A stretch of 64,000 nucleotides of DNA, taken from assembly GCF_003019035.1 (NCBI RefSeq), contig NZ_CP027447.1; one strand, written 5' to 3'. How positions within the stretch are numbered: the stretch's first letter is position 1; every line of letters begins with the position of its first letter. Positions 1 through 64,000 of this stretch are shown piece by piece. Under the pieces are notes generated by a model. That model made no database searches and had not been told where the DNA came from. It saw only the letters and a program-made list of their open reading frames with translations. A program made the translations under genes and the position numbers. This DNA comes from Escherichia coli (GTDB lineage: Bacteria > Pseudomonadota > Gammaproteobacteria > Enterobacterales > Enterobacteriaceae).

Positions 1-518
<518 letters not shown>

Positions 519-610
519 CTAATCCTTTGAATTTACATAGTAAAAAAGATACTTTTCCTCATAGTGTGAGCTAATTTTATGTTTCGTTTGATGATCGGAC
601 CGGTCTCAAA

Positions 611-712
611 AACCGCAGGCACGTTGTATGCAAGAACGTGCTGTGGCTGGCTGGTGAACTTCCAATAGTGCGAATATTGAATGATTTCTATCTGTTATAG
701 ATTTTACCGTAT
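611..712. repeat. Conserved ~100-bp element, copy A (homologous to 5170-5268)
   Basis: About 75% identity to copy B. Hairpin CACGTT(620-625)/AACGTG(635-640) around loop GTATGCAAG; copy B has compensatory changes in the stem. Confidence 0.4.
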
Positions 713-947
713 TTCGGCATGAATGAAACTGAATATCCTCCCACCGATTCTCCATGACTTTACGCCACTGTCTCTAGGGCTGCTATGTGCCAGAGGCGGA
801 CGTTGTTAAAATAGAAAATATCCCAACCTTGTATGAGTCGTGCAATAATTTCGAACTTTATACAAAGCTTTGGTTGTAAAGGTGTATAACCACAAGTGAC
901 ATTAATCACATTTGTAAAGGCAAAATGCAACAAACTGAATTAGTTAA

Positions 948-1099
948 TTGCGTAAATTTGAAGTTATGTTAAGGTGGTGATGGTTTATGGGCAGATTTTG
1001 GGTCGCGTTTCGCGATCAGTGAAAAAAATGTCCGATAGGATTGCCTTTCAGGATCTCATGTTCCTCGCATTTCTTAAGGTTCTTGTCAAGTTTGCGTAA
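948..1099 (+). ncRNA. Candidate retron msr-msd non-coding RNA (speculative)
   Basis: Retron RTs normally have a cognate ncRNA just upstream. 948-961 (TTGCGTAAATTTGA) can pair with 1086-1099 (TCAAGTTTGCGTAA) over 14 bp including 3 G-U pairs, enclosing 124 nt and ending 35 nt before the RT start. No long msd-like hairpin was identified by eye. Confidence 0.2.
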
Positions 1100-1133
1100 G
1101 AGTGCCCATAAACCCTTTTAGAGGCGATCTAAA

Positions 1134-2969
1134 GTGAAACGACTACAATCATTAAAAGAAGCAAAAACAAAACCAGACTTGGCTAAGCTATTAGGAATCA
1201 AACCTTCAGCGTTAACATACTGCCTATATGTATTAAAACCTGAAAATCAATACACACAGTTTAAGATACCAAAAAAAAATGGCGGCGAACGGATAATAAG
1301 TGCACCTAACGGAATATTAAAGACGATACAGTCATCCTTATCAAGACTGCTTCTAGATTGCTTAGACGAAATAGTTTGCATTAAGTTTCCAGACTCAGAG
1401 TTAGCAAGGCAGAAAGCAAAAAACTCAAAAATATTAAAGTTAAAATGTTCCAACTCAGAAATCAAACAACCCTCACTGTCTCATGGATTTGAAAGAAAGC
1501 GTTCAATTATTACAAATGCAATGATGCACTTGGGGAAAAAATATGTTTTTAATATAGACTTGGATAATTTTTTCGGCAGTTTTAACTTTGGTAGAGTCCG
1601 AGGTTTTTTCATAAAAAATAGAAACTTTGCACTCGATCCGGAAATCGCAACTGTAATTGCTAAAATTGCGTGCTACAACAATGAACTACCCCAAGGCAGC
1701 CCATGCTCCCCAGTAATCACTAATCTAATCACTCACTCGTTAGACATTAAACTGGCAGCGATTGCATCAAGAAACTCATCCACTTTTACAAGATATGCTG
1801 ATGATATTACATTCTCTACGAGGAAGGGGGAGTTTCCTTCTGCTATAGCAAAAAATCAAAATGGTAAATATATCGTTAGTAAGAAAATTAGGGGCGAGAT
1901 AACTCGCTCAGGTTTTATAATTAATGATGGGAAGACAAGAAATCAGTATAAAGACTCGAGGCAAGATGTAACAGGCTTAGTGGTTAATAAAAAGCCAAAC
2001 ACGAAAAAAGAATATTGGAGGCTTGTGCGTGCGCAATGTGACCATTTATTTAAACATGGTGAGTTCTTAGAGGTGATTGACGGCAAGGAAATAAAGGGGA
2101 ATGTTAATACCCTTGCAGGCAAACTTAACTTCATAGACCAAGTTGACCACTATAATAGATTGCGTCAAGGCGAAAAATTAAATCCAAAATATCACTTAAA
2201 AAAAGATGCCAATAAAAATGGCCATGCCAAAAAAAGGCGTTACTTACATAGTTCTAGAGAAAAAACGTTTAGTGAGTTTCTCTTCTATCGTTTATTTTAT
2301 GGCAATGAATTACCAACAATTCTTACGGAAGGTAAAACTGACAATATTTATCTGAAGGCAGCAATACATAAGTTAGCCTCATCATTCCCTAATTTGGCGG
2401 TCGCTGAAAGTCCAGGGCTCTCTTATAAGCCACGGACTAAATTTGTTAACTACAATGAGCGGACAAAATATTTACTTGAACTTTATGGTGGTGCTGATTA
2501 TTTAAAGGATTTTGTTATTCATTATAAACAACACTTTAATCGTTATAAGGCTCCCAAACCATCTAATCCAGTAATTATACTTGTTGATAATGATAGCGGA
2601 CCAAAAGATCTGATTAATTACGTTAGTAAAGTTGATAATATTGGTATTTTCCCCACAGGTGTTCCAGATATCCGCGCCTCTGAGTTTGTACATATTTTTT
2701 GTAATCTTTATTTAGTGCTTACCCCTCAAGTTAAGGGATATACAGGAACTGATATAGAGCATTTTTTTAAAGATGCAGATCGACTTAGACCACATAAAGG
2801 TAAGTTTTTCAATACAGTCTCTAAGCGTGATCATGATAATGATTTGAGCAAGGAATCTTTCGCAACTCATATTGTTCATGCCCACAAGCATGAAATTGAT
2901 TTTAGTGGATTTACAAGCCTGTTAGAACGGTTAGTAAAAGTCATAAATCACTTTGACACTGTTAAGTAA
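1134..2969 (+). CDS. Retron-type reverse transcriptase fused to C-terminal TOPRIM-like domain (611 aa)
   Basis: GTG start with GAGG 9 nt upstream. RT motifs: KKNGGERIISAP (aa 47-58), NAxxH as ITNAMMH (aa 126-132), IDLDNFF (aa 141-147), LPQGSPCSP (aa 185-193), YADD (aa 221-224, nt 1794-1805), VTG (aa 280-282). C-terminus: ILTEGKTD (E399, nt 2328-2330) and ILVDNDSGP (D485/D487, nt 2586-2594), the Glu plus DxD pattern of TOPRIM. Visibly AT-rich relative to flanking core genes. Confidence 0.8.
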   Translation: MKRLQSLKEAKTKPDLAKLLGIKPSALTYCLYVLKPENQYTQFKIPKKNGGERIISAPNGILKTIQSSLSRLLLDCLDEIVCIKFPDSELARQKAKNSKILKLKCSNSEIKQPSLSHGFERKRSIITNAMMHLGKKYVFNIDLDNFFGSFNFGRVRGFFIKNRNFALDPEIATVIAKIACYNNELPQGSPCSPVITNLITHSLDIKLAAIASRNSSTFTRYADDITFSTRKGEFPSAIAKNQNGKYIVSKKIRGEITRSGFIINDGKTRNQYKDSRQDVTGLVVNKKPNTKKEYWRLVRAQCDHLFKHGEFLEVIDGKEIKGNVNTLAGKLNFIDQVDHYNRLRQGEKLNPKYHLKKDANKNGHAKKRRYLHSSREKTFSEFLFYRLFYGNELPTILTEGKTDNIYLKAAIHKLASSFPNLAVAESPGLSYKPRTKFVNYNERTKYLLELYGGADYLKDFVIHYKQHFNRYKAPKPSNPVIILVDNDSGPKDLINYVSKVDNIGIFPTGVPDIRASEFVHIFCNLYLVLTPQVKGYTGTDIEHFFKDADRLRPHKGKFFNTVSKRDHDNDLSKESFATHIVHAHKHEIDFSGFTSLLERLVKVINHFDTVK

Positions 2970-3197
2970 TATTATGATGCGCACTGATTATTCCTTATTC
3001 AGCTAAAATTTCTACTGTAGTCCCAACTTCCGTTCCTCGCTCATAACAGACATTCACTACAGTTATGGTAGAAGGTATGCATGCTGGGTGGGGAAAGTAT
3101 GAAGGAAAAGAAGACTGCTGCGCCGTTTGTTGTCACATTTATCTTCATTGGCTATGCAAGTCGTAATACAAGGTGGGACAAAACTGAGACACATAAG

Positions 3198-3230
3198 GCC
3201 TCGCAATGACTTGCAAGGCTTTACATGTTT
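3198..3230 (+). terminator. Possible intrinsic terminator downstream of the RT gene
   Basis: Imperfect hairpin GCCTCGCAA/TTGCAAGGC (3198-3219, loop TGAC) followed by a T-rich stretch. Confidence 0.25.
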
Positions 3231-3298
3231 TGATGTGGTGGGACGTGTGAGCGCAGTGTTGATGGGGTAATGCTTTGAATTAGAAGCGGATTCTTATA

Positions 3299-3344
3299 AT
3301 TCGTAATGCGAAGGTCGTAGGTTCGACTCCTATTATCGGCACCA
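3299..3344 (+). pseudogene. thrW: 3' fragment (46 nt) of tRNA-Thr(CGU) thrW; island att junction
   Basis: ATTCGTAATGCGAAGGTCGTAGGTTCGACTCCTATTATCGGCACCA matches the anticodon loop (CGT), T-arm and acceptor 3' strand with CCA of thrW as I recall it. The 5' half (GCCGATATAGCTCAG...) is absent, so this is not an intact tRNA gene. Confidence 0.7.
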
Positions 3345-3707
3345 TTTAAATCAATAAGTTATCTCACATTTAAGTAAACTACGTTCTCCTCTTGTGCCTT
3401 TGATTTTGCTCGCGTGCGCGGTGAAATGCCTGACTGAAAGGTGAGCATATCGACGAACCATTTCGAGAGTTTCCCATCTGCTCATTTTTAAGTGCAAGCA
3501 GGAAAACACCGGACTAAACCAATCAGCTGTTCGAAAATGGCAAGCGGATTAATATGCCATGGCGGGGCAGCTTTGAGCCGCACGCATGGGGTGTGGCAAG
3601 CCTGATGGATTTTGCTGTGCCTGTGGTGGCGTGTTTGCTGGTTTGGCTGTTGGTTAAACGCGAAAGTCATAATGCCAGGGGAATACCGCAGGGTGTTCAG
3701 GTTTTGC

Positions 3708-3734
3708 ATAAAAAAGCCCACCATTAAGGTGGGC
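3708..3734 (-). terminator. Intrinsic terminator active on the minus strand
   Basis: GCCCACC(3716-3722)-ATTAA-GGTGGGC(3728-3734) with A6 at 3710-3715, giving a U6 tail only on the minus-strand transcript. Confidence 0.45.
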
Positions 3735-3941
3735 AAAAGGAATGATTTATATTCTCTGAGAGAAACATTACATTTCTCCTTGTCACTTCTAACATAAAAA
3801 TATGGAGAAATAATGGAGCTTATATTAATTGGCGATTAGGTAACCATGTGGTTATACAAAACAATACAGTTCTTTACATTTGCCTTGTTTTATGAATACT
3901 CCTGAAGAGGTGTACAACATAATTAAACAAACAGGGTAAAT

Positions 3942-4556
3942 ATGAATATATTTGAACAAACTCCACCGAACCGCAGACGTTATGGTCTTGCTGCATTCAT
4001 TGGGCTGATTGCTGGCGTTGTTTCCGCATTTGTGAAGTGGGGGGCTGAAGTTCCATTGCCGCCACGTAGCCCGGTGGATATGTTTAATGCAGCGTGTGGT
4101 CCGGAATCATTAATCAGGGCTGCTGGGCAAATTGATTGCTCCCGTAATTTTCTCAATCCTCCGTATATTTTTCTTCGAGACTGGCTGGGGCTGACAGATC
4201 CCAATGCGGCTGTTTATACCTTTGCCGGGCATGTCTTTAACTGGGTTGGTGTTACGCACATTATCTTTTCGATAGTGTTTGCTGTCGGTTATTGTGTGGT
4301 CGCTGAAGTATTTCCAAAAATTAAACTCTGGCAGGGCTTACTGGCAGGTGCTTTAGCCCAACTTTTTGTTCATATGATTTCATTCCCTCTCATGGGACTG
4401 ACGCCACCTCTGTTTGATCTCCCGTGGTATGAGAATGTTTCTGAAATTTTTGGACATTTAGTCTGGTTCTGGTCCATTGAAATTATTCGCAGAGATTTAC
4501 GAAACAGAATTACTCATGAGCCAGACCCTGAGATCCCTTTAGGCTCAAACAGATAA
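3942..4556 (+). CDS. yagU: Inner membrane protein YagU (DUF1440)
   Basis: 204-aa [28 protein letters not shown]..., recognised as YagU; hydrophobic segments. Confidence 0.9.
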
Positions 4557-4570
4557 TGCATTGAATGATA

Positions 4571-4600
4571 AAAATGGCGCAAATACAGCGCCATTTTTAT
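4571..4600. terminator. Bidirectional intrinsic terminator between convergent yagU and ykgJ
   Basis: Stem ATGGCGC(4574-4580)/GCGCCAT(4588-4594), loop AAATACA, flanked by A-run upstream and T-run downstream. Confidence 0.5.
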
Positions 4601-4805
4601 AGGTTAAAAACATTGTTTTTAACTTTCTGATGGCAGATAGCCAGTGAGTACATCGCGCTACTTCAGGATGCTGTAGATCCGGAGAACACTATAGAGGAAG
4701 AGGCATTGTTGCTGGCAGATGGAAGAAGTTTCGGGTTTTGTTATCCCTGAAAAACGAAGCCCCGCGATTATAGCTGGCGGGGCAGTGCAATTAATTATTG
4801 CATAT

Positions 4806-5135
4806 TTATAACGGTGTCAGCCCGTATTTAGCTCTTGCACGATTGCAAGCCTCATTGACGACTCCGTTCTCACCAGACATGGCGAATTCTCTGCACGTGG
4901 AAGATCGATTTTTATATATCGTGCAGCAGGCATTTTTGCCCGGTGTTCCTGCAAGGGCAATACATCGGGGGTTTTTCTGATTGGTACCGCTCATGCATCG
5001 GTGAAAAGGGGATATTTGTTCAGTGAGCCTGGCGGGAATGGTACCGCCAGCATCGTCGGCTTCGGCCCAGTAAAAAGAGACGCGGAAAAATGCACAACAG
5101 GCACCACACGTCATGCATGGATTCAGATTGCTCAT
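4806..5135 (-). CDS. ykgJ: YkgJ, putative zinc/iron-chelating (ferredoxin-like) protein
   Basis: 109-aa [20 protein letters not shown]... with CxxCxxCC motif. Confidence 0.85.
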
Positions 5136-5169
5136 AATTCACCAGTACAGCTATAAATCGTAAAGAGAA

Positions 5170-5268
5170 CTGCGGTACGTCGTATGCAGGGACGTATCGC
5201 GGTTGGCTGGTGTACTTTCGATAGTGTGAGTATTGAATGATTTCCAGCCGTTACCGATTTTACGTCCT
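5170..5268. repeat. Conserved ~100-bp element, copy B (ykgJ-ecpE intergenic)
   Basis: Hairpin TACGTC(5176-5181)/GACGTA(5191-5196) around loop GTATGCAGG, followed by GGCTGGTG...ATAGTG.GA.TATTGAATGATTTC shared with copy A. Confidence 0.4.
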
Positions 5269-5447
5269 AATTAGTGAAGAAACCACTCGTTAGCAGGCCG
5301 CCTGGTACCTTTCCGTGTCTCCTGAACACTATGGTGTACATATGAGAAAGCTCATCGTTACAGGTGACATTGACGATCGCTTCCACATCATTTAAACGAT
5401 TTTTGAGTCTCTGAGGTGGAATTCTTCCCTCGTCCGATGGATAAGTC

Positions 5448-6158
5448 TTAGTCCGCCGAAGGGGGCTTAGCAGGACAGGAATCGCTAATCTTAATGAATT
5501 TGTCGTTATAGACCAGATAATGATTCCCCGGCTGACGTAACTCAGGCTGATGAACCACGTCTCCCGGACGTAGATACCAGGCGTCGCCTTCCTCTTCGGT
5601 CGAATCACATCCTGGTTTAATCAGTAGCTTAAACCACGTGTTGCCGGTGTTACTTACCGTTCCTGTCACCTGGTCGAAGGACCATTTAAACTGAACCTGA
5701 CGTGGTCGTACTACCAGAATGGTATCCATCACCACCACCGGCTCCGTGCTGACCTCACCGCCGGTTGGGCTGCGTTTTGTCAGGTTACGAGTGGGGACCT
5801 CGCGAAATGAGACCCGGTAGTAGCGCTCGCGGTTATCCCGTGGACCATGATAGTAAAATTTAAAATACTCGCTCTCACCAGCCTGCAACGCCAGCTGGCG
5901 GGGGGCGAAAAGCAGTTCACCATCCACCGGTCGGGTGCGCAATTCACTGCTGCCCGGGCTATCAATAGCACTGATGGCAATACGGTATATCCGTGCGCTT
6001 TTGTTGTTATTCACTACACGTTTGCTGACAAAGTCAGTCTCGGACGGCAGCGAAAATGTCAGATTGCCGACCGAAATCGCCTGTGTCAAAGGTGCCGACA
6101 GCATACAGACCGCTGTCAGCAGGGCCTTAGTTAATGTTACGCCACGTCGCCTGAACAT
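5448..6158 (-). CDS. ecpE: E. coli common pilus chaperone EcpE
   Basis: ORF 5448..6203; start set at internal MFRRRG to give the 236-aa length I recall for EcpE. Signal peptide present. Confidence 0.85.
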
Positions 6159-7770
6159 GAATTTCTCCTGAAGCGCTGACTTCGCCAAACCAGCCGTTAT
6201 CATCTACCGTACGCAGCGAAATGGCGTTATCCATTGGAATCGAAAATTTGACTGTGGTCTTATCCATCTGCCCCACTTCGCCAGAGATATCAGTCCACGG
6301 TGTAGTCAGCCACAGCGCATCGGTCATATCCCGCCAGCTATCATCGCACCCGGCATCGTAGGTTTTTGTAGCTCCGTTGCGGGTAATAAAGGAAAGCGTC
6401 GCCGGGAACGGTACTTTCGCCTTACCGTCATCGGAGCTGAGGACACAATAGGAGCGTCCGCCAATCACCTGCGCGGGTCCGGTCACCTTGATCAGCACTT
6501 CGTCGGCAGCTGTTTTACCGCTGGTGGTTACGATATAGCCGAAATCGAGTGCCGACTCGCCGCTGCCAACATATCCCTCCCGCGACGGTGTCTGAGTATA
6601 TTCATCGGAGATAATACTGATGCTGAAATCACGGGGTTTGATAATCAGCGTGTTGGAGGTAGAAAATTCATACCAGCCAGACTCCGGTGATGTGGTGTTC
6701 TGAAAGCGAAAGTTGAACAGATCTTTGGTGTTGATATCGCTGATCCCAAGGTTCACCATTTGCTTAAAGAAGTTGCTCGAGAAGAAAACATAGATCGAGT
6801 CTGCGCTCTTCATCTCGTTGAAGGTGTAGTAATAGGCGGTATTGCTCACCGGTTTCCATGAACTGCCATTCAGACTGAACTGCATATCGTACGCCCCGAC
6901 GGCCGAGGCTAACGACGAGTTGGCGATCGCCGGGAAGATATGGATTGAGGTGTTGCTGAGCCCGTTTGTTTGCAGGGTATAGTTAACCATCTTACAACTT
7001 AATCCTGAACGGCTGCCGATGGTTTGCGTCCGGCAGTCGGCGTTCCCTTCGCCCAGAGTCGGAACTCCGTCGCTGTTGATAAATACTTCCGCCAGCGAGT
7101 GGGTATTTATCAACCGCAGATTTGCTGCTTTCGTATGGGTGACGTTGCGAACATACCAGTTGCCGGAGGCCTGATCCTTACAGCGTGCGCCGCTGCTGGC
7201 ATCATAGTTCACAGAGGTCTGGCAGGCATTGATGGTCATTGTAAAGCTGCTGCCGACGGGCATTTGTTGCAGATACTGGTAAAACGCGTCTGACAACATG
7301 CCGTGCATCCACTTCGCGCCGCCGCTGGTCACCGTCGCGCCATAAAATCCACTGGCGTCGGTGGTTTGCGGCAGGATAAGACTGGTGGTCATATTACACC
7401 CAGCGTACCAGTTGATGCAGCGCAAGCCAGTTAAAGGAGATGAAACTGGTGAATTTTCCAGCCACATATCAAACTTCCAGTTGGTATAAAGGCCGGTGTT
7501 GTAACCGTTATCAATGTAGCCGAGGCTTTGCTGATAGATGGTTCCTGAACCATTGTATTTTAAACCGGTCCAGCGGTTGGCACCGGTCAGGCGCGGATCC
7601 AGCGCCCCGCCAGGAGTGACGAAAAAGTTGTCGTCTGAGTTGTTTTCGACAAACACAAACTCGCGTGCCGGAGCATCCGCCCAGGTTGTTTTGCTCACTG
7701 CCGCTCTGAGCGCGGTTGCAGGCCAGATTAGCGCAAAGATTATCATCGCTATCAGTAGGTTAACTCTCAT
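6127..7770 (-). CDS. ecpD: E. coli common pilus tip adhesin EcpD
   Basis: 547-aa ORF with signal peptide, in the ecp operon order. Confidence 0.9.
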
Positions 7771-10285
7771 TCTCTTCTCCTGTCTGCGTCACCGCCGCCC
7801 ACGATGAGAGGCCGCTGCAGACCACATCACCGACCCAGACTGCACCGCGCGCCTGATTGAGTTCCAGTGCCACTTCGCAGGTTTTATTGCCACTGTAGCG
7901 AAAATCGATAGTGGGGTATTTCTTATCCACGTCCATGACAAACTCGCCGTTTTCATCGGTTCGGGTTCGGCCGATATGGTTGTTAATCCGTGCGTTAGCC
8001 AGCAGTGTGCCGTCTTCCGCACGGATACGACCGGAGACGGTAACCATCTGCTTCACCTCTGGCTCAATGACAGCGACATTGCCTGGATAGAGAGTCAGAT
8101 GACTTTTGCGACCGCTGACGATATCGTAACTGTCGAGTGAGTTTTTGCTGTTCTGTAACTCCACCTCATATCTTCCATAGGGAGAGAGCGGGAGATAGTT
8201 ACGCTTGCCGTTAAGCGGGAAAATCCGTCCGTTGATTTTGGCGCTGATCTGACCGTCGTCCTCCAGCCCGGTGTTGAATATCACCCCAGCGTTGCCATCA
8301 GTCCGCCCGCTGGCAGCAATGTTTTTACCCTGCCAGCCGACGCTGCCATTGGCGGTCAAGTTGGTATTGACGTAGCCGTCCGCCGCGCTATTGACGTTCA
8401 GCGTTCCGCTGGCGTAACGAGCGTCGAACTGTGCATACGCCCCACCGCTGAGGGTTTTGTCATCACCGGTATCGCCGGAGATGGCTCGTGACAGATTGGC
8501 ACCAACAGTGCGAATGGTTCCTTCATCAAACTGTTTGCGTGCTGACAGGTTTGCCATGGTGTAGCCGTTTTGATGGGTCATCCCTGCGCTAAACCAGTTG
8601 CCCAGTGGTAGCGAGAGATCGAGAGCGATATATTTCCCTGTATTGGCGCTGCTGTCGCCGTTGTTATAGCGCTGAATACCGGCCCGCAGGCCAAGCGAAC
8701 CAAAGGTACCGCTGTAGACACTTTGATAGTAATCTGCCGTGTAATAATGGCTGTTGTAACGGCGGTCATCATTGTAGCTGATGCTGAATGTGCCCAGCTT
8801 CGACCACAGTGAGTTCAGGTTGAGTGTGCCGCCGATTGCACGGTTGTCGGCATCGCTACGTCGCAATTGATTGCCAATGCGGGTTTTTTCCTGGTTAACC
8901 CACAGCGAACTGAAGCCTCCAGGTAGAGTGGCGCTGATGCTGGCGATGTTGCTCCATGAGCTGTCACTGGCCAGCATGTTTTGCAGGTTAACGTTGATCG
9001 CCCCCCCAAGCGGCAGCGTCAGACGGGTTTCACCCACCGCCTGATTATCGTATCCATATCCCGTTGCCGCCCAGCTAAGCGTACTCAGTGAGCCGGAGGT
9101 CGAGGCACCTGCCAGCCAACTCTCTTTAGCTGGTCGCGTCTTTTTCCCGTTTTCCGACCAGCGATCCATATGAAAGCTACCGCCCCATATCTGCCACGCC
9201 AGTGGTGCACCGACGCCGCGCCCCCGGCTAAACAGCTTATTGACCCGTTGAGTGCGTTTGCTAATCACGCGACCGTTAACGATGACCTCAACTTCCACAT
9301 CGTAAATACCGTACGGTAGACCCCGGGTATCCACTTCATGATTGCCCATGGTGAAGTTCTGAACGCTTAGTAACCGCCCATCACGGGTGAGATGTACTTC
9401 GCCCGCCGCCGGTAAAAAGGCGATCACTGGCGTGGCTGACTGGCTGCTGTCGAAGATGGTGGAGCTGGCCTGGTTTCCCCAGGAAAGGCCGTAAATCTTC
9501 CCTGCTGAAATGGCGGTCATCGGCCCTAAGGACTGCAAGTTCCAGGTGTCGAGCATTCCACCGGCAAATCGGTGACCGGCAAAATCGCGTTCATACATCG
9601 CTTTATATAATTCACTGTCCTGTTGACCGCTACCGATCCCGTACAGCGAGCCGTCGAGCACCACATGATGTTCGCGCAGTGCAGTAACGTTATTCAGCGA
9701 CAGATAGCTGGATGTGTTGCTCCCGCCGTTACGCAACTGGTTGTTATAGACGCCGAAGTTATAGCTCAGATTACTGCTGAGGGTGTTAACACTGGACTGC
9801 CCGATGTCTTCGCTACGTGAGCGTAGTACAGTGCCCAGCGCTTCGCGCTTGACCACCAGCTGCAGCAGCAGTTGGCGCAAGCTGAGATCCAGCTGCGCGT
9901 TGTCAGTCAGGGGGATGGTAAGGGCCTCATTGAACGGGGCGTTCGCCAGAGCCATCAGCTGCTGTCGAGTTTGTTCGCTGACACTGGCGTTATCTTCACT
10001 CTCTTCCAGCTGTATTTTCCGGATGCGTAGCTGTCCATCATCCAACCAGATAAAAGCGCTGCCGATTCGCTGATCGTCCTGGCGACCCTGGCTACCGGCG
10101 AGATGAATATAAAGCGGGACGCTCATGCCGTCCTGGAGCGCCTGACTGAAGGCCTGCGGAATAATCACCCCACCTATTTGCTGCGCACTTATGTCAGCAG
10201 CGCTGGCATCGGGCTGAACGAACAAAAAGACCATGCCGAAGGCAAACTGGGCTTTCAGTCCTGGGGAGAACCGTCGTAAAGGCAT
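7760..10285 (-). CDS. ecpC: E. coli common pilus outer membrane usher EcpC
   Basis: 841-aa ORF, usher-sized, between ecpD and ecpB. Confidence 0.9.
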
Positions 10286-10310
10286 TGTCGTTATCCATCT
10301 GCACAGCTAT

Positions 10311-10979
10311 CTATTTCACGGGAATGAACTTATCACCCTGCCAAAGTGCAACCCGTCCTTTGTTATCCGCCGTGTCCACGCGGGTAAAACGACGCGACTT
10401 GCCCGGCATCAGGTAGTAATTCTCTTTACACTCTTTACCATTGGCGGCTTTCAGGCAGGGGCCGTAGGCGAGGATCCGCAGCGTCGCATTTCCTGTATTT
10501 GTCAGGGAGCCGTTGGCGTACTGAAAGTGGTAGTTTGCCTGGCGGGGTGCGACGACCAGAATGGTGCCGATGCGGGCGGAAGCAGTGGCCACAGCGCTGC
10601 GGTTGGCATTATCGCGCTGCGCATCACTGAGGGCCTGATCAAACCAGACAATGCGGTAGTAGCGCTCTTTTTCATCTGCGGGTCCCTTATAGAAGAAGCG
10701 GATCACTTCGCTGGCTTGGGCGGGTAGCAGCAAGCTAGCGGGAGTGAGTAGCAACTCATCCGGCTTGTCCATTGAGATAACCTGCCCGTCGTCAAGCGGT
10801 GAAGAGAGCCGTTCGAGACGGATATTGATGAGGCGACCACTGTCGGTACTGTTTTTGATCGTTTTGCTCAGCGTGCTGCTGTCACTGTTCATAAACGATG
10901 ATATATCGCCGACATCCAGCGCCTGGGCCGGAGATATTCCGGATAACAGCAAAGCGAGAGGCAGAAGGTGCTTTTTCAT
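10311..10979 (-). CDS. ecpB: E. coli common pilus chaperone EcpB
   Basis: 222-aa ORF with signal peptide [20 protein letters not shown]. Confidence 0.9.
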
Positions 10980-11036
10980 AACAATTCCGTCCAGGAATAA
11001 AGCAGGGGGGCTACCCCTGCTGGTACATCAGAGAGA

Positions 11037-11624
11037 TTAACTGGTCCAGGTCGCGTCGAACTGTACGCTAACGTCGCCGCTCCAGATGCCTTCCGGTAGA
11101 GTGCTGTAATCGGTTACTGCGGTGGTACCATTGGTGGTGCCGCTGATGATGGAGAAAGTGAAACCATCCTGTGCGGTGGTACGATTGCTGGCATTGTAAC
11201 CGTTAGCCAGCGGGCTAAGGTTGCCGCCCAGTACGCCGTTGGCGGTATCGATCATCACGGTATCGCCAGTTTTTTCGACTGCCGCGCCGTTATAATCCAC
11301 GCCCACATTCAGTGTGGAACCTGAGGTATCCAACTGGGTTAAGGTGTTGGTGATAAGACGTGAGGTCAGTTTAAAGGCGGTAGCCGTTGAGTCACCCTCG
11401 ATAGCCACGTCAAATAGACCTTTCTGTGAGTTAAAACCTTTAATGCCTTCGGCATACTGGAACGCCAGGCTACCGAGTGGCGTCACAACCAGCTTACTGG
11501 TGGTGTCTTTTTTGGCTGTTGCTGACCAGGTCGCTACAGCCTGAGCTGTTACGTCAGCAGCCTGCGCCACACCTGTACCGGTAAACACCGTTACCAGAGC
11601 TATTGCCAGAACCTTTTTTTTCAT
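11037..11624 (-). CDS. ecpA: E. coli common pilus major subunit EcpA (MatB)
   Basis: 195-aa [38 protein letters not shown]... recognised as EcpA. Confidence 0.9.
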
Positions 11625-11698
11625 TGCTTTTCTTCCCGAGTTGAATTGAGGACATGAAGTCCCGGTGAGTCATTTTTTAAAACTAACTTGCCTGGAGT

Positions 11699-12310
<612 letters not shown>

Positions 12311-12693
12311 TTACAGGTACATTCAGTTTCTTTAGTAAATCGGAAGTAAATAAGATACGTAGCACATATCAATATAGGTTAAACGAGATTAAGTTTTAAT
12401 TATTTCGATTAGGTTTAAATTTATGTTTTTTTCCTGATGAGTGTCAATATGTGAACAGAAAATGAATTCCATGGTTAAGTCAATATTTACAAAAAATGAA
12501 AATATTGCTTTTTTGATAAGAAGAAAAAGACATTCAGTTTCATAAGGTTATTGGCAATATAACGTTCAATTCTTACTTGCATTTTATATTAGCCAGGAAC
12601 TTTGCCCTGAGGTGTTAGGAATAGTCTTAATGTGTTGTGTAATGGACTAGTAAAAAAACAAGTTTAAATGATAAGAAATGGAATATAAAACTA

Positions 12694-12918
12694 TCATAAG
12701 TCATAATTAAAGATGATTTGCCAATCAGTAAGGTGTTTTAATGGATTAACATGCCGCACAAAATGGTTATGGGTGTTCATTCCAATAAGTGATGAAAAAT
12801 TAAACAGGTGTAAGTACGTCATCTGTCCGGTAAGCCCCCTAAGAGCCAAATTAAGTGAAGTTAAACGAAGACTGCCAGTTGTCACAGGAACGATGGCCTC
12901 TTTGCCAGGGCACTGCAT
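12694..12918 (-). CDS. ykgL: Small hypothetical protein, possibly YkgL
   Basis: 74-aa ORF at the position where I recall ykgL (75 aa) in K-12; identity not verified. Confidence 0.35.
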   Translation of the reverse strand: MQCPGKEAIVPVTTGSLRLTSLNLALRGLTGQMTYLHLFNFSSLIGMNTHNHFVRHVNPLKHLTDWQIIFNYDL

Positions 12919-13324
12919 TCAGTCATCTGTGCGCGTTACTCTAGCTGGCACTCGAACGTCGGCGATGGGGTTACCGATGGATCAGGCCGTTCCTGTGGCG
13001 TAAACGTTTTTATGCCAGTACCAACAGATTTACCACATTTATCATCTTAATAGTTTGAGTGTAAATGCAGGCTGCGTCGCAAAGGGAGGAAACTGAGTGA
13101 CGTGTTCAGTCTAAAATAGAGTTGATGCCAGCATACAGGGCGAAGCTGGTCAACAAGTCAACATTAATATAATGGAATATTCGGAGAGAAACGTCAGGCA
13201 GTTGACCTTAAATGAACAGGAAGATACATCCCCAGAAAAATTAATGCTGGTGTAATAAATACACCAACATTAATCCGGTTTGATTATTAATCAGACAAAT
13301 ATCGTTAATTCGTCGAATTTTAAA

Positions 13325-13465
13325 TCAACGTTTTTTCTTACGACCCTGAACGGCCTTAAAACGTGGATTAGATTTACAAATCACATACAGCCGTCCTTTT
13401 CGCTTCACAATCTGACAGTCTGGATGGCGTTCTTTTGCGGTACGCAGAGAGTTAAGGACTTTCAT
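13325..13465 (-). CDS. rpmJ2: 50S ribosomal protein L36 paralog (zinc-independent)
   Basis: My translation: [46 protein letters not shown] (46 aa); the ATG overlaps the rpmE2 stop (ATGA). Below the ORF-track size cut-off. Confidence 0.85.
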
Positions 13466-13731
13466 CATGCCCCCTTTTTCGTGCTAACAAAACGACCAAA
13501 ACGTTGGGTGAATCGTGCAACATTTCCTTCTGATGCCACTGTTCTCAGCTTCCCTGTATAGAACGGGTGCGATTTAGAAGAGACATCAATTGTCACGTAC
13601 GGATACGTTACGCCATCCAGCTCAATCTCACGGTCTGTTTTGATAGTCGAGCCGATTTTAAAGTACTCATCAACACTGGTGTCGTGGAACACCACAGTAC
13701 GATACTCAGGATGGATATTGGGCTTCATCAT
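13465..13731 (-). CDS. rpmE2: 50S ribosomal protein L31 paralog (type B, zinc-independent)
   Basis: 88-aa [64 protein letters not shown]... Confidence 0.9.
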
Positions 13732-13739
13732 TTTTACCT

Positions 13740-13757
13740 GTTATGTTATAACATAAC
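13740..13757. promoter_or_regulatory. Zur box upstream of rpmE2-rpmJ2
   Basis: Perfect 18-bp palindrome GTTATGTTATAACATAAC immediately upstream of the rpmE2 start; this operon is known to be Zur-repressed. Confidence 0.6.
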
Positions 13758-14667
13758 TATAAAGATACATGCTCATCCGGATCATTTCAACACCCAATCC
13801 CTGTGACTATTTGTGGGATGTGGAATTTCCGCAACGGGGAAGTCTGAAATTGTTAGCAGCCATTGGCGACGCTCCCATAAACGCCTGGATGAGTGATTGA
13901 TGATGGTTTCGCTGAGAGTATGGATTTTTCGAGAATGGAGGCTATCTCCACTTTACTGGCCGATGATTTATCGCAGTTTGATTGATTACCTGACAGCGTA
14001 TATTCCTCTCCCACGGATATAATAATTACTTACAAAAAAGGGAGAGGATGCATATTTTAAATATCACTGAAGTGAACAGTTTATTGCCGTTATTAATAGA
14101 AATGGAGAAATAAATAGGCGTATTCTACAATTGCGACAAAAACAACGATATTAATCAGTTTATGACTGATTTGCTGTACTTTATTCTCTTTCATTGGTAC
14201 TTCCTCGCTTTAAAAAAGAGTGCACTTCGTAAGTGCCCTTATATAAATAACGAGTTTGGTCAACCAATTTTTTGACATGTATCACAAATTTGAATAGATG
14301 TATTACATCGGCTATCTTTTATTGCCCCAACGTCATTGATATATGTCGCCTGAAGTCAGTTCCGGGAATGAGTCTGATCTCAAGATTGGCCCAGCCCTGG
14401 CGTTGATTGGCGCTGAGGAGCATATCGCATCTCATCGTAATGTCGTATCTCCTGGGGTGTTATACAAGATATCGTTGTAGGTAACCAGGGAGAGGAATTG
14501 AGTTCTATTAAACCGTCAACTATGCCGGATACATACTGGATTACACTGCAGGCACGCCTTACGAGAGAACGTGCCGCAGTGACGGGTTAATTATCTGAAA
14601 GAATTTGTGAGGCTGTATCGGTTACTCATTGGTTTGATAGTTTTACTCTCGGGAGAGTAATAGATAT

Positions 14668-15810
14668 TTAATCCATTAACGGAAACCAGCCAGTTCCTTT
14701 CGATGTCTGAATTTGATCCCATAGTTTATCCGGAATGGTTAATTCATGAACAAGTTGTGGATTAAGGGTTGTTTGAATTTCATGGTCTCTACCTGATTCA
14801 GCTAAAGTCACCCATTCTGGATTTATCACCAGCCCTTTACCGATCGCAACAAGTGGCAGGCCAGTGGAAATTGCTTCTTGAGCCTGAGACGGTGTGCGTA
14901 TTTTACCTGCAGCGATTACCGGCACTCTGCCTGCAATATGATTTAAAATCAATTCAATAGTTCGGGGGCCATTTGGCGACTCAACAGGGTAGCTATCGTT
15001 AATACTGACCAGTGAGGTATGTATATACGAAATACCGGATGAAATGAGCCGATCAAGGAGTTTATAAGTATCCTCTATCCGCAGCCCCCCTGTTGCAGAT
15101 TCTTCAGGAGATATTCTGTAACCGATGGCAAAGGGCTTTGTCGCATATTCATAGACTACATTTTTTACTTCCTGTAATACGGCCAGCGGGAAGCGCATAC
15201 GTCCTTCGAGATCTCCTCCCCATCGGTCATTACGCTGGTTAAATAGAGGGGAGAAGAAATTCTGCAGAAGGAATCCGTGCGCACCATGAAGTTCAACGCC
15301 ATCAAAACCTGCTTTAATCGCCCTTTTTGTGACATCTCCGAATGCTCTAATGGTTTCCTGAATTTCGTTTTCAGTCATTTCCCTGCTTTGTACCACTCTC
15401 TTCATAAAGTCACCAGATTTTACGCTTGATGCGCTGGCACTAATAACATCGTTATTTGGCACAAGCTCCGGGATGGCTTTATTACCGGCGTGGAAAATCT
15501 GCAAAATAGCCGGAGCACCGCCACTTTTGGCTGCAGCTGCTAACTTTTCAAGGCTGTTAATGAAACGGTCGTCATACGCGGCAAATTCATGAGTAAACCC
15601 AATGCCGCTTGGCGTGACATAGGTGCATCCTGTTATTACTAAACCAACATTTTGTGAGCGACGTTTATAAAATTCGAGTTCTTGCTCAGAGATGGTTCCA
15701 TCAGGATTCGCTGACCAGGTCGTCATAGGAGCCATAACGATACGATTACGTAGCTTTATTTTTTCTGTCAGCATAAAAGGAGAAAACAATGATGGGTGTT
15801 TATTTGTCAT
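14668..15810 (-). CDS. NADH:flavin oxidoreductase, Old Yellow Enzyme family
   Basis: 380-aa ORF with OYE-like segments (IVMAPMTT, LQIFHAGNKA, FDGVELHGAHGFLLQNFFSP). Confidence 0.75.
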   Translation of the reverse strand: MTNKHPSLFSPFMLTEKIKLRNRIVMAPMTTWSANPDGTISEQELEFYKRRSQNVGLVITGCTYVTPSGIGFTHEFAAYDDRFINSLEKLAAAAKSGGAPAILQIFHAGNKAIPELVPNNDVISASASSVKSGDFMKRVVQSREMTENEIQETIRAFGDVTKRAIKAGFDGVELHGAHGFLLQNFFSPLFNQRNDRWGGDLEGRMRFPLAVLQEVKNVVYEYATKPFAIGYRISPEESATGGLRIEDTYKLLDRLISSGISYIHTSLVSINDSYPVESPNGPRTIELILNHIAGRVPVIAAGKIRTPSQAQEAISTGLPLVAIGKGLVINPEWVTLAESGRDHEIQTTLNPQLVHELTIPDKLWDQIQTSKGTGWFPLMD

Positions 15811-16054
15811 AACAATACCTCAAATGTTTATCTGATTTTGATGCGTATGTTTTAACTGGTTAGTTGTTGCCAGCTTTGGAACCAAGATTTATGGCTTTAT
15901 TTATAATTCCTTCAAAGGGTTTCTAATAATCTTAATAATTGAGTTGCTGCTTTTTTGTTTCTTTAATGAAATTTCTTTTTGAGTAATTTTATTATTGTTG
16001 TGTAGTCAATAAAGGATAAATGTCAGGGAGATAAGGAATCTCCCTGTAAGATTA

Positions 16055-16975
16055 TTACAAATGTGTTTTATAAAAAGGAATTAATTTGTCGAGTGCCTGT
16101 TTCACAGGTTCTGGCTTATCATACAGGTCGTAATGTGAATAACCTTCAACCACGACCAGCTCTTTATGTTTTGAGGCAGCGCGGCCAATAATTTCGCAGC
16201 CGTCACGGTAGGCACCAAATGCGCCCACTCTATCGCCCACCACAACCATTATTGGTTGAGTTAACAGGACTTCTGCAAGATGAAATGCATCCCAACCCAC
16301 GGCAACAGTCTGATGTGAGAATAGCGAACGATTTACCCCATTAGGTGCACAGCCTCGTGGCGAACGATAATATTCTGTTGCTTCAAAAAGGTCTATTTCT
16401 GTTAATCCCGCTTCAAGAGCTGCTTCCGGAGAAGAAGGGAGCAAATCATCTACGCGAAGTTTTGCGCCGTTAGCTTCGTCTGTTCTTTGTTGCGCCATTG
16501 CTTCGAGTGCTCCGATAGGATTAAACGCTGTAAATCCCTCACGCATAAGACGCCCGTAGTTTGCACCCGTGACAGTACCAATAGCTTTAATTCGACGTTC
16601 TGTCATTGCGGCATTAATGGCATATCCACCTCCACCACAAATACCCAGTACACCAATACGCCCGGCATCAACGTAAGGTAAGCTGGTAAGATAATCAACG
16701 ACAATGCTGAAGTCTTTTACTCGCATTGTTGGATCTTCCAGATAACGCGGTTCTCCACCGCTGCTTCCCTGAAAACTGGCATCAAAAGCAATGACGATAA
16801 AGCCAGCTTTTGCCAGGGCGGCACCATACACACTACCCGATGTCTGTTCTTTGCAGCTTCCAATTGGATGGGCGCTGATAATGGCAGGATACTTTTTTTC
16901 ACTATTAAAATCGTCAGGGAAATAGATATCAGCAGCTATATCCCAGTAAGTATGTTTTATCGAAACAGTTTTCAT
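16055..16975 (-). CDS. Alpha/beta hydrolase, dienelactone-hydrolase-like
   Basis: 306-aa ORF; nucleophile elbow with cysteine (GICGGGG) as in dienelactone hydrolases. Confidence 0.65.
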   Translation of the reverse strand: MKTVSIKHTYWDIAADIYFPDDFNSEKKYPAIISAHPIGSCKEQTSGSVYGAALAKAGFIVIAFDASFQGSSGGEPRYLEDPTMRVKDFSIVVDYLTSLPYVDAGRIGVLGICGGGGYAINAAMTERRIKAIGTVTGANYGRLMREGFTAFNPIGALEAMAQQRTDEANGAKLRVDDLLPSSPEAALEAGLTEIDLFEATEYYRSPRGCAPNGVNRSLFSHQTVAVGWDAFHLAEVLLTQPIMVVVGDRVGAFGAYRDGCEIIGRAASKHKELVVVEGYSHYDLYDKPEPVKQALDKLIPFYKTHL

Positions 16976-17131
16976 TTCAAGCTCCGGGGATTTGCCTAAA
17001 CAGATTTAAATATCATTTCTATTATCCGCAACTGGCATTCGTGTTCATATCGAGAACGGCGTAATAGTATGACTTGTATTGGTTATCATCAATGGTCTAA
17101 TATCTATCACAGTGTTAAGTTAAGGTTTACA

Positions 17132-18058
17132 ATGATGAAAATAGAGCCTTCAATTTTGCCTTCTCTTGCCTGGTTTGCGCTTATTGTTCGTGCCGGCAGT
17201 TTTTCCAGAGCCGCTTCTGAAATGGGTATTACGCGGGCCGCATTGTCCCAGAATTTAAAATCTCTTGAGGAACGTCTTAACACCAAGCTGATATACCGTA
17301 CGACCCGCAATATGTCGCTTACTGAGGAAGGACAGCGTCTGTATGAAGTGCTGGTGTCGGCTTTGGGGCAAATTGATGATGCGTTGAAAGATGTCGGTGA
17401 TACCCAACTTGAACCTACAGGACTGTTGAGAATAAATTCCTCCCGTGTTGCAGCAAGGATGCTTGTTGAGCCTCATATTGGCGAGTTTCTTACTCGTTAC
17501 CCCAAAACAAAGATAGAACTCATTATGGATGACGGTTTATCTAACATTATTGCGGACGGCTGTGATGTGGGCATACGTCTTGAGCAAGGACTGGATGAGC
17601 ATATGACTGCCGTTCCTGTTTCTCCGCTTATTAAACTGGTTACTGTGGCATCGCCAGATTATTTAAAAGAACACGGTATTCCTGAAACTCCTCAGGAATT
17701 GAGTAACCATAATTGTCTTCGGTTGCGGCATAAAAGTAGCGGTGCACTCTCAGCATGGGAGTTTTCGAATGTTGTGGGGGGTAATGAAGAGTTCGAAATA
17801 GAGGTGTCAGGTAAGTATATTTCTAATGATGACGAAAGCATGATACGAATGGCGCTGAATGGAACGGGTATCATTCAACATCTGGATTTTGCAATCGCTG
17901 AACATATCAATGCGGGCAAGTTACAGCCGATTCTTGAGGATTGGGCCGTTTCATTTCCTGGATTTTATATATATGTTTCATCACGGGTGAGAATGCCCTC
18001 TAAAGTTCGTGCTTTTATTGATTTTATGGTGGAGAAAAGAGTAAAAATAGAAAGTTAA
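17132..18058 (+). CDS. LysR-family transcriptional regulator
   Basis: N-terminal HTH (FSRAASEMGITRAALSQNLKSLEERL) and LysR substrate-binding domain; start set at the internal MMKIEPS. Confidence 0.8.
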   Translation: MMKIEPSILPSLAWFALIVRAGSFSRAASEMGITRAALSQNLKSLEERLNTKLIYRTTRNMSLTEEGQRLYEVLVSALGQIDDALKDVGDTQLEPTGLLRINSSRVAARMLVEPHIGEFLTRYPKTKIELIMDDGLSNIIADGCDVGIRLEQGLDEHMTAVPVSPLIKLVTVASPDYLKEHGIPETPQELSNHNCLRLRHKSSGALSAWEFSNVVGGNEEFEIEVSGKYISNDDESMIRMALNGTGIIQHLDFAIAEHINAGKLQPILEDWAVSFPGFYIYVSSRVRMPSKVRAFIDFMVEKRVKIES

Positions 18059-18140
18059 TGATGTGTGTCAGAATATCGGTAAGAAGAATGGCGCAATCGT
18101 GAGGATACGTTTATTCATAATAAATCTCCTGAAAGTTTAG

Positions 18141-21064
<2,924 letters not shown>

Positions 21065-21614
21065 TTATCGTTCATGAGAAGCATAACGTAAAGGGAAGAG
21101 CTCGATTAGACGGCAGGATTTGTCAGGGGTTATGAACGAAATTCATAAATCTGTTTGAGTGTTGAGATGAGTAGTGCAAGTTCGATATCCCCGGAATTTA
21201 CAGTTCGATGAAGGAAAATGAATATCCATAAAAAATATATTGGTTTATCCTGGCGTATATACCTACTTCGACGTATTGCCAATCGTGGTAAATTAAAGGT
21301 AGGTCATTATTATTCACTCTGAATAATGAATTATTCACTGTCCGCAGAGTAATAAATATAACTTAGGTATCTATTTAATGACTTGCACAAAAAGCTAAAT
21401 TTTCACCCATAAATAAAAATATAATCCCGCGCCCAACCACCTGATGAGTGGCTACAGGCACTGGATATATTAGGTGGCGGTGTACTTTCTTACATAAAGG
21501 TATTTCCTTTTCTGCGGAAAAGGAAACCGGGAAATCCCCGGTTTTTCTGACAAGCAGACGCCATTATTTGTGTCTGCCTATGTTCGTTAATTCGTTCATC
21601 AGGAAATTATCTCA

Positions 21615-24600
21615 ATGTCACGTTATAAAACAGGTCATAAACAACCACGATTTCGTTATTCAGTTCTGGCCCGCTGCGTGGCGTGGGCAAATATCTCTGT
21701 TCAGGTTCTTTTTCCACTCGCAGTCACTTTTACCCCAGTAATGGCGGCACGTGCGCAGCATGCGGTTCAGCCACGGTTGAGCATGGGAAATACTACGGTA
21801 ACTGCTGATAATAACGTGGAGAAAAATGTCGCGTCGTTTGCCGCAAATGCCGGGACATTTTTAAGCAGTCAGCCAGATAGCGATGCGACACGTAACTTTA
21901 TTACCGGAATGGCCACCGCTAAAGCTAACCAGGAAATACAGGAGTGGCTCGGGAAATACGGTACTGCGCGCGTCAAACTGAATGTCGATAAAAATTTCTC
22001 GCTGAAGGACTCTTCGCTGGAAATGCTTTATCCGATTTATGATACACCGACAAATATGTTGTTCACTCAGGGGGCAATACATCGTACCGACGATCGTACT
22101 CAGTCAAATATTGGTTTTGGCTGGCGCCATTTTTCAGAAAATGACTGGATGGCGGGGGTGAATACTTTTATCGATCATGATTTATCCCGTAGTCATACCC
22201 GCATTGGTGTTGGTGCGGAATACTGGCGTGATTATTTGAAACTGAGCGCCAATGGTTATATCCGGGCTTCTGGCTGGAAAAAATCGCCGGATGTTGAGGA
22301 TTATCAGGAACGCCCGGCGAATGGCTGGGATATTCGTGCTGAGGGCTATTTACCTGCCTGGCCGCAGCTTGGCGCAAGCCTGATGTATGAACAGTATTAT
22401 GGCGATGAAGTCGGGCTGTTTGGTAAAGATAAACGCCAGAAAGATCCACATGCGATTACCGCTGAAGTGAATTACACGCCAGTGCCTCTTCTGACCCTGA
22501 GTGCCGGGCATAAGCAGGGCAAGAGTGGTGAGAATGACACTCGCTTTGGCCTGGAAGTTAATTATCGTATTGGCGAACCCCTGGAAAAACAACTCGATAC
22601 AGACAGCATTCGCGAGCGTCGAATGCTGGCAGGCAGCCGCTATGACCTGGTTGAGCGTAATAACAATATCGTTCTTGAGTATCGCAAATCTGAAGTGATC
22701 CGTATTGCTCTGCCTGAGCGTATTGAAGGCAAGGGCGGCCAGACGGTTTCCCTGGGGCTTGTGGTCAGCAAAGCAACTCACGGTCTGAAAAATGTGCAAT
22801 GGGAAGCGCCGTCTTTGCTGGCCGCAGGCGGAAAAATTACGGGGCAGGGCAATCAGTGGCAAGTGACGCTCCCGGCTTATCAGGCAGGCAAAGACAATTA
22901 TTATGCGATTTCAGCGATTGCCTACGATAACAAAGGCAATGCCTCGAAACGTGTGCAGACAGAAGTGGTTATTAGCGGAGCTGGTATGAGCGCCGATCGT
23001 ACGGCGTTAACGCTTGACGGTCAGAGCCGTATTCAAATGCTTGCTAACGGTAATGAGCAAAAGCCGCTGGTGCTGTCTCTGCGCGACGCCGAGGGCCAGC
23101 CAGTCACGGGCATGAAAGATCAGATCAAGACTGAACTAACCTTCAAACCGGCTGGAAATATTGTGACTCGTACCCTGAAGGCCACTAAATCACAGGCAAA
23201 GCCAACACTGGGTGAGTTCACCGAAACTGAAGCAGGGGTGTATCAGTCTGTCTTTACTACCGGAACGCAGTCAGGTGAGGCAACGATTACTGTTAGCATT
23301 GATGGCATGAGCAAAACCGTCACTGCAGAATTGCGCGCCACGATGATGGATGTGTCGAAGTCTACCCTGAGCGTGAATGAACTCTCAGGAGACGTGGTTG
23401 CTGATGGTCAGCAATCCCACACGCTGACGCTTACTGCGGTGGATACTGATGGTAACCCGGTGACGGGAGAAGCCAGCCGCCTGCGACTTGTTCCGCAAGA
23501 CACTAATGGTGTAACCGTTGGTGCCATTTCGGAAATAAAACCAGGGGTTTACAGCGCCACGGTTTCTTCGACCCGTGCCGGAAACGTTGTTGTGCGTGCC
23601 TTCAGCGAGCAGTATCAGCTGGGCACATTACAACAAACGCTGAAGTTTGTTGCCGGGCCGCTTGATGCAGCACATTCGTCCATCACACTGAATCCTGATA
23701 AACCGGTGGTTGGCGGTACAGTTACGGCAATCTGGACGGCAAAAGATGCTAATGACAACCCTGTAACCAGCCTCACGCCGGAAGCGCCGTCATTAGCGGG
23801 TGCTGCGGCTGTAGGTTCTACGGCATCTGGCTGGACAAATAATGGTGATGGAACATGGACTGCGCAGATTACTCTCGGCTCTACGGCGGGTGAATTAGAC
23901 GTTATGCCGAAGCTAAATGGACAGGATGCGGCAGCAAATGCGGCAAAAGTAACCGTGGTGGCTGATGCATTATCTTCAAACCAGTCGAAAGTCTCTGTCG
24001 CAGAAGATCACGTAAAAGCCGGTGAAAGCACAACCGTGACGCTTATTGCAAAAGATGCGCATGGCAACGCTATCAGTGGCCTTTCCCTGTCGGCAAGCCT
24101 GACGGGTGCTGCGTCTGAAGGGGCGACGGTATCCAACTGGACCGAGCAGGGCGATGGTTCCTATGTCGCTACGCTGACCACAGGGGGAAAGACGGGTGAG
24201 CTTCTCGTTATGCCGCTATTCAACGGTCAGCCAGCAGCCACCGAAGCCGCGCAGCTGACTGTTATTGCCGGAGAGATGTCATCAGCGAACTCTACGCTTG
24301 TTGCGGACAATAAGGCTCCGACCGTCAAAGCGACGACGGAACTTACCTTCACCGCGAAGGATGCGTATGGGAACCCTGTTAGTGGCCTGAAGCTCGATGC
24401 ACCAGTGTTTAGCGGTGCCGCCAGCACGGGATCAGAGCGACCTTCAGCAGGAAGCTGGACAGAGCAAAGTAATGGGGTCTACGTGGCGACCTTAACGCTG
24501 GGATCGGCTGCAGGCCAGCTATCAGTCATGCCGCGCGTGAACGGCCAAAATGCCGTTGCTCAACCACTGGTGCTGAATGTTGCAGGTGACGCTTCCCGGG

Positions 24601-25868
24601 CAGTGATCAGTGATATGGCGGTGAAGGTGAATAACCAACTGGCAAATGGACAGTCTGCTAACCAGGTAACCCTGACCGTCGTGGACAGCTATGGTAACCC
24701 GTTGCAGGGGCAAGAAGTTACGCTGACTTTACCGCAGGGTGTGACCAGCAAGACGGGGAATACAGTAACAACCAATGCGGCAGGTAAAGCGGATATTGAG
24801 TTGATATCAACCGTTGCAGGGGAACTTGAAATCGCGGCCGCGGTGAAAAACTCTAAGAAGACGGTCACGGTGAAATTCAACGCGGATGCCAGCACCGGTC
24901 AGGCAAACCTGCAGGTAGACACCGCCGTTCAAAAAGTGGCAAACGGCAAAGATGCCTTTACGCTGACGGCGACCGTTGAGGATAAAAACGGTAACCCTGT
25001 TCCAGGAACTCTGGTGACCTTTAATCTGCCTCGGGGTGTCAAGCCGCTTACAGGCGATAATGTCTGGGTGAAAGCCAACGATGAGGGGAAAGCAGAGTTG
25101 CAGGTGGTTTCAGTGACTGCCGGAACGTATGAGATCACGGCATCGGCAGGGAATAGCCAGCCTTCGAATACGCAGACTATAACGTTTGTAGCCGATAAGG
25201 CTACCGCAACCGTCTCCGGTATTGAGGTGATTGGCAACTATGCACTGGCGGACGGCAAAGCCAAACAAACGTATAAAGTTACGGTGACTGATGCCAATAA
25301 GAATTTGGTGAAAGATAGCGAAGTGACGCTGACCGCCAGCCCGGCTTCGTTAAACCTGGAACCGAATGGCACTGCGACAACGAATGAGCAAGGGCAGGCT
25401 ATTTTCACCGCCACGACCACTGTCGCAGCGACATATACACTCACAGCGAAAGTGGAACAGGCCAACGGTCAGGAATCGACGAAAACTGCTGAATCTAAAT
25501 TCGTCGCGGATGATAAAAACGCGGTGCTCGCCGCATCATCTGATGTGACTTCTCTGGTGGCGGATGGGGTACAGACCGCAACAATGACGGTTACCCTGTT
25601 CTCGGCAAATAACCCTGTTGGGGGGAATGTGTGGGTCGACATTGAGGCTCCGGAAGGGGTGACAGAGGCGGATTATCAGTTCCTGCCGTCGAAGGCCGAC
25701 CATTTCGCGAGCGGGAAAATCACGCGTACATTTAGTACCAACAAGCCAGGTACATACACATTCACATTCAACTCTTTGACATATGGAGGGTATGAAATGA
25801 AACCAGTGACTGTGACCATTACCGCGGTGGATGCCAATACGGCAACGGGCGAGGAGGCGATGAAATAA
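21615..25868 (+). CDS. eaeH: Intimin/invasin-like adhesin EaeH (FdeC), apparently intact
   Basis: Single 1417-aa ORF with an N-terminal beta-domain-like region and a long repetitive Ig-like C-terminus; no insertion sequence interrupts it. Confidence 0.85.
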   Translation: MSRYKTGHKQPRFRYSVLARCVAWANISVQVLFPLAVTFTPVMAARAQHAVQPRLSMGNTTVTADNNVEKNVASFAANAGTFLSSQPDSDATRNFITGMATAKANQEIQEWLGKYGTARVKLNVDKNFSLKDSSLEMLYPIYDTPTNMLFTQGAIHRTDDRTQSNIGFGWRHFSENDWMAGVNTFIDHDLSRSHTRIGVGAEYWRDYLKLSANGYIRASGWKKSPDVEDYQERPANGWDIRAEGYLPAWPQLGASLMYEQYYGDEVGLFGKDKRQKDPHAITAEVNYTPVPLLTLSAGHKQGKSGENDTRFGLEVNYRIGEPLEKQLDTDSIRERRMLAGSRYDLVERNNNIVLEYRKSEVIRIALPERIEGKGGQTVSLGLVVSKATHGLKNVQWEAPSLLAAGGKITGQGNQWQVTLPAYQAGKDNYYAISAIAYDNKGNASKRVQTEVVISGAGMSADRTALTLDGQSRIQMLANGNEQKPLVLSLRDAEGQPVTGMKDQIKTELTFKPAGNIVTRTLKATKSQAKPTLGEFTETEAGVYQSVFTTGTQSGEATITVSIDGMSKTVTAELRATMMDVSKSTLSVNELSGDVVADGQQSHTLTLTAVDTDGNPVTGEASRLRLVPQDTNGVTVGAISEIKPGVYSATVSSTRAGNVVVRAFSEQYQLGTLQQTLKFVAGPLDAAHSSITLNPDKPVVGGTVTAIWTAKDANDNPVTSLTPEAPSLAGAAAVGSTASGWTNNGDGTWTAQITLGSTAGELDVMPKLNGQDAAANAAKVTVVADALSSNQSKVSVAEDHVKAGESTTVTLIAKDAHGNAISGLSLSASLTGAASEGATVSNWTEQGDGSYVATLTTGGKTGELLVMPLFNGQPAATEAAQLTVIAGEMSSANSTLVADNKAPTVKATTELTFTAKDAYGNPVSGLKLDAPVFSGAASTGSERPSAGSWTEQSNGVYVATLTLGSAAGQLSVMPRVNGQNAVAQPLVLNVAGDASRAVISDMAVKVNNQLANGQSANQVTLTVVDSYGNPLQGQEVTLTLPQGVTSKTGNTVTTNAAGKADIELISTVAGELEIAAAVKNSKKTVTVKFNADASTGQANLQVDTAVQKVANGKDAFTLTATVEDKNGNPVPGTLVTFNLPRGVKPLTGDNVWVKANDEGKAELQVVSVTAGTYEITASAGNSQPSNTQTITFVADKATATVSGIEVIGNYALADGKAKQTYKVTVTDANKNLVKDSEVTLTASPASLNLEPNGTATTNEQGQAIFTATTTVAATYTLTAKVEQANGQESTKTAESKFVADDKNAVLAASSDVTSLVADGVQTATMTVTLFSANNPVGGNVWVDIEAPEGVTEADYQFLPSKADHFASGKITRTFSTNKPGTYTFTFNSLTYGGYEMKPVTVTITAVDANTATGEEAMK

Positions 25869-25988
25869 TATTAAGAGTATGAAAGTAACATTCTAATAAA
25901 CAATAATGGCGTTGACATCTTCAACGCCATTATTTATTGAATTGCCTGACAGTAGTCTCGTTATAAATTCATTTAGATATAGCGATAA

Positions 25989-26879
25989 CTAAACCGGACG
26001 AACAGGGATAAATATTTCGCAAACAACATCATTGCTATCCTTTTCTACGAAATCTTCATTGTAATAAAATCGCTCAATATCACTGCCGTTCATTCTGGCT
26101 AACCTCCTGGCGGGTAATTCCATCAGATAGAGGTTTCGCGCCCATTCAGGGTAGTGCTCCCACTCACCTTCATAGCGGAAAGAGGCATACAGTCCTCGGT
26201 TAATTGTCCACTCTTTCGACATCTCTGAATCGGTTTGTTTGCATACCGTACCGGCAAAAGTTTCAACTGTGAGCAAATCGACCGATTTTGTTGACGGTTC
26301 GAACGTGGAGACGAAATAGATATCCGTCTTAAAATTCTTCATACATCTGGCTAAATGATGACGTCGCAGTTTGACTTCTTCATCCGGTGATTTATTCGAC
26401 ACTTCAATATCATATTTAAATGAATTGCCAAAAATAGGTGTCTCAGGAAAGTTGACTAATCTACACTCCGTCTTTTGCTGTTGACGTATTAAAAAAGAAG
26501 GGAAGATATTTGCGAGATCCCAATAATCACGGTGGCGGTATTCACGGGGAGAGCAGCCGAATAACTTTTTAAATTCGCGGCTGAATGATTGCTGTGAATC
26601 AAAATGCAAAGAGAGTGCAATATCAAGCATAGATTTCGCGGAGAGCCGGACAAGAATGGCGGCACGACAAAGCCTTCGTTTGCGAATGTATTCTCCCAAA
26701 GGCACATGCATGAAATTTCGGAAAAGAAGCTGGATGTTGCGTCTGCTGTAGCCAGATTTCTGTGCGATATCTTCGATTGAAATAGGGTGCTCAAGATTGC
26801 ACTCAATCCACTCCAGGAGCTGCTGTAGAATCTTCTGCCTGATCATCACATTCTCCGTTAATTCTTTGTCATATCGCAC
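25989..26879 (-). CDS. ykgA: AraC-family regulator with GyrI-like effector domain (YkgA)
   Basis: HTH_AraC segments (IEDIAQKSGYSRRNIQLLFRNF, FDSQQSFSREFKKLFGCSPREYR) plus C-terminal domain; true start may be internal. Confidence 0.7.
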   Translation of the reverse strand: MRYDKELTENVMIRQKILQQLLEWIECNLEHPISIEDIAQKSGYSRRNIQLLFRNFMHVPLGEYIRKRRLCRAAILVRLSAKSMLDIALSLHFDSQQSFSREFKKLFGCSPREYRHRDYWDLANIFPSFLIRQQQKTECRLVNFPETPIFGNSFKYDIEVSNKSPDEEVKLRRHHLARCMKNFKTDIYFVSTFEPSTKSVDLLTVETFAGTVCKQTDSEMSKEWTINRGLYASFRYEGEWEHYPEWARNLYLMELPARRLARMNGSDIERFYYNEDFVEKDSNDVVCEIFIPVRPV

Positions 26880-27078
26880 ATTTTCGTTATGTCCTGGGCC
26901 CTAAGTGTATCAAAAACAGCAAGGGCGAAGGCAAAAGCACTGATAGCGTCTGCTTCATTGCCCCAAAAATAGAGAGATTTCTGCCCTACATTATTAATGA
27001 ATTTTTTGCATAAGTGATATCAAAATCCACATACTAATTTGAGGTTACGTTTTAACGTAGACTCATTGTTCATACCTA

Positions 27079-27963
27079 ATGGAGGGACTGACAGTGGAAT
27101 TTTCCGTATTAAGTAACAATCTGAAAATGCCGATGATGGGATTTGGTGTTTTTCAGGTTACCGATAAAGACGTGTGCAAACAGTCAGTGTTGAATGCTAT
27201 CCGCACGGGTTATCGACTCATCGACACTGCAGCGGTATACGGTAATGAAGATGCCGTCGGTGAAGCCGTTCGTGAAGCCATATCTGAAGGTTTATGTACC
27301 CGAGATGAGTTATTTATAACGTCTAAATTGTGGGTGCAGGATATGTTGAATCAGGATACGGCAAAAGCAGGTATTGAAGCGTCATTAAAAAAATCGGGAC
27401 TAGAATACTTCGACCTCTATTTATTGCACCAGGCTATGCGCGATTATTTCAGTGCGTGGCGTGCACTCGAAGATACCTATGAAGAGGGGAAATTAAAAGC
27501 AATTGGGGTTTCCAATTTCTATCCTCATGTTCTGGCGAACTTTTGTGAAACGGTAAGAGTTAAACCGATGGTCAACCAGGTCGAGTTGCATCCCTATTTT
27601 GCCCAACCAGAGGCGCTGGCTACCATGAAGTATTATAGCGTGCAGCCTGAAGCATGGGCTCCGTTAGGTGGTGGACGACATAAACCCTTTGAAAATAATC
27701 TGCTTCAGAGTATTGCAGATGCCCATCAAAAATCGATTTCTCAAGTCATTCTGCGTTGGAATATTCAACGGGGAGTAGTCGTTATTCCGAAATCGACACA
27801 TCAACAGCGTATCGAAGAAAATTTTGCTATCTGGGATTTCTCACTGACAGAGAAAGAAATGGCACAAATTAGCTCGCTTGATTTGGGTTATGTTGGCGAA
27901 TCGGTAAAACATTTTAATCCTGAGTTTGTTCGTGGTTGTCTTGCTGTAAAAATACATGGTTGA
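27079..27963 (+). CDS. Aldo-keto reductase (294 aa)
   Basis: MPMMGFGVFQ...LIDTAAVYGNE...AIGVSNF; lies where I recall a K-12 dehydrogenase pseudogene (ykgQ). Confidence 0.75.
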   Translation: MEGLTVEFSVLSNNLKMPMMGFGVFQVTDKDVCKQSVLNAIRTGYRLIDTAAVYGNEDAVGEAVREAISEGLCTRDELFITSKLWVQDMLNQDTAKAGIEASLKKSGLEYFDLYLLHQAMRDYFSAWRALEDTYEEGKLKAIGVSNFYPHVLANFCETVRVKPMVNQVELHPYFAQPEALATMKYYSVQPEAWAPLGGGRHKPFENNLLQSIADAHQKSISQVILRWNIQRGVVVIPKSTHQQRIEENFAIWDFSLTEKEMAQISSLDLGYVGESVKHFNPEFVRGCLAVKIHG

Positions 27964-28124
27964 TATTAATCACTTATTTTACCTGAGATGACATAAATGT
28001 TTTAATAAGGGAGTTATATTGAACCTTACATTGTCCTGTTTCAGGTAATATGGCGTCAGGCTTCACCCATTAGCAAGGAAAGCCTGACGCCTGAAAAAGT
28101 GAACAACAGACAGTGTTCGGATTA

Positions 28125-28718
28125 TCAATATTCAGTTTTTAACGTTGAACTGGATTCATTACTGCGTTGTTTAAGAATGTCCCGCGCCGAATCTGCCATT
28201 ATCATGACAGCACCTGCCAGCATCAGAGTATCTTTCAATACCAGGCGACCAGCACCGGATAAATAAGGGAAACCATGATGAGCGTCACCCAATGCGGGTA
28301 CCCATGCCTCCGGGGTGGTGATTAAAAATGAGAGTGTTACCAGCGGCGTGGTAAATGCCATCAGCCCACCCAATAAACCTAACCAGCGATTGACAGGATT
28401 AGCCAAAACCAGCAGAGCAATAATCACCTCCACGACGCCAAGACCGTTGGAAAAACCATAGGTATTATTAGCCGTTTGCCATGCTCTTGCTTCTGGTTTG
28501 TATTCGCCTTCGTGAGTCAGATACTGTTTATAGTCTTCTGGGTGTTCATAAAAGAACGACATTAGTGGACTGTTTGCGACGAATGGTGTAATGCTGTCTG
28601 CCTCGTAAGGGACAAACTTTAATAACCCAATCCACATAAAAACAATCGCAATACTCAGACGAATCAATGTCAGGCCAATTTTATCTCCCCGACTTAACAG
28701 GTGCAGGTATTTCTCCAT
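28125..28718 (-). CDS. rclC: Reactive chlorine resistance inner membrane protein RclC
   Basis: Multi-pass membrane ORF downstream of rclB-rclA; start set at MEKYLHLL. Confidence 0.8.
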   Translation of the reverse strand: MEKYLHLLSRGDKIGLTLIRLSIAIVFMWIGLLKFVPYEADSITPFVANSPLMSFFYEHPEDYKQYLTHEGEYKPEARAWQTANNTYGFSNGLGVVEVIIALLVLANPVNRWLGLLGGLMAFTTPLVTLSFLITTPEAWVPALGDAHHGFPYLSGAGRLVLKDTLMLAGAVMIMADSARDILKQRSNESSSTLKTEY

Positions 28719-28729
28719 TGTAAACATCC

Positions 28730-28966
28730 TTATTTATACAATACTGCTGTTGCGGTTGAATTATTATCAATTCGCATCGATGTGACTTTCCAGGATGAAG
28801 CATTATATTTTCTGGCCATATCAGCAATGGCATCCTCAAGAACTGTCGGTGATGCTGATACTGACGAGACGCTGATATGTTTCAGAATTATTTTATCATC
28901 TGCATTGGTGGAAAATGCCATAACGCCAGATAATAGTGTTGCAAATAAAACAGATTTTTTAAACAT
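28730..28966 (-). CDS. rclB: Periplasmic DUF1471 protein RclB
   Basis: Small secreted protein MFKKSVLFATLLSGVMAFSTNA...; start set at MFKK. Confidence 0.8.
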   Translation of the reverse strand: MFKKSVLFATLLSGVMAFSTNADDKIILKHISVSSVSASPTVLEDAIADMARKYNASSWKVTSMRIDNNSTATAVLYK

Positions 28967-29074
28967 ATAAAATACCATCAATGAAGTGATTAAGAAGTTA
29001 TAAAGTAACAGGGAATTAATAAGATTCTTTTCTCTGAGACGCCAGAATATTTGTTCTGGCGTCTGATTTTGAGT

Positions 29075-30400
29075 TTATTTGACTAATGAAAATAGATCAT
29101 TGAGTGATTCGCTCATCGACGGATGAGTAAATATCTGATCGCGTAATATGCTATAAGGCAGCCCGGCATCCATCACCATTTTCACTATATTGATCATCTC
29201 GTGGGAGTCAACACACAGCAGTGATGCCCCTAATATACGTTGGGTTTTATTATCAACAATCGCTTTTAATACCCCACGAGTATCATTCATCACTCTGGCA
29301 CGCGGAATTGCAGCTACAGGCAATGTCACCACCTGAATATCAGCACCACTCTCTCTGGCCTGTTCTTCTGTCATACCAACCCTGGACAGTGGCGGTGTCA
29401 TGAATACGGAATAAGGCACATTTTTCCGATCATCAGTACTACGTCTGCCTTCTCCCAGCAATTCATCACGCACAATGCGGTAATCATCCAGTGAAATGTA
29501 AGTAAATTGCAGCCCGCCGGTAACATCTCCCATCGCCCAAATATTGTTTGCGGTGGTATGTAATTGCTTGTCAACGACAATTGCCCCGCGCTCGTTTACT
29601 GCGATACCTGCATTTTCTGGATGTAACGAAGCGGTAGCCGGTTGACGACCGGAAGCTATTAACAGTGCATCCACCGCCAGTTGGGCGTGCTCGCTATGCA
29701 CTTGCACTTGATTTTCATGGTGACTGATTCGCTCCACATGGGCATTGAGGATTATATCGACGCCCTGATCGCGTAAAATCGTCGCGATATTATCAGCAAT
29801 ATCCCGATCTTCCCGAGGCAAAAACAGCGAAGCTGCCTCTAAAATGGTTACTTTGCTGCCAAAATTAGCGAATATAGAGGCGAACTCAACGCCAATATAT
29901 CCGCCGCCCAAAATACCTAAATGTGCAGGCAATTCTTTTAGATGAAGTAATCCGGTGCTGTCATATACACCAGGCGTGGTGGTAATTCCAGGAATTGGCG
30001 GAACCACGGTTTGTGCACCGGTATTAATAAAAATTTTCTCGCCATGAATCTCCTGATTTCCCTCAGGCCGATGAACACGCAGGCTATGATTATTGATAAA
30101 CTCCGCCTGGCCGTCGATCACGTCGATATTGGGCATATCCGCAAGATTATGAAAATTCTTATTACGTAAAAAATTAACCACTTCATTTTTACGCTGTATG
30201 GCACGGACAAAATCTGTGTGCTGCTGTGCGTCATGAACCAATGTTTTGGTTGGGATACAGCCGATATTAATACAGGTCCCGCCATACATTGCATTTGATT
30301 GTTCGATGAGAGCCACACGCCAACCTGCTTTTGCCAGCGTGACGGCTAATGTTTTTCCAGCCTTGCCAAAACCAATAATAACTGCCTGATATTTATTCAT
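29075..30400 (-). CDS. rclA: Pyridine nucleotide-disulfide oxidoreductase RclA
   Basis: FAD-binding GFGKAG and redox-active CINIGCIPTK motif; start set at MNKYQAVIIG. Confidence 0.85.
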   Translation of the reverse strand: MNKYQAVIIGFGKAGKTLAVTLAKAGWRVALIEQSNAMYGGTCINIGCIPTKTLVHDAQQHTDFVRAIQRKNEVVNFLRNKNFHNLADMPNIDVIDGQAEFINNHSLRVHRPEGNQEIHGEKIFINTGAQTVVPPIPGITTTPGVYDSTGLLHLKELPAHLGILGGGYIGVEFASIFANFGSKVTILEAASLFLPREDRDIADNIATILRDQGVDIILNAHVERISHHENQVQVHSEHAQLAVDALLIASGRQPATASLHPENAGIAVNERGAIVVDKQLHTTANNIWAMGDVTGGLQFTYISLDDYRIVRDELLGEGRRSTDDRKNVPYSVFMTPPLSRVGMTEEQARESGADIQVVTLPVAAIPRARVMNDTRGVLKAIVDNKTQRILGASLLCVDSHEMINIVKMVMDAGLPYSILRDQIFTHPSMSESLNDLFSLVK

Positions 30401-30626
30401 GATGATTTCCTGTCTAAACGCGTTCATTTGACATCATGACTATAGACGCAAAAGAGCAAATAACATTTCTTCACAACGCTTGATATTTTGTCTTATCGTC
30501 TGGTATTTTCTTTTTCTTAATCAGAATCACAAAACAAAAATCATGATTAACCATTTGATGGTATTAGATTAATTATTGACTAAGATTGTTGGTGTTTGTA
30601 ATCAAAAACCCACTCAGGAGTCTAAT

Positions 30627-31481
30627 ATGGATGCTCTTAGCCGTTTGTTGATGCTTAACGCTCCACAAGGAACGATCGATAAGAATTGCGTGTTAGGAAG
30701 TGACTGGCAACTTCCACATGGTGCCGGGGAATTGTCGGTTATTCGTTGGCATGCGTTAACGCAAGGAGCGGCGAAGCTGGAAATGCCGACGGGAGAGATT
30801 TTTACATTACGCCCGGGAAATGTGGTCCTGCTACCACAAAATTCAGCTCATCGCCTGAGTCATGTCGATAATGAATCGACCTGTATTGTCTGTGGCACTC
30901 TTCGGCTGCAACATTCGGCGCGTTATTTTTTAACGTCTTTGCCGGAAACGCTGTTTGTAGCACCAGTGAACCATAGCGTGGAATATAACTGGCTGAGGGA
31001 GGCGATCCCGTTTTTACAACAGGAATCCAGATCGGCAATGCCGGGAGTGGATGCTCTGTGTAGCCAGATCTGCGCTACATTCTTTATCCTCGCGGTGCGT
31101 GAATGGATTGCACAGGTTAATACAGAGAAAAACATTCTCAGTTTGCTTCTGCATCCACGTCTTGGTGCGGTAATACAGCAAATGATGGAAATGCCAGGAC
31201 ACGCCTGGACCGTCGAATCGCTGGCCAGCATCGCCCACATGTCCCGGGCAAGTTTTGCCCAGCTTTTCCGTGATGTTTCCGGAACCACGCCGCTGGCTGT
31301 ATTAACAAAGTTGCGTCTACAAATAGCGGCCCAGATGTTTTCCCGGGAAATGCTCCCTGTTGTGGTGATCGCTGAGTCAGTAGGCTATGCCAGCGAATCA
31401 TCTTTTCACAAGGCGTTTGTCCGCGAGTTTGGTTGTACTCCGGGAGAATATCGGGAAAGGGTCAGACAGCTTGCACCCTGA
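30627..31481 (+). CDS. rclR: Redox-sensing AraC-family activator RclR
   Basis: Divergent from rclA; C-terminal AraC HTH; start set at MDALSRLL. Confidence 0.85.
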   Translation: MDALSRLLMLNAPQGTIDKNCVLGSDWQLPHGAGELSVIRWHALTQGAAKLEMPTGEIFTLRPGNVVLLPQNSAHRLSHVDNESTCIVCGTLRLQHSARYFLTSLPETLFVAPVNHSVEYNWLREAIPFLQQESRSAMPGVDALCSQICATFFILAVREWIAQVNTEKNILSLLLHPRLGAVIQQMMEMPGHAWTVESLASIAHMSRASFAQLFRDVSGTTPLAVLTKLRLQIAAQMFSREMLPVVVIAESVGYASESSFHKAFVREFGCTPGEYRERVRQLAP

Positions 31482-32006
31482 ATAAAATCGCCAGAAATCG
31501 GGGCAAAGATAATCCGCATTCCGGGAGTTGTGAGCCTTTCGACTATTTCTATTTCCAACGGTGGTTTTGGGCTTTATATATTTTTTTGATGGACTCTAGT
31601 TCAGTTTTTAAATAAAAATGCAAACTAAATTGCTTCAATTAAATAAAATCCCGACTATTACTTGATACGTGATTATTGTCGGTGATTTTTTTGTACACCA
31701 TCAGTGTATATCTCAATAACCCCTGAATAAGTAGCTCTGAATAGGTATAAGGGATGTAGCCTTTTTAAATGGATTTCTTATGCCAAAAATGATCGTCGAT
31801 TTCCCTATAAAATGTGAGCGATGCCGAAAGAAATAAAATTAGTTATTGCATTTGAAGTTTAGATGAAAGATTATCATTTGTCATACAAATGAGGGGTGGT
31901 ATGTTGCTAGCCAATTAAAAAAGAACGCCATATTTATTGATGATTGATCCCCCGGAAGGGGGGAACCATCGGGCATAAATGGGTATGAAGTAATGGAGTA
32001 TTAGTT

Positions 32007-32726
32007 GTGAATGTCAATTTCTTTGTCACCTGTATTGGTGACGCCCTGAAATCAAGAATGGCACGAGACTCCGTGCTGCTACTGGAAAAACTCGGCTGTC
32101 GCGTAAATTTCCCGGAGAAACAGGGATGCTGCGGTCAGCCTGCGATCAATAGTGGTTATATCAAAGAAGCGATTCCAGGGATGAAAAATCTGATCGCCGC
32201 ACTGGAGGATAACGACGATCCCATTATTTCACCGGCTGGCTCTTGCACCTATGCCGTAAAAAGTTACCCGACGTATCTGGCGGGTGAACCTGAATGGGCA
32301 TCACGTGCCGAAAAGGTTGCCGCGCGTATGCAGGATCTCACCTCTTTTATTGTTAATACATTAGGGGTAGTCGATGTAGGTGCCAGTTTGCAAGGGAGAG
32401 CGGTGTATCACCCATCTTGTAGCCTGGCCCGTAAGCTGGGGGTGAAGGACGAACCACTTACGCTGCTGAAAAATGTGCGTGGACTGGAGCTGTTGACCTT
32501 TGCTGAACAGGATACCTGCTGCGGATTTGGCGGCACGTTCTCGGTCAAAATGGCCGAAATATCCGGCGAGATGGTGAAAGAAAAGGTTGCGCACCTGATG
32601 GAAGTCCGCCCTGAGTATTTAATTGGTGCTGACGTGAGTTGCCTGCTGAACATCAGTGGACGATTACAACGGGAAGGGCAGAAAGTCAAAGTGATGCATA
32701 TTGCTGAAGTGCTGATGAGCCGCTGA
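32007..32726 (+). CDS. ykgE: LutA-like Fe-S oxidoreductase subunit YkgE
   Basis: 239-aa cysteine-rich ORF, first of the ykgEFG operon. Confidence 0.85.
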   Translation: MNVNFFVTCIGDALKSRMARDSVLLLEKLGCRVNFPEKQGCCGQPAINSGYIKEAIPGMKNLIAALEDNDDPIISPAGSCTYAVKSYPTYLAGEPEWASRAEKVAARMQDLTSFIVNTLGVVDVGASLQGRAVYHPSCSLARKLGVKDEPLTLLKNVRGLELLTFAEQDTCCGFGGTFSVKMAEISGEMVKEKVAHLMEVRPEYLIGADVSCLLNISGRLQREGQKVKVMHIAEVLMSR

Positions 32727-32736
32727 GGATATAAAG

Positions 32737-34164
32737 ATGTCGATCAAAACCAGTAATACAGATTTTAAGACACGCATCCGTCAGCAAATTGAAGATCCGA
32801 TCATGCGCAAAGCGGTGGCAAACGCGCAGCAGCGTATCGGGGCAAATCGGCAAAAAATGGTCGATGAATTGGGGCACTGGGAGGAGTGGCGCGATCGGGC
32901 CGCCCAGATACGTGATCATGTTCTGAGTAATCTCGACGCTTATCTGTACCAGCTCTCAGAAAAAGTGACACAAAACGGCGGTCACGTCTATTTTGCAAAA
33001 ACCAAAGAAGACGCCACCCGCTACATTTTACAGGTTGCCCAACGCAAAAATGCCCGGAAGGTGGTGAAATCTAAATCAATGGTGACCGAAGAGATTGGTG
33101 TCAATCATGTGTTGCAGGATGCTGGGATTCAGGTGATTGAAACCGATCTGGGTGAATACATTCTCCAGCTGGATCAAGATCCGCCCTCTCATGTTGTGGT
33201 CCCGGCAATTCATAAAGATCGCCATCAGATCCGTCGGGTGCTACACGAACGTCTGGGCTATGAGGGGGCGGAAACGCCTGAAGCAATGACCTTATTCATC
33301 CGGCAAAAAATCCGCGAAGATTTCCTCAGTGCTGAAATAGGTATTACCGGCTGTAATTTCGCGGTGGCAGAGACCGGTTCGGTATGCCTGGTGACCAATG
33401 AAGGTAATGCGCGAATGTGTACCACGCTGCCTAAAACGCATATTGCAGTGATGGGAATGGAGCGTATTGCCCCCACGTTTGCCGAGGTAGATGTATTGAT
33501 CACCATGCTGGCGCGCAGTGCCGTTGGTGCACGTTTGACGGGATACAACACCTGGCTGACAGGACCGCGCGAAGCGGGGCACGTTGATGGTCCTGAAGAG
33601 TTTCATCTGGTTATTGTCGATAACGGGCGTTCTGAGGTGCTGGCCTCTGAATTTCGGGATGTGCTGCGCTGTATTCGCTGCGGGGCTTGTATGAATACTT
33701 GTCCGGCATATCGCCATATTGGCGGTCATGGATATGGCTCTATTTATCCAGGGCCAATTGGTGCGGTGATTTCTCCGCTACTTGGCGGCTATAAAGATTT
33801 TAAAGATTTACCCTACGCCTGCTCTTTATGCACTGCTTGTGACAACGTGTGTCCGGTGCGTATTCCGCTGTCAAAACTGATTTTGCGTCATCGTCGGGTG
33901 ATGGCTGAAAAAGGGATCACCGCAAAAGCAGAGCAACGGGCGATAAAAATGTTCGCTTATGCCAATAGTCATCCAGGATTGTGGAAAGTCGGGATGATGG
34001 CCGGCGCTCATGCGGCAAGCTGGTTTATCAATGGCGGCAAAACACCACTCAAATTTGGCGCGATTAGCGACTGGATGGAAGCACGCGATCTTCCTGAAGC
34101 TGACGGAGAGAGTTTCCGTAGTTGGTTTAAGAAACATCAGGCGCAGGAGAAAAAGAATGGATAA
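32737..34164 (+). CDS. ykgF: LutB-like 4Fe-4S protein YkgF
   Basis: 475-aa ORF with ferredoxin-type cysteine clusters (CIRCGACMNTCP, CSLCTACDNVCP). Confidence 0.85.
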   Translation: MSIKTSNTDFKTRIRQQIEDPIMRKAVANAQQRIGANRQKMVDELGHWEEWRDRAAQIRDHVLSNLDAYLYQLSEKVTQNGGHVYFAKTKEDATRYILQVAQRKNARKVVKSKSMVTEEIGVNHVLQDAGIQVIETDLGEYILQLDQDPPSHVVVPAIHKDRHQIRRVLHERLGYEGAETPEAMTLFIRQKIREDFLSAEIGITGCNFAVAETGSVCLVTNEGNARMCTTLPKTHIAVMGMERIAPTFAEVDVLITMLARSAVGARLTGYNTWLTGPREAGHVDGPEEFHLVIVDNGRSEVLASEFRDVLRCIRCGACMNTCPAYRHIGGHGYGSIYPGPIGAVISPLLGGYKDFKDLPYACSLCTACDNVCPVRIPLSKLILRHRRVMAEKGITAKAEQRAIKMFAYANSHPGLWKVGMMAGAHAASWFINGGKTPLKFGAISDWMEARDLPEADGESFRSWFKKHQAQEKKNG

Positions 34165-34852
34165 TCGGAGCGAATTTTTGAATAACGTTGCTCAGGCACT
34201 GGGTCGCCCGCAGCGACTTGAACCGCAAGCAGAAGATGCGCCGCTAAACAACTATGCTAACGAGCGGCTTACCGAACTTAACCAACAGCAGCGCTGTGAC
34301 GCGTTTATCCAGTTTGCCAGCGATGTTATGTTGACGCGCTGTGAACTGACCAGCGAGGCGCAGGCCGCAGAAGCTGCAATACGTCTGTGTAAAGAGCTGG
34401 GAGATCAGTCGATCGTGATTAGCGGTGACACGAGGCTGGAGGAATTGGGGATTAGCGAACGTTTGCAGCAGGAATGCAATGCCGTTGTTTGGGATCCGGC
34501 GAAAGGTATTGAGAACATATCACAAGCAGAGCAGGCTAAAGTTGGCGTAGTGTATGCTGAATATGGTTTAACCGAATCGGGAGGCGTGGTTCTTTTTTCC
34601 GCCGCCGGGCGCGGGCGTTCATTGAGCCTGCTCCCGGAATCTTCTCTTTTTATCCTGCGTAAAAGCACTATCCTGCCGCGTGTAGCGCAACTCGCAGAAA
34701 AATTGCATCAGAAAGCGCAGGCCGGTGAACGAATGCCTTCCTGCATTAACATCATTAGCGGCCCCAGTTCAACGGCGGATATTGAGCTTATCAAAGTCGT
34801 CGGGGTTCATGGTCCGGTGAAAGCGGTGTATCTGATTATTGAGGATTGTTGA
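34157..34852 (+). CDS. ykgG: LutC-like protein YkgG
   Basis: ORF-track entry 34010.. overlaps ykgF; real start taken as ATG 34157 (MDNRSEF), overlapping the ykgF stop. Confidence 0.8.
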   Translation: MDNRSEFLNNVAQALGRPQRLEPQAEDAPLNNYANERLTELNQQQRCDAFIQFASDVMLTRCELTSEAQAAEAAIRLCKELGDQSIVISGDTRLEELGISERLQQECNAVVWDPAKGIENISQAEQAKVGVVYAEYGLTESGGVVLFSAAGRGRSLSLLPESSLFILRKSTILPRVAQLAEKLHQKAQAGERMPSCINIISGPSSTADIELIKVVGVHGPVKAVYLIIEDC

Positions 34853-35383
34853 GAGAGATATGAAGTCTGGACATAAACCTGAAGAAGGCATACGAGGTTG
34901 AAAATAGCGTTTAGGACAACCTGACTTAACCCCGTTCCGTCATGGTTATGCTGCTCTTCTGTAAATATCCTGGCATTACTAATGCCAGGATATTTAAATT
35001 GAAAAAGACAGGCATCCATTCCTGAAAACGGGTTCCCTTCCCGGTCATTGTCACTTCAGCTTTATACAGGCACTCTCTATCAGAATGCTGTTTATTACTG
35101 CCCAGAGTTTTGTTGGTATTCATCTACCTTTTTCTTCAGATAAAATAAAATCTCAATCAGATCGATATCCTGTTTGATTTGTTCACTCATAATATATCCA
35201 GAAAATAAAATCTGCCGCAGATAAATGAATTAATAGTCTGTATCAGGAATGTTCGGGTTAAATATCAGCAAAAAGCCAGCATCATGAATACTGGATATGA
35301 AGCATGAGAGTTACCTCAGTGTTTTATATAAGGATTCGGTCCTCATAGTAGAACGGTAACTCTCAATCTGATAGGTTCCTGAG

Positions 35384-37072
35384 TCAGTTCACATCACGAC
35401 TCATTTTTTTCGCTCTCACCGGCATCCCATTTGCCACATAATATCCCGCCGTGCTCCTCGGCAACGCATCCTTCCCGCGAATCATATCCGCCATTTTCTC
35501 GCCAATCATAATCGTCGTGGCGTTCAGATTGCCGGTGATAATCTGCGGCATAATTGACGCATCGACTACGCGTAATCCTTCCAGCCCGTGCACGCGGCCT
35601 TCGCCATCCACAACGGACATCTCGTCGTACCCCATTTTGCACGTACCGCATGGGTGGAAGGCGGTTTCGGCGTGATTACGCACAAACTCATCGAGCTGCT
35701 CATCCGTCTGGCATTCGACACCGGGGCTGATTTCGCGGCCACGATACTGATCCAGCGCCGGTTGATGCATGATCTCCCGGGTGATGCGAATTGCGTCGCG
35801 GAACTCCTGCCAGTCCTGCTCGTGCGACATGTAGTTAAACAGAATTCCCGGATGCTGGTGCGGGTCGCGGGATTTAATCCGCACATGCCCACGGCTTGGC
35901 GAGCGCATCGATCCGACGTGGCACTGGAAGCCGTGCTCTTTCACTGCGTTCGAGCCGTTATAGTTAATCGCCACTGGCAGGAAATGGTACTGAATATTCG
36001 GCCACGCAAATTCCTCACGGCTGCGAATAAATCCGCCTGCTTCAAAGTGGTTGCTGGCACCAACGCCGGTGCCGCCAAACAGCCACTCCGCACCGATTTT
36101 CGGCTGATTCCACCACTGCAGGGCAGGGTAGAGGGAAACCGGTTCTTTGCACTCATATTGCAGATACATCTCCAGGTGATCCTGAAGATTTTCGCCGACG
36201 CCAGGTAATTCATGCACCAGCGGAATATCAAACTCCGCCAGCAGTTCAGCGTTGCCGACGCCGGAGCGTTGCAGGATCTGCGGTGAAGCAATCGCGCCTG
36301 CACATAACAGCACTTCTTTATTCGCCGCCGCGCGGGTCGGAATGGTGCTGTCGCCTTCCAGCCACTCGACGCCCACCGCGCGTTTGCCGTCAAAAATGAT
36401 GTGATCGGTCATGGCGTGAGTACGAATAGTCAGGTTAGGGCGCGATTTGGCCTGATCGAGATAGCCACGCGCGGTGCTGGCGCGACGGCCATGCGGCGTG
36501 ACGGTGCGATCCATCGGGCCAAAACCTTCTTGCTGATAGCCGTTGAGATCGTCCGTGCGCGGGTAGCCCGCCTGCACGCCCGCTTCAATCATCGCTTCAA
36601 ACAGCGGATTGACGCCGGGTTTGGAGGTGGTGACGCTCACCGGGCCATCACCGCCGTGGTAGTCGTTCTCGCCCACATCGCGAGTCTCGGCCTTGCGGTA
36701 GTAGGGCAGGCAGTCGAGATAACTCCAGTTCTCCAGACCAGGTTCTTGTGCCCAGTTATCGAGATCCAGCGCATTGCCACGGATGTAGCACATACCATTG
36801 ATCAGCGATGAACCGCCCAGACCTTTGCCGCGTCCGCACTCCATGCGACGGTTGTTCATAAACGGTTCCGGTTCCGTCTCATAGGCCCAGTTATAGCGTT
36901 TACCCTGTAACGGGAACGCCAGCGCGGCGGGCATCTGGGTGCGGAAGTCAAAGCGATAGTCCGGGCCGCCTGCTTCAAGCAGCAGCACGGTTATGTTCGG
37001 ATCTTCAGTCAGACGGGTAGCGAGGACGTTGCCGGCTGAGCCGGCACCAATAATGATGTAGTCAAATTGCAA
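35384..37072 (-). CDS. betA: Choline dehydrogenase BetA
   Basis: GMC oxidoreductase with FAD motif [11 protein letters not shown]; start taken as the TTG (LQFDYIIIG) with AGGAGG upstream, coordinate +/-1 nt. Confidence 0.85.
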
Positions 37073-37085
37073 ATAAACCTCCTGG

Positions 37086-38558
37086 TTAGAATATGGACTG
37101 GAATTTAGCCATCTCAACCTGGATGGACTTCACCTGGGTGTAACTCTGGAGCGTCATCACGCCGTTCTCGCGACCAATGCCGGAGTGTTTGTAGCCGCCA
37201 ACGGGCATCTCAGCAGGGGATTCGCCCCAGGTGTTGATCCAGCAAATACCCGCTTCCAGCTGATGAATGACGCGATGCGCGAGGTTCAGGTCCGCCGTCA
37301 CAATACCCGCCGCCAGACCGTAGTCGGTATCGTTAGCGCGGCGAATGACTTCGTCTTCCGACTCGTAGGTCAGAATGGACATCACCGGCCCGAAAATTTC
37401 TTCGCGCACAATGGTCATATCGTCGCTGCAATCGGTGAACACGGTCGGTGCAACCCATGCGCCGTTATCGAAGCTATCCCCCTTCAGTACATCGCCGCCG
37501 CACAGTACGCGCGCGCCTTCCTCTTTGCCTTTGGCGATATAGCGCAGCACGTTATCGCGATGCGGGAAGCTGACCAGCGGGCCGAAGTTAGTTTGCGGAT
37601 CGAAAACGTCGCCCGCGCGAATGCGCTCAACGCGCGCCAGAATCTTTTGTTCAAATGCGGCTTTGCATTTCGTCGGAACGAAGACGCGAGTGCCGTTGGT
37701 ACACACCTGACCGGAGCTGAAGAAATTCGCCATCATGGCGATATCGGCGGCGAGATCGAGATCCGCATCGTCAAAAACGATCAGCGGTGATTTACCGCCC
37801 AGCTCCATGGTCACTTCTTTCAGGGAAGAGGCCGCCGAGTTAGCCATCACTTTTTTGCCGCTGGCGACACCGCCGGTAAATGACACTTTGGCAATGCCCG
37901 GATGCTCGGTCAGATACTGCCCGGTCTCCGCGCCCACGCCCGGCAGCACGTTAAATACGCCGTCCGGCAGGCCCGCTTCGCTGTAAATGTCGGCCAGCTT
38001 TAACGCGGTAAGCGGGGTGACTTCGCTCGGTTTGAAAATCATCGCGTTGCCTGCCGCCAGCGCCGGTGCGGATTTCCACAAGGCAATCTGGATCGGGTAG
38101 TTCCATGCGCCAATCCCTGCCACTACGCCCAGCGGTTCGCGGCGGGTATAAACAAATGACGTCTCACGCAATGGGATCTGGCTGCCTTCCAGCGCCGGGA
38201 TCAGCCCGGCGTAGTACTCCAGCACGTCCGCACCGGTAACGATATCGACGGTTGAGGTTTCCGAATATGCTTTTCCGGTGTCGAGGGTTTCCAGTTTTGC
38301 GAGTTCGTCATTGCGTTCACGCAGAATATCAACGGCCCGACGCAGAATACGCGAGCGCTCCATAGCGGTCATCGCCGCCCAGATTTTTTGCCCCTGTTGG
38401 GCACTCTTCACGGCGCGATCGACATCCTCACGCCCGGCGGCCTGCACGGTCGCCAGCACGTTACCGTTGGCCGGGTTAATGGTCTCGAAGGTGCGACCGC
38501 TGGTGGCGGAGGTATAACCACCATGTATATAAAGCTGCTGTTCTGCCATTCGGGACAT
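37086..38558 (-). CDS. betB: Betaine aldehyde dehydrogenase BetB
   Basis: Aldehyde dehydrogenase family; start set at [15 protein letters not shown]. Confidence 0.9.
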
Positions 38559-38571
38559 CACGTCTCCTCGG

Positions 38572-39159
38572 TTAATCGGTGGGTAAATGCTGAGTAATAA
38601 AGTGACGGGTCAGCGAGTGTGCGAGAGGTTTATCCAGCGGTTTGCCGCTCAGTGCCGCGCGCAGCCATAATCCGTCAATTAGCGCAGCAAGGCCGTAGCC
38701 CGCTTCCTGTGCCTGTTGGCGCGGTAACTCGCGGCGAAATTCGCTCACCAGATTCGACAATAAGCGGCGGCTACTGACCTGCTGCAAGCGATAGAGCATC
38801 GGCTGATGCATACTGCTGGCCCAGAAGGCCAGCCAGGCTTTCATCGCCGCACTGCTCACCTGGGTTTCATCGAAGTTTCCGCCAACAATCGCCTGTAATC
38901 GCAGCTCTGCACTGCCCTGCGGAAGTGCATGTAATCGATTCAAAACCGCGTCACGCAGCTGACTGGTGATATCGCGCATGGTTGCTTCCAGCAGACCATT
39001 TTTGTCCCTGAAATAGTGGCTGATGATCCCCGTAGAAACGCCTGCACGGCGGGCGATCTGCGCGATCGTTGCATCGTGCATGCCCACTTCATTTATTGCT
39101 TCCAGCGTGGCGTCGATCAGTTGTCTGCGCCGGATCGACTGCATCCCCAATTTGGGCAT
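38572..39159 (-). CDS. betI: TetR-family repressor BetI
   Basis: TetR HTH ([21 protein letters not shown]); start set at MPKLGMQ. Confidence 0.9.
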
Positions 39160-39287
39160 TTTCGCCACTCCATTCATCAGCGTTGTTTATCTATTAAAGC
39201 GGTTATTGATTGGACGTTCAATATAAAATGTGTCTTAATTGTTACGAATTTGATTTTAAATGGTAACAATAACATTGGGGATACTGG

Positions 39288-41321
39288 ATGACAGACCTTT
39301 CACACAGCAGGGAAAAGGACAAAATCAATCCGGTGGTGTTTTACACTTCCGCCGGACTGATTTTGTTGTTTTCCCTGACAACGATCCTGTTTCGCGACTT
39401 CTCGGCCCTGTGGATTGACCGCACGCTGGACTGGGTTTCTAAAACCTTCGGTTGGTACTATCTGCTGGCGGCAACGCTCTATATTGTCTTTGTGGTCTGT
39501 ATCGCTTGTTCGCGTTTTGGTTCGGTGAAGCTCGGGCCAGAACAATCAAAACCGGAATTCAGTCTGCTGAGTTGGGCGGCGATGCTGTTTGCTGCCGGGA
39601 TCGGTATCGACCTGATGTTCTTCTCCGTAGCCGAACCGGTCACGCAGTATATGCAGCCGCCGGAAGGCGCGGGTCAGACGATTGAGGCCGCGCGTCAGGC
39701 GATGGTCTGGACGCTGTTTCACTACGGCTTAACCGGCTGGTCGATGTATGCGCTGATGGGCATGGCGCTCGGATACTTTAGCTATCGTTATAATTTGCCG
39801 CTCACCATCCGCTCAGCGCTGTACCCGATCTTCGGTAAACGGATTAACGGGCCGATAGGTCACTCAGTGGATATTGCAGCGGTGATCGGCACCATCTTCG
39901 GTATTGCCACTACGCTCGGTATTGGTGTGGTGCAGCTTAACTATGGCTTGAGCGTACTGTTTGATATTCCCGATTCAATGGCGGCGAAAGCGGCACTGAT
40001 CGCCTTGTCGGTGATCATCGCAACGATCTCTGTCACCTCCGGTGTCGATAAGGGCATTCGCGTGTTATCGGAACTTAACGTTGCGCTGGCGCTGGGGTTG
40101 ATCCTGTTTGTGCTGTTTATGGGCGACACCTCGTTCCTGCTTAATGCGCTGGTGCTGAACGTTGGCGACTATGTGAATCGCTTTATGGGCATGACGCTCA
40201 ACAGTTTTGCCTTCGACCGTCCGGTTGAGTGGATGAATAACTGGACGCTCTTCTTCTGGGCATGGTGGGTGGCATGGTCGCCGTTTGTCGGCCTGTTCCT
40301 GGCGCGTATCTCGCGTGGGCGTACCATTCGCCAGTTCGTGCTGGGCACGTTGATTATTCCGTTTACCTTCACGCTGTTATGGCTCTCGGTATTCGGCAAT
40401 AGCGCGCTGTATGAAATCATCCACGGCGGCGCGGCATTTGCCGAGGAAGCGATGGTCCATCCGGAGCGCGGCTTCTACAGCCTGCTGGCGCAATATCCGG
40501 CGTTTACCTTTAGCGCCTCCGTCGCCACCATTACTGGCCTGCTGTTTTATGTGACCTCGGCGGACTCCGGCGCGCTGGTGCTGGGGAATTTCACCTCGCA
40601 GCTTAAAGATATCAACAGCGACGCCCCCGGCTGGCTGCGCGTCTTCTGGTCGGTGGCGATTGGTCTGCTGACGCTTGGCATGCTGATGACCAACGGGATA
40701 TCCGCGCTGCAAAACACCACGGTAATCATGGGGCTGCCGTTCAGCTTTGTGATTTTCTTCGTGATGGCGGGGTTGTATAAATCTCTGAAGGTAGAAGATT
40801 ACCGCCGTGAAAGTGCCAACCGTGATACCGCGCCGCGACCGCTGGGGCTTCAGGATCGCCTGAGCTGGAAAAAACGTCTCTCGCGCCTGATGAATTATCC
40901 GGGCACGCGTTACACTAAACAGATGATGGAGACGGTCTGTTACCCGGCAATGGAAGAAGTGGCGCAGGAGCTGCGGTTGCGCGGCGCGTACGTGGAGCTA
41001 AAAAGCCTGCCGCCGGAAGAGGGACAACAGTTGGGGCATCTGGATTTGTTGGTGCATATGGGCGACGAGCAAAACTTTGTCTATCAGATTTGGCCGCAGC
41101 AATATTCGGTGCCGGGCTTTACCTACCGCGCACGTAGCGGTAAATCGACCTACTACCGGCTGGAAACCTTCCTGTTAGAAGGCAGCCAGGGCAACGACCT
41201 GATGGACTACAGCAAAGAGCAGGTGATCACCGATATTCTCGACCAGTACGAGCGGCACCTTAACTTTATCCATCTCCATCGTGAAGCGCCGGGCCATAGC
41301 GTGATGTTCCCGGACGCGTGA
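39288..41321 (+). CDS. betT: Choline transporter BetT (BCCT family)
   Basis: 677-aa multi-pass membrane ORF divergent from betIBA. Confidence 0.9.
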   Translation: MTDLSHSREKDKINPVVFYTSAGLILLFSLTTILFRDFSALWIDRTLDWVSKTFGWYYLLAATLYIVFVVCIACSRFGSVKLGPEQSKPEFSLLSWAAMLFAAGIGIDLMFFSVAEPVTQYMQPPEGAGQTIEAARQAMVWTLFHYGLTGWSMYALMGMALGYFSYRYNLPLTIRSALYPIFGKRINGPIGHSVDIAAVIGTIFGIATTLGIGVVQLNYGLSVLFDIPDSMAAKAALIALSVIIATISVTSGVDKGIRVLSELNVALALGLILFVLFMGDTSFLLNALVLNVGDYVNRFMGMTLNSFAFDRPVEWMNNWTLFFWAWWVAWSPFVGLFLARISRGRTIRQFVLGTLIIPFTFTLLWLSVFGNSALYEIIHGGAAFAEEAMVHPERGFYSLLAQYPAFTFSASVATITGLLFYVTSADSGALVLGNFTSQLKDINSDAPGWLRVFWSVAIGLLTLGMLMTNGISALQNTTVIMGLPFSFVIFFVMAGLYKSLKVEDYRRESANRDTAPRPLGLQDRLSWKKRLSRLMNYPGTRYTKQMMETVCYPAMEEVAQELRLRGAYVELKSLPPEEGQQLGHLDLLVHMGDEQNFVYQIWPQQYSVPGFTYRARSGKSTYYRLETFLLEGSQGNDLMDYSKEQVITDILDQYERHLNFIHLHREAPGHSVMFPDA

Positions 41322-42196
41322 TTGTTTTTGCATAAAACCGCGCCATGTCTGCATATGGCGCGGTTTCTCTTACCTCTTGATATGTTATATCTGTACAGTT
41401 AAGCCCTTAGTATCGATTGATGATTGCCAGGCAACAGATAATAAAAAAGAAAAGAACTATTGAAGCCCAAAACCTACGTTTGGACTGTTGTGAATGTTCA
41501 ATAAGCTTAGTCTTATTTAATGTAAATATTGGTGCTAATTTGAAATGACGCTTTATTCATGGGGAACGCGTAGCGCAAATCAACTAAAATCAATGTAACC
41601 GTTTGTTGTTTAAGGTTTAATTGTCTGTGTCTGATATTTTATTGATTGTTTTAAATATTGTTTTTATTGTCATTGTTATAATGTTGGCTATCTATTGCTG
41701 AATGGATTCAGTCTTAAAAAGCAGGTTGTTAAGAGATAGGCATAGAGTAATGACGTGTATGCATAACCAACATCTTTACTCATTATGTCATTGAATGTTG
41801 ACGCTATGTGTTTATGAGGTTGAGGTATTTTCAGTTGATCTGGATTGTTAAATTCATATAATGCGCCTTTACTCATGAATGGGCGTCAATACGTAGTGGG
41901 AAATTATAAATATCGAAATAGTCCAACTACTTCTTTATTACCAAAAATGAGTATCTGAATTTTAATATTGCATTCTTGCGTGATTATCTCCTGAGTTTGA
42001 CTTGTGATTACCTTTTTAAGGTATTTAGCGTAACTGTTTTTGAGCGAGCATCAGAGGTAAAGATAATCTTCTTGATAGTGATGTGGGATGTTATACGTAT
42101 GGCATCGCTAATGTTTATGGTTACCCCTTATGTGTGCTCAGGAATCCACAGGTAATCACTCATACTGAACAGCGATAAAAGATAAAAGGTGTGTTC

Positions 42197-43285
42197 ATGA
42201 ATTCATGTGATTTTCGTGTTTTTCTGCAAGAGTTCGGTACAACGGTTCATTTGTCATTGCCTGGTAGCGTATCCGAGAAAGAACGACTGCTACTCAAGCT
42301 GCTGATGCAGGGAATGTCTGTAACAGAAATATCACAGTACAGAAATCGCAGTGCAAAGACCATTTCACATCAAAAGAAACAGCTCTTTGAGAAACTGGGG
42401 ATTCAGAGCGATATTACTTTCTGGCGGGATATTTTCTTTCAGTACAATCCGGAGATCATATCCGCCACGGGTAATAATAGTCACAAATATATTAATGATA
42501 ATCACTATCACCATATCGTCACGCCTGAAGCCATCAGTCTGGCGTTGGAAAACCATGAATTTAAACCGTGGATCCAACCGGTTTTCTGCGCGCAGACTGG
42601 GGTACTGACGGGCTGTGAGGTGCTTGTTCGCTGGGAACATCCGCAAACGGGAATTATCCCACCGGATCAGTTTATTCCTCTGGCGGAGTCATCTGGTCTT
42701 ATCGTCATAATGACTCGCCAGCTGATGAAACAGACTGCGGATATTCTGATGCCAGTAAAACATTTGCTGCCGGATAATTTCCATATTGGCATCAACGTCT
42801 CGGCAGGATGTTTTTTGGCCGCAGGATTTGAAAAAGAGTGTCTGAACCTGGTTAAGAAATTAGGTAACGATAAAATCAAACTGGTTCTCGAGTTAACGGA
42901 ACGTAACCCTATTCCGGTAACGCCAGAAGCCAGAGCGATATTTGACAGCCTTCATCAGCACAACATTACCTTTGCGCTGGATGACTTTGGTACGGGTTAT
43001 GCAACCTATCGTTACTTGCAGGCGTTCCCGGTCGATTTTATTAAGATCGATAAGTCATTTGTGCAAATGGCGAGCGTGGACGAAATATCCGGTCATATTG
43101 TGGACAATATTGTCGAACTGGCGCGTAAGCCTGGTCTGAGTATCGTGGCGGAAGGGGTAGAAACCCAGGAGCAGGCGGATTTAATGATCGGCAAAGGCGT
43201 TCACTTTTTGCAGGGCTATTTGTACTCTCCGCCAGTACCGGGTAATAAATTTATCTCTGAATGGGTAATGAAAGCCGGTGGTTGA
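42197..43285 (+). CDS. pdeL: c-di-GMP phosphodiesterase PdeL (YahA), LuxR HTH plus EAL domain
   Basis: N-terminal LuxR-type HTH (LLMQGMSVTEISQY) and C-terminal EAL domain; preceded by an ~870-bp AT-rich non-coding region. Confidence 0.85.
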   Translation: MNSCDFRVFLQEFGTTVHLSLPGSVSEKERLLLKLLMQGMSVTEISQYRNRSAKTISHQKKQLFEKLGIQSDITFWRDIFFQYNPEIISATGNNSHKYINDNHYHHIVTPEAISLALENHEFKPWIQPVFCAQTGVLTGCEVLVRWEHPQTGIIPPDQFIPLAESSGLIVIMTRQLMKQTADILMPVKHLLPDNFHIGINVSAGCFLAAGFEKECLNLVKKLGNDKIKLVLELTERNPIPVTPEARAIFDSLHQHNITFALDDFGTGYATYRYLQAFPVDFIKIDKSFVQMASVDEISGHIVDNIVELARKPGLSIVAEGVETQEQADLMIGKGVHFLQGYLYSPPVPGNKFISEWVMKAGG

Positions 43286-43326
43286 TGTAAACCGCTATTC
43301 ACAGCGCATCGGGAGGTTGGCAGCGA

Positions 43327-44259
43327 TTAATTCTCCCGATGCAGTAAATCCTGATAGATCCCCGTTAATATGCCATTTGGCGCAAATTGTTTTTTAATCC
43401 ACTGCGTCACCTGACCGGTGGCAGAGTGCTGGGTCGCCAGTAACATGCGTGAATCCTGGCGCGGATTATGGATTTGTCGGGTAACCAGCAGGGATTGCGC
43501 CATCGCCTCACGGACCATGTAATCCGGCAAAAAACCAATTCCTTCGCCTAAAATCTGGCACTGACATTTGGTGTTGAAATCTGGCACCAGAATCGACTCC
43601 TGCCCATGCAGCAACCAGCCCACTTTTTTATTAATCGTATGCGCGGTGTCTTCCACCATGATATTAGGATAGAGACGCAGCTGGCTTTCGGCGATGGGTT
43701 CCGGCACAAAGGCTAACGGGTGATCCGGGGCGATAGCAAAAGCCCAGCGAATCGCGCCAATCTCCGTGTAATCAATGCCGCCGCCGTCCAGCAGTGTGTC
43801 GGGCGCGCCGATAGCAATATTCGCCTGATTATTAATAATCGCATCCCAGACGCCGTTATACACTTCGGTCGTCACGGTAATCTGGCAGGTTGGAAACTGC
43901 TTTTTCAGTACCTGTAATAAGCGTGCGGTGTGTTTGGGCGTATAAAGCAGTTGGTTAATACAAATGCGCACCCGTGCTTCTATACCCTGCGAAATAGTAT
44001 CGATGCTGCGTTTGATGGCGTGAAAATCATTCAGCAGGTCGGTAGCTTTGCGGAAAAAATAACGCCCGGACTCCGTTAACTCAATGCTTCGGGTACTGCG
44101 AGTGAACAGCACCACATCCAGCCCTGTTTCCATTCGCTTGATGGTGTAGCTAATGGCGGAAGTGGTTAAACCCAACTCTTCTGCGGCTTTACTGAAACTG
44201 CCAAAACGCGCAGCGGTAGTAAATGCCAACAGATTCTCTTCGGTAAAAATTGAGTTCAT
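43327..44259 (-). CDS. yahB: LysR-family regulator YahB
   Basis: 310-aa ORF with LysR HTH (FGSFSKAAEELGLTTSAISYTIKRMETGL). Confidence 0.85.
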   Translation of the reverse strand: MNSIFTEENLLAFTTAARFGSFSKAAEELGLTTSAISYTIKRMETGLDVVLFTRSTRSIELTESGRYFFRKATDLLNDFHAIKRSIDTISQGIEARVRICINQLLYTPKHTARLLQVLKKQFPTCQITVTTEVYNGVWDAIINNQANIAIGAPDTLLDGGGIDYTEIGAIRWAFAIAPDHPLAFVPEPIAESQLRLYPNIMVEDTAHTINKKVGWLLHGQESILVPDFNTKCQCQILGEGIGFLPDYMVREAMAQSLLVTRQIHNPRQDSRMLLATQHSATGQVTQWIKKQFAPNGILTGIYQDLLHREN

Positions 44260-44350
44260 TAAACCATTCCCGCCATTATCGAATATGAATTTCTCCAGCC
44301 ATGACTGTAGAGGTATCGGTTAAAGATAGATAATCATTTTTGAATAACTT

Positions 44351-44848
44351 TTAATACCCGTCGCGTTTAGTCGTCGCTTCGCTTAATTTTTGTCCGCCAT
44401 ATTCTGAAATTATCCCCACGCAGTTACCCGCCAGAAAACCCAGTAATGTCACCGTCCAGTTCATCCCGCTGGCAAAAAATAGCGTCATGCCGAGAAAGCC
44501 TCCGGGAATAAAAGACAGTAACCAGAAACGCCCTTGCCAGACCACTACCGCTGAGAAGGGCACGGTGGTAATCACGCTTGCCCAGAAGCCGGAAAGCCCA
44601 CTTACAGAGGCCAGCCCGCCGGCAGCCAGCGCGGCGAAAAACGCCCACACCATCCCGGAATAATTAACCGCCAGGCTTCTGATAAACCCCGATTTACCGC
44701 CGCCTGCGGCATAAAAACTGCAAAAGGCGACGAAGCCAATGGTTCCTAATAATTCCCATCCCTGAGAGAGCCCGACATGTGAAGACACTAACTGCCAAAG
44801 CCCTGCACAAATACCGACGGTGACACCCGTTGCCGTGAGTCCGTTCAT
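44351..44848 (-). CDS. yahC: Inner membrane protein YahC
   Basis: 165-aa hydrophobic ORF. Confidence 0.8.
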   Translation of the reverse strand: MNGLTATGVTVGICAGLWQLVSSHVGLSQGWELLGTIGFVAFCSFYAAGGGKSGFIRSLAVNYSGMVWAFFAALAAGGLASVSGLSGFWASVITTVPFSAVVVWQGRFWLLSFIPGGFLGMTLFFASGMNWTVTLLGFLAGNCVGIISEYGGQKLSEATTKRDGY

Positions 44849-45105
44849 CTTGTTCCCCTCTGGTTAGACATGGACGAAAGCTACTCTTACATGTGCAGAC
44901 TATAGAGAAATAAAACCTGATTGAGTGAAAGGGTATCGGGTCAAAGAAACAAATATTGCACTACCGCACACTGCGAAAAGATTGTTGAACATCATTCAAC
45001 AAAAAGGCGAAATACGGCGAATTAAATTTAAGCGGGTTCTTTTATCAGATTATCGTTGCTATTCTCAATTCATCGAAAACAGCCACAAAAACCAGGGGAA
45101 TGTGA

Positions 45106-45711
45106 ATGACTATAAAAAATCTACCTGCCGACTATTTATTGGCTGCGCAACAGGGTGATATCGATAAAGTAAAAACCTGCCTTGCGCTGGGTGTCGATAT
45201 TAATACCTGCGATCGTCAGGGGAAAACGGCAATTACGCTGGCAAGTTTATATCAGCAATATGCTTGCGTTCAGGCATTAATTGACGCCGGAGCGGATATT
45301 AATAAGCAAGATCATACCTGTTTAAATCCTTTTTTAATTAGCTGCCTGACCGGCGATTTAACCCTGTTACGGATTATTTTACCGGCTAAACCCGATCTTA
45401 ATTGCGTAACCCGTTTTGGCGGTGTCGGCCTGACGCCTGCCTGCGAAAAAGGCCATTTAAGTATTGTAAAAGAGCTTTTGGCGCATACGGAGATTAACGT
45501 TAACCAGACCAACCATGTAGGCTGGACGCCGCTACTGGAAGCGATTGTGCTTAATGATGGCGGGATTAAACAGCAGGCGATTGTCCAGTTATTGCTGGAA
45601 CACGGTGCCAGTCCGCATCTGACGGATAAATATGGCAAAACGCCGCTGGAACTGGCGCGGGAACGAGGCTTTGAAGAGATTGCGCAGTTACTGATTGCCG
45701 CAGGTGCATAA
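45106..45711 (+). CDS. yahD: Ankyrin-repeat protein YahD
   Basis: 201-aa ORF with ankyrin repeats (GKTAITLAS, GWTPLLEA, GKTPLELA). Confidence 0.85.
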   Translation: MTIKNLPADYLLAAQQGDIDKVKTCLALGVDINTCDRQGKTAITLASLYQQYACVQALIDAGADINKQDHTCLNPFLISCLTGDLTLLRIILPAKPDLNCVTRFGGVGLTPACEKGHLSIVKELLAHTEINVNQTNHVGWTPLLEAIVLNDGGIKQQAIVQLLLEHGASPHLTDKYGKTPLELARERGFEEIAQLLIAAGA

Positions 45712-45750
45712 ACCGGGAGGCTTGCTATCAACACACCAGAAAGACGGTGT

Positions 45751-46614
45751 GTGTGGTCGCTAACTGCGGATGCTGATTTTCTGGCGCAGCGGGGGCAAGG
45801 ACAGGTTGAACAGGTCTTTGCCAGAGCGGTAAATATCGCACTTCCGGCCCGCCAGCAGTTGCTGACGCTGCTTTGTGAAGAGTACGACAATGCGCCAAAC
45901 AGTTGTCGGTTGGCACTCACTCACTTTAATGGTCTGTTCCGGCATGGTGATAAGGTTCAGTTTGACGATCAAGGCATTACGGTTGGTCAACATCTTCATA
46001 TAGAGATGAGTCATTGCCAGCGTTGGCTGTCCCCAACCTTGCAAATGACCGCTGTGAATTTTCACCTTATCGTCTGGCAACAGTGGCATGACATTATTCA
46101 TCAGCACCTGGGGGAAAATGAAACCCTGTTTAATTATTGCGGCGATAATCCGTTTTATCAGGCGTTAAATAAAGAATTACATATTAAACGACGGGCAGTT
46201 ATTCAGGCCGTAAACGATAAACAAAATATCGCCTCAGCAGTCGCCAGTATGATGGGCTTAGGGATTGGCCTTACGCCATCAGCCGACGATTATTTAACAG
46301 GTCTGGCGCTTATTTTATTTATTTCCGGACATCCGGCGGAAAAATACAAAGAGGAATTTTATCTCGGTCTGCAACGCGGCAGAAATAATACCACGTTATT
46401 AAGTGCCATAACGCTGGAAGCCGCATTACAACAACGCTGCCGGGAAAATATTCATCGTTTTATTCATAACATTATTTATGACATCCCTGGGAACGCAACT
46501 CAGGCAATAGAAAAAATTAAACATATTGGCTCCAGTTCCGGCTGCGACATGCTGTATGGCATGGCCGATGGTTGTGCGCTGAGCCAAACCTACGGAGGGA
46601 ATTATGTCAGTTAA
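45751..46614 (+). CDS. yahE: YahE (DUF2877)
   Basis: 287-aa ORF in conserved yahEFG order. Confidence 0.8.
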   Translation: MWSLTADADFLAQRGQGQVEQVFARAVNIALPARQQLLTLLCEEYDNAPNSCRLALTHFNGLFRHGDKVQFDDQGITVGQHLHIEMSHCQRWLSPTLQMTAVNFHLIVWQQWHDIIHQHLGENETLFNYCGDNPFYQALNKELHIKRRAVIQAVNDKQNIASAVASMMGLGIGLTPSADDYLTGLALILFISGHPAEKYKEEFYLGLQRGRNNTTLLSAITLEAALQQRCRENIHRFIHNIIYDIPGNATQAIEKIKHIGSSSGCDMLYGMADGCALSQTYGGNYVS

Positions 46615-48151
46615 AATAGTCATTAAACCGAATACCTATTTTGATTCTGTCTCGCTGATGTCTATCTCTACGCGTGCAAATAAACTCGACGGCGTCGAGC
46701 AGGCATTTGTGGCGATGGCGACCGAAATGAACAAAGGCGTACTGAAGAATTTAGGGCTGCTGACGCCGGAGCTGGAGCAGGCGAAAAACGGCGACCTGAT
46801 GATTGTCATCAACGGCAAAGCGGGCGCAGACAACGAGCAGTTGCTGGTGGAGATTGAAGAACTGTTCAACACCAAAGCGCAAAGCGGCTCGCACGAGGCG
46901 CGTTACGCCACTATTGCCAGCGCCAAAAAGCATATCCCGGAAAGTAACCTGGCAGTGATTTCGGTCAACGGTCTGTTTGCCGCTCGCGAAGCGCGTCAGG
47001 CGCTGCAAAATGATCTTAACGTGATGCTGTTTTCCGATAACGTCTCGGTTGAAGATGAACTGGCGCTCAAACAGTTGGCCCATGAAAAAGGGCTGCTGCT
47101 GATGGGGCCAGACTGCGGCACGGCGATTATCAACGGCGCGGCGCTCTGCTTTGGTAACGCCGTGCGTCGCGGCAACATCGGTATTGTTGGCGCATCCGGC
47201 ACCGGTAGCCAGGAACTGAGCGTCCGTATCCATGAATTTGGCGGCGGCGTTTCGCAACTGATTGGCACCGGTGGGCGCGACCTGAGCGAGAAAATCGGCG
47301 GCCTGATGATGTTCGACGCCATCGGGATGCTGGAAAACGATCCGCAAACTGAAATCATTGTGCTTATCTCCAAACCGCCTGCGCCTGCGGTGGCCCGCAA
47401 AGTGCTGGAACGCGCACGTGCCTGCCGCAAGCCGGTGGTGGTCTGCTTCCTCGGTCGTGGCGAAACGCCAGTGGATGAGCAAGGGCTACAGTTTGCTCGC
47501 GGCAGCAAAGAGGCGGCGCTGAAAGCGGTAATGCTCTCCGGCGTGAAACAGGAACATCTCGATCTGCATACCCTGAACCAGCCATTGATTGCTGACGTGC
47601 GCGCTCGCCTGAAGCCGCAACAGAAATACATTCGTGGCCTGTTCTGCGGAGGTACGCTGTGTGACGAAACCATGTTCGCGGTGATGGAAAAACACGGCGA
47701 TGTCTACAGCAACATCCAGCCCGATCCTGAATTCCGCCTGAAAGATATCAACCGCAGCGTCAAACATACCTTCCTCGACTTTGGCGATGACGATTTTACC
47801 AACGGCAAGCCGCATCCAATGATTGACCCCACCAACCGTATCAGCCGCTTGATCGAAGAGGCGCGCGATCCAGAAGTGGCGGTGATCGTGATGGATTTTG
47901 TGCTCGGGTTTGGATCGCATGAAGATCCGGTCGGTTCCACCATCGAGGCGATCAAAGAGGCGAAAGCGAACGCCGCTGCCGAAGGACGTGAGTTGATCAT
48001 TCTCGCCTATGTGCTGGGTACCGATCTTGATACGCCATCATTAGAACAACAAAGCCAGATGCTGCTTGATGCCGGAGTGATTCTGGCGAGCAGCAGCACC
48101 AATACCGGATTGCTGGCGCGTGAATTTATCTGCAAAGGGGAGGAAGCCTGA
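46604..48151 (+). CDS. yahF: FdrA-like CoA-binding protein YahF
   Basis: 515-aa ORF resembling succinyl-CoA synthetase alpha-type proteins. Confidence 0.85.
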   Translation: MSVKIVIKPNTYFDSVSLMSISTRANKLDGVEQAFVAMATEMNKGVLKNLGLLTPELEQAKNGDLMIVINGKAGADNEQLLVEIEELFNTKAQSGSHEARYATIASAKKHIPESNLAVISVNGLFAAREARQALQNDLNVMLFSDNVSVEDELALKQLAHEKGLLLMGPDCGTAIINGAALCFGNAVRRGNIGIVGASGTGSQELSVRIHEFGGGVSQLIGTGGRDLSEKIGGLMMFDAIGMLENDPQTEIIVLISKPPAPAVARKVLERARACRKPVVVCFLGRGETPVDEQGLQFARGSKEAALKAVMLSGVKQEHLDLHTLNQPLIADVRARLKPQQKYIRGLFCGGTLCDETMFAVMEKHGDVYSNIQPDPEFRLKDINRSVKHTFLDFGDDDFTNGKPHPMIDPTNRISRLIEEARDPEVAVIVMDFVLGFGSHEDPVGSTIEAIKEAKANAAAEGRELIILAYVLGTDLDTPSLEQQSQMLLDAGVILASSSTNTGLLAREFICKGEEA

Positions 48152-49569
48152 TGAGCCAGTCACTGTTTAGCCAACCGTTGAACGTTATTAACGTCGGCAT
48201 CGCCATGTTTAGCGATGATCTGAAAAAGCAGCATGTAGAAGTGACCCAACTCGACTGGACGCCGCCGGGGCAGGGCAATATGCAGGTGGTGCAGGCGCTG
48301 GACAACATTGCCGATTCGCCGCTGGCAGACAAAATCGCCGCCGCTAACCAGCAGGCGCTGGAACGCATTATCCAGTCGCATCCGGTGCTGATTGGTTTTG
48401 ATCAGGCGATTAATGTGGTGCCGGGCATGACGGCGAAAACCATTCTTCACGCCGGGCCGCCGGTCACCTGGGAAAAAATGTGCGGCGCGATGAAAGGCGC
48501 GGTCACCGGGGCGCTGGTGTTCGAAGGACTGGCGAAAGATCTCGACGAGGCGGCTGAACTGGCGGCTTCCGGGGAGATCACCTTCTCGCCGTGCCACGAG
48601 CATGACTGCGTGGGATCGATGGCGGGCGTCACCTCGGCCTCGATGTTTATGCACATCGTGAAAAACACAACCTACGGCAACATCGCTTACACCAACATGA
48701 GCGAGCAGATGGCGAAGATTTTGCGTATGGGCGCCAACGATCAGAGCGTGATTGACCGCCTCAACTGGATGCGTGATGTGCAGGGGCCAATGCTGCGCGA
48801 CGCGATGAAAATTATCGGCGAAATCGATCTGCGCTTAATGCTGGCGCAGGCGCTGCACATGGGCGATGAGTGCCATAACCGCAATAACGCCGGGACGACG
48901 CTGCTGATTCAGGCGCTGACACCGGGGATTATTCAGGCAGGTTATTCCGTCGAACAACAGCGCGAAGTGTTTGAGTTTGTCGCCAGCAGCGACTACTTCT
49001 CCGGCCCGACGTGGATGGCGATGTGTAAAGCGGCGATGGATGCGGCGCACGGCATCGAATACAGCACCGTGGTGACCACCATGGCGCGTAACGGCGTCGA
49101 GTTCGGCCTGCGGGTCAGCGGCCTGCCGGGGCAATGGTTTACCGGCCCGGCGCAGCAGGTGATCGGCCCGATGTTTGCCGGTTATAAGCCGGAAGATTCG
49201 GGGCTGGATATCGGCGACAGCGCCATCACAGAAACCTACGGTATTGGTGGATTTGCCATGGCGACCGCGCCTGCAATCGTCGCGCTGGTAGGCGGTACGG
49301 TGGAAGAGGCTATCGATTTCTCCCGCCAGATGCGTGAAATCACTCTCGGTGAAAACCCCAACGTCACCATTCCGCTGCTCGGTTTTATGGGCGTGCCGTC
49401 GGCAATCGACATCACCCGCGTGGGCAGCAGCGGCATTCTGCCGGTGATCAACACCGCCATCGCCCATAAAGATGCGGGCGTCGGCATGATTGGTGCGGGC
49501 ATTGTGCATCCCCCCTTCGCCTGCTTCGAGAAAGCCATTCTTGGCTGGTGCGAACGTTACGGCGTCTGA
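48151..49569 (+). CDS. yahG: YahG (DUF1116)
   Basis: 472-aa ORF overlapping the yahF stop. Confidence 0.85.
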   Translation: MSQSLFSQPLNVINVGIAMFSDDLKKQHVEVTQLDWTPPGQGNMQVVQALDNIADSPLADKIAAANQQALERIIQSHPVLIGFDQAINVVPGMTAKTILHAGPPVTWEKMCGAMKGAVTGALVFEGLAKDLDEAAELAASGEITFSPCHEHDCVGSMAGVTSASMFMHIVKNTTYGNIAYTNMSEQMAKILRMGANDQSVIDRLNWMRDVQGPMLRDAMKIIGEIDLRLMLAQALHMGDECHNRNNAGTTLLIQALTPGIIQAGYSVEQQREVFEFVASSDYFSGPTWMAMCKAAMDAAHGIEYSTVVTTMARNGVEFGLRVSGLPGQWFTGPAQQVIGPMFAGYKPEDSGLDIGDSAITETYGIGGFAMATAPAIVALVGGTVEEAIDFSRQMREITLGENPNVTIPLLGFMGVPSAIDITRVGSSGILPVINTAIAHKDAGVGMIGAGIVHPPFACFEKAILGWCERYGV

Positions 49570-49592
49570 CCTGCAAAGTGCGCGTTGTCTCT

Positions 49593-49766
49593 GCCGGATG
49601 CGGCGTGAACGCCTTATCCGGCCTACGGATGGCGCAAGAATCTGTAGGCCTGATAAGCGTAGCGCATCAGGCATTTGTCACCATTGCCGGTTGCGGCGTG
49701 AACGCCTTATCCGGCCTACGAGTGGCGCAAGAATTTGTAGGCCTGATAAGCGTAGCGCATCAGGCA
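49593..49766. repeat. Tandem REP/BIME elements between yahG and yahI
   Basis: Two near-identical ~80-bp units (49593-49672, 49687-49766), each an inverted pair of REP-like sequences (GCCGGATGCGGCGTGAACGCCTTATCCGGCCTAC ... GTAGGCCTGATAAGCGTAGCGCATCAGGC). Confidence 0.8.
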
Positions 49767-49815
49767 ATTTGGCATTGGTCATAACCCCATCACCCTCTGT
49801 AGCGGACATAACAAC

Positions 49816-50766
49816 ATGAAAGAGCTTGTGGTCGTTGCCATTGGTGGCAACAGCATTATCAAAGATAACGCCAGCCAGTCGATTGAGCATCAGGCGGAGG
49901 CGGTGAAAGCCGTCGCCGATACGGTGCTGGAAATGCTGGCTTCCGATTACGACATTGTGCTGACCCACGGCAACGGGCCGCAGGTCGGGCTGGATTTACG
50001 CCGTGCGGAGATTGCCCACGAGCGCGAAGGGCTGCCCTTAACGCCGCTGGCGAACTGTGTGGCGGATACGCAAGGCGGCATTGGCTATCTGATCCAGCAG
50101 GCGCTGAATAACCGGCTGGCGCGTCACGGCGAGAAAAAAGCCGTCACCGTGGTGACTCAGGTGGAAGTGGATAAAAACGATCCGGGGTTTGCCCATCCCA
50201 CCAAGCCCATCGGCGCATTCTTTAGTGAAAGCCAGCGTGACGAACTACAAAAGGCAAACCCTGACTGGCGTTTTGTTGAAGATGCCGGACGTGGCTATCG
50301 CCGCGTGGTCGCCTCGCCGGAACCGAAACGTATTGTCGAAGCACCTGCCATTAAGGCGCTGATCCAACAAGGTTTTGTGGTGATTGGCGCGGGCGGCGGT
50401 GGAATTCCGGTAGTGCGTACTGAAGCGGGGGATTACCAAAGCGTGGACGCGGTTATCGACAAAGATCTCTCTACCGCGCTATTGGCCCGTGAAATTCACG
50501 CCGACATTCTGGTGATCACCACTGGCGTCGAAAAAGTGTGTATTCACTTTGGCAAACCGCAGCAGCAGGTGCTGGATCGGGTGGATATTGCCACCATGAC
50601 CCGCTATATGCAGGAAGGGCATTTCCCACCCGGCAGCATGTTGCCAAAAATCATCGCCAGCCTGACGTTCCTGGAGCAGGGCGGTAAAGAAGTGATTATC
50701 ACCACGCCGGAATGCCTGCCTGCGGCGCTGCGCGGTGAAACGGGCACCCATATTATTAAAACGTAA
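49816..50766 (+). CDS. yahI: Carbamate kinase-like protein YahI
   Basis: 316-aa ORF with carbamate kinase-like N-terminus (VVVAIGGNSI). Confidence 0.85.
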   Translation: MKELVVVAIGGNSIIKDNASQSIEHQAEAVKAVADTVLEMLASDYDIVLTHGNGPQVGLDLRRAEIAHEREGLPLTPLANCVADTQGGIGYLIQQALNNRLARHGEKKAVTVVTQVEVDKNDPGFAHPTKPIGAFFSESQRDELQKANPDWRFVEDAGRGYRRVVASPEPKRIVEAPAIKALIQQGFVVIGAGGGGIPVVRTEAGDYQSVDAVIDKDLSTALLAREIHADILVITTGVEKVCIHFGKPQQQVLDRVDIATMTRYMQEGHFPPGSMLPKIIASLTFLEQGGKEVIITTPECLPAALRGETGTHIIKT

Positions 50767-50775
50767 GGACGTAAG

Positions 50776-52158
50776 ATGAAAGAAAACAATAGCCGCCGTG
50801 AATTTCTGAGCCAGAGCGGTAAGATGGTCACCGCCGCCGCGCTGTTTGGTACGTCTGTGCCGCTCGCCCATGCGGCAGTCTCTGGCACAACCCATTGCGA
50901 CGCGAATAACACCATGAAAATCACTGACCCGCATTACTATCTCGAAAACGTGCTGCTGGAAACCGGTTTTGACTACGAAAATGGCGTGGCGGTGCAGACC
51001 CGCACGGCGCGCCAGACTGTGGAAATTCAGAACGGCAAAATTGTTGCACTGCGCGAGAACAATCAGCATCCGGACGCCACGCTGCCGCACTATGACGCTG
51101 GCGGTAAGCTGATGCTGCCCACCACCCGCGACATGCATATTCATCTCGACAAAACCTTCTACGGCGGGCCGTGGCGCTCGCTCAATCGTCCGGCAGGCAC
51201 CACCATCCAGGACATGATTAAGCTTGAGCAGAAAATGCTGCCGGAACTGCAACCGTACACGCAGGAACGGGCGGAAAAACTGATCGATTTATTGCAGTCG
51301 AAAGGCACCACCATTGCCCGCAGCCACTGCAATATCGAACCGGTTTCCGGCCTGAAAAATCTGCAAAATTTGCAGGCGGTGCTGGCGCGACGTCAGGCGG
51401 GCTTCGAGTGTGAAATCGTCGCCTTCCCGCAGCACGGTTTGCTGCTGTCGAAATCGGAACCCTTAATGCGTGAAGCAATGCAGGCGGGCGCGCATTACGT
51501 CGGCGGTCTGGACCCGACCAGTGTTGATGGCGCGATGGAAAAATCCCTCGACACCATGTTCCAGATTGCCCTTGACTATGACAAAGGCGTCGATATTCAC
51601 CTGCACGAAACCACTCCGGCAGGCGTGGCAGCTATCAATTATATGGTTGAAACGGTAGAGAAAACGCCGCAACTGAAGGGCAAGCTGACCATCAGCCACG
51701 CCTTCGCGCTGGCAACGCTCAACGAACAACAGGTAGATGAACTGGCGCACCGGATGGCGGCGCAGCAAATTTCTATCGCCTCGACGGTGCCGATTGGCAC
51801 GCTGCATATGCCGCTCAAACAGTTGCACGACAAAGGCGTAAAAGTCATGACCGGCACCGACAGCGTTATCGACCACTGGTCTCCCTACGGCCTGGGCGAC
51901 ATGCTGGAAAAAGCCAATCTGTACGCGCAGCTCTATATTCGTCCTAACGAACAGAATTTGTCCCGTTCGCTGTTTTTAGCCACTGGCGATGTATTGCCGC
52001 TCAACGAAAAAGGCGAGCGCGTGTGGCCCAAAGCGCAGGATGACGCCAGCTTTGTGCTGGTGGACGCCTCCTGTTCCGCCGAGGCGGTGGCGCGTATCTC
52101 GCCGAGAACCGCAACGTTCCATAAAGGGCAACTGGTGTGGGGGAGTGTGGCAGGTTGA
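50776..52158 (+). CDS. yahJ: Amidohydrolase/deaminase YahJ
   Basis: 460-aa ORF with Tat-like N-terminus (RREFLSQSG) and metal-dependent amidohydrolase fold motifs. Confidence 0.85.
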   Translation: MKENNSRREFLSQSGKMVTAAALFGTSVPLAHAAVSGTTHCDANNTMKITDPHYYLENVLLETGFDYENGVAVQTRTARQTVEIQNGKIVALRENNQHPDATLPHYDAGGKLMLPTTRDMHIHLDKTFYGGPWRSLNRPAGTTIQDMIKLEQKMLPELQPYTQERAEKLIDLLQSKGTTIARSHCNIEPVSGLKNLQNLQAVLARRQAGFECEIVAFPQHGLLLSKSEPLMREAMQAGAHYVGGLDPTSVDGAMEKSLDTMFQIALDYDKGVDIHLHETTPAGVAAINYMVETVEKTPQLKGKLTISHAFALATLNEQQVDELAHRMAAQQISIASTVPIGTLHMPLKQLHDKGVKVMTGTDSVIDHWSPYGLGDMLEKANLYAQLYIRPNEQNLSRSLFLATGDVLPLNEKGERVWPKAQDDASFVLVDASCSAEAVARISPRTATFHKGQLVWGSVAG

Positions 52159-52455
52159 TGCGCATTTGAAACGCCTGCAACGGTGAATAGTAAGAGATTT
52201 AAGCCCCAGGGAGTGGGGCGGCAATGGTTTGCTAATGAATCATCCTGAACTTTATAATCTCCATGCATAATTTCCAGGGGGGTATTTGAGAGAAATACAC
52301 AAAAGTGAGTTTTAACAAAGATATTTATCAAGCCATAAATGTGACCTGCTTCGGATAAAAAGATTAAACATAGAAAAACCAATGATACTCTTGCTGATGG
52401 TTACCAACAGTAATTAAGATGTGATTTGTTTTTCCGTAATCGCGAAAATATTCTC

Positions 52456-52866
52456 ATGACCATAAAAGAAAAAATCTTACAAAAATATCCCCATGCTTCC
52501 TTTTGTACTTTTGGCGATTCAGCAGCGTTGGCCGATCACCTCGCAACGTTGATTGCGACTGGTGTTAAAACTGCTTCCTGTGGTTCGCTGGCGGGATGTA
52601 TTGAAGACAACATATTTCCGATGATTGGTGAGTATAAGATTGTAGAAAATAGCCGTGGTGAGCCTGTCTGTGTTATCAGAGTGATTGGCCTGCATTTACT
52701 GCGCTTTTCTGATGTCACCGCGGAGCTTGCCCGTAAGGAAGGTGAAGGTGACCTCAGTCTTGAATATTGGCGTAATGAACACCGTCGTTTTTTCCAGGTA
52801 GAAGGAAGTTATTCACCAGAAATGGACGTTATCTTTGAAGAATATGCCCTTATTGACGTTGTGTAG
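52456..52866 (+). CDS. ASCH (PUA-like) domain protein
   Basis: Small ORF; ASCH call is a weak motif-level guess (GVKTAS); start set at MTIKEKIL. Confidence 0.45.
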   Translation: MTIKEKILQKYPHASFCTFGDSAALADHLATLIATGVKTASCGSLAGCIEDNIFPMIGEYKIVENSRGEPVCVIRVIGLHLLRFSDVTAELARKEGEGDLSLEYWRNEHRRFFQVEGSYSPEMDVIFEEYALIDVV

Positions 52867-53116
52867 ATAACTATTTATCTACACGAAATAAGCTCACAAA
52901 CATAAAATATCGCTAATTTTGCTTATTTTGCTATTTTTTACGTGATGAATGTCACACTTATTGTTGCTGCCCGTTTTGTCCATATTTATAACCATATTTT
53001 TAATAGCTGCCTGAAATAGGGCTGTTTATTCTGCATAAAAATATTAGAAAATTCTTATTCTCTCCAGCGCGCTAATTTGGGCGAACACTTCCTGACTACC
53101 CTGCAATGAGGCTGAA

Positions 53117-54103
53117 ATGATGAATAAACGTTTTGTTATCAATATGGTGTCTTCGCTGTTATTAGGCGCTGCGCTAATTTCTGCGCCGCTCCAGGCAGCG
53201 GAAAAAGTCGTGGTGAATATCTCTAAAGTCGATGGTATGCCGTGGTTTAATCGCATGGGCGAAGGTGTGGTTGAGGCGGGTAAAGCCTTTGGTGTTAATG
53301 CGTCACAGGTGGGGCCTTCAAGTACTGATGCTCCGCAACAGGTTAAAATTATTGAGGATTTAATCGCCCGTAAGGTTAATGCAATTACTATCGTGCCAAA
53401 CGATGCCAACGTGCTGGAACCGGTATTCAAAAAAGCGCGAGATGCCGGAATTGTGGTTCTGACCAACGAATCTCCCGGTCAGCCAAGTGCTAACTGGGAT
53501 ATCGAAATCATTGATAACGAAAAATTTGCCGCTGAATATGTTGAGCATATGGCGAAACGCATGGGGGGCAAGGGCGGCTATGTGATTTACGTGGGGAGTT
53601 TGACCGTGCCGCAGCATAACTTATGGGCTGACTTGCTGGTGAAATACCAGAAAGAGCATTACCCGGATATGCATGAAGTTACCCGCCGCATGCCGGTTGC
53701 CGAGAGTGTGGATGACTCACGTCGTACCACACTGGACCTGATGAAAACCTATCCTGACTTGAAAGCGGTTGTCTCCTTTGGTTCAAACGGTCCGATTGGC
53801 GCGGGACGTGCAGTGAAAGAGAAACGGGCGAAAAATAAAGTCGCAGTCTATGGCATGATGATCCCTTCACAGGCGGCATCACTGATTAAAAGTGGTGATA
53901 TCACCGAAGGGATTACTTACGATCCGGCCTCTGCAGGTTACGCACTCGCGGCCGTCGCCAGCACGTTGCTGAAGGGTGAAGAGATCAAACCTGGATTAGA
54001 AATGGAGAATCTCGGTAAGGCCGACGTAGATATGGATAAGCGAATTATCCGTTTCCATAAGGTATTACTGGTCAACAAAGACAATATCGACTCACTTTAT
54101 TAA
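53117..54103 (+). CDS. Periplasmic monosaccharide-binding protein (LsrB/RbsB-like, CUT2 ABC)
   Basis: 328-aa ORF with signal peptide; C-terminus LLVNKDNIDSLY resembles the LsrB C-terminus as I recall it. Confidence 0.75.
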   Translation: MMNKRFVINMVSSLLLGAALISAPLQAAEKVVVNISKVDGMPWFNRMGEGVVEAGKAFGVNASQVGPSSTDAPQQVKIIEDLIARKVNAITIVPNDANVLEPVFKKARDAGIVVLTNESPGQPSANWDIEIIDNEKFAAEYVEHMAKRMGGKGGYVIYVGSLTVPQHNLWADLLVKYQKEHYPDMHEVTRRMPVAESVDDSRRTTLDLMKTYPDLKAVVSFGSNGPIGAGRAVKEKRAKNKVAVYGMMIPSQAASLIKSGDITEGITYDPASAGYALAAVASTLLKGEEIKPGLEMENLGKADVDMDKRIIRFHKVLLVNKDNIDSLY

Positions 54104-54151
54104 TCCATTTCTTCGGGGCGAAAGCCCCGATTCTTATTGCCAGGGGATGCT

Positions 54152-55636
54152 ATGGAAACCTTCCTTTCCCTTCGTCATATCAACAAAACGTTTCATGCCA
54201 CGCGAGCGCTGCGCGATGTTTCTCTCGACTTTATGTCGGGTGAGGTGCACTGCCTTGCCGGGCAAAACGGCTGTGGTAAATCGACGTTGATTAAAATTAT
54301 GTCCGGTGTTTATCGCCCGGATGAGGGGGCGGAAATTACGCTTGGTGGGAAAAACTGGTCAAAGCTGACACCCGCCGCTTCGGTGGCGCAGGGGATTCAG
54401 GTGATTTATCAGGACCTCTCTTTATTTCCTAACCTGAGTGTCTGGGAGAATATCGCCGTGAATCACTATCACCACGGTCTGTTTGTTAACCGACGTCGTC
54501 TGCGTGAGGTGGCGCAGGCGGCAATGACCAGTATTAACGTCACATTGCCATTGGATACGCTCGTTTCTGAGCTTTCAATTGCCCGCTGTCAGCTGGTGGC
54601 AATTTGCCGTGCACTGGCGCAGGACGCACGGTTGATCGTGATGGATGAACCAACCGCTTCGCTGACCCATCAGGAAGTGCAAGGGTTATTACAGGTGGTG
54701 CATCAATTGCGGGAACGCGGGATCTGCGTGGTCTTCGTCAGTCATCGTCTGGAAGAAGTGATGGAAGTTTCCGACCGTATTTCAGTGCTGAAAGATGGTG
54801 AGCTGGTCGGGACTTTTCCGGCTGCAGAGATGACCACAAAACAACTCGGTTTCCTGATGACCGGCCAGGAGTTTGAATATCAGGTGCGAGAGTTGTGGCA
54901 GGGAAAATCCAGCACCCCAGTGCTGGAGGTGCGTAATTTAAGTCGTCATGGGGAATATCAAAATATTAACTTGCGGGTGGAAGCGGGCGAAGTGGTGTCG
55001 ATTGTTGGCCTGCTTGGTGCGGGGCGCACGGAATTATGTCTGAGTCTGTTTGGTATGACCCGACCGGATGCTGGAGAGATCCTCATCAACGGTCAGCCGG
55101 TTACACTGCATAGTAACCAGGACGCCATCCGCCACGGTATTGGTTATGTTTCGGAAGATCGCATGTCGCGCGGTTTGGTGATGGCGCAATCTATTGAAGA
55201 CAACATCATTAGCACTGTTTTTCACAAGGTAAAAGATCGCTTCGGCTTTCTGAGTGAAGCTAAAGTGCGTGACCTGGTGGACAGGCTAATCAAGGCATTG
55301 ACCATCAAAGTCTCTGACCCACATCTCCCGGTGAATACGCTTTCTGGTGGTAACGCGCAGCGAGTATCGATCGCCAAATGGCTGGCGATTGGGCCACGAC
55401 TGTTGATTCTCGATAGCCCGACAGTCGGTGTTGATATCGCCAACAAAGCAGGAATATACGGCATTATCAGCGATCTGGCGGCTCATGGCATTGCGGTATT
55501 GATGATCTGCGATGAAATTGAAGAAGCGTGGTATCAAAGCCACCGTATTTTGGTAATGCAAAAAGGTCAGATCACCCATAGCTTCCTGCCTGACAGCAGT
55601 TCTCAGGCCAGGATTGCGGAGGTGGTAAATGGCTGA
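54152..55636 (+). CDS. Sugar ABC transporter ATP-binding protein, two fused nucleotide-binding domains
   Basis: Walker A GQNGCGKST in the first half, signature LSGGNAQRVSIA in the second. Confidence 0.85.
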   Translation: METFLSLRHINKTFHATRALRDVSLDFMSGEVHCLAGQNGCGKSTLIKIMSGVYRPDEGAEITLGGKNWSKLTPAASVAQGIQVIYQDLSLFPNLSVWENIAVNHYHHGLFVNRRRLREVAQAAMTSINVTLPLDTLVSELSIARCQLVAICRALAQDARLIVMDEPTASLTHQEVQGLLQVVHQLRERGICVVFVSHRLEEVMEVSDRISVLKDGELVGTFPAAEMTTKQLGFLMTGQEFEYQVRELWQGKSSTPVLEVRNLSRHGEYQNINLRVEAGEVVSIVGLLGAGRTELCLSLFGMTRPDAGEILINGQPVTLHSNQDAIRHGIGYVSEDRMSRGLVMAQSIEDNIISTVFHKVKDRFGFLSEAKVRDLVDRLIKALTIKVSDPHLPVNTLSGGNAQRVSIAKWLAIGPRLLILDSPTVGVDIANKAGIYGIISDLAAHGIAVLMICDEIEEAWYQSHRILVMQKGQITHSFLPDSSSQARIAEVVNG

Positions 55637-56600
55637 ACTGAAAAAACGCCATGAATTCTGGCTGGCATTACTGATTGTGGTGCTGTTTGTTGGCCTTGCC
55701 TGGCGCAGCGACGAGTTTCTGACATTCGGTAATTTGTACGATCTCGCCAATAACTATGCCATGTTGACTATTCTCGCCTGTGGTTTGTTTGTGGTGTTGA
55801 TTTCCGGTGGAATTGATATTTCGTTTCCGGCAATGACCATCATTGCGCAATACGGCATGGTGCTGTTGCTACAAAAAATTGGTGGTAACTTTGCTGTCGC
55901 GTTTGCCCTGGCGGGCGGCATCGGCATTTTACTTGGCTTAATTAACGCCTTACTGGTTAATCGCCTACGGGTGCCTTCTATCATCATCACTATCTCGACG
56001 CTGAATATTTTTTATGGCCTGCTGTTATGGTTGAGTAAAGGTGTGTGGCTGTACGACTTTCCGCCGTGGTTTGAGCAGGGGGTAATGTTGTTCAAGTACA
56101 CCGATGCTGATGGCTATGACTATGGCCTTGGTCTGCCGCTGATCGCCATGATTACGGTGGTGCTGCTGACAGCGTTTATCATGAATTTCACCAGTGTAGG
56201 GCGCAAAATTTATGCCCTTGGCGGGAACCGTGAATCCGCCAGTCGCATCGGCTTTAGCGTGCTGAAACTGCAACTTTTCGTCTACGGCTATATGGGATTG
56301 ATGTCTGGTGCTGCGGGTGTAGTGCAGTCGTGGACGGTGATGACTGTCGCCCCCGATTCTCTTCTGGGTTATGAGCTGACAGTACTGGCTGCGGTGGTGC
56401 TTGGCGGCACTAGTTTGCTCGGCGGGCGCGGCACGTTAACCGGTACTTTGCTCGGCGTGGTGTTGTTGGCAGTGATGCAAAACGGGCTAAATTTATTGGG
56501 AGTCTCGTCTTACTGGCAAACATTGATCACCGGCATCATCATCGTTGCCAGCATTAGCGCCACGGCGTGGAGTCAGCATCAGAACCGGAGTCTGCTATGA
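55629..56600 (+). CDS. Sugar ABC transporter permease
   Basis: 323-aa multi-pass membrane ORF, RbsC/LsrC-like. Confidence 0.8.
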   Translation: MAELKKRHEFWLALLIVVLFVGLAWRSDEFLTFGNLYDLANNYAMLTILACGLFVVLISGGIDISFPAMTIIAQYGMVLLLQKIGGNFAVAFALAGGIGILLGLINALLVNRLRVPSIIITISTLNIFYGLLLWLSKGVWLYDFPPWFEQGVMLFKYTDADGYDYGLGLPLIAMITVVLLTAFIMNFTSVGRKIYALGGNRESASRIGFSVLKLQLFVYGYMGLMSGAAGVVQSWTVMTVAPDSLLGYELTVLAAVVLGGTSLLGGRGTLTGTLLGVVLLAVMQNGLNLLGVSSYWQTLITGIIIVASISATAWSQHQNRSLL

Positions 56601-57553
56601 AAAAATCGTGGCGTAATAACGTTGAGTTTTACTTGATCGGCCTGCTGGTGCTAACTGTTGCCGCCTTCAGCATTACTATGCCGGAGATTTTCTGGTCGAT
56701 AAGTAATTTCCAGTCCGTCGCTTCGCAAATGCCCGTGCTGGGCATTCTGGCGTTGGCTATGGCGGTGACCATGCTTTGCGGTGGCATTAACTTGTCAATT
56801 ATTGCCACTGCTAACGCCTGTTCACTGGTGATGGCGTGGGTGGCGACTCAGTATCCACCGGGTATTGCTACGGTTGTCGCTACGTTACTGGCGGGCGCTG
56901 GCGCGGCGGTGATAATCGGTTTATGTAACGGCGTATTGATTGCTGGTATTCGAGTGTCGCCAATTCTTGCAACGCTTGGGATGATGACGTTGCTCAAAGG
57001 GATAAATATTCTGGTGACAGGCGGTAGCGCCATTGCCAATTATCCCTCATGGGTGCTGTGGTTGAATCATGCGCAATGGTTCGGTATTCCGCTACCGATG
57101 TGGTTGTTTGCCGCAGTGGCGCTGGGGCTGTGGATATTGCTGGAGAAAACGCCGCTCGGTAAATCCATTTATCTGATTGGTTCTAACGAACGAGCAACAC
57201 TTTACTCCGGTATTAACACTCGTCGGGTGCTGATTTGGGTTTATGTCATTTCCGCCTTGCTTTGTGCGGTAGCGGCATTTTTGATGATGTCGAAACTCAA
57301 CTCGGCTAAGGCCTCTTATGGCGAATCGTACTTGCTGGTGTCAATCCTCGCGGCAGTACTCGGCGGGGTTAATCCGGACGGCGGCAGCGGGCGGATAATT
57401 GGTATGGTGCTGGCGCTGTTTCTTCTGCAAATTATTGAAAGCGGCTTCAATATTCTCGGTATAAGCCCCTACCTGACGATGGCCTTATGGGGAACGTTGC
57501 TGCTCTGTTTCATTCAGGCTCGCGGCATGTTGGGGCTGGATCGGGTGGTTTAA
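56597..57553 (+). CDS. Sugar ABC transporter permease
   Basis: Second permease; start set at MKKSWRNN. Confidence 0.8.
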   Translation: MKKSWRNNVEFYLIGLLVLTVAAFSITMPEIFWSISNFQSVASQMPVLGILALAMAVTMLCGGINLSIIATANACSLVMAWVATQYPPGIATVVATLLAGAGAAVIIGLCNGVLIAGIRVSPILATLGMMTLLKGINILVTGGSAIANYPSWVLWLNHAQWFGIPLPMWLFAAVALGLWILLEKTPLGKSIYLIGSNERATLYSGINTRRVLIWVYVISALLCAVAAFLMMSKLNSAKASYGESYLLVSILAAVLGGVNPDGGSGRIIGMVLALFLLQIIESGFNILGISPYLTMALWGTLLLCFIQARGMLGLDRVV

Positions 57554-57639
57554 ATATTGGCTATATTCAATGGACGCGTTTTGCCGCGATGACATATCAG
57601 GCATCGCCAAATACACATAGCTAATCAGGAGTAAACACA

Positions 57640-58689
57640 ATGAAGATCAAAGCTGTTGGTGCATATTCCGCTAAACAACCGCTGGAACCGATGGATATCA
57701 CCCGGCGTGAACCGGGACCGCATGATGTCAAAATCGAAATCGCTTACTGTGGCGTCTGCCATTCCGATATCCACCAGGTCCGTTCCGAGTGGGCGGGGAC
57801 GGTTTACCCCTGTGTGCCGGGTCATGAAATTGTGGGGCGTGTGGTAGCCGTTGGTGATCAGGTAGAAAAACATGCGCCGGGCGATCTGGTCGGTGTCGGC
57901 TGCATTGTCGACAGTTGTAAACATTGCGAAGAGTGTGAAGACGGGCTGGAAAACTACTGTGATCACATGACCGGCACCTATAACTCGCCGACGCCGGACG
58001 AACCGGGCCATACTCTGGGCGGCTACTCACAACAGATCGTCGTTCATGAGCGATATGTTCTGCGTATTCGTCACCCGCAAGAGCAGCTGGCGGCGGTGGC
58101 ACCTTTGTTGTGTGCAGGGATCACCACGTATTCGCCGCTACGTCACTGGCAGGCCGGGCCGGGAAAAAAAGTGGGCGTGGTCGGCATCGGCGGTCTGGGA
58201 CATATGGGGATTAAGCTGGCCCACGCGATGGGGGCGCATGTGGTGGCATTTACCACTTCTGAGGCAAAACGCGAAGCGGCAAAAGCCCTGGGGGCCGATG
58301 AAGTTGTTAACTCACGCAATGCCGATGAGATGGCGGCTCATCTCAAGAGTTTCGATTTCATTTTGAATACAGTAGCTGCGCCACATAATCTCGACGATTT
58401 TACCACCTTGCTGAAGCGTGATGGCACCATGACGCTGGTTGGTGCGCCTGCGACACCGCATAAATCACCGGAAGTTTTCAACCTGATCATGAAACGCCGT
58501 GCGATAGCCGGCTCTATGATTGGCGGCATTCCAGAAACACAGGAGATGCTCGATTTTTGCGCCGAACATGACATCGTGGCTGATATAGAGATGATTCGGG
58601 CCGATCAAATTAATGAAGCCTATGAGCGAATGCTGCGAGGTGATGTGAAATATCGTTTTGTTATCGATAATCGCACACTAACAGACTGA
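57640..58689 (+). CDS. yahK: Zn-dependent aldehyde reductase YahK
   Basis: 349-aa ORF with GHE.VG zinc motif and GIGGLGHMG NADP-binding motif. Confidence 0.9.
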   Translation: MKIKAVGAYSAKQPLEPMDITRREPGPHDVKIEIAYCGVCHSDIHQVRSEWAGTVYPCVPGHEIVGRVVAVGDQVEKHAPGDLVGVGCIVDSCKHCEECEDGLENYCDHMTGTYNSPTPDEPGHTLGGYSQQIVVHERYVLRIRHPQEQLAAVAPLLCAGITTYSPLRHWQAGPGKKVGVVGIGGLGHMGIKLAHAMGAHVVAFTTSEAKREAAKALGADEVVNSRNADEMAAHLKSFDFILNTVAAPHNLDDFTTLLKRDGTMTLVGAPATPHKSPEVFNLIMKRRAIAGSMIGGIPETQEMLDFCAEHDIVADIEMIRADQINEAYERMLRGDVKYRFVIDNRTLTD

Positions 58690-58931
58690 AACAATTAATA
58701 AATATCCTGTGGTTTAACATATTAACTTCGCTCTCCACTTAACTTTTTAGTTAAGGAGAGCGAAATAATATCAAAGTAGCAGTAAAACCTATAACGTAAA
58801 TTCAAATTGTTAAATTAACTCCCTCCAGTACACAATACTTCACACGTTAGTTATGAGCGATTTCTGATAGTGCCTGGTTTAATCAGGGCTTTATTATCTG
58901 CGACGTTTATTTTTATTTAAGAGAGATCGCG

Positions 58932-59747
58932 ATGATATCATTAAAAGCTCCGCACAATAATTTGATGCCATATACGCAACAAAGCATACTTAATACTGTT
59001 AAAAACAATCAGTTATCAGAGGATATCAAAAGCTCCCTGGTTTCCTGTGTCGATATATTCAAGGTTTTGATTAAACAATATTATGATTATCCTTATGATT
59101 GTCGTGATGATTTAGTCGATGACGACAAACTCATTCATCTCATGGCTGCCGTACGAGACTGTGAGTGGTCAGACGATAACGCACTCACCATAAATGTGCA
59201 GTTTAATGATTTCCCTGGGTTTTATGACTGGATGGATTACCCTGATCACCCGGTTAAGTTTGTTTTTCGCATACTTGAAAATCAAAAAGGGACAGTTTGG
59301 GTATATGACCAGGATGATGCGTTTCTTGATATTAAAGCAAATGTGCAGGCTGGACGCTTTACCGGGCTTAAGAAATTAGAGCAGTTTATCGATTCAGTGC
59401 GAACAGATTGCAAATGTATTCTTCTTGAACACCATATGCCTTTGCTGAGACTTTTCCCTAAAGGGAAAGAGTGTATGCATGTGGAAAAATGGCTTCGCGA
59501 AATGTCGTCTATCCCGGAGACCGACGCGCCCATTAAGCAGGCGCTTGCGCATGGATTATTATTACACTTAAAAAATATCTACCCTGTTTTTCCTGAATCA
59601 CTGGTGAGGTTATTGCTCTCTGTTCTGGACGTAAAAACATACAGAGATGATGCGCGATTAAATGAATGGATATCTAATAGAGTGCAGGAGTTAGGTGACA
59701 GATATTATCCTGTAAATAAGCACGTTAAAATCCGCTACACTCTTTAG
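58932..59747 (+). CDS. yahL: Hypothetical protein YahL
   Basis: 271-aa ORF at the syntenic position. Confidence 0.75.
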   Translation: MISLKAPHNNLMPYTQQSILNTVKNNQLSEDIKSSLVSCVDIFKVLIKQYYDYPYDCRDDLVDDDKLIHLMAAVRDCEWSDDNALTINVQFNDFPGFYDWMDYPDHPVKFVFRILENQKGTVWVYDQDDAFLDIKANVQAGRFTGLKKLEQFIDSVRTDCKCILLEHHMPLLRLFPKGKECMHVEKWLREMSSIPETDAPIKQALAHGLLLHLKNIYPVFPESLVRLLLSVLDVKTYRDDARLNEWISNRVQELGDRYYPVNKHVKIRYTL

Positions 59748-60160
59748 TTCAGAAAGGGTTCCACCTGCGAGTTGTTATTCCACCAGAGAGTGAATCGCAA
59801 AGCAGGTGATCATTTCATCTGTATATCCGTATGCCAAATGGCATTCCACCGCCTTTTTCGCCGATATTTTGTTGTGATCGGCGACGCTTCGCTTAAAAAA
59901 GCATCAGCAGTGGTTTCGCAGCTATACGGTGTATAAAAAAATGATCTCATGCAGATGTTTTGTGAATGTGTGGGTTGACATTCATATGAAAAAAATCATA
60001 ATTCCATCATGTTTGTGTGGGGGCTTTTCTGTATCTTACGCATCGCACTCAAGCCTGACAGAAAATATGCTGTAAGGCTCATATCAAAAACCGCCATTAG
60101 CTCATCAGGAAGAGCAGACGACAACCAGGATTGTTGTATGGTACGGGGTTCGAGGCCTCG

Positions 60161-60406
60161 ATGGCGGTCCAACTTTTCATAACTCTTCTGAATCAGATCC
60201 CCTTATTATCATCCCTGCAAAGTGAAACATTGCCATTGTTTGGCTATTCAGGACGGGTCAGAGCAATGAAAAAAGCCCACACAGGGGAGAGTGGGCTGAA
60301 ATGGGAAGCTAAAGACTCAAGTAAACTTATCGGAAATAAGGACCACGCATTACGGGGGCTATCATCGCCGATGGTCGGGATCCGGCAAATCAGGTTGATT
60401 ACGTAG
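60161..60406 (+). CDS. yahM: Small protein YahM
   Basis: ORF 60131..60406; start set at the internal Met to give 81 aa. Confidence 0.5.
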   Translation: MAVQLFITLLNQIPLLSSLQSETLPLFGYSGRVRAMKKAHTGESGLKWEAKDSSKLIGNKDHALRGLSSPMVGIRQIRLIT

Positions 60407-60422
60407 AGAGTAAATTATCTGC

Positions 60423-61094
60423 TCACCGCTGCGTCACCCCTTCGTAAATCAGGCGTAGCGCGAATACACCAATAATTGCACCAATAACCCGACTGGCAAC
60501 GCGTTGTATACGCCCATAAGCACGACGCACAGCAGGCAAAGAAAACGCCTGACTAAGAAAGACTCGCCAGATAACTGATGCGAGCACAATCCCCGCCCAG
60601 GCCATTAAACGTGCCCATGTTGGTGTTTCGGCATTTAATGTTACTGAGAAAATACTGATAAAAAATAACACGGTTTGCGGGTTAGAGAGATCGGTAATTA
60701 ATCCGCGGCGAAAAAAGACATACCAGGGGGCGTTAATCGGTTGTTGTAGTGTGCTCATTTGCGGTGTTGACTGGCGGCGCATGCTGCACCACGCAAACCA
60801 TAAGAGATAAGCGCCGCCGACGATTCTGATAAGCGAAAAAATCTCCTCACACTGCGTAATTAGCGTTGCAAGACCAAACAAACCCAACCCGGAATAAAAT
60901 GCATCGCCCAGCGCCACGCCCAGCCCGGTCAGCACCCCTGCGCGTCGACCGGAAGCCAGGCTGGTTTGTACTACCACAAAGAGATTGGCTCCCGGATTAA
61001 AAAAAGTAATCACGAACAGTCCTACGGTCAGGTAAACGGCGTGCAAAGGATCCATAGTGATTTCATCCATAAATAAGTGAAGTAACTTCATCAT
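60423..61094 (-). CDS. yahN: LysE/RhtB-family amino acid exporter YahN
   Basis: 223-aa membrane ORF. Confidence 0.85.
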   Translation of the reverse strand: MMKLLHLFMDEITMDPLHAVYLTVGLFVITFFNPGANLFVVVQTSLASGRRAGVLTGLGVALGDAFYSGLGLFGLATLITQCEEIFSLIRIVGGAYLLWFAWCSMRRQSTPQMSTLQQPINAPWYVFFRRGLITDLSNPQTVLFFISIFSVTLNAETPTWARLMAWAGIVLASVIWRVFLSQAFSLPAVRRAYGRIQRVASRVIGAIIGVFALRLIYEGVTQR

Positions 61095-61240
61095 ATTTCT
61101 ACCAAAAATAATCGGGTGCGAGAGAGATCACAAAGTGTCTTATTTCCGGTTACTGGCGTTTATGCCCTGACTGAACTAATTATTAATCAACCCAATAATG
61201 TGGGTGGGTGATAGTGTGATAACAACTCTGGAGCCGTAAT

Positions 61241-61516
61241 ATGAAAATAATCTCTAAAATGTTAGTCGGTGCGTTAGCGTTTGCCGTTACCAATGTCTAT
61301 GCCGCAGAATTAATGACCAAAGCGGAATTTGAAAAGGTTGCATCGCAATATGAAAAAATAGGTGATATTTCAACCAGTAATGAAATGTCGACCGCAGATG
61401 CGAAAGAAGATTTGATCAAAAAAGCGGATGAAAAAGGGGCTGATGTGTTGGTACTGACCTCCGGTCAAACTGACAATAAGATCCACGGCACGGCAAATAT
61501 TTATAAGAAGAAGTAA
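61241..61516 (+). CDS. yahO: Periplasmic DUF1471 protein YahO
   Basis: 91-aa ORF with signal peptide [21 protein letters not shown]. Confidence 0.85.
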
Positions 61517-61616
61517 TTCTGAATCCTATGTAAACATCCCCGATGCGTAAGTTTATCGGTGATCATCATCTATTGAAATTTATGCCGGATAAAGCGTTCG
61601 CGCTGCATTCGGCAGT

Positions 61617-63203
61617 TCAGCTTTTCAGCCGCCGCCAGAACGTCGTCCGGCTGATACCTAAATAATTCGCCGCTGCTGTTTTATCGCCTTTAAATTTCTC
61701 CAGTGCCTGTTGTGGTGTCAGTAAGCGGGGAGCGGGAATTTTCGCCGACTCGCGCGCCAGCTCCGGCAGTAGCAGCTGCAAAAACTGCGGCGTTAAATCC
61801 GGCGTCGGTTCCACACTTAAAAACAGCGCCAGTCGCTCCATCATATTGCGCAGTTCACGAATATTGCCCGGCCAGTCGTAGTGCACCAGCACGGTTTCGC
61901 TTGCCTGTAATCCCTGGCGTAATGCGGCAGAAAACGGGGCGGAGAGCGCCGCCAGAGACACTTTCAAAAAGCTTTCCGCCAGCGGCAGAATATCCGTCAC
62001 CCGCTCGCGCAGTGGTGGCAATTGCAGACGCAAAATACTCAGCCGATAAAACAGATCACGGCGAAACTGCCCTTGCCGCATATCTTCTTCCAGATTGCAG
62101 TGAGTGGCGCTAATGACTCGCACATCCACCGGAACAGGCTGATGCCCGCCGACGCGGGTGACCTCTTTTTCTTCCAGCACCCGTAACAGGCGAGTCTGCA
62201 AAGGTAGCGGCATTTCGCCAATCTCATCCAGAAACAGCGTACCGCCGTGGGCGATTTCGAACAGCCCGGCGCGACCTCCGCGTCGCGAGCCGGTAAACGC
62301 CCCTTCTTCATAGCCAAACAGCTCCGCTTCCAGCAGCGATTCGGCAATCGCTCCGCAGTTGACGGCAACAAACGGATGCGACTTTTTGCCCTGTCGCGCA
62401 TCGTGGCGGGCAAAATATTCCCGATGAATCGCCTGGGCCGCCAGCTCTTTGCCCGTCCCCGTTTCCCCCTCAATCAACACCGCCGCACTGGAGCGGGCAT
62501 ACAGCAAAATAGTCTGCCGTACCTGTTCCATCTGTGGTGATTGACCGAGCATATCGCCCAGCACGTAACGAGTACGCAGGGCATTGCGGGTGGCATCGTG
62601 AGTGTTATGGCGTAACGACATGCGCGTCATATCCAGCGCATCGCTGAATGCCTGGCGCACGGTGGCGGCGGAATAGATAAAAATTCCGGTCATTCCGGCT
62701 TCTTCTGCCAGATCGGTAATCAGCCCCGCGCCGACCACCGCTTCGGTGCCGTTAGCTTTCAGCTCGTTAATCTGCCCGCGCGCGTCTTCTTCGGTAATGT
62801 AGCTACGTTGGTCGAGGCGCAAATTAAAGGTTTTTTGAAACGCCACCAGTGCCGGAATAGTTTCCTGATAAGTGACAACGCCGATAGAAGAGGTGAGTTT
62901 TCCGGCTTTTGCCAGTGCCTGTAACACATCGTAGCCGCTCGGTTTAATCAAAATAACTGGCACTGACAGGCGGCTTTTCAGGTACGCGCCGTTAGAGCCA
63001 GCGGCGATGATGGCGTCGCAGCGTTCGTTTGCCAGTTTCTTGCGGATGTAGGTCACTGCTTTTTCAAAGCCAAGCTGAATAGGGGTAATGTTCGCCAGGT
63101 GATCAAACTCGAGGCTGATATCGCGAAACAGCTCGAATAAGCGCGTCACCGATACCGTCCAGATAACCGGTTTGTCGTCATTCAGCCGTGGTGGATGTGC
63201 CAT
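61617..63203 (-). CDS. prpR: Sigma54-dependent propionate regulon activator PrpR
   Basis: AAA+ sigma54-activator motifs ([14 protein letters not shown]) and C-terminal HTH; start set at MAHPPRLN. Confidence 0.9.
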
Positions 63204-63379
63204 AGCGCACCGCAAAGTTAAGAAACCGAATATTGGGTTTAGCCTTGTTTCATAATTGTTGCAATGAAACGCGGTGAAACATTGCCTGAAACGTTAACTG
63301 AAACGCATATTTGCGGATTACTTCATGACTTTATTTATAACAAATTGAAATTAAACATTTAATTTTATTCAGTCAATTG

Positions 63380-63394
63380 TGGCACACCCCTTGC
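63380..63394 (+). promoter_or_regulatory. Sigma54 promoter (-24/-12) of prpB
   Basis: TGGCAC-ACCCC-TTGC, about 48 nt upstream of the prpB ATG. Confidence 0.7.
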
Positions 63395-63441
63395 TTTGTC
63401 TTTATCAACGAAAATAACAAGTTGATAACAAAGGATGGGCT

Positions 63442-64000
63442 ATGTCTCTACACTCTCTAGGTAAAGCGTTTCGCGCTGCACTGTCTAAAGAAAATCCATT
63501 GCAGATTGTTGGCACCATTAACGCCAACCATGCGCTGTTGGCGCAGCGTGCCGGATATCAGGCAATTTATCTCTCCGGCGGTGGCGTGGCGGCAGGGTCG
63601 CTGGGGCTGCCCGATCTCGGTATTTCTACTCTTGATGACGTGCTGACAGATATTCGCCGTATCACCGACGTTTGTTCGCTGCCGCTGCTGGTGGATGCGG
63701 ATATCGGTTTTGGTCCTTCTGCTTTTAACGTGGCGCGCACCGTGAAATCGATGATTAAAGCCGGTGCGGCAGGATTGCATATTGAAGATCAGGTTGGTGC
63801 GAAACGCTGCGGTCATCGTCCGAACAAAGCGATCGTCTCGAAAGAGGAGATGGTGGATCGGATCCGTGCGGCGGTGGATGCGAAAACCGATCCTGATTTT
63901 GTGATCATGGCGCGCACCGATGCGCTGGCGGTAGAGGGGTTGGATGCGGCGATTGAGCGTGCGCAGGCCTATGTTGAAGCGGGTGCCGAGATGTTGTTCC
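63442..64000 (+). CDS. prpB: 2-methylisocitrate lyase PrpB, N-terminal part (runs off window end)
   Basis: My translation: [48 protein letters not shown]...; not in the ORF track because no stop lies in the window. Confidence 0.85.

Follow-up and report, generated by a model that had tools for sequence, protein, structure and literature searches.

The spacer between ykgG and betA in the window, the 64,000-nucleotide stretch of Escherichia coli DNA that was analysed, very probably represents, to judge from its sequence, the normal E. coli ykgG-ykgH-betA locus with ykgH internally deleted and the reading frame kept. By the coordinates of the ORF list and the sequence itself, the spacer spans positions 34853–35383 and is 531 bp long, one more than the 530 bp given in the first-pass annotation of this DNA, which had rightly called it short. 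Its left neighbour is ykgG (LutC/YkgG family; 34157–34852, plus strand), whose stop codon ends at 34852 and which is convergent with what remains of ykgH. The right neighbour is betA (choline dehydrogenase; 35384–37072, minus strand), with its stop codon at 35384–35386 and a BetA product of 562 aa. Both genes were assigned from the ORF list and the RefSeq annotation of strain SCU-301 (locus 758–1453 in the case of ykgG), together with the C-terminal translation for betA; SCU-301 is 99.998% identical to the window over positions 3299–49982 and 100% identical at the locus studied here. The longest minus-strand ORFs overlapping the spacer encode 70 aa (34807–35019), 65 aa (34926–35123) and 31 aa (35095–35190), so the earlier statement that none exceeds 70 aa holds. 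That annotation also placed a ykgH of about 220 aa at this position in K-12, and the RefSeq annotation of a K-12 strain bears this out: the counterpart spacer is 1,123 bp long and contains, on the minus strand, a ykgH of 669 bp that encodes 222 aa. The K-12 spacer is thus not short as well, which was the outcome that would have spoken against a loss. The G+C content is 0.31–0.43 along ykgH (0.369 for the coding sequence) as against 0.50–0.58 in the flanks.

Pairwise alignment of the window with K-12 shows a single clean gap of 573 bp inside ykgH, with 94–97.5% identity on either side of it. The deletion junction lies between positions 35127 and 35128 and corresponds to the absence of positions 276–848 of the K-12 interval. 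Since 573 bp amount to 191 codons, the reading frame is kept and codons 22–212 of the 222 are gone. The first-pass annotation had spoken of "a deletion or a degraded remnant" and had proposed comparing the small ORFs with YkgH; the gap accounts for the former and the 31-codon ORF at 35095–35190 (minus strand), defined by the K-12 alignment and the translations, for the latter, as it reads MSEQIKQDIDLIEILFYLKKK/VDEYQQNSGQ, that is, YkgH residues 1–21 joined to residues 213–222. The ORF retains the native ykgH start and stop codons, along with the first 21 and the last 10 codons. Outside the deleted block the upstream region, the 3′UTR, the two inverted repeats of the spacer (I1 and I2) and the hairpin that follows I2 are intact.

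Compared with K-12 ykgH (b0310), the remnant occupies the same position on the same strand, between an upstream region and a 3′UTR that match those of K-12. Its first 21 codons depart from K-12 at a single residue (Ser 2 here, Arg 2 in K-12); its last 10 codons and its stop do not differ. Only 31 of the 222 residues of b0310 are left, without either membrane helix or the periplasmic domain. As an orthologue of b0310 the ORF therefore agrees in position, strand and in-frame ends and lacks the full-length reading frame with its two helices; 35095–35190 is a remnant or pseudogene and not a functional member of the YkgH family. Because the deletion takes out both predicted membrane helices and the entire periplasmic domain of the structural model, the allele in carriers should be null for YkgH. 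RefSeq labels positions 35125–35190 of carriers a partial pseudogene ("missing C-terminus"), so the loss of ykgH here is already flagged by public annotation.

The two breakpoints have 1 bp (C) in common and lie beside T-runs. No direct repeat longer than 1 bp was found in register at the three deletion breakpoints examined, which leaves simple repeat-mediated slippage unsupported, and the junction carries no IS element or longer repeat. Since the breakpoints share one base only, beside T-runs, the 573 bp would have been lost by an illegitimate deletion, of microhomology or slippage type, and not by repeat recombination or an IS event; no mechanism beyond this is required.

Of 5,426 complete E. 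coli genomes, 5,065 have the 573 bp that are absent here, 4,899 of them at a coverage of at least 80%, and a 70-mer across the deletion junction is found contiguous in exactly 77, in every case on the chromosome. Among the carriers is strain SMS-3-5, whose spacer is identical to that of the window at 531 of 531 positions and includes the exact junction. A junction common to 77 independent complete genomes, together with this full identity, means that the gap is not an assembly artefact. SMS-3-5 belongs to phylogroup F, ST354 (PMC11537424), and is the one carrier among the 77 for which phylogroup and sequence type were assigned, by way of the literature. The 573-bp deletion allele marks one E. 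coli lineage and is a minority allele. Flanks at least 99% identical to those of the window occur in about 178 genomes. Relative to the first-pass annotation, what is added here is that the deletion is in frame, that it is the minority allele of one lineage, and that its haplotype is shared with a smaller deletion nested within it.

The polarity of the change rests on genome counts within E. coli and on the ends of the ORF that survive, because a scan of one genome per species supplied no outgroup information. That scan returned just two contigs, of 256 and 272 bp, both actinobacterial by label; their YkgH matches are 100% identical to K-12 and were set aside as contamination. The opposite polarity, with the short form as the ancestor and a 573-bp insertion in K-12 and most other strains, could appeal to the AT-rich composition of ykgH, which makes it look horizontally acquired. 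An insertion would not, however, leave the first 21 and the last 10 codons of one gene joined in a single frame in the short form, and the 573-bp segment has neither repeats nor mobile-element ends. The long form is moreover found in 5,065 of 5,426 genomes and across all sampled lineages, against 77 genomes with the short junction, and remote full-length relatives of about 220 aa occur outside E. coli. We regard an insertion as effectively refuted already and give it next to no probability; taken together, the surviving ends of the ORF, the genome counts and the remote full-length relatives leave deletion as the only sensible reading.

The window allele is one of several lesions in ykgH. Strain IAI39, which we take to belong to phylogroup F, has an in-frame deletion of 168 bp that leaves a 166-aa product annotated in RefSeq as "hypothetical protein". 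This deletion corresponds to K-12 interval positions 620–787 and thus lies wholly within the 573-bp span of 276–848. Both alleles are in-frame internal deletions of ykgH but their junctions differ, and the 168-bp deletion, which takes out residues 43–98, retains both membrane helices, unlike the window allele. Its junction is present in 90 genomes, including IAI39 and the EPEC strain E2348/69, on at least two flank haplotypes, as compared with 77 genomes for the 573-bp deletion. The flanks of the window are identical to the IAI39 allele at 530 of 531 positions and 94.5% identical to the E2348/69 allele; since the latter bears the same 168-bp junction on so different a haplotype, the history of the 168-bp allele is not purely clonal. 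In KE55 ykgH has a 118-bp deletion with a frameshift, in O157:H7 EDL933 a premature stop after residue 138, and in MB50 an IS1 insertion. In FDAARGOS_1289 an IS1-flanked loss next to betA has taken the whole ykg side together with half of I2. A 47-nt match elsewhere is no repeat but the flank of betA itself at an IS1-associated deletion. This independent damage in several other lineages, drawn from the few genomes examined, also goes beyond the earlier annotation. ykgH is a repeatedly decaying gene that has been damaged independently in several E. coli lineages, and it appears to be dispensable, in view of these independent knock-outs, its location in an AT-rich islet reported to be H-NS-bound in K-12 and the lack, among the proteins searched, of a close relative (at least 54% identical) that cannot be attributed to Escherichia.

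The nesting of the two in-frame deletions bears on how the window allele arose. Because the flanks of the IAI39 allele are identical at 530 of 531 positions and the 168-bp gap falls inside the 573-bp gap, a two-step history is judged the most likely, with a slightly better than even chance: ykgH would have decayed stepwise, losing 168 bp first and the remaining 405 bp in a second deletion. The remnant cannot prove this, as the sequence that would tell has itself been deleted from this allele, and it fits equally well with a loss of all 573 bp at once from a phylogroup F ykgH that was still intact, independently of the 168-bp deletion. Such a single event has a somewhat less than even chance in our estimate. 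It draws support from the presence of the 168-bp junction on the quite different haplotype of E2348/69 and from the many independent lesions that have struck ykgH. Furthermore, the roughly 178 genomes with flanks at least 99% identical exceed the sum of the 77 carriers and the phylogroup F share of the 90, so that this haplotype may include a few alleles that are intact or altered in some other way. Against a single step stand the near-identity of the IAI39 flanks and the nested gap, and no intact ykgH with these flanks was found among the genomes examined.

The ykgH upstream region, comprising the 5′UTR and promoter (35191–35275, minus strand; delimited by direct reading of the sequence and the repeat search), is intact. 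Within it the palindrome ATCTGCGGCAGAT precedes a T-run (from 35222 to 35201), and this element doubles as one of the two copies of a 21-nt direct repeat (35142–35162 and 35202–35222). In K-12 the ykgH-betA spacer is reported to have a constitutive, H-NS-bound RpoD promoter, GCGACA-16-TATATT (PMC3946193); the −35 element here is GCGGCA as compared with the GCGACA reported for K-12. The 3′UTR of ykgH (34997–35094, minus strand; placed by probe matches and fold) is likewise intact. In K-12 it is the source of ykgH.EST3UTR, a high-scoring Hfq-bound sRNA candidate from RIL-seq (PMC8175672), and RNA-seq reads accumulate in it, although northern blots with two probes were negative (PMC8175672). Both published probes match the window exactly, at 35022–35051 and 35013–35036 (PMC8175672 supplement), and the candidate region folds with z = −4.9.

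An alternative reading is that the remnant persists as something functional, either a 31-codon small protein or a short transcript whose 3′UTR acts as an Hfq-bound sRNA ending at I1. In its favour, the in-frame deletion touches neither the start nor the stop, nor the upstream region, the 3′UTR or I1; the probed sequence is 100% present here; and the corresponding K-12 segment scores high in RIL-seq and gathers RNA-seq reads (PMC8175672). An in-frame outcome is, however, a one-in-three chance, the northern blots were negative in K-12 with either probe, and the 3′UTR is not unusually conserved, as the MS20673 allele differs at many positions. No Rfam family matched the 3′UTR in a search of 34700–35500, and the 31-aa peptide is left without both membrane helices. 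We therefore consider a retained function very unlikely. Less likely still is the more specific proposal, for which no observation speaks positively, that ykgH now forms a minimal unit of native promoter, 31-codon ORF, 3′UTR and I1, kept for an RNA or peptide function of its own. Were it true, the in-frame losses of 168 and 573 bp would represent selection against the membrane protein that spared transcription and translation.

Two strong inverted repeats had been noted in the spacer, and both are real. The first, I1, extends beyond the approximate limits of 34968–34988 given for it: the repeat search defines a perfect palindrome of 17 + 17 nt around one central base at 34962–34996, with arms at 34962–34978 and 34980–34996 that are 1 nt apart. 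It lies between ykgG and ykgH, approximately 110 nt past the ykgG stop and approximately 100 nt past the ykgH stop. As RNA it folds into a stem of 16 pairs with a 3-nt loop, at −22.7 kcal/mol on the plus strand and −24.3 kcal/mol on the minus strand (z about −7), and none of 200 shuffled sequences folded as well. The stem is of the kind expected of an intrinsic terminator. Counted past the G+C core of the stem, the plus-strand tail is ATATTTAA and the minus-strand tail ATATTTAC; the terminator scan passed I1 over since the former has only 4 T in 8, the scan asking for at least 5 in 8. I1 was found in every allele compared, with changes limited to positions near the loop. From its position and stability, I1 is fairly likely to be a bidirectional terminator hairpin serving the convergent ykgG and ykgH genes, in which case it would end both the ykgEFG transcript on the plus strand and the ykgH transcript on the minus strand; the RNA-seq reads that accumulate in the ykgH 3′UTR of K-12 (PMC8175672) lend this indirect support. 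Like known bidirectional intrinsic terminators, it is very stable and sits midway between convergent stops with AT-rich sides that pair; it differs from them in its weak T-run (4 of 8), which is what fails the scan.

An Rfam search of 34700–35500 at E ≤ 1 gave nothing but two microRNA families at noise level on I1, and these matches were rejected. The palindromic arms of I1 and I2 are perfect and both repeats are intergenic and adjoin a known island insertion site, so one might take them for copies of a dispersed repeat family, REP/BIME-like or derived from a miniature transposon. Yet there is no second copy of either within the 64-kb window and no Rfam match above noise, and to our knowledge neither resembles the REP consensus. 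Parts of the spacer did match a median of two places per genome, but a second genomic copy could be ruled out, because I1 alleles with a central G match their own opposite strand and because the PAI-X island splits the spacer in some genomes; the extra place per genome is thereby explained. Membership in a dispersed family is accordingly held to be highly improbable.

The second inverted repeat, I2, occupies 35305–35365 (minus strand; repeat search and RNA fold), so that it starts a few bases before the approximate position of 35311 at which it had been placed. Its perfect 11-nt arms (35305–35315 and 35355–35365) are 39 nt apart and enclose an inner hairpin, and it begins 19 nt past the betA stop. 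Folding of the 124 nt next to betA gave z = −4.75 for the minus strand and −2.73 for the plus strand. Six alleles retain both arms, and none of them differs in the arm sequence; FDAARGOS_1289 has only the betA-proximal arm. The interior differs in K-12, where the inner hairpin is kept through an A-U to G-U change that pairs on the minus strand only. A terminator-like hairpin, CCAGTATTCATGATGCTGG followed by CTTTTTGCTG, was picked up by the terminator scan at 35267–35294 (minus strand), downstream of betA and upstream of ykgH. Its stem, read from 35294 to 35276, has eight pairs, three of them G-C, with a 3-nt loop ahead of the T-run CTTTTTGCTG, and so has the form of an intrinsic terminator, although the statistics are weak (two sites found in the region, where shuffled sequences lead one to expect 0.6) and the K-12 copy has a mismatch in the third stem pair. 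I2 is probably the structured 3′ end of the betA transcript; together with the following hairpin and its T-run it would most likely form the 3′ end of the bet transcript.

The same spacer is the insertion site of the PAI-X/UpaB island, an element of about 6 kb (hyxB-hyxA-hyxR-ipbA) located between betA and ykgH in other lineages (PMC4844996). Comparison with MS20673, whose ykgH-side homology to the window runs as far as 35298 and whose betA-side homology begins again at 35297, places the insertion point at 35297–35298; the site is empty here. I2 remains beside betA in alleles with the island. The ykgH deletion is unrelated to PAI-X.

The 65-aa ORF at 34926–35123 (minus strand) is annotated by RefSeq in carriers of the deletion as the "hypothetical protein" WP_012311773.1. 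It crosses the ykgH 3′UTR and I1, and gave no match in Pfam or NCBIfam searches. The frame is open in K-12 too, but is unannotated there. In KE55 it is cut by a premature stop three codons short of the end, and the MS20673 allele shows many amino-acid changes. The ORF is probably not a gene, and we flag WP_012311773.1 in carriers as a likely annotation artefact, probably created by the ykgH deletion.

Taken as a whole, the deletion is an ordinary one, specific to a lineage, in an AT-rich gene that appears dispensable, and the finding is of little weight beyond providing a lineage marker and a further case of gene decay. The 573-bp and 168-bp junctions are usable as simple markers for sub-lineages in and around phylogroup F. 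Strain-engineering papers use ykgH as a neutral integration site, and the natural knock-outs support the dispensability on which that use relies.

For the protein that carriers have lost, a word-indexed search of 5.8 billion proteins yielded only 48 YkgH clusters, 47 of them at least 76% identical and many truncated, and the organism is Escherichia wherever the source gives a name. Among these 5.8 billion sequences no relative at least 54% identical was found that could not be attributed to Escherichia. An exhaustive HMMER search added about eight full-length relatives at 21–30% identity. Features common to the family are a membrane helix preceded by a Wzz-like N-terminal motif, a cysteine pair, Trp 129, Tyr 186 and a C-terminal membrane helix. 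One of the remote relatives, P0060, has a precomputed GNVR match; another, P0063, is immediately preceded by a Wzy_C/PglL-like and a DsbA-like gene; and a third, P0056, follows an autotransporter gene. The idea that YkgH relatives regularly follow autotransporter genes, as happens in PAI-X strains, was dropped, as this is the case in only one of the two informative contexts, the contigs of the other relatives being too short. In E. coli itself, no polysaccharide genes adjoin ykgH in the annotated neighbourhood.

No NCBIfam model matched YkgH. The Pfam scores for Wzz (PF02706; 18.5 bits against a threshold of 25.5) and GNVR (PF13807; 10.6 against 27.7) and the match to DUF6520 are all below threshold. 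The only meaningful PDB match of the family profile is to the N-terminus of WzzB (6rbg, E = 0.0014). The AlphaFold2 model of YkgH, with a mean pLDDT of 85.6, features helices at residues 22–42 and 188–220 with an α/β domain between them. The closest fold is that of the polysaccharide co-polymerases (Wzz, Wzc, KpsE). YkgH is about 100 residues shorter than Wzz/WzzB, however, and the secondary-structure list of the monomer model contains one 35-residue helix (109–143) and no very long helix pair. Because its sequence scores below the curated co-polymerase thresholds and the list holds no long helical hairpin, YkgH is not filed as a co-polymerase. In the predicted structure it nevertheless resembles a shortened co-polymerase, with a membrane helix at each end and a periplasmic α/β base domain as in that family, and this likeness supplies the first testable idea about the function of YkgH.

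Besides the 573-bp loss carried by the window allele, ykgH has also been shortened by an in-frame deletion of 168 bp, found in E. coli IAI39 (within 20300–20800 of locus L016) and in E2348/69 (within 1159–1659 of locus L021). The product of this allele is 166 residues long and is without residues 43–98. The same exact junction is common to 90 genomes and is found on two clearly distinct flank haplotypes, the flanks of IAI39 and E2348/69 being 95.6% identical. The occurrence of one junction on two such backgrounds points to an allele that would either be old or have been moved between haplotypes by recombination.

[quoted passage not shown] It is called in the deletion-carrier genomes examined and is not annotated in any of the full-length ykgH strains examined, and it is probably a false gene call. 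The start of ykgH features a 21-nt direct repeat at 35142–35162 and 35202–35222, with copies that are 81% identical and spaced 60 nt apart, so that one lies within the first ykgH codons and the second just 5' of the start. Read on the minus strand, the upstream copy comprises the palindrome ATCTGCGGCAGAT followed by TTTTATTTT. This repeat may be due to chance.

The I1 palindrome itself varies at its central base (34979), which is C in the window and G in strain NMBU-W10C18. In alleles with a G-centred I1, the window plus strand matches the subject minus strand perfectly, and this opposite-strand match extends over 38–40 nt in NMBU-W10C18 and KE55. For this reason a spurious second place per genome appeared in the BLAST counts for such alleles.

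Between the ykgH remnant and betA, positions 35297–35298 of the window are the exact empty site of the PAI-X/UpaB island, which spans about 6 kb and contains hyxB-hyxA-hyxR-ipbA. The empty site is flanked by a terminator-like hairpin on one side and by inverted repeat I2 (35305–35365) on the other. At the equivalent site, strain MS20673 carries the island as an insertion, and O157:H7 EDL933 carries a degraded form of it. Near the 3' end of betA, a run of seven T (35404–35410) is found in the window versus six in K-12, which shifts the last codons of the gene so that both the C-terminus and the length of BetA differ: the protein comprises 562 residues in the window and 556, ending in RAKK, in K-12. 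Both lengths are found in further strains, betA spanning 1689 bp in MS20673, IAI39 and SMS-3-5 and 1671 bp in K-12, E2348/69 and FDAARGOS_1289.

At the left end of the window, the match to strain SCU-301 breaks off at 3299, within the tRNA-Thr gene (thrW) of SCU-301. Only the 3' 46 nt of thrW are present in the window, at 3299–3344, and ARAGORN calls no tRNA at this truncated copy. The sequence upstream of the partial thrW is the terminal part of an inserted element. In matching strains, RefSeq annotates this element with a retron Ec67-family reverse transcriptase/endonuclease, here of 611 residues (plus strand, 1134–2969), and a LEM-3-like GIY-YIG protein. The leftmost 3.4 kb of the window are covered to at least 80% in only 10 of 5,426 genomes.

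The YkgH family is very small: a set of 1.8 billion representative proteins contains only about eight full-length relatives, all of them distant. Fragments 100% identical to the K-12 protein were also encountered on contigs of 256 and 272 bp (L008 and L009) assembled for Nocardioides malaquae Y6 and Amycolatopsis orientalis DSM 40040, and these are almost certainly E. coli contamination. The gene for one distant relative, P0063, immediately follows those for a 605-residue Wzy_C/PglL-like protein and for a DsbA/ScsC-like thioredoxin, and this co-oriented set (contig L017, 3062–6663) adjoins fimbrial genes; these neighbors, a single instance, suggest that the family may be tied to glycan handling. 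YkgH of K-12 (L001 1743–2411), whose function is listed as unknown, yields a confident structure model (m7f9cf6888cfa, pLDDT 85.6), and this predicted fold has its top structural matches in Wzc, WzzB and KpsE, which are polysaccharide co-polymerases.

Follow-up and report, generated by a model that had tools for sequence, protein, structure and literature searches.

An A6/A7 homopolymer length polymorphism at the 3' end of Escherichia coli betA

The bet locus and the end of betA

The analysed window, a 64-kb stretch of Escherichia coli DNA, contains betA (choline dehydrogenase, 562 aa) on the minus strand at 35384..37072. The assignment was based on the open reading frame, its Pfam domains and the RefSeq naming in near-identical loci. 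Two domains were recognized in the window BetA, GMC_oxred_N (PF00732, E=6.9e-63) over residues 3-300 and GMC_oxred_C (PF05199, E=1.7e-40) over residues 393-524, and the protein was 99% identical to the representative of the E. coli BetA cluster. From its orthology to K-12 BetA we infer that it probably converts choline to betaine aldehyde. The gene is located directly downstream of betB, and the adjacent reading frames of 491 aa, 201 aa and 677 aa correspond to betB, betI and, divergently on the plus strand, betT, respectively; the betB-betA pair is named so by RefSeq in near-identical loci. Translation of betA starts at a TTG codon (37072-37070), with an AGGAGG ribosome-binding site a few bases upstream. 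The TTG start was common to all 19 E. coli sequences compared, K-12 included, and was therefore rejected as a peculiarity of the strain, being a conserved non-ATG start. A 635-aa E. coli protein (P0089), named 'choline dehydrogenase', carried TetR-type domains (PF00440, PF13977) ahead of the GMC domains. Its architecture resembles a fusion of BetI to BetA, which has perhaps originated from a deletion that took out betB.

Around the 3' end of betA the plus strand reads ctcaTTTTTTTcgctc, and the positions 35400-35412 read ctcaTTTTTTTcg. The T7 run is placed exactly at 35404-35410, corresponding to an A7 homopolymer tract on the coding minus strand, which encodes Lys555 and Lys556 and extends one base into the Met557 codon. 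The coding strand ends with GTG AGA GCG AAA AAA ATG AGT CGT GAT GTG AAC TGA, where the TGA at 35384..35386 is the stop of the A7 (562-aa) allele; TAA is found at the same position in some strains. Both the T7 run and the extended end of BetA, as claimed in the original prediction, were read directly from the sequence and its 562-aa reading frame. Another TGA is positioned directly 3' of the tract (35401..35403, minus strand), out of frame in A7, and this is the stop used by the A6 alleles of K-12 type, 556 aa. Removal of one A brings it into frame, so that the protein terminates after RAKK with 556 aa, exactly as in K-12 (GCG AAA AAA TGA). The length of 556 aa, which the original prediction gave for K-12 BetA, agreed with the K-12 gene of 1671 nt carrying A6. 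The six extra codons, ATG AGT CGT GAT GTG AAC (35387..35404, minus strand), encode MSRDVN and are translated in A7 alleles only; a variant of this six-residue tail, MSRDLN, was found in O157:H7, ST2747 and EC12.

The predicted protein ends, each followed by a stop, were RAKNES for A5, RAKK for A6, RAKK+MSRDVN for A7, RAKKNES for A8 and RAKKK for A9, and every one of the three frames closes at most seven codons past the run. The 64-kb window contained 18 homopolymer runs of at least 7 nt. A 7-nt A/T run is thus unremarkable as such, and what is notable is its position, two codons before an alternative stop.

Tract length across Escherichia coli genomes

A 501-nt query around the tract was run on 5,426 complete E. 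coli genomes; 5,206 gave a match, and for the other 220 (~4%) the betA 3' region went unmatched. Ten of the matches in the E. coli collection were plasmid-borne; in the K-12 strain DHB4 (locus L002, NZ_CP014271.1) the F' plasmid F128 also carries the bet region, and this copy explains some of them. The tract length was read out by a 181-nt query across the tract, where the span of the record minus the span of the query shows a 1-nt indel. The read-out was checked against the annotated CDS length in 12 fetched loci and was correct in all 12. The first evenly spaced sample, 60 of 5,149 matching complete E. coli records, comprised 12 A7 and 48 A6, and the second sample, 60 likewise evenly spaced records ranked against a K-12 query, comprised 10 A7 and 50 A6. 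The pooled frequency of A7 was 22 out of 120 (~18%), the remainder being A6 (~82%); these values represent 120 sampled records from a collection skewed to clinical and outbreak clones. No A5, A8 or other tract lengths were observed in any of the samples.

The tract site is polymorphic in E. coli, with either A6 or A7. All 19 fetched E. coli loci (L001-L018, L020) showed the same correspondence, betA being annotated at 1689 nt wherever the tract was A7 and at 1671 nt wherever it was A6, and A6 versus A7 was the sole length difference in these alleles. Carriers of A7 include O157:H7, O55:H7, O103:H2, SMS-3-5, ST2747 and 2009C-3133, and carriers of A6 include K-12, BL21 derivatives, ST131, Nissle (EcN) and O145:H28. 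The sampled O157:H7 records were all A7, and the sampled K-12 and BL21 derivatives were all A6. Tract length is stable inside lineages and fixed per lineage. Fifteen distinct E. coli/Shigella members of the protein cluster were named, eight of 562 aa and seven of 556 aa, and the representative of the E. coli BetA cluster in a large protein collection was itself 562 aa long. Both alleles are common and already catalogued in RefSeq. The original prediction had left a choice between a real length variant and a homopolymer sequencing error. The former was borne out by the occurrence of A7 with 562 aa and of A6 with 556 aa, each in many independent RefSeq-annotated E. coli genomes. Comparison with betA of other strains, proposed there as a check, revealed the same A7 and extended C-terminus, the outcome that had been named there as refuting; this assembly is therefore not alone in having the tract.

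K-12 BetA (556 aa, WP_001159094.1) was like the window in gene, place after betB, TTG start and domains, and the flank GCG-A(n)-TGAGTCGTGATGTGAAC was the same. It was unlike the window in having A6 and a stop after RAKK, as well as 10 further amino-acid differences before the tail. The 562-aa BetA of O157:H7 (WP_001159114.1), SMS-3-5 (WP_001159141.1) and ECCNB12-2 (WP_023141610.1) shared the A7, the frame and the stop position with the window. SMS-3-5 and ECCNB12-2 showed no difference from the window in the 501 nt that surround the tract, while O157:H7 BetA differed in its MSRDLN tail and in two synonymous changes just upstream (CCA GTA). Further away, SMS-3-5 betA and the window had 28 nucleotide differences within nt 1-1370 of the gene.

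The betA of the window was found to be a recombination mosaic. The CDS nt 1-1370 were nearly identical to isolate AJ5, with 10 differences. A patch of ~190 nt at CDS nt ~1371-1560 (window ~35513-35702) was identical to SMS-3-5/ECCNB12-2 and differed from AJ5 at 20 sites (~10%). Over the whole gene, the differences between the window and AJ5 were mostly synonymous (23 of 28 differing codons). Matches of at least 99% to the window over the 501 nt, the patch included, were found in 77 of ~5,200 records.

Origin of the two alleles

We consider it very probable that the site is a natural 1-nt A6/A7 polymorphism at the 3' end of betA, slippage-born, lineage-fixed and probably neutral, and that the window holds a true A7 allele. 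The difference would most likely have arisen by slippage during replication in the mononucleotide run, and each allele would then have become fixed within lineages. In an A6 allele the TGA comes right after Lys556 and gives 556 aa, as in K-12; in an A7 allele the shifted frame runs through six more codons (MSRDVN or MSRDLN) before the next stop and gives 562 aa, as in the window. High variability of a short poly(A) run is known from Listeria, where the A7 tract of inlA varied at an estimated frequency ~1000x the average point-mutation frequency (Orsi et al., 2010, PMC2831843). In prokaryotic simple sequence repeats, per-locus indel variability is higher at protein termini, and repeat indels at the C-terminus face relaxed constraint and yield alternative C-termini (Lin and Kussell, 2012, PMC3315296).

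In betA trees of 19 sequences, constructed with the tract removed, A6 and A7 alleles were interleaved, requiring at least five Fitch steps; trees from the full gene, the last 600 nt or the last 300 nt required at least five changes each. All four combinations of tract allele and SNP were present, both for the SNP at +19 nt and for the SNP at -29 nt. K-12 (A6) and O103:H2 (A7) were identical in the 300 nt upstream of the tract and different downstream. The interleaving fits recurrent replication slippage, recombination, or both. As betA is mosaic, recombination breakpoints near the tract would contribute some share of the homoplasy. The tract had also been suspected to be slippage-prone, and this agrees with the homoplasy across lineages, that is, on evolutionary timescales, but not with the situation within lineages, where the length is stable.

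The alleles could alternatively go back to a single ancient indel, A6 and A7 being afterwards shuffled among betA backgrounds by homologous recombination, in which case the tract would not be especially slippage-prone. We regard this as possible, though rather unlikely. The mosaic structure of betA (nt 1-1370 like AJ5, nt 1371-1560 like SMS-3-5) and the stability of the tract inside lineages are consistent with such shuffling, and the shared upstream and differing downstream sequences of K-12 and O103:H2 are what a breakpoint in the tract or close to it would produce. However, the four combinations of tract allele and SNP occur within 19 and 29 nt, so that several breakpoints would be needed in a very short interval, and at least five changes remain even on trees of the last 300 nt alone. 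In addition, mononucleotide runs of 6-7 nt are known as indel hotspots (PMC2831843, PMC3315296).

An outgroup for the E. coli alleles was sought with a codon-degenerate DNA pattern for Y[YF]VANGxPVRxKK in 100,044 species-representative genomes, among which no Escherichia species matched. The sole match was a distant Enterobacterales MAG with the end YYVANGAPVRQKK followed by a stop. The listing of cluster members, consulted for the same reason, contained E. coli and Shigella names only. The pattern scan returned no Escherichia genome although all E. coli alleles seen fit the pattern. The E. coli representative genome may be without the bet locus, since ~4% of complete E. coli genomes have no betA 3' match.

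The protein tail, the allele of the window and the downstream flank

Conservation of BetA in Enterobacterales runs to PRSTAxYYVAxxxPVR and then ends. After PVR the tail varies in both length and sequence across Enterobacterales, with totals of 554-574 aa. BetA of Enterobacter/Klebsiella type ends at once with PVRR at 554 aa, and the tails of other relatives extend past PVR by as many as a dozen or so unrelated and mainly basic residues. The tract codes for K555-K556, just past this last conserved motif and after the end of GMC_oxred_C at residue 524. The domain limits and the variable tails of other species put it outside the conserved fold. No counterpart of MSRDVN was found outside E. coli among the Enterobacterales BetA relatives compared. 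Since all three frames end at most seven codons past the run, no slippage event at the tract would be expected to harm the enzyme body. Judged from sequence, the difference between the A6 and A7 tails is most likely neutral or nearly so, because the residues lie past the last conserved motif and every frame closes so soon. A literature search on betA and homopolymers gave nothing specific, and no enzyme or fitness comparison of the 556- and 562-aa isoforms was found. No consequence of the tract length for osmoprotection biology is evident, nor any functional meaning of what is an ordinary, already catalogued polymorphism.

Two known systems were compared with the betA tract. In the C-terminal frameshift polymorphisms described by Lin and Kussell (2012, PMC3315296), an indel in a run at the 3' end leads to a nearby alternative stop and a new short C-terminus, like in betA. 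Both features of a repeat-associated C-terminal length polymorphism were found here, an indel in a mononucleotide run of which both lengths are natural, and an alternative stop nearby. Variants of this class are tolerated and leave nearly the whole protein unaffected, and betA is a typical instance without substantive difference. The 5' A6/A7 tract of Listeria inlA (Orsi et al., 2010, PMC2831843) resembles betA in that both of its poly(A) alleles are natural and a slipped-strand mechanism is presumed. Unlike in betA, the inlA tract is located at nt 6, where A6 abolishes the protein and acts as an ON/OFF switch, whereas the length change in betA alters the 6-aa tail only, and no intra-lineage switching was seen.

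A functional isoform switch, where tract length or transcriptional or translational slippage yields two BetA C-termini under selection, appears very improbable. Both alleles persist at appreciable frequency, and the +1-frame tail is open to the same stop position in A6 strains too, as such a switch would allow, but an open frame of six codons is expected by chance ~75% of the time. With the tract occupying the final two codons ahead of the A6 stop, and not the 5' end of the gene, a change in its length would have no ON/OFF effect; close relatives show no tract variation, MSRDVN is without counterpart outside E. coli, and the tail length is unconstrained in the family. Efficient or programmed slippage of RNA polymerase usually needs runs of 9 or more A/T, and the run of 6-7 nt is below the length for efficient slippage. 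We give just as little credence to a slow evolutionary toggle or a low-level transcriptional-slippage site, by which the tail would alter membrane association, stability or activity of BetA and selection would keep the two alleles in different lineages. If this were true, O157:H7 and phylogroup-F-like strains would stand against K-12 and B2, for example.

Two related categories were considered and rejected. A phase-variable contingency locus does not agree with a tract at codons 555-557 of 562, past both GMC_oxred_C and PVR. Tract variation among close isolates, by which such a locus is recognized, was absent, the best 60 haplotype matches being all A7. A programmed site of transcriptional slippage or frameshifting was rejected because the run is only 6-7 nt and MSRDVN is not conserved outside E. 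coli.

The possibility of a sequencing error was addressed by shortening the run in the window's 501-nt haplotype to A6 and searching the resulting synthetic sequence against complete E. coli genomes. No exact match to the synthetic A6 haplotype was found among the complete E. coli genomes searched. Each of the best 60 records for this query showed 99.8% identity over a span of 501 nt, meaning A7 and an identical haplotype. These 60 records originated from many laboratories, hosts and years, with the SMS-3-5 reference NC_010498.1 among them, and the PGAP annotation of betA in genomes of the same haplotype was intact, with 1689 nt, 562 aa and normal WP_ accessions. That the true tract is A6 here and the 562-aa frame an artefact of homopolymer sequencing or assembly, the other alternative of the original prediction, is extremely improbable: long-read and pyrosequencing assemblies commonly miscount homopolymers and ~82% of the sampled E. 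coli carry A6, but at least 60 independent complete genome assemblies have the haplotype with A7, none has it with A6, and PGAP calls the proteins intact. By comparison of haplotypes, the window thus appears to carry the true A7 allele of its lineage, of the SMS-3-5-like haplotype, rather than a sequencing error. For annotation, the 556-aa and 562-aa BetA of E. coli should each be taken as genuine, the latter being no frameshift, sequencing error or pseudogene; 'polishing' or correcting the tract to the K-12 length should be avoided. The locus is a small clean example of a homopolymer at a 3' end giving rise to harmless C-terminal length variants.

A terminator-like hairpin of 8 pairs, followed by the T-run CTTTTTGCTG, was recognized by consensus match at 35276..35294 on the minus strand, ~90 nt beyond the betA stop codon. 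The bet transcript may end at this hairpin, which would be unaffected by tract length. Further downstream of betA, ykgH has an internal deletion of 566 bp compared with K-12, where ykgH is intact with 669 nt; the junction is at ~35128-35133 within the intergenic stretch 34853-35383. In the loci of SMS-3-5 and ECCNB12-2, which align to the window gap-free, PGAP labels the short remnant 'incomplete hypothetical protein'. In O157:H7, O145:H28 and several others (loci L003, L008, L010, L012-L014 and L018), homology to the window stops ~88 nt past the betA stop (~35296). No ykgH or ykgG is annotated in the fetched stretch of those loci, and the next annotated gene is ipbA (tyrosine invertase, also fimX/hbiF). 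The 3' flank of betA thus appears, from these alignments, to be a variable junction between genome types.

Follow-up and report, generated by a model that had tools for sequence, protein, structure and literature searches.

The repeat array between yahG and yahI on this Escherichia coli chromosome is of a known kind and occupies a known site, REP23/yahH, present here as a two-unit allele. Its most likely function, as suggested by analogy with REP325, would be that of an intercistronic RNA hairpin, which stabilises the upstream mRNA and partly attenuates read-through. We consider it probable, without placing high confidence in it, that the full explanation combines an identity as an atypical BIME, gain and loss of repeat units, and a hairpin role in the mRNA. 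The sole mildly new point is a conserved 'hairpin slot', which is found at this position across genera and has genus-specific occupants.

Layout and class of the array

E. coli SCU-301, from which the names yahG and yahI were taken, has 100% identity to the 64-kb stretch of DNA analysed here (the window). The product of yahG, whose TGA stop codon lies at 49567-49569, is an AllG-family subunit of an oxamate-carbamoyltransferase-like enzyme. The genes yahDEFG and yahIJ have a common coding strand and are closely packed: yahE/yahF and yahF/yahG overlap or abut, and yahI and yahJ are separated by a gap of 9 nt.

REPs of E. coli are imperfect palindromes that lie outside genes, measure 30-40 nt, and have a GTAG/CTAC next to them. 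A repeat search identified, within 49592-49769, a tandem pair of 85-nt units with a period of 93 and 94% identity (49592-49676 and 49685-49769), and Tandem Repeats Finder reported an array at 49592-49771 with a period of 93, 1.9 copies, 94% matches, and a score of 325. By direct reading and a motif scan, every unit was resolved into a Y REP and an oppositely oriented Z REP, and the order of the array is Y(iREP), 17 nt, Z1(REP), 13 nt, Y(iREP), 17 nt, Z1(REP) (Table 1). The Y REP has the sequence GCCGGATGCGGCGTGAACGCCTTATCCGGCCTAC, with CTAC at its 3' end on the + strand, and the Z REP has the sequence GTAGGCCTGATAAGCGTAGCGCATCAGGC. In the motif scan, the Y REPs carried the Y-tail 17-mer exactly and the Y-head 13-mer with 0-1 mismatch; the A-to-T change at 49691 in the second Y REP places a U-U mismatch within the stem. 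When the whole 64 kb were scanned by Hamming distance for the full Y-tail 17-mer and the full Z-tail 14-mer, only the four sites of the array were found, which excludes a chance match for these REPs. The first-pass annotation had described two near-identical inverted REP pairs in tandem between yahG and yahI, at 49593-49766. The repeat search, Tandem Repeats Finder, and the motif scan all bear this out, the limits agree to the base with our reading of the sequence, and the alternating orientation of the REPs supports the naming of the element as a BIME.

Table 1. Coordinates of the array, its parts, the flanking genes and the overlapping reading frames, in window positions.
Feature	Coordinates	Strand	Details and source
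yahG	48151..49569	+	ORF list; SCU-301 annotation; Pfam PF06545 AllG, E = 1.1e-88
YahH-frame ORF (…GCGVNALSGLR…)	49548..49784	+	'hypothetical protein' in SCU-301; K-12 yahH frame
Leader, yahG stop to first REP	49570..49592	+	23 nt, CCTGCAAAGTGCGCGTTGTCTCT; sequence and allele comparison
Y REP, unit 1	49593..49626	-	GTAG-first on the minus strand; mRNA has the iREP form ending in CTAC
X002-frame ORF (MRRERLIRPT…)	49598..49819	+	EHEC 'X002' frame; ATGA overlap with yahI start
Tail-to-tail linker, unit 1	49627..49643	.	GGATGGCGCAAGAATCT, 17 nt, S-like
Z1 REP, unit 1	49644..49672	+	29 nt, GTAG-first on the + strand
Head-to-head linker	49673..49685	.	ATTTGTCACCATT, 13 nt, joins units 1 and 2
Y REP, unit 2	49686..49719	-	A-to-T at 49691 (GCCGGTTG)
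Tail-to-tail linker, unit 2	49720..49736	.	GAGTGGCGCAAGAATTT
Z1 REP, unit 2	49737..49765	+	29 nt, identical to Z1 of unit 1
yahI leader	49776..49815	+	…CATAACCCCATCACCCTCTGTAGCGGACATAACAAC, kept across genera (16-species alignment)
yahI	49816..50766	+	carbamate-kinase-like; Pfam AA_kinase; SCU-301 annotation
yahJ	50776-52158		amidohydrolase, 9 nt after yahI

The length of the Z REP decides its type. Published REP lengths are 35 nt for y, 29 nt for z1, and 37 nt for z2 (PMC8266576), and the Z units of the array match the short Z, with 29 nt including GTAG; because Z2 measures 36-37 nt, they are assigned to Z1. A long Z, GCCTGATGCGACGCTTGCGCGTCTTATCAGGCCTAC, is present in the REP325 sequence, and the same long Z is found in the BIME-2s that flank rayT, which consist of Y + Z2 (PMC2817692). 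That the array Z might be Z2, which would make the array a BIME-2, was considered and ruled out by the 29-nt Z in view of the published lengths (PMC8266576) and of the REP325 and rayT-flank sequences.

In the literature, BIME-1 is a single Y + Z1 pair with a long L linker, which often holds an IHF site, BIME-2 consists of Y + Z2 repeated in tandem and separated by short linkers, and atypical BIMEs, usually multicopy, combine Y, Z1, and Z2 in other ways, with any of the linkers S, s, l, r, and L (PMC3333891; PMC1187871). The present array differs from BIME-1 in its two tandem pairs, of which there are up to five in other strains, and in its 17-nt linker. It resembles BIME-2 in its tandem copies, short linkers, and variable copy number, but not in composition, which is not Y + Z2. 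Because it is a tandem of Y + Z1 with short linkers and without an IHF consensus, the array is an atypical BIME with a BIME-2-like architecture under the Bachellier classification. Its linkers have counterparts in REP325: at 12 of 17 bases, as counted by eye, the tail-to-tail linker agrees with the reverse-complemented tail-to-tail spacer of REP325, and in the Rfam alignment the head-to-head linker falls on the 'l' linker of REP325/naRNA4. The motif scan also showed that the array REPs have the GTAG and the hairpin that are a feature of REPs recognised by RayT; a RayT gene was sought within the 64-kb stretch and was not found.

Variation of the site within E. coli and among species

Neuhaus et al. 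2016 treated this locus as REP23/yahH/X002 and remarked that yahH had been taken out of the annotation for being a REP element (PMC4765031). REP23/yahH of K-12 and X002 of EHEC EDL933 have the same chromosomal site, the same flanking genes, and the same Y/Z1 93-bp unit as the present array. The alleles differ in unit number, which is two in the present array, four in K-12 MG1655 (period 93, 3.9 copies, located beneath the annotated ORF yahH), and five in O157. They differ as well in the leader that separates the first REP from the yahG stop, which measures 23 nt here and 13 nt in K-12 and O157, and the ORFs that span the array end elsewhere in the present array than in REP23/yahH/X002.

A comparison of copy number across strains, which had been suggested beforehand, was carried out by searching 5,426 complete E. 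coli genomes with the flanks alone. Rows were taken at even ranking steps, which gave two spread samples with 57 chromosomes in each (114 rows, with a few records common to both), and representative alleles were inspected at single-base level. The site varies from 0 to 5 units. One unit was found in 52 of the 114 rows (46%) and four units in 34 (30%), followed by no unit in 12 (about 10%), five units in 8 (7%), two units in 5 (4%), and three units in 3 (3%). Two of the five two-unit rows are the present strain itself, and the two-unit array is a rare allele of the yahG-yahI site. The differences in span among the sampled E. coli are all multiples of the 92-93-nt unit. Query coverage was unusable for counting units across the 5,426 genomes, as one-unit genomes reach 98% because the BLAST pieces of both query units join on the single unit of the subject.

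Of the two leader haplotypes, the 23-nt one of the present strain was detected in at least 642 genomes and the REP-less allele, as a single copy, in at least 164; these counts, obtained with allele-specific queries, are lower bounds because megablast requires an exact 28-nt word. At the position of the array, the REP-less allele holds an unrelated hairpin, CCTTCTCCCTTTTGGGGAGAAGG, with a folding energy of -17.6 kcal/mol. Six alleles together provided 15 units, in which Z1 was identical in 15/15 and the Y stems were almost invariant, and the variation consisted of substitutions and 1-nt indels located mostly in the two linkers. The genome NZ_CP010441.1, labelled K-12 MG1655, has exactly one 93-bp unit fewer than the reference, which reflects either a rapid change or a collapse in the assembly. 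The duplication probably arose by in-register gain or loss of 93-bp units through replication slippage or unequal recombination, and RayT, the REP-associated transposase, may assist in this process.

The occupancy of the same site in other species was surveyed by searching species-representative genomes for a degenerate motif of the yahI start, which retrieved 64 loci, 17 of them with yahG directly upstream. A strong GC-rich palindrome follows the yahG stop in 17/17 of these other enterobacterial species. In E. albertii, E. whittamii, and two Pseudocitrobacter assemblies it is a Y/Z1 BIME, and the remaining genera have different GC-rich palindromes, which begin 1-10 nt past the yahG stop. These include the pairs GGGAGAGGG…GGGTGAGGGG in Klebsiella and several Kluyvera, the pair GTAGCCCGGG…CCGGGCTAC in Kluyvera ascorbata and K. 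sichuanensis, CCCCGGCC… in Raoultella, and CCCCGGC…GCCGGGG, then a T-rich stretch, in Citrobacter. Three of the motifs recur elsewhere within the retrieved loci, which hints that they may be members of dispersed families. About 40 nt before the yahI ATG are conserved across genera in the alignment of 16 species, and because this conserved leader bounds the right side, the BIME sits in a defined variable slot. It is conceivable, and we propose it only tentatively, that the slot after the yahG stop is selected to hold a stable stem-loop and is filled independently by the REP-like families of each genus, with E. coli tuning it through BIME copy number. The recurrent palindromes could instead reflect a permissive or preferred landing site, without selection for a hairpin.

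Proposed role in the yah transcript and competing readings

The RNA of the 241-nt region folds with -104 kcal/mol (z = -3.55), an energy matched by 0/200 shuffles. The Y REP hairpin reaches -21.3 kcal/mol (z = -4.9) and the Z1 hairpin -11.5 kcal/mol, and RNA folds of the whole units have -42.4 and -36.9 kcal/mol. The interval 49400-49950 was searched on both strands for an intrinsic terminator, defined as a GC-rich hairpin directly followed by a U run, and none was found; nor was a promoter-like site for yahI found on its + strand. Given that both signatures are missing there, the array is more probably leaky and internal to an operon than a true operon boundary, for which the first-pass annotation had allowed as well. 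A yahDEFGIJ operon was also suggested by Neuhaus et al. 2016 (PMC4765031).

Under the proposed mechanism, the array would be transcribed inside a polycistronic yahD-J message, since yahDEFG and yahIJ are co-stranded and lack an intervening promoter-like site or intrinsic terminator. Each unit of the RNA could then form either two REP hairpins, of about -21 and -11 kcal/mol, or a single hairpin of about 80 nt with -37 to -42 kcal/mol. The REP hairpins would block 3'-to-5' exonucleases, and it is through this block that the upstream yahDEFG segment is proposed to be stabilised. At the same time, about 250 nt of untranslated structured RNA may cause partial, partly Rho-dependent termination ahead of yahIJ. 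The net outcome would be a raised ratio of upstream to downstream expression, set by the number of units. Any such dosage effect appears to be dispensable, since about 10% of the sampled E. coli have no REPs at the site and copy number ranges from 0 to 5.

Experimental precedent for this reading comes from REP325, which was shown to stabilise upstream mRNA and to reduce downstream expression, partly via Rho (preprint 10.64898/2026.03.23.713779). Deletion of REP325 at its native locus raised expression of the downstream gene about 8-10-fold and lowered that of the upstream gene about 3-fold, and genome-wide, tandem gene pairs that contain REPs have higher upstream/downstream expression ratios (10.64898/2026.03.23.713779). 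By this analogy, the reading of the first-pass annotation, in which such an element stabilises mRNA and forms an operon boundary or attenuator, is plausible for the locus; among the mechanisms considered it has the strongest backing, and it agrees with the layout of the site. The same work found REP effects to be context-dependent, with half-lives not uniformly altered (10.64898/2026.03.23.713779). A further effect depends on the distance from the stop codon: as summarised in PMC12306157, Liang, Rudd and Deutscher 2015 reported that REPs located no more than 15 nt past a stop codon stall terminating ribosomes. The first REP of the present array, with its 23-nt gap, lies outside this range, whereas the 13-nt gap of K-12-type alleles lies inside it.

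A possible alternative, though one that we rate below an even chance by a clear measure, is that the array is a neutral selfish or passenger repeat, with a slot that tolerates insertions, or REPs that home to hairpins or 3' ends, and copy number drifting by slippage while yah expression is unaffected. Neutrality would fit a copy number that spans 0 to 5 without any one state dominating, as well as the existence of a REP-less allele, and unrelated palindromes in each genus are expected if each genus's own REP family colonises the slot; moreover, REPs are viewed as non-autonomous elements mobilised by RayT (PMC2817692; PMC8266576). It is harder to reconcile with the retention of a strong hairpin after the yahG stop in 17/17 species and in every E. 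coli allele examined, since a hairpin is present even in the REP-less allele (-17.6 kcal/mol) and, short and single, in Citrobacter. REP stems are also far better conserved than linkers, and measurable effects are known for REP325. Another alternative, which we consider improbable, is that the array is translated, either into a small repetitive protein (YahH/X002) or for a cis effect in which the ATGA overlap could couple translation to yahI and melt the hairpins. Ribosome footprints were reported on X002/yahH in EHEC (PMC4765031), two forward frames remain open across the array, the ATGA overlap is shared by both of the two-unit alleles examined, and translation of a BIME abolishes Rho-dependent attenuation according to Espeli 2001, as cited in PMC4765031. 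Against translation stand the lengths, C-termini, and stop positions relative to yahI of these ORFs, which vary among alleles; the ORF is cut short where there is one unit and missing where there is none. Because 1-nt indels between units shift the frame, the 'proteins' of the array are chimeric. There is no Shine-Dalgarno-like sequence before the ATG at 49598, a protein-family search with the REP-derived ORFs gave no match above the cut-off, and PGAP calls these ORFs inconsistently among strains. Structured RNA may also survive RNase digestion and mimic ribosome footprints. The REP-derived ORFs are therefore judged, from these sequence features, to be by-products of the repeat rather than a conserved gene, and the overlap that in two-unit alleles may let array translation couple to yahI is treated as a curiosity.

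The remaining readings assign the array a role as DNA or as a separate RNA. The first-pass annotation had named gyrase and IHF as proteins that bind such elements. The gyrase part is plausible for the Y units, given that gyrase cuts mainly Y units (PMC6379681), and the array has two canonical ones; the literature behind the claim concerns BIME-2, that is Y + Z2, while the array is Y + Z1. That the Y REPs are strong, transcription-independent gyrase sites which give the array a role in topology, as a supercoil sink or insulator, is rather unlikely in our estimate, although such a role would be compatible with the RNA role. BIME-2 is enriched in gyrase cleavage sites, with Y cut much more often than Z2 (PMC6379681), but the published evidence comes from Y + Z2 arrays, of which only a subset is cleaved (PMC6379681), the yah cluster is not known as highly transcribed, and zero-unit strains exist. 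Entries for yahG, yahH, and yahI are absent from the accessible part of the supplementary gyrase cleavage data of PMC6379681. The IHF part is not supported. In BIME-1/RIB elements, the long L linker is where IHF sites are located (PMC3333891), the tail-to-tail linker here has 17 nt, and the consensus WATCARNNNNTTR has zero matches in the intergenic region 49570-49815. The Y + Z1 composition does match BIME-1, but with a short linker in place of the long L linker, and with tandem copies where BIME-1 is single, an IHF-binding RIB/BIME-1 element is extremely improbable. We regard as very improbable, too, a naRNA4-like gene for an HU-binding RNA that organises the nucleoid. It would account for the sole Rfam match, to RF02564 at 49647-49716 on the minus strand, which reaches 72.1 bits where the gathering score is 59.5. 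However, the RF02564 model describes one generic Y-linker-Z BIME junction, and the above-threshold match is antisense to the yah genes, the best match falling on the minus strand because the array is oriented opposite to REP325 relative to transcription. The match on the sense strand, with 49.0 bits, stays below the threshold of 59.5, the alignment has a 7-nt deletion in its Z half (Z1 versus Z2), and REP325/naRNA4 itself had no measurable effect on nucleoid compaction (10.64898/2026.03.23.713779).

Relation to known BIMEs and significance

REP325, located between yjdM and yjdN and the source of naRNA4 (RF02564), likewise consists of tandem Y + Z pairs between co-oriented genes, with head-to-head ('l') and tail-to-tail linkers related to those of the present array, and it is the best experimental model of a dual function as stabiliser and attenuator. 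It is a BIME-2 with Z2 (36-37 nt), a period of about 100 nt, and six units, whereas the present array has Z1 (29 nt), a period of 93 nt, and two units, and its orientation relative to transcription is the opposite. The analogy between the two is imperfect because of the Y/Z1 composition and the opposite orientation of the present array. The BIME-1/RIB/RIP elements share with it the inverted Y + Z1 pair, but they occur singly and have a long, conserved L linker in which an IHF site lies, both features being absent here. The BIME-2s of the rayT flanks and of sucC-sucB share tandem copies, short linkers, strain-variable copy number, and a Y that can be cut by gyrase, and they differ by having Z2 instead of Z1.

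REP/BIME arrays and their copy-number polymorphism are already in the literature, and the consequences for this locus concern annotation and its use as a model. The 'hypothetical protein' at 49548-49784, and 'YahH' elsewhere, would be better regarded as by-products of the repeat, and the proper label would be an atypical Y/Z1 BIME, neither an IHF-binding BIME-1 nor a classic BIME-2. With alleles of 0, 1, 2, 3, 4, and 5 units and leaders that straddle the 15-nt limit, the locus is a potential natural allelic series, which could relate REP number and stop-codon distance to mRNA stability, Rho-dependent polarity, and translation.

Should the slot after yahG prove to be selected for a stem-loop that each genus fills in its own way, REP/BIME arrays would be interchangeable 'plug-in' intercistronic regulators, which here would set the ratio of expression between yahEFG (carbamoyltransferase-like) and yahIJ (carbamate kinase/amidohydrolase).

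Gene context of the yahG-yahI BIME

Together, the genes that flank the BIME are paralogous to the anaerobic branch of allantoin metabolism, and the BIME lies between a carbamoyltransferase-like module and a kinase/amidohydrolase module.

Window positions and assignments of the yah gene products and of the yahI leader
Feature	Assignment	Position
YahE	AllH	within 45751-52158
YahF	FdrA/AllF-like CoA ligase	within 45751-52158
YahG	AllG	within 45751-52158
yahI leader	last ~40 nt before the yahI ATG	49776-49815
YahI	carbamate-kinase-like	within 45751-52158, after YahG
YahJ	amidohydrolase	within 45751-52158, after YahI

Gain, loss and absence of BIME units

In the yahG-yahI spacer of Escherichia albertii NBRC 107761, a tandem duplication of 162 bp was found; the duplicated segment takes in the end of yahG (~45 nt), the leader of 23 nt that precedes the first REP, and one BIME unit. 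The two units of E. albertii arose by a different route from those of E. coli, where the 93-bp unit itself was duplicated. Copy number also differs between two records of K-12: NZ_CP010441.1, labelled K-12 MG1655, carries three units versus four in the reference NC_000913.3, exactly one 93-bp unit being absent, in register, which reflects either a change on a laboratory time scale or an assembly collapse.

An allele without REPs, in which the spacer measures 95 nt, was present in about 10% of the sampled E. coli chromosomes and is represented by loci L003 and L008. Where the BIME sits in other alleles, it has an unrelated hairpin, CCTTCTCCCTTTTGGGGAGAAGG. This REP-less allele occurs in one copy per genome in at least 164 genomes.

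Variant BIMEs and their hosts

The one-unit allele of E. coli CREC-591 has two substitutions in the inner Y REP stem, one changing GGCG into GGTG and the other CGCC into CGCT. These convert two G-C pairs into G-U wobbles in the plus-strand RNA and would give A-C mismatches on the opposite strand, a small hint that stem pairing in the Y REP may matter on the transcribed strand.

E. coli-type Y/Z BIMEs were also detected in two non-Escherichia assemblies, Pseudocitrobacter faecalis (L016) and a Pseudocitrobacter MAG, in both of which the YahG C-terminus shares 99-100% identity with the E. coli protein. In L016, the first unit carries the long Z2 REP and the second Y is degenerate. The E. coli-type BIMEs together with the near-identical YahG C-terminus suggest that the yah region was transferred horizontally, or else point to contamination or mis-binning.

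Sequences of yahI and its leader

In E. coli GON1437 (L008, positions 1855-3357), yahI is truncated by a Mu-like prophage, with genes of the Mor activator, gp16 and Gp27 families, inserted in its 5' part. Separately, the E. coli genome searches returned about 120 plasmid records that lack the yahG flank but carry a sequence 97-98% identical to the beginning (5' part) of yahI; its annotation on the plasmids is carbamate kinase family protein.

Among loci L015-L075, the yahI leader (ending in CATAACCCCATCACCCTCTGTAGCGGACATAACAAC) is conserved in Escherichia, Citrobacter, Klebsiella, Kluyvera, Raoultella, and Enterobacter, and the sequence 5' of it is genus-specific throughout. The leader contains no canonical Shine-Dalgarno sequence and has no Rfam match. 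For yahI, this conserved segment may act as an element of translation initiation or of regulation.

Follow-up and report, generated by a model that had tools for sequence, protein, structure and literature searches.

The Aau transporter locus between yahJ and yahK is probably an old Escherichia resident that K-12 appears to have lost, with a predicted P_BAD-like promoter

The window analysed here is a stretch of 64,000 nucleotides of Escherichia coli DNA (assembly GCF_003019035.1, contig NZ_CP027447.1). Between yahJ and yahK it carries a locus that very probably encodes Aau (accessory L-arabinose uptake), the CUT2-family ABC importer AauABCD, a function carried over from a 99%-identical orthologue in EHEC. 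That orthologue (Z0415-9, 'OI-17', of EHEC O157:H7) was described by Cottam et al. (Nat Commun 2024 and 2025; PMC11127945, PMC12307932); the transporter is an already characterised system and no new one is added by this work. Concerning its history and control, we consider it fairly probable that 'OI-17' is not an EHEC gain but an old resident of the yahJ-yahK site in Escherichia, kept as a long-lived presence/absence polymorphism, and that Aau-type cassettes in Enterobacterales, Pasteurellaceae and Aeromonas alike have kept their AraC control. In their available text the two Aau papers call the locus horizontally acquired and describe neither an AraC site, nor the neighbouring ASCH gene, nor remnants in K-12; the deletion direction of the K-12 gap, the P_BAD-like layout of the aauA promoter and the separateness of the ASCH gene from aau therefore appear to go beyond both.

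The yahJ-yahK interval (52159-57639) contains five genes, one with an ASCH domain and four for a complete CUT2-type importer, all on the + strand, as judged from the open reading frames and Pfam. It measures 5481 bp, versus 376 bp in K-12 MG1655. E. coli SCU-301 is 100% identical to the window across this stretch, and its PGAP annotation lists these five genes as intact. The genes and their flanks are:

50776-52158, yahJ, left flank
52456-52866, + strand, ASCH-domain gene, YhfF/COG4405-like, 136 aa (mechanical ORF start TTG at 52426, homologue-supported start ATG at 52456)
53117-54103, + strand, aauA, periplasmic D-ribulose/L-arabinose binding protein, 328 aa from 53117 (PGAP start 53120); Peripla_BP_4, E=4.5e-63
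54152-55636, + strand, aauB, fused double-NBD ATPase, 494 aa, two ABC_tran domains
55629-56600, + strand, aauC, permease, 323 aa; BPD_transp_2, E=4.6e-34
56597-57553, + strand, aauD, permease, 318 aa; BPD_transp_2, E=9.7e-32
57640-58689, yahK, right flank, directly after aauD

Both permease genes start inside the preceding gene, aauC by 8 nt and aauD by 4 nt. The Pfam domains give the CUT2 (TC 3.A.1.2) architecture, that is a Peripla_BP_4 binding protein, two NBDs on a single polypeptide and BPD_transp_2 permeases. In NCBIfam the importer resembles AraG, XylG, RbsA, AraH and RbsC, and the top similarities of aauB (AraG, YtfR, XylG) all fall short of the cutoff. This gene content, the absence of the locus from K-12 and the lack of a regulator or catabolic enzyme in cis had all been proposed in an initial annotation of this DNA and are borne out. 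Its ASCH gene is real, with the start moved from 52426 to 52456, and so is the separation of yahJ from yahK, which is 5.48 kb and not about 5.3 kb.

The binding protein is identical in 325 of 327 residues to AauA of EHEC in PDB 9I1M (E=4.9e-213), so that it is indeed an orthologue of a characterised transporter, the outcome named beforehand as one that would refute the initial annotation. The protein differs from 9I1M at two positions (D199 where 9I1M has V, and E297 where it has Q, in 9I1M numbering), neither of them a contact residue, and the six residues contacting D-ribulose (K37, W43, E118, H167, E196, S223) are all shared by the window protein and 12 orthologues. A binding protein, an ATPase and two permeases adjoining yahK, with neither kinase nor regulator in cis, is also the layout of Aau in EHEC, which is alike in site, gene order, protein and orphan operon; a difference is that in EDL933 the ATPase is listed under two locus tags (Z0416-7), whereas the window has a single intact 494-aa ORF. 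According to the published text, EHEC AauA was crystallised with D-ribulose and binds it with a Kd of 1.98 uM versus 598 uM for L-arabinose, with thermal shifts of only 2 degrees C for D-ribose and L-arabinose (PMC12307932). The aau promoter depends on AraC and L-arabinose (PMC11127945, PMC12307932), AraB suffices for D-ribulose use by phosphorylating the imported sugar (PMC12307932), and Aau is described as giving EHEC a roughly 100-fold competitive advantage in the mouse gut.

By analogy, AraC encoded elsewhere and carrying bound L-arabinose would turn on the promoter upstream of aauA; AauA would catch periplasmic D-ribulose (Kd ~2 uM), with weak binding of L-arabinose (~0.6 mM); AauBCD would import the sugar; and the L-ribulokinase AraB would phosphorylate D-ribulose for entry into the pentose phosphate pathway. 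The supply of AraC and AraB from elsewhere would explain why no regulator or enzyme is encoded at aau. Substrate and control, which the initial annotation had left open, can thus be taken from the published ligand and AraC control of the 99%-identical AauA (PMC11127945, PMC12307932).

A related system is Rbl of Citrobacter rodentium (ROD_24811-61: RblABCD, the D-ribulokinase RblK and an isomerase), a homologous CUT2 transporter that also takes D-ribulose. Orthologues in C. amalonaticus and Serratia share ~60% identity with Aau in all four components and the same six pocket residues. However, in Rbl-type loci the transporter is followed by genes for an FGGY kinase and a SIS-domain protein (as in one locus of ~60% identity), while the window has neither, yahK following aauD directly; the absence of a downstream FGGY D-ribulokinase and isomerase rules out an Rbl utilisation locus. 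Moreover, Rbl is reported to respond to D-ribulose and not to L-arabinose (PMC12307932). In sequence, a periplasmic sugar-binding protein of Klebsiella pneumoniae, PDB 3D02, matches AauA almost as well as 9I1M does (E=4e-188, residues 26-327); it is a structural genomics entry labelled 'putative LacI-type transcriptional regulator', a name that gives no function. The orthologue in K. pneumoniae ATCC 13883 is 92% identical to AauA and is followed by orthologous aauBCD, at another chromosomal site, with a tRNA-synthetase-family gene (Pfam tRNA-synt_1b) on one side, a flavodoxin-like gene on the other, and no ASCH or yah neighbours.

The main evidence on the history of the locus comes from K-12. 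When the K-12 gap was aligned to the window (blastn), it was found to retain the 3' ends of two genes, 50 nt of the ASCH gene and 72 nt of aauD:

52220-52816, first stretch absent in K-12, covering the region ahead of the ASCH gene and the first 361 nt of the gene, with 22 unrelated nt in their place
52961-57469 (ends approximate), second stretch missing from K-12: the AraC sites, the promoter, aauABC and most of aauD
57482-57553, 3' remnant of aauD kept in K-12, encoding ALWGTLLLCFIQARGMLGLDRVV followed by a stop

The C-terminus ALWGTLLLCFIQARGMLGLDRVV is a conserved part of AauD, seen also in Klebsiella, Franconibacter and Mangrovibacter. Because truncated pieces of the ASCH gene and of aauD survive in K-12, this strain represents the derived, deleted state, and the word 'insert' used in the initial annotation had the direction wrong. 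The pan-genome comparison at the yahJ-yahK junction that it had proposed also points to deletion and not insertion: among 5426 complete E. coli genomes the scar is found as one contiguous piece in 2803 and the full locus in 2211. In Escherichia sp. E2593 an intact ASCH gene is followed by the aauD remnant, with a junction equal to that of K-12 within ~6 nt. E. coli HH45 has the same arrangement, the remnant being annotated by PGAP as a pseudogene, with a variant junction ~10 nt away; since this junction differs from that of K-12, a single deletion and recurrent deletion both stand. An Escherichia genome ~90% identical to the window (L031) has aauABCD adjoining yahK, and its aau genes differ from those of the window to about the same degree as the yahK-yahL genes beside them. 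Either aau or a similar scar is thus present at this site in two Escherichia genomes that are more divergent. Probably the yahJ-yahK site carried the locus from early in Escherichia, and K-12 and about half of E. coli lost it by two deletions, one of ~4.5 kb (aau) and one of ~0.6 kb (most of the ASCH gene).

In the published wording, as in the initial annotation, the 5 kb are instead a horizontally acquired island ('OI-17') put into an ancestral K-12-like junction. We regard this as improbable. It could draw on the lack of the locus in K-12 and in most phylogroup A and B2 strains, as stated in the available text (PMC11127945), on the low GC of the ASCH gene (~0.41), and on the different chromosomal sites of the cassette in other genera, which show that it has moved over long time scales. 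However, the supposedly empty site still carries in-frame 3' pieces of two genes, ASCH and aauD, the latter with a C-terminus conserved in Klebsiella, the aau genes have a GC of 0.46-0.53, close to that of the flanks, and the ~90%-identical lineage has aau at the same site with divergence like that of its neighbours. The features expected of an acquired genomic island were also looked for: there are no integrase or transposase ORFs in the ORF list or in the SCU-301 annotation of the locus, no flanking direct repeats at its boundaries and no tRNA at its borders, and the empty site is not free of remnants. Most representatives of Escherichia species in the genome scan lack aauA, which fits an island as well; the locus may have entered the genus early instead of being there at its very root.

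Concerning regulation, AraC dependence was published for a ~300-bp fragment of the aau promoter (PMC11127945). Within this region the following elements were predicted:

52942-52956, + strand, CRP-like site, GTGA-N6-TCACA, read from the sequence
52968-53005, + strand, predicted AraC site, made of an araI1-like half-site TGCCCGTTTTGTCCATA (52968-52984), a 4-nt spacer and an araI2-like half-site TAACCATATTTTTAATA (52989-53005)
53027-53032, + strand, candidate -10 hexamer TATTCT, 21 nt past the I2-like half-site, proposed from the sequence only

Order and spacing are like those of P_BAD of K-12, with a CRP half-site TCACA, an I1 ending in TCCATA, a 4-nt spacer and an I2 beginning with TA(G/A)C, and the I1/I2 junction TCCATAagatTAGC is found also in P_BAD. 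The -10 hexamer of P_BAD (TACTGT) lies 20 nt past I2, compared with 21 nt for the aauA candidate. The aauA promoter differs in a CRP-to-I1 distance 2 nt shorter and in weaker matches to the I1 A-box (TGCC) and the I2 B-box (TTAATA). The core TCCATA-N4-TARC occurs only once in the 64-kb window. In other taxa it was found upstream of 48 of 59 Aau-type operons and of none of 20 Rbl-type ones, against ~0.5 expected from shuffles, a count in which the loci are related by ancestry and are not independent events; among Aau-type loci left out of the motif definition it was present in 36 of 46. The element GTGA-N6-TC[AT]C lies 37-38 nt upstream of the core in 22 orthologous promoters, and K. pneumoniae aauA is preceded by the same CRP, I1 and I2 layout. 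From these patterns we infer that many Enterobacterales, Pasteurellaceae and an Aeromonas share a P_BAD-like arrangement ahead of their Aau-type cassettes, and that AraC would act through the predicted araI1/I2-like pair at 52968-53005, with the CRP site at 52942-52956.

The ASCH gene seems to be a separate unit. The domain (PF04266) is found with E=4e-21 and 76 bits, compared with a gathering cutoff of 21.2. The ATG at 52456 is the start called by PGAP in the identical SCU-301, and homologues are nearly all 136-137 aa. At its end the gene has a further element:

52860-52868 and 52875-52883, + strand, perfect 9-bp inverted repeat GTGTAGATA/TATCTACAC, overlapping the ASCH stop TAG (52864-52866)

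This repeat is retained in the K-12 scar and possibly forms a transcript-end hairpin; it has no T-run and was not picked up by a consensus terminator scan. In Yersinia and Pseudenterobacter, homologues of the ASCH gene occur in gene neighbourhoods unrelated to this one. The gene is thus best seen as an independent unit, with its own upstream region and end hairpin, and probably no part of the transporter. The protein may be a small YhfF-type putative hydrolase. It shares the ASCH fold family with YqfB, the E. coli N4-acetylcytidine amidohydrolase (103 aa versus 136 aa, 21% identity), whose triad K21/T24/E74 aligns with K38/S41/E95, and a T24S variant of YqfB was reported active. However, the oxyanion residue Arg26 of YqfB is replaced by Gly43, in an alignment uncertain at 21% identity, and the protein was not classed as a YqfB-type N4-acylcytidine amidohydrolase; it falls in the YhfF/COG4405-like group, with no known substrate, whose solved structures 1T62 and 3S9X are its nearest and have no assigned function.

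It is very unlikely that the ASCH gene, the transporter and yahD-J make up a single pathway, with the importer supplying a substrate to YahJ, the ASCH protein and carbamate-kinase enzymes, a reading close to the suggestion of the initial annotation that yahF/G/I/J supply the catabolic side. These genes are contiguous on the same strand and the cassette has no catabolic gene of its own, but aauA has its own promoter, published as AraC-dependent (PMC11127945), in the 253-bp gap past the ASCH gene, L031 has aau without yahB-J, and E2593 and HH45 have yah and ASCH without aau. In addition, by Pfam YahE/F/G belong to the AllH/AllF/AllG families and YahI groups with carbamate kinase, suggesting nitrogen-compound rather than pentose catabolism, and the published partner, AraB, is enough for D-ribulose use in EHEC (PMC12307932). 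In ~78 loci outside Escherichia (Enterobacterales, Pasteurellaceae, Vibrio, Aeromonas) neither ASCH, yahJ nor yahK was found next to aau. Catabolism of the imported sugar does not fall to the yah genes. Least of all is the importer a transporter of autoinducer-2 (Lsr-type), rhamnose or ribose, despite the PGAP name of the binding protein ('autoinducer 2 ABC transporter substrate-binding protein') and its top NCBIfam similarities, as RhaS (136.9 bits) and LsrB (111 bits) score far below their cutoffs (342 bits for TIGR02637, 384 bits for the NF011937 equivalog) and the 99%-identical protein holds D-ribulose in the crystal with a Kd of 1.98 uM (PMC12307932).

The PGAP name is therefore misleading. 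The predicted AraC/CRP site is now concrete enough to be mutated, and its conservation leads us to expect the orthologues in Klebsiella, Yersinia and Pasteurellaceae to be arabinose-gated D-ribulose importers. The locus is better read as ancestral and lost, perhaps repeatedly, than as an acquired pathogenicity island and, if this is true, arabinose-gated D-ribulose scavenging would be an ancient and widespread trait, and not an EHEC-specific 'hijack'.

The interval between yahJ and yahK contains five open reading frames on one strand: an ASCH-domain gene, a Peripla_BP_4 binding protein, a 494-aa ATPase made up of two ABC_tran domains, and two BPD_transp_2 permeases, the last three genes overlapping at their junctions by 8 nt and then by 4 nt. 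The ASCH gene and the two flanking genes are placed as follows:

50776-52158, yahJ, left flank
52456-52866 (+), ASCH gene, 136 aa
57640-58689, yahK, right flank

The ASCH start was set at ATG 52456, as in PGAP and in homologues (almost all of 136-137 aa), rather than at the mechanical TTG 52426. E. coli SCU-301 matches the stretch at 100% identity, and PGAP annotates all five genes there as intact; the yahJ-yahK gap of K-12 MG1655 measures just 376 bp. The gene calls of the initial annotation were correct, and the ASCH gene and complete importer that it described as absent from K-12 are real.

A PDB sequence search with the binding protein found chain 9I1M_A, 'Sugar-binding protein' (E=4.9e-213), from which it differs at two of 327 residues. 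This structure is described by Cottam et al. (Nat Commun 2025, PMC12307932; forerunner Cottam et al. 2024, PMC11127945), who name the system Aau (Z0415-Z0419) and place it on 'OI-17'. According to the same papers, a promoter fragment of about 300 bp 5' of Z0415 has L-arabinose as its sole inducer and is silent without araC; the binding protein AauA binds D-ribulose with a Kd of 1.98 uM and L-arabinose with a Kd of 598 uM; alpha-D-ribulose is contacted in the crystal by Lys37, Trp43, Glu118, His167, Glu196 and Ser223; EHEC uses D-ribulose via AraB, only with L-arabinose present; and in mice an aau deletion mutant loses about 100-fold in competition (PMC12307932, PMC11127945). All six contact residues are kept in the AauA of the window, whose two differences from 9I1M (D199 and E297 in the window) both lie outside them. 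The locus is therefore an ordinary one, the published Aau system, and its binding protein is an exact orthologue of a characterised one; substrate and control, which had been left open, are already known from the literature (D-ribulose, and AraC with L-arabinose). Since the binding protein fails the NCBIfam models of both LsrB (111 bits, cutoff 384) and RhaS (137 bits, cutoff 342), the PGAP label 'autoinducer 2 ABC transporter substrate-binding protein' is not supported.

Concerning control, the regions upstream of aauA orthologues in 13 genera could not be aligned apart from two common blocks, GTGA-N6-TCACA and, 37-38 nt downstream of it, TCCAT(A/G)-N4-TAGC. The fetched K-12 araBAD promoter (P_BAD) reads TCACA...TAGCATTTTTATCCATA-agat-TAGCGGATCCTACCTGA, with TACTGT 20 nt on. 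In the window, the corresponding predicted elements are:

52942-52956, CRP-like site, GTGAtgaatgTCACA
52968-52984, araI1-like AraC half-site, TGCCCGTTTTGTCCATA, followed by the spacer ttta
52989-53005, araI2-like AraC half-site, TAACCATATTTTTAATA
53027-53032, TATTCT, 21 nt after the araI2-like half-site, counterpart of TACTGT in P_BAD

The AraC core pattern has a single occurrence in the 64-kb window. It was found within 350 nt upstream of 48 of the 59 Aau-type operons, in 36 of the 46 Aau-type loci outside the set that defined the motif, and upstream of none of the 20 operons of the related D-ribulose type, Rbl (shuffled-sequence expectation about 0.5). The predicted site fits the published AraC dependence; the accessible text of the Aau papers (PMC12307932, PMC11127945) maps no AraC site. 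A consensus promoter and terminator scan of 52100-53200 gave no terminator and one promoter-like match (52229-52258, upstream of the ASCH gene), and was uninformative, its matches being fewer than in shuffles. Six Yersinia loci (L024, L025, L027, L028, L033, L037) carry two copies of the core 5' of aauA, spaced by 113 nt (about -330 and -217); the extra copy may be another AraC site or reflect duplication of part of the promoter.

We then consider the direction of the change. The K-12 gap (locus L002) aligns with the window in three pieces:

L002 12400-12569 = window 52050-52219, 100% identity
L002 12592-12657 = window 52817-52882, last 50 nt of the ASCH reading frame plus a hairpin
L002 12727-12950 = window 57482-57705, last 72 nt of aauD, then yahK

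The ASCH remnant in K-12 encodes EMDIIFEEYALIDVV* and the aauD remnant ALWGTLLLCFIQARGMLGLDRVV* (asterisk, stop codon), and the K-12 deletion removed everything to the right of the CRP half-site. AauD of Klebsiella, Franconibacter and Mangrovibacter shares the conserved C-terminus that the aauD remnant encodes; the fragment is therefore a genuine remnant of the gene, and K-12 is derived by double deletion. The 'insert' of the initial annotation is thus reversed. The window also contains an imperfect inverted repeat (52105-52129/57482-57506; 25 nt, 76% complementary), and the start of its right arm coincides exactly with the right-hand deletion junction of K-12, probably by chance.

Among 5426 complete E. 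coli genomes, 2211 hold the full locus (at least 80% of the 5.48-kb interval) and 2803 the K-12-type scar as a single contiguous match, a count that takes in versions just 95-97% identical to K-12. HH45 is the only one of these genomes in which aau is deleted but the ASCH gene intact: the ASCH gene is followed by a 78-nt aauD fragment, flagged by PGAP as a partial pseudogene, and the junction (L094 2712-2991) keeps about 10 nt more of the promoter than K-12, with GGGGGGGGCACC as filler (G8). HH45 may have undergone a deletion of its own, or its junction may be the K-12-type one in a less decayed state, and the two would go back either to a single deletion, since decayed, or to several. Escherichia sp. 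E2593, with flanks of about 90-95% identity to the window, has an intact ASCH gene (88% amino acid identity), an aauD remnant and yahK in this order, its deletion junction lying within about 6 nt of that of K-12. In the E. coli-labelled SCPM-O-B-8794 (L031; a separate GTDB species, about 90% identical to the window), aauABCD adjoin yahK, both intact; what is missing is yahB-yahJ together with the 5' portion of the ASCH gene (window ~43385-52767), and pdeL directly adjoins the ~100 nt left of the ASCH 3' end (L031 7269-8000). We conclude from these comparisons that aau would have stood at the yahJ-yahK site before E. coli diversified, followed by repeated loss or by spread of the scar allele. 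An acquisition early in the genus is still conceivable, because most other Escherichia species representatives lack aauA in the genome scan. The yahB-yahJ block (window 43000-52219) shares only about 96% identity with K-12 and yahK-prpR about 97.8%, which suggests that the haplotypes flanking the aau site to the left and right are divergent.

Hallmarks of an acquired island were rejected: no mobility genes of integrase or transposase type, no flanking direct repeats and no tRNA adjacent to the borders were found at the locus, and the GC content of the aau genes is ordinary. Farther to the right, ARAGORN called a tRNA-Ser(GGA) at 60091-60171 (+). By position relative to yahL and yahM, the equivalent place in K-12 is annotated as the protein gene xtpA, just before and overlapping yahM; the ARAGORN call could be spurious, or a tRNA-like element could lie here.

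The four-gene cassette is also present in other genera, with AauA identities of 92% in Klebsiella (the protein of PDB 3D02), 90-92% in Franconibacter and Mangrovibacter, about 75% in Yersinia, 70-77% in Pasteurellaceae and 65-68% in Vibrio, as well as in Aeromonas, Symbiopectobacterium, Atlantibacter, Leclercia and Providencia. In these genera ASCH, yahJ or yahK never stands beside it, and the Klebsiella and Yersinia cassettes have no adjoining regulator or kinase. A second group (Citrobacter amalonaticus, Pluralibacter, Cedecea, Serratia, Pantoea), with identities of about 60%, corresponds to the published Rbl type: downstream of the transporter it has an FGGY kinase and a SIS-domain gene (reading frames and Pfam for C. 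amalonaticus). The 4.7-kb contig SFEK01000152.1 (L003, 'MAG: Bacteroidales bacterium') shows 99-100% protein identity to E. coli aauABCD and almost certainly comes from E. coli, having been mis-binned into the Bacteroidales MAG.

The proposal that the neighbouring yah genes supply the catabolic side found no support. YahE/F/G belong to the AllH/AllF/AllG families (Pfam), YahI is a carbamate kinase and YahJ an amidohydrolase, families that point to nitrogen-compound catabolism, and aau and yah are present or absent independently of each other; a link between them was therefore rejected. By these assignments the yahE, yahF, yahG and yahI cluster (window 45751-50766) resembles a paralogous copy of the allFGH genes from the allantoin branch, with a carbamate kinase in addition. 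Between yahG and yahI (window 49591-49774) lie repeat units of about 90 nt, of which K-12 has more copies, and the K-12 'yahH' reading frame is annotated inside them.

The ASCH gene product matches Pfam ASCH. Its nearest structures, 1T62 and 3S9X, are both structural-genomics entries without function; relatives at 50-65% identity are widespread in Enterobacterales, many labelled YhfF. The triad of YqfB (21% identity), K21/T24/E74, aligns with K38, S41 and E95, whereas the essential Arg26 of YqfB is replaced by Gly; a putative hydrolase is plausible. The names attached to the closest relatives of the gene, 1T62, 3S9X, YhfF and COG4405, are absent from the ASCH-enzyme literature, which comprised the papers on YqfB and a preprint of 2026 about ac4C erasers. 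A hairpin and the AraC-dependent promoter stand between this gene and aauA, and the ASCH gene survives in E2593 and HH45, which have lost aau, and is truncated in L031, which retains aau. A link to the transporter was rejected because homologues occur in unrelated contexts, as in Pseudenterobacter and Yersinia canariae, and aau cassettes elsewhere have no ASCH neighbour; the gene was treated as independent. What this analysis adds to the Aau system is modest: the deletion-scar evidence, a predicted conserved AraC/CRP site, and an ASCH neighbour without characterisation.
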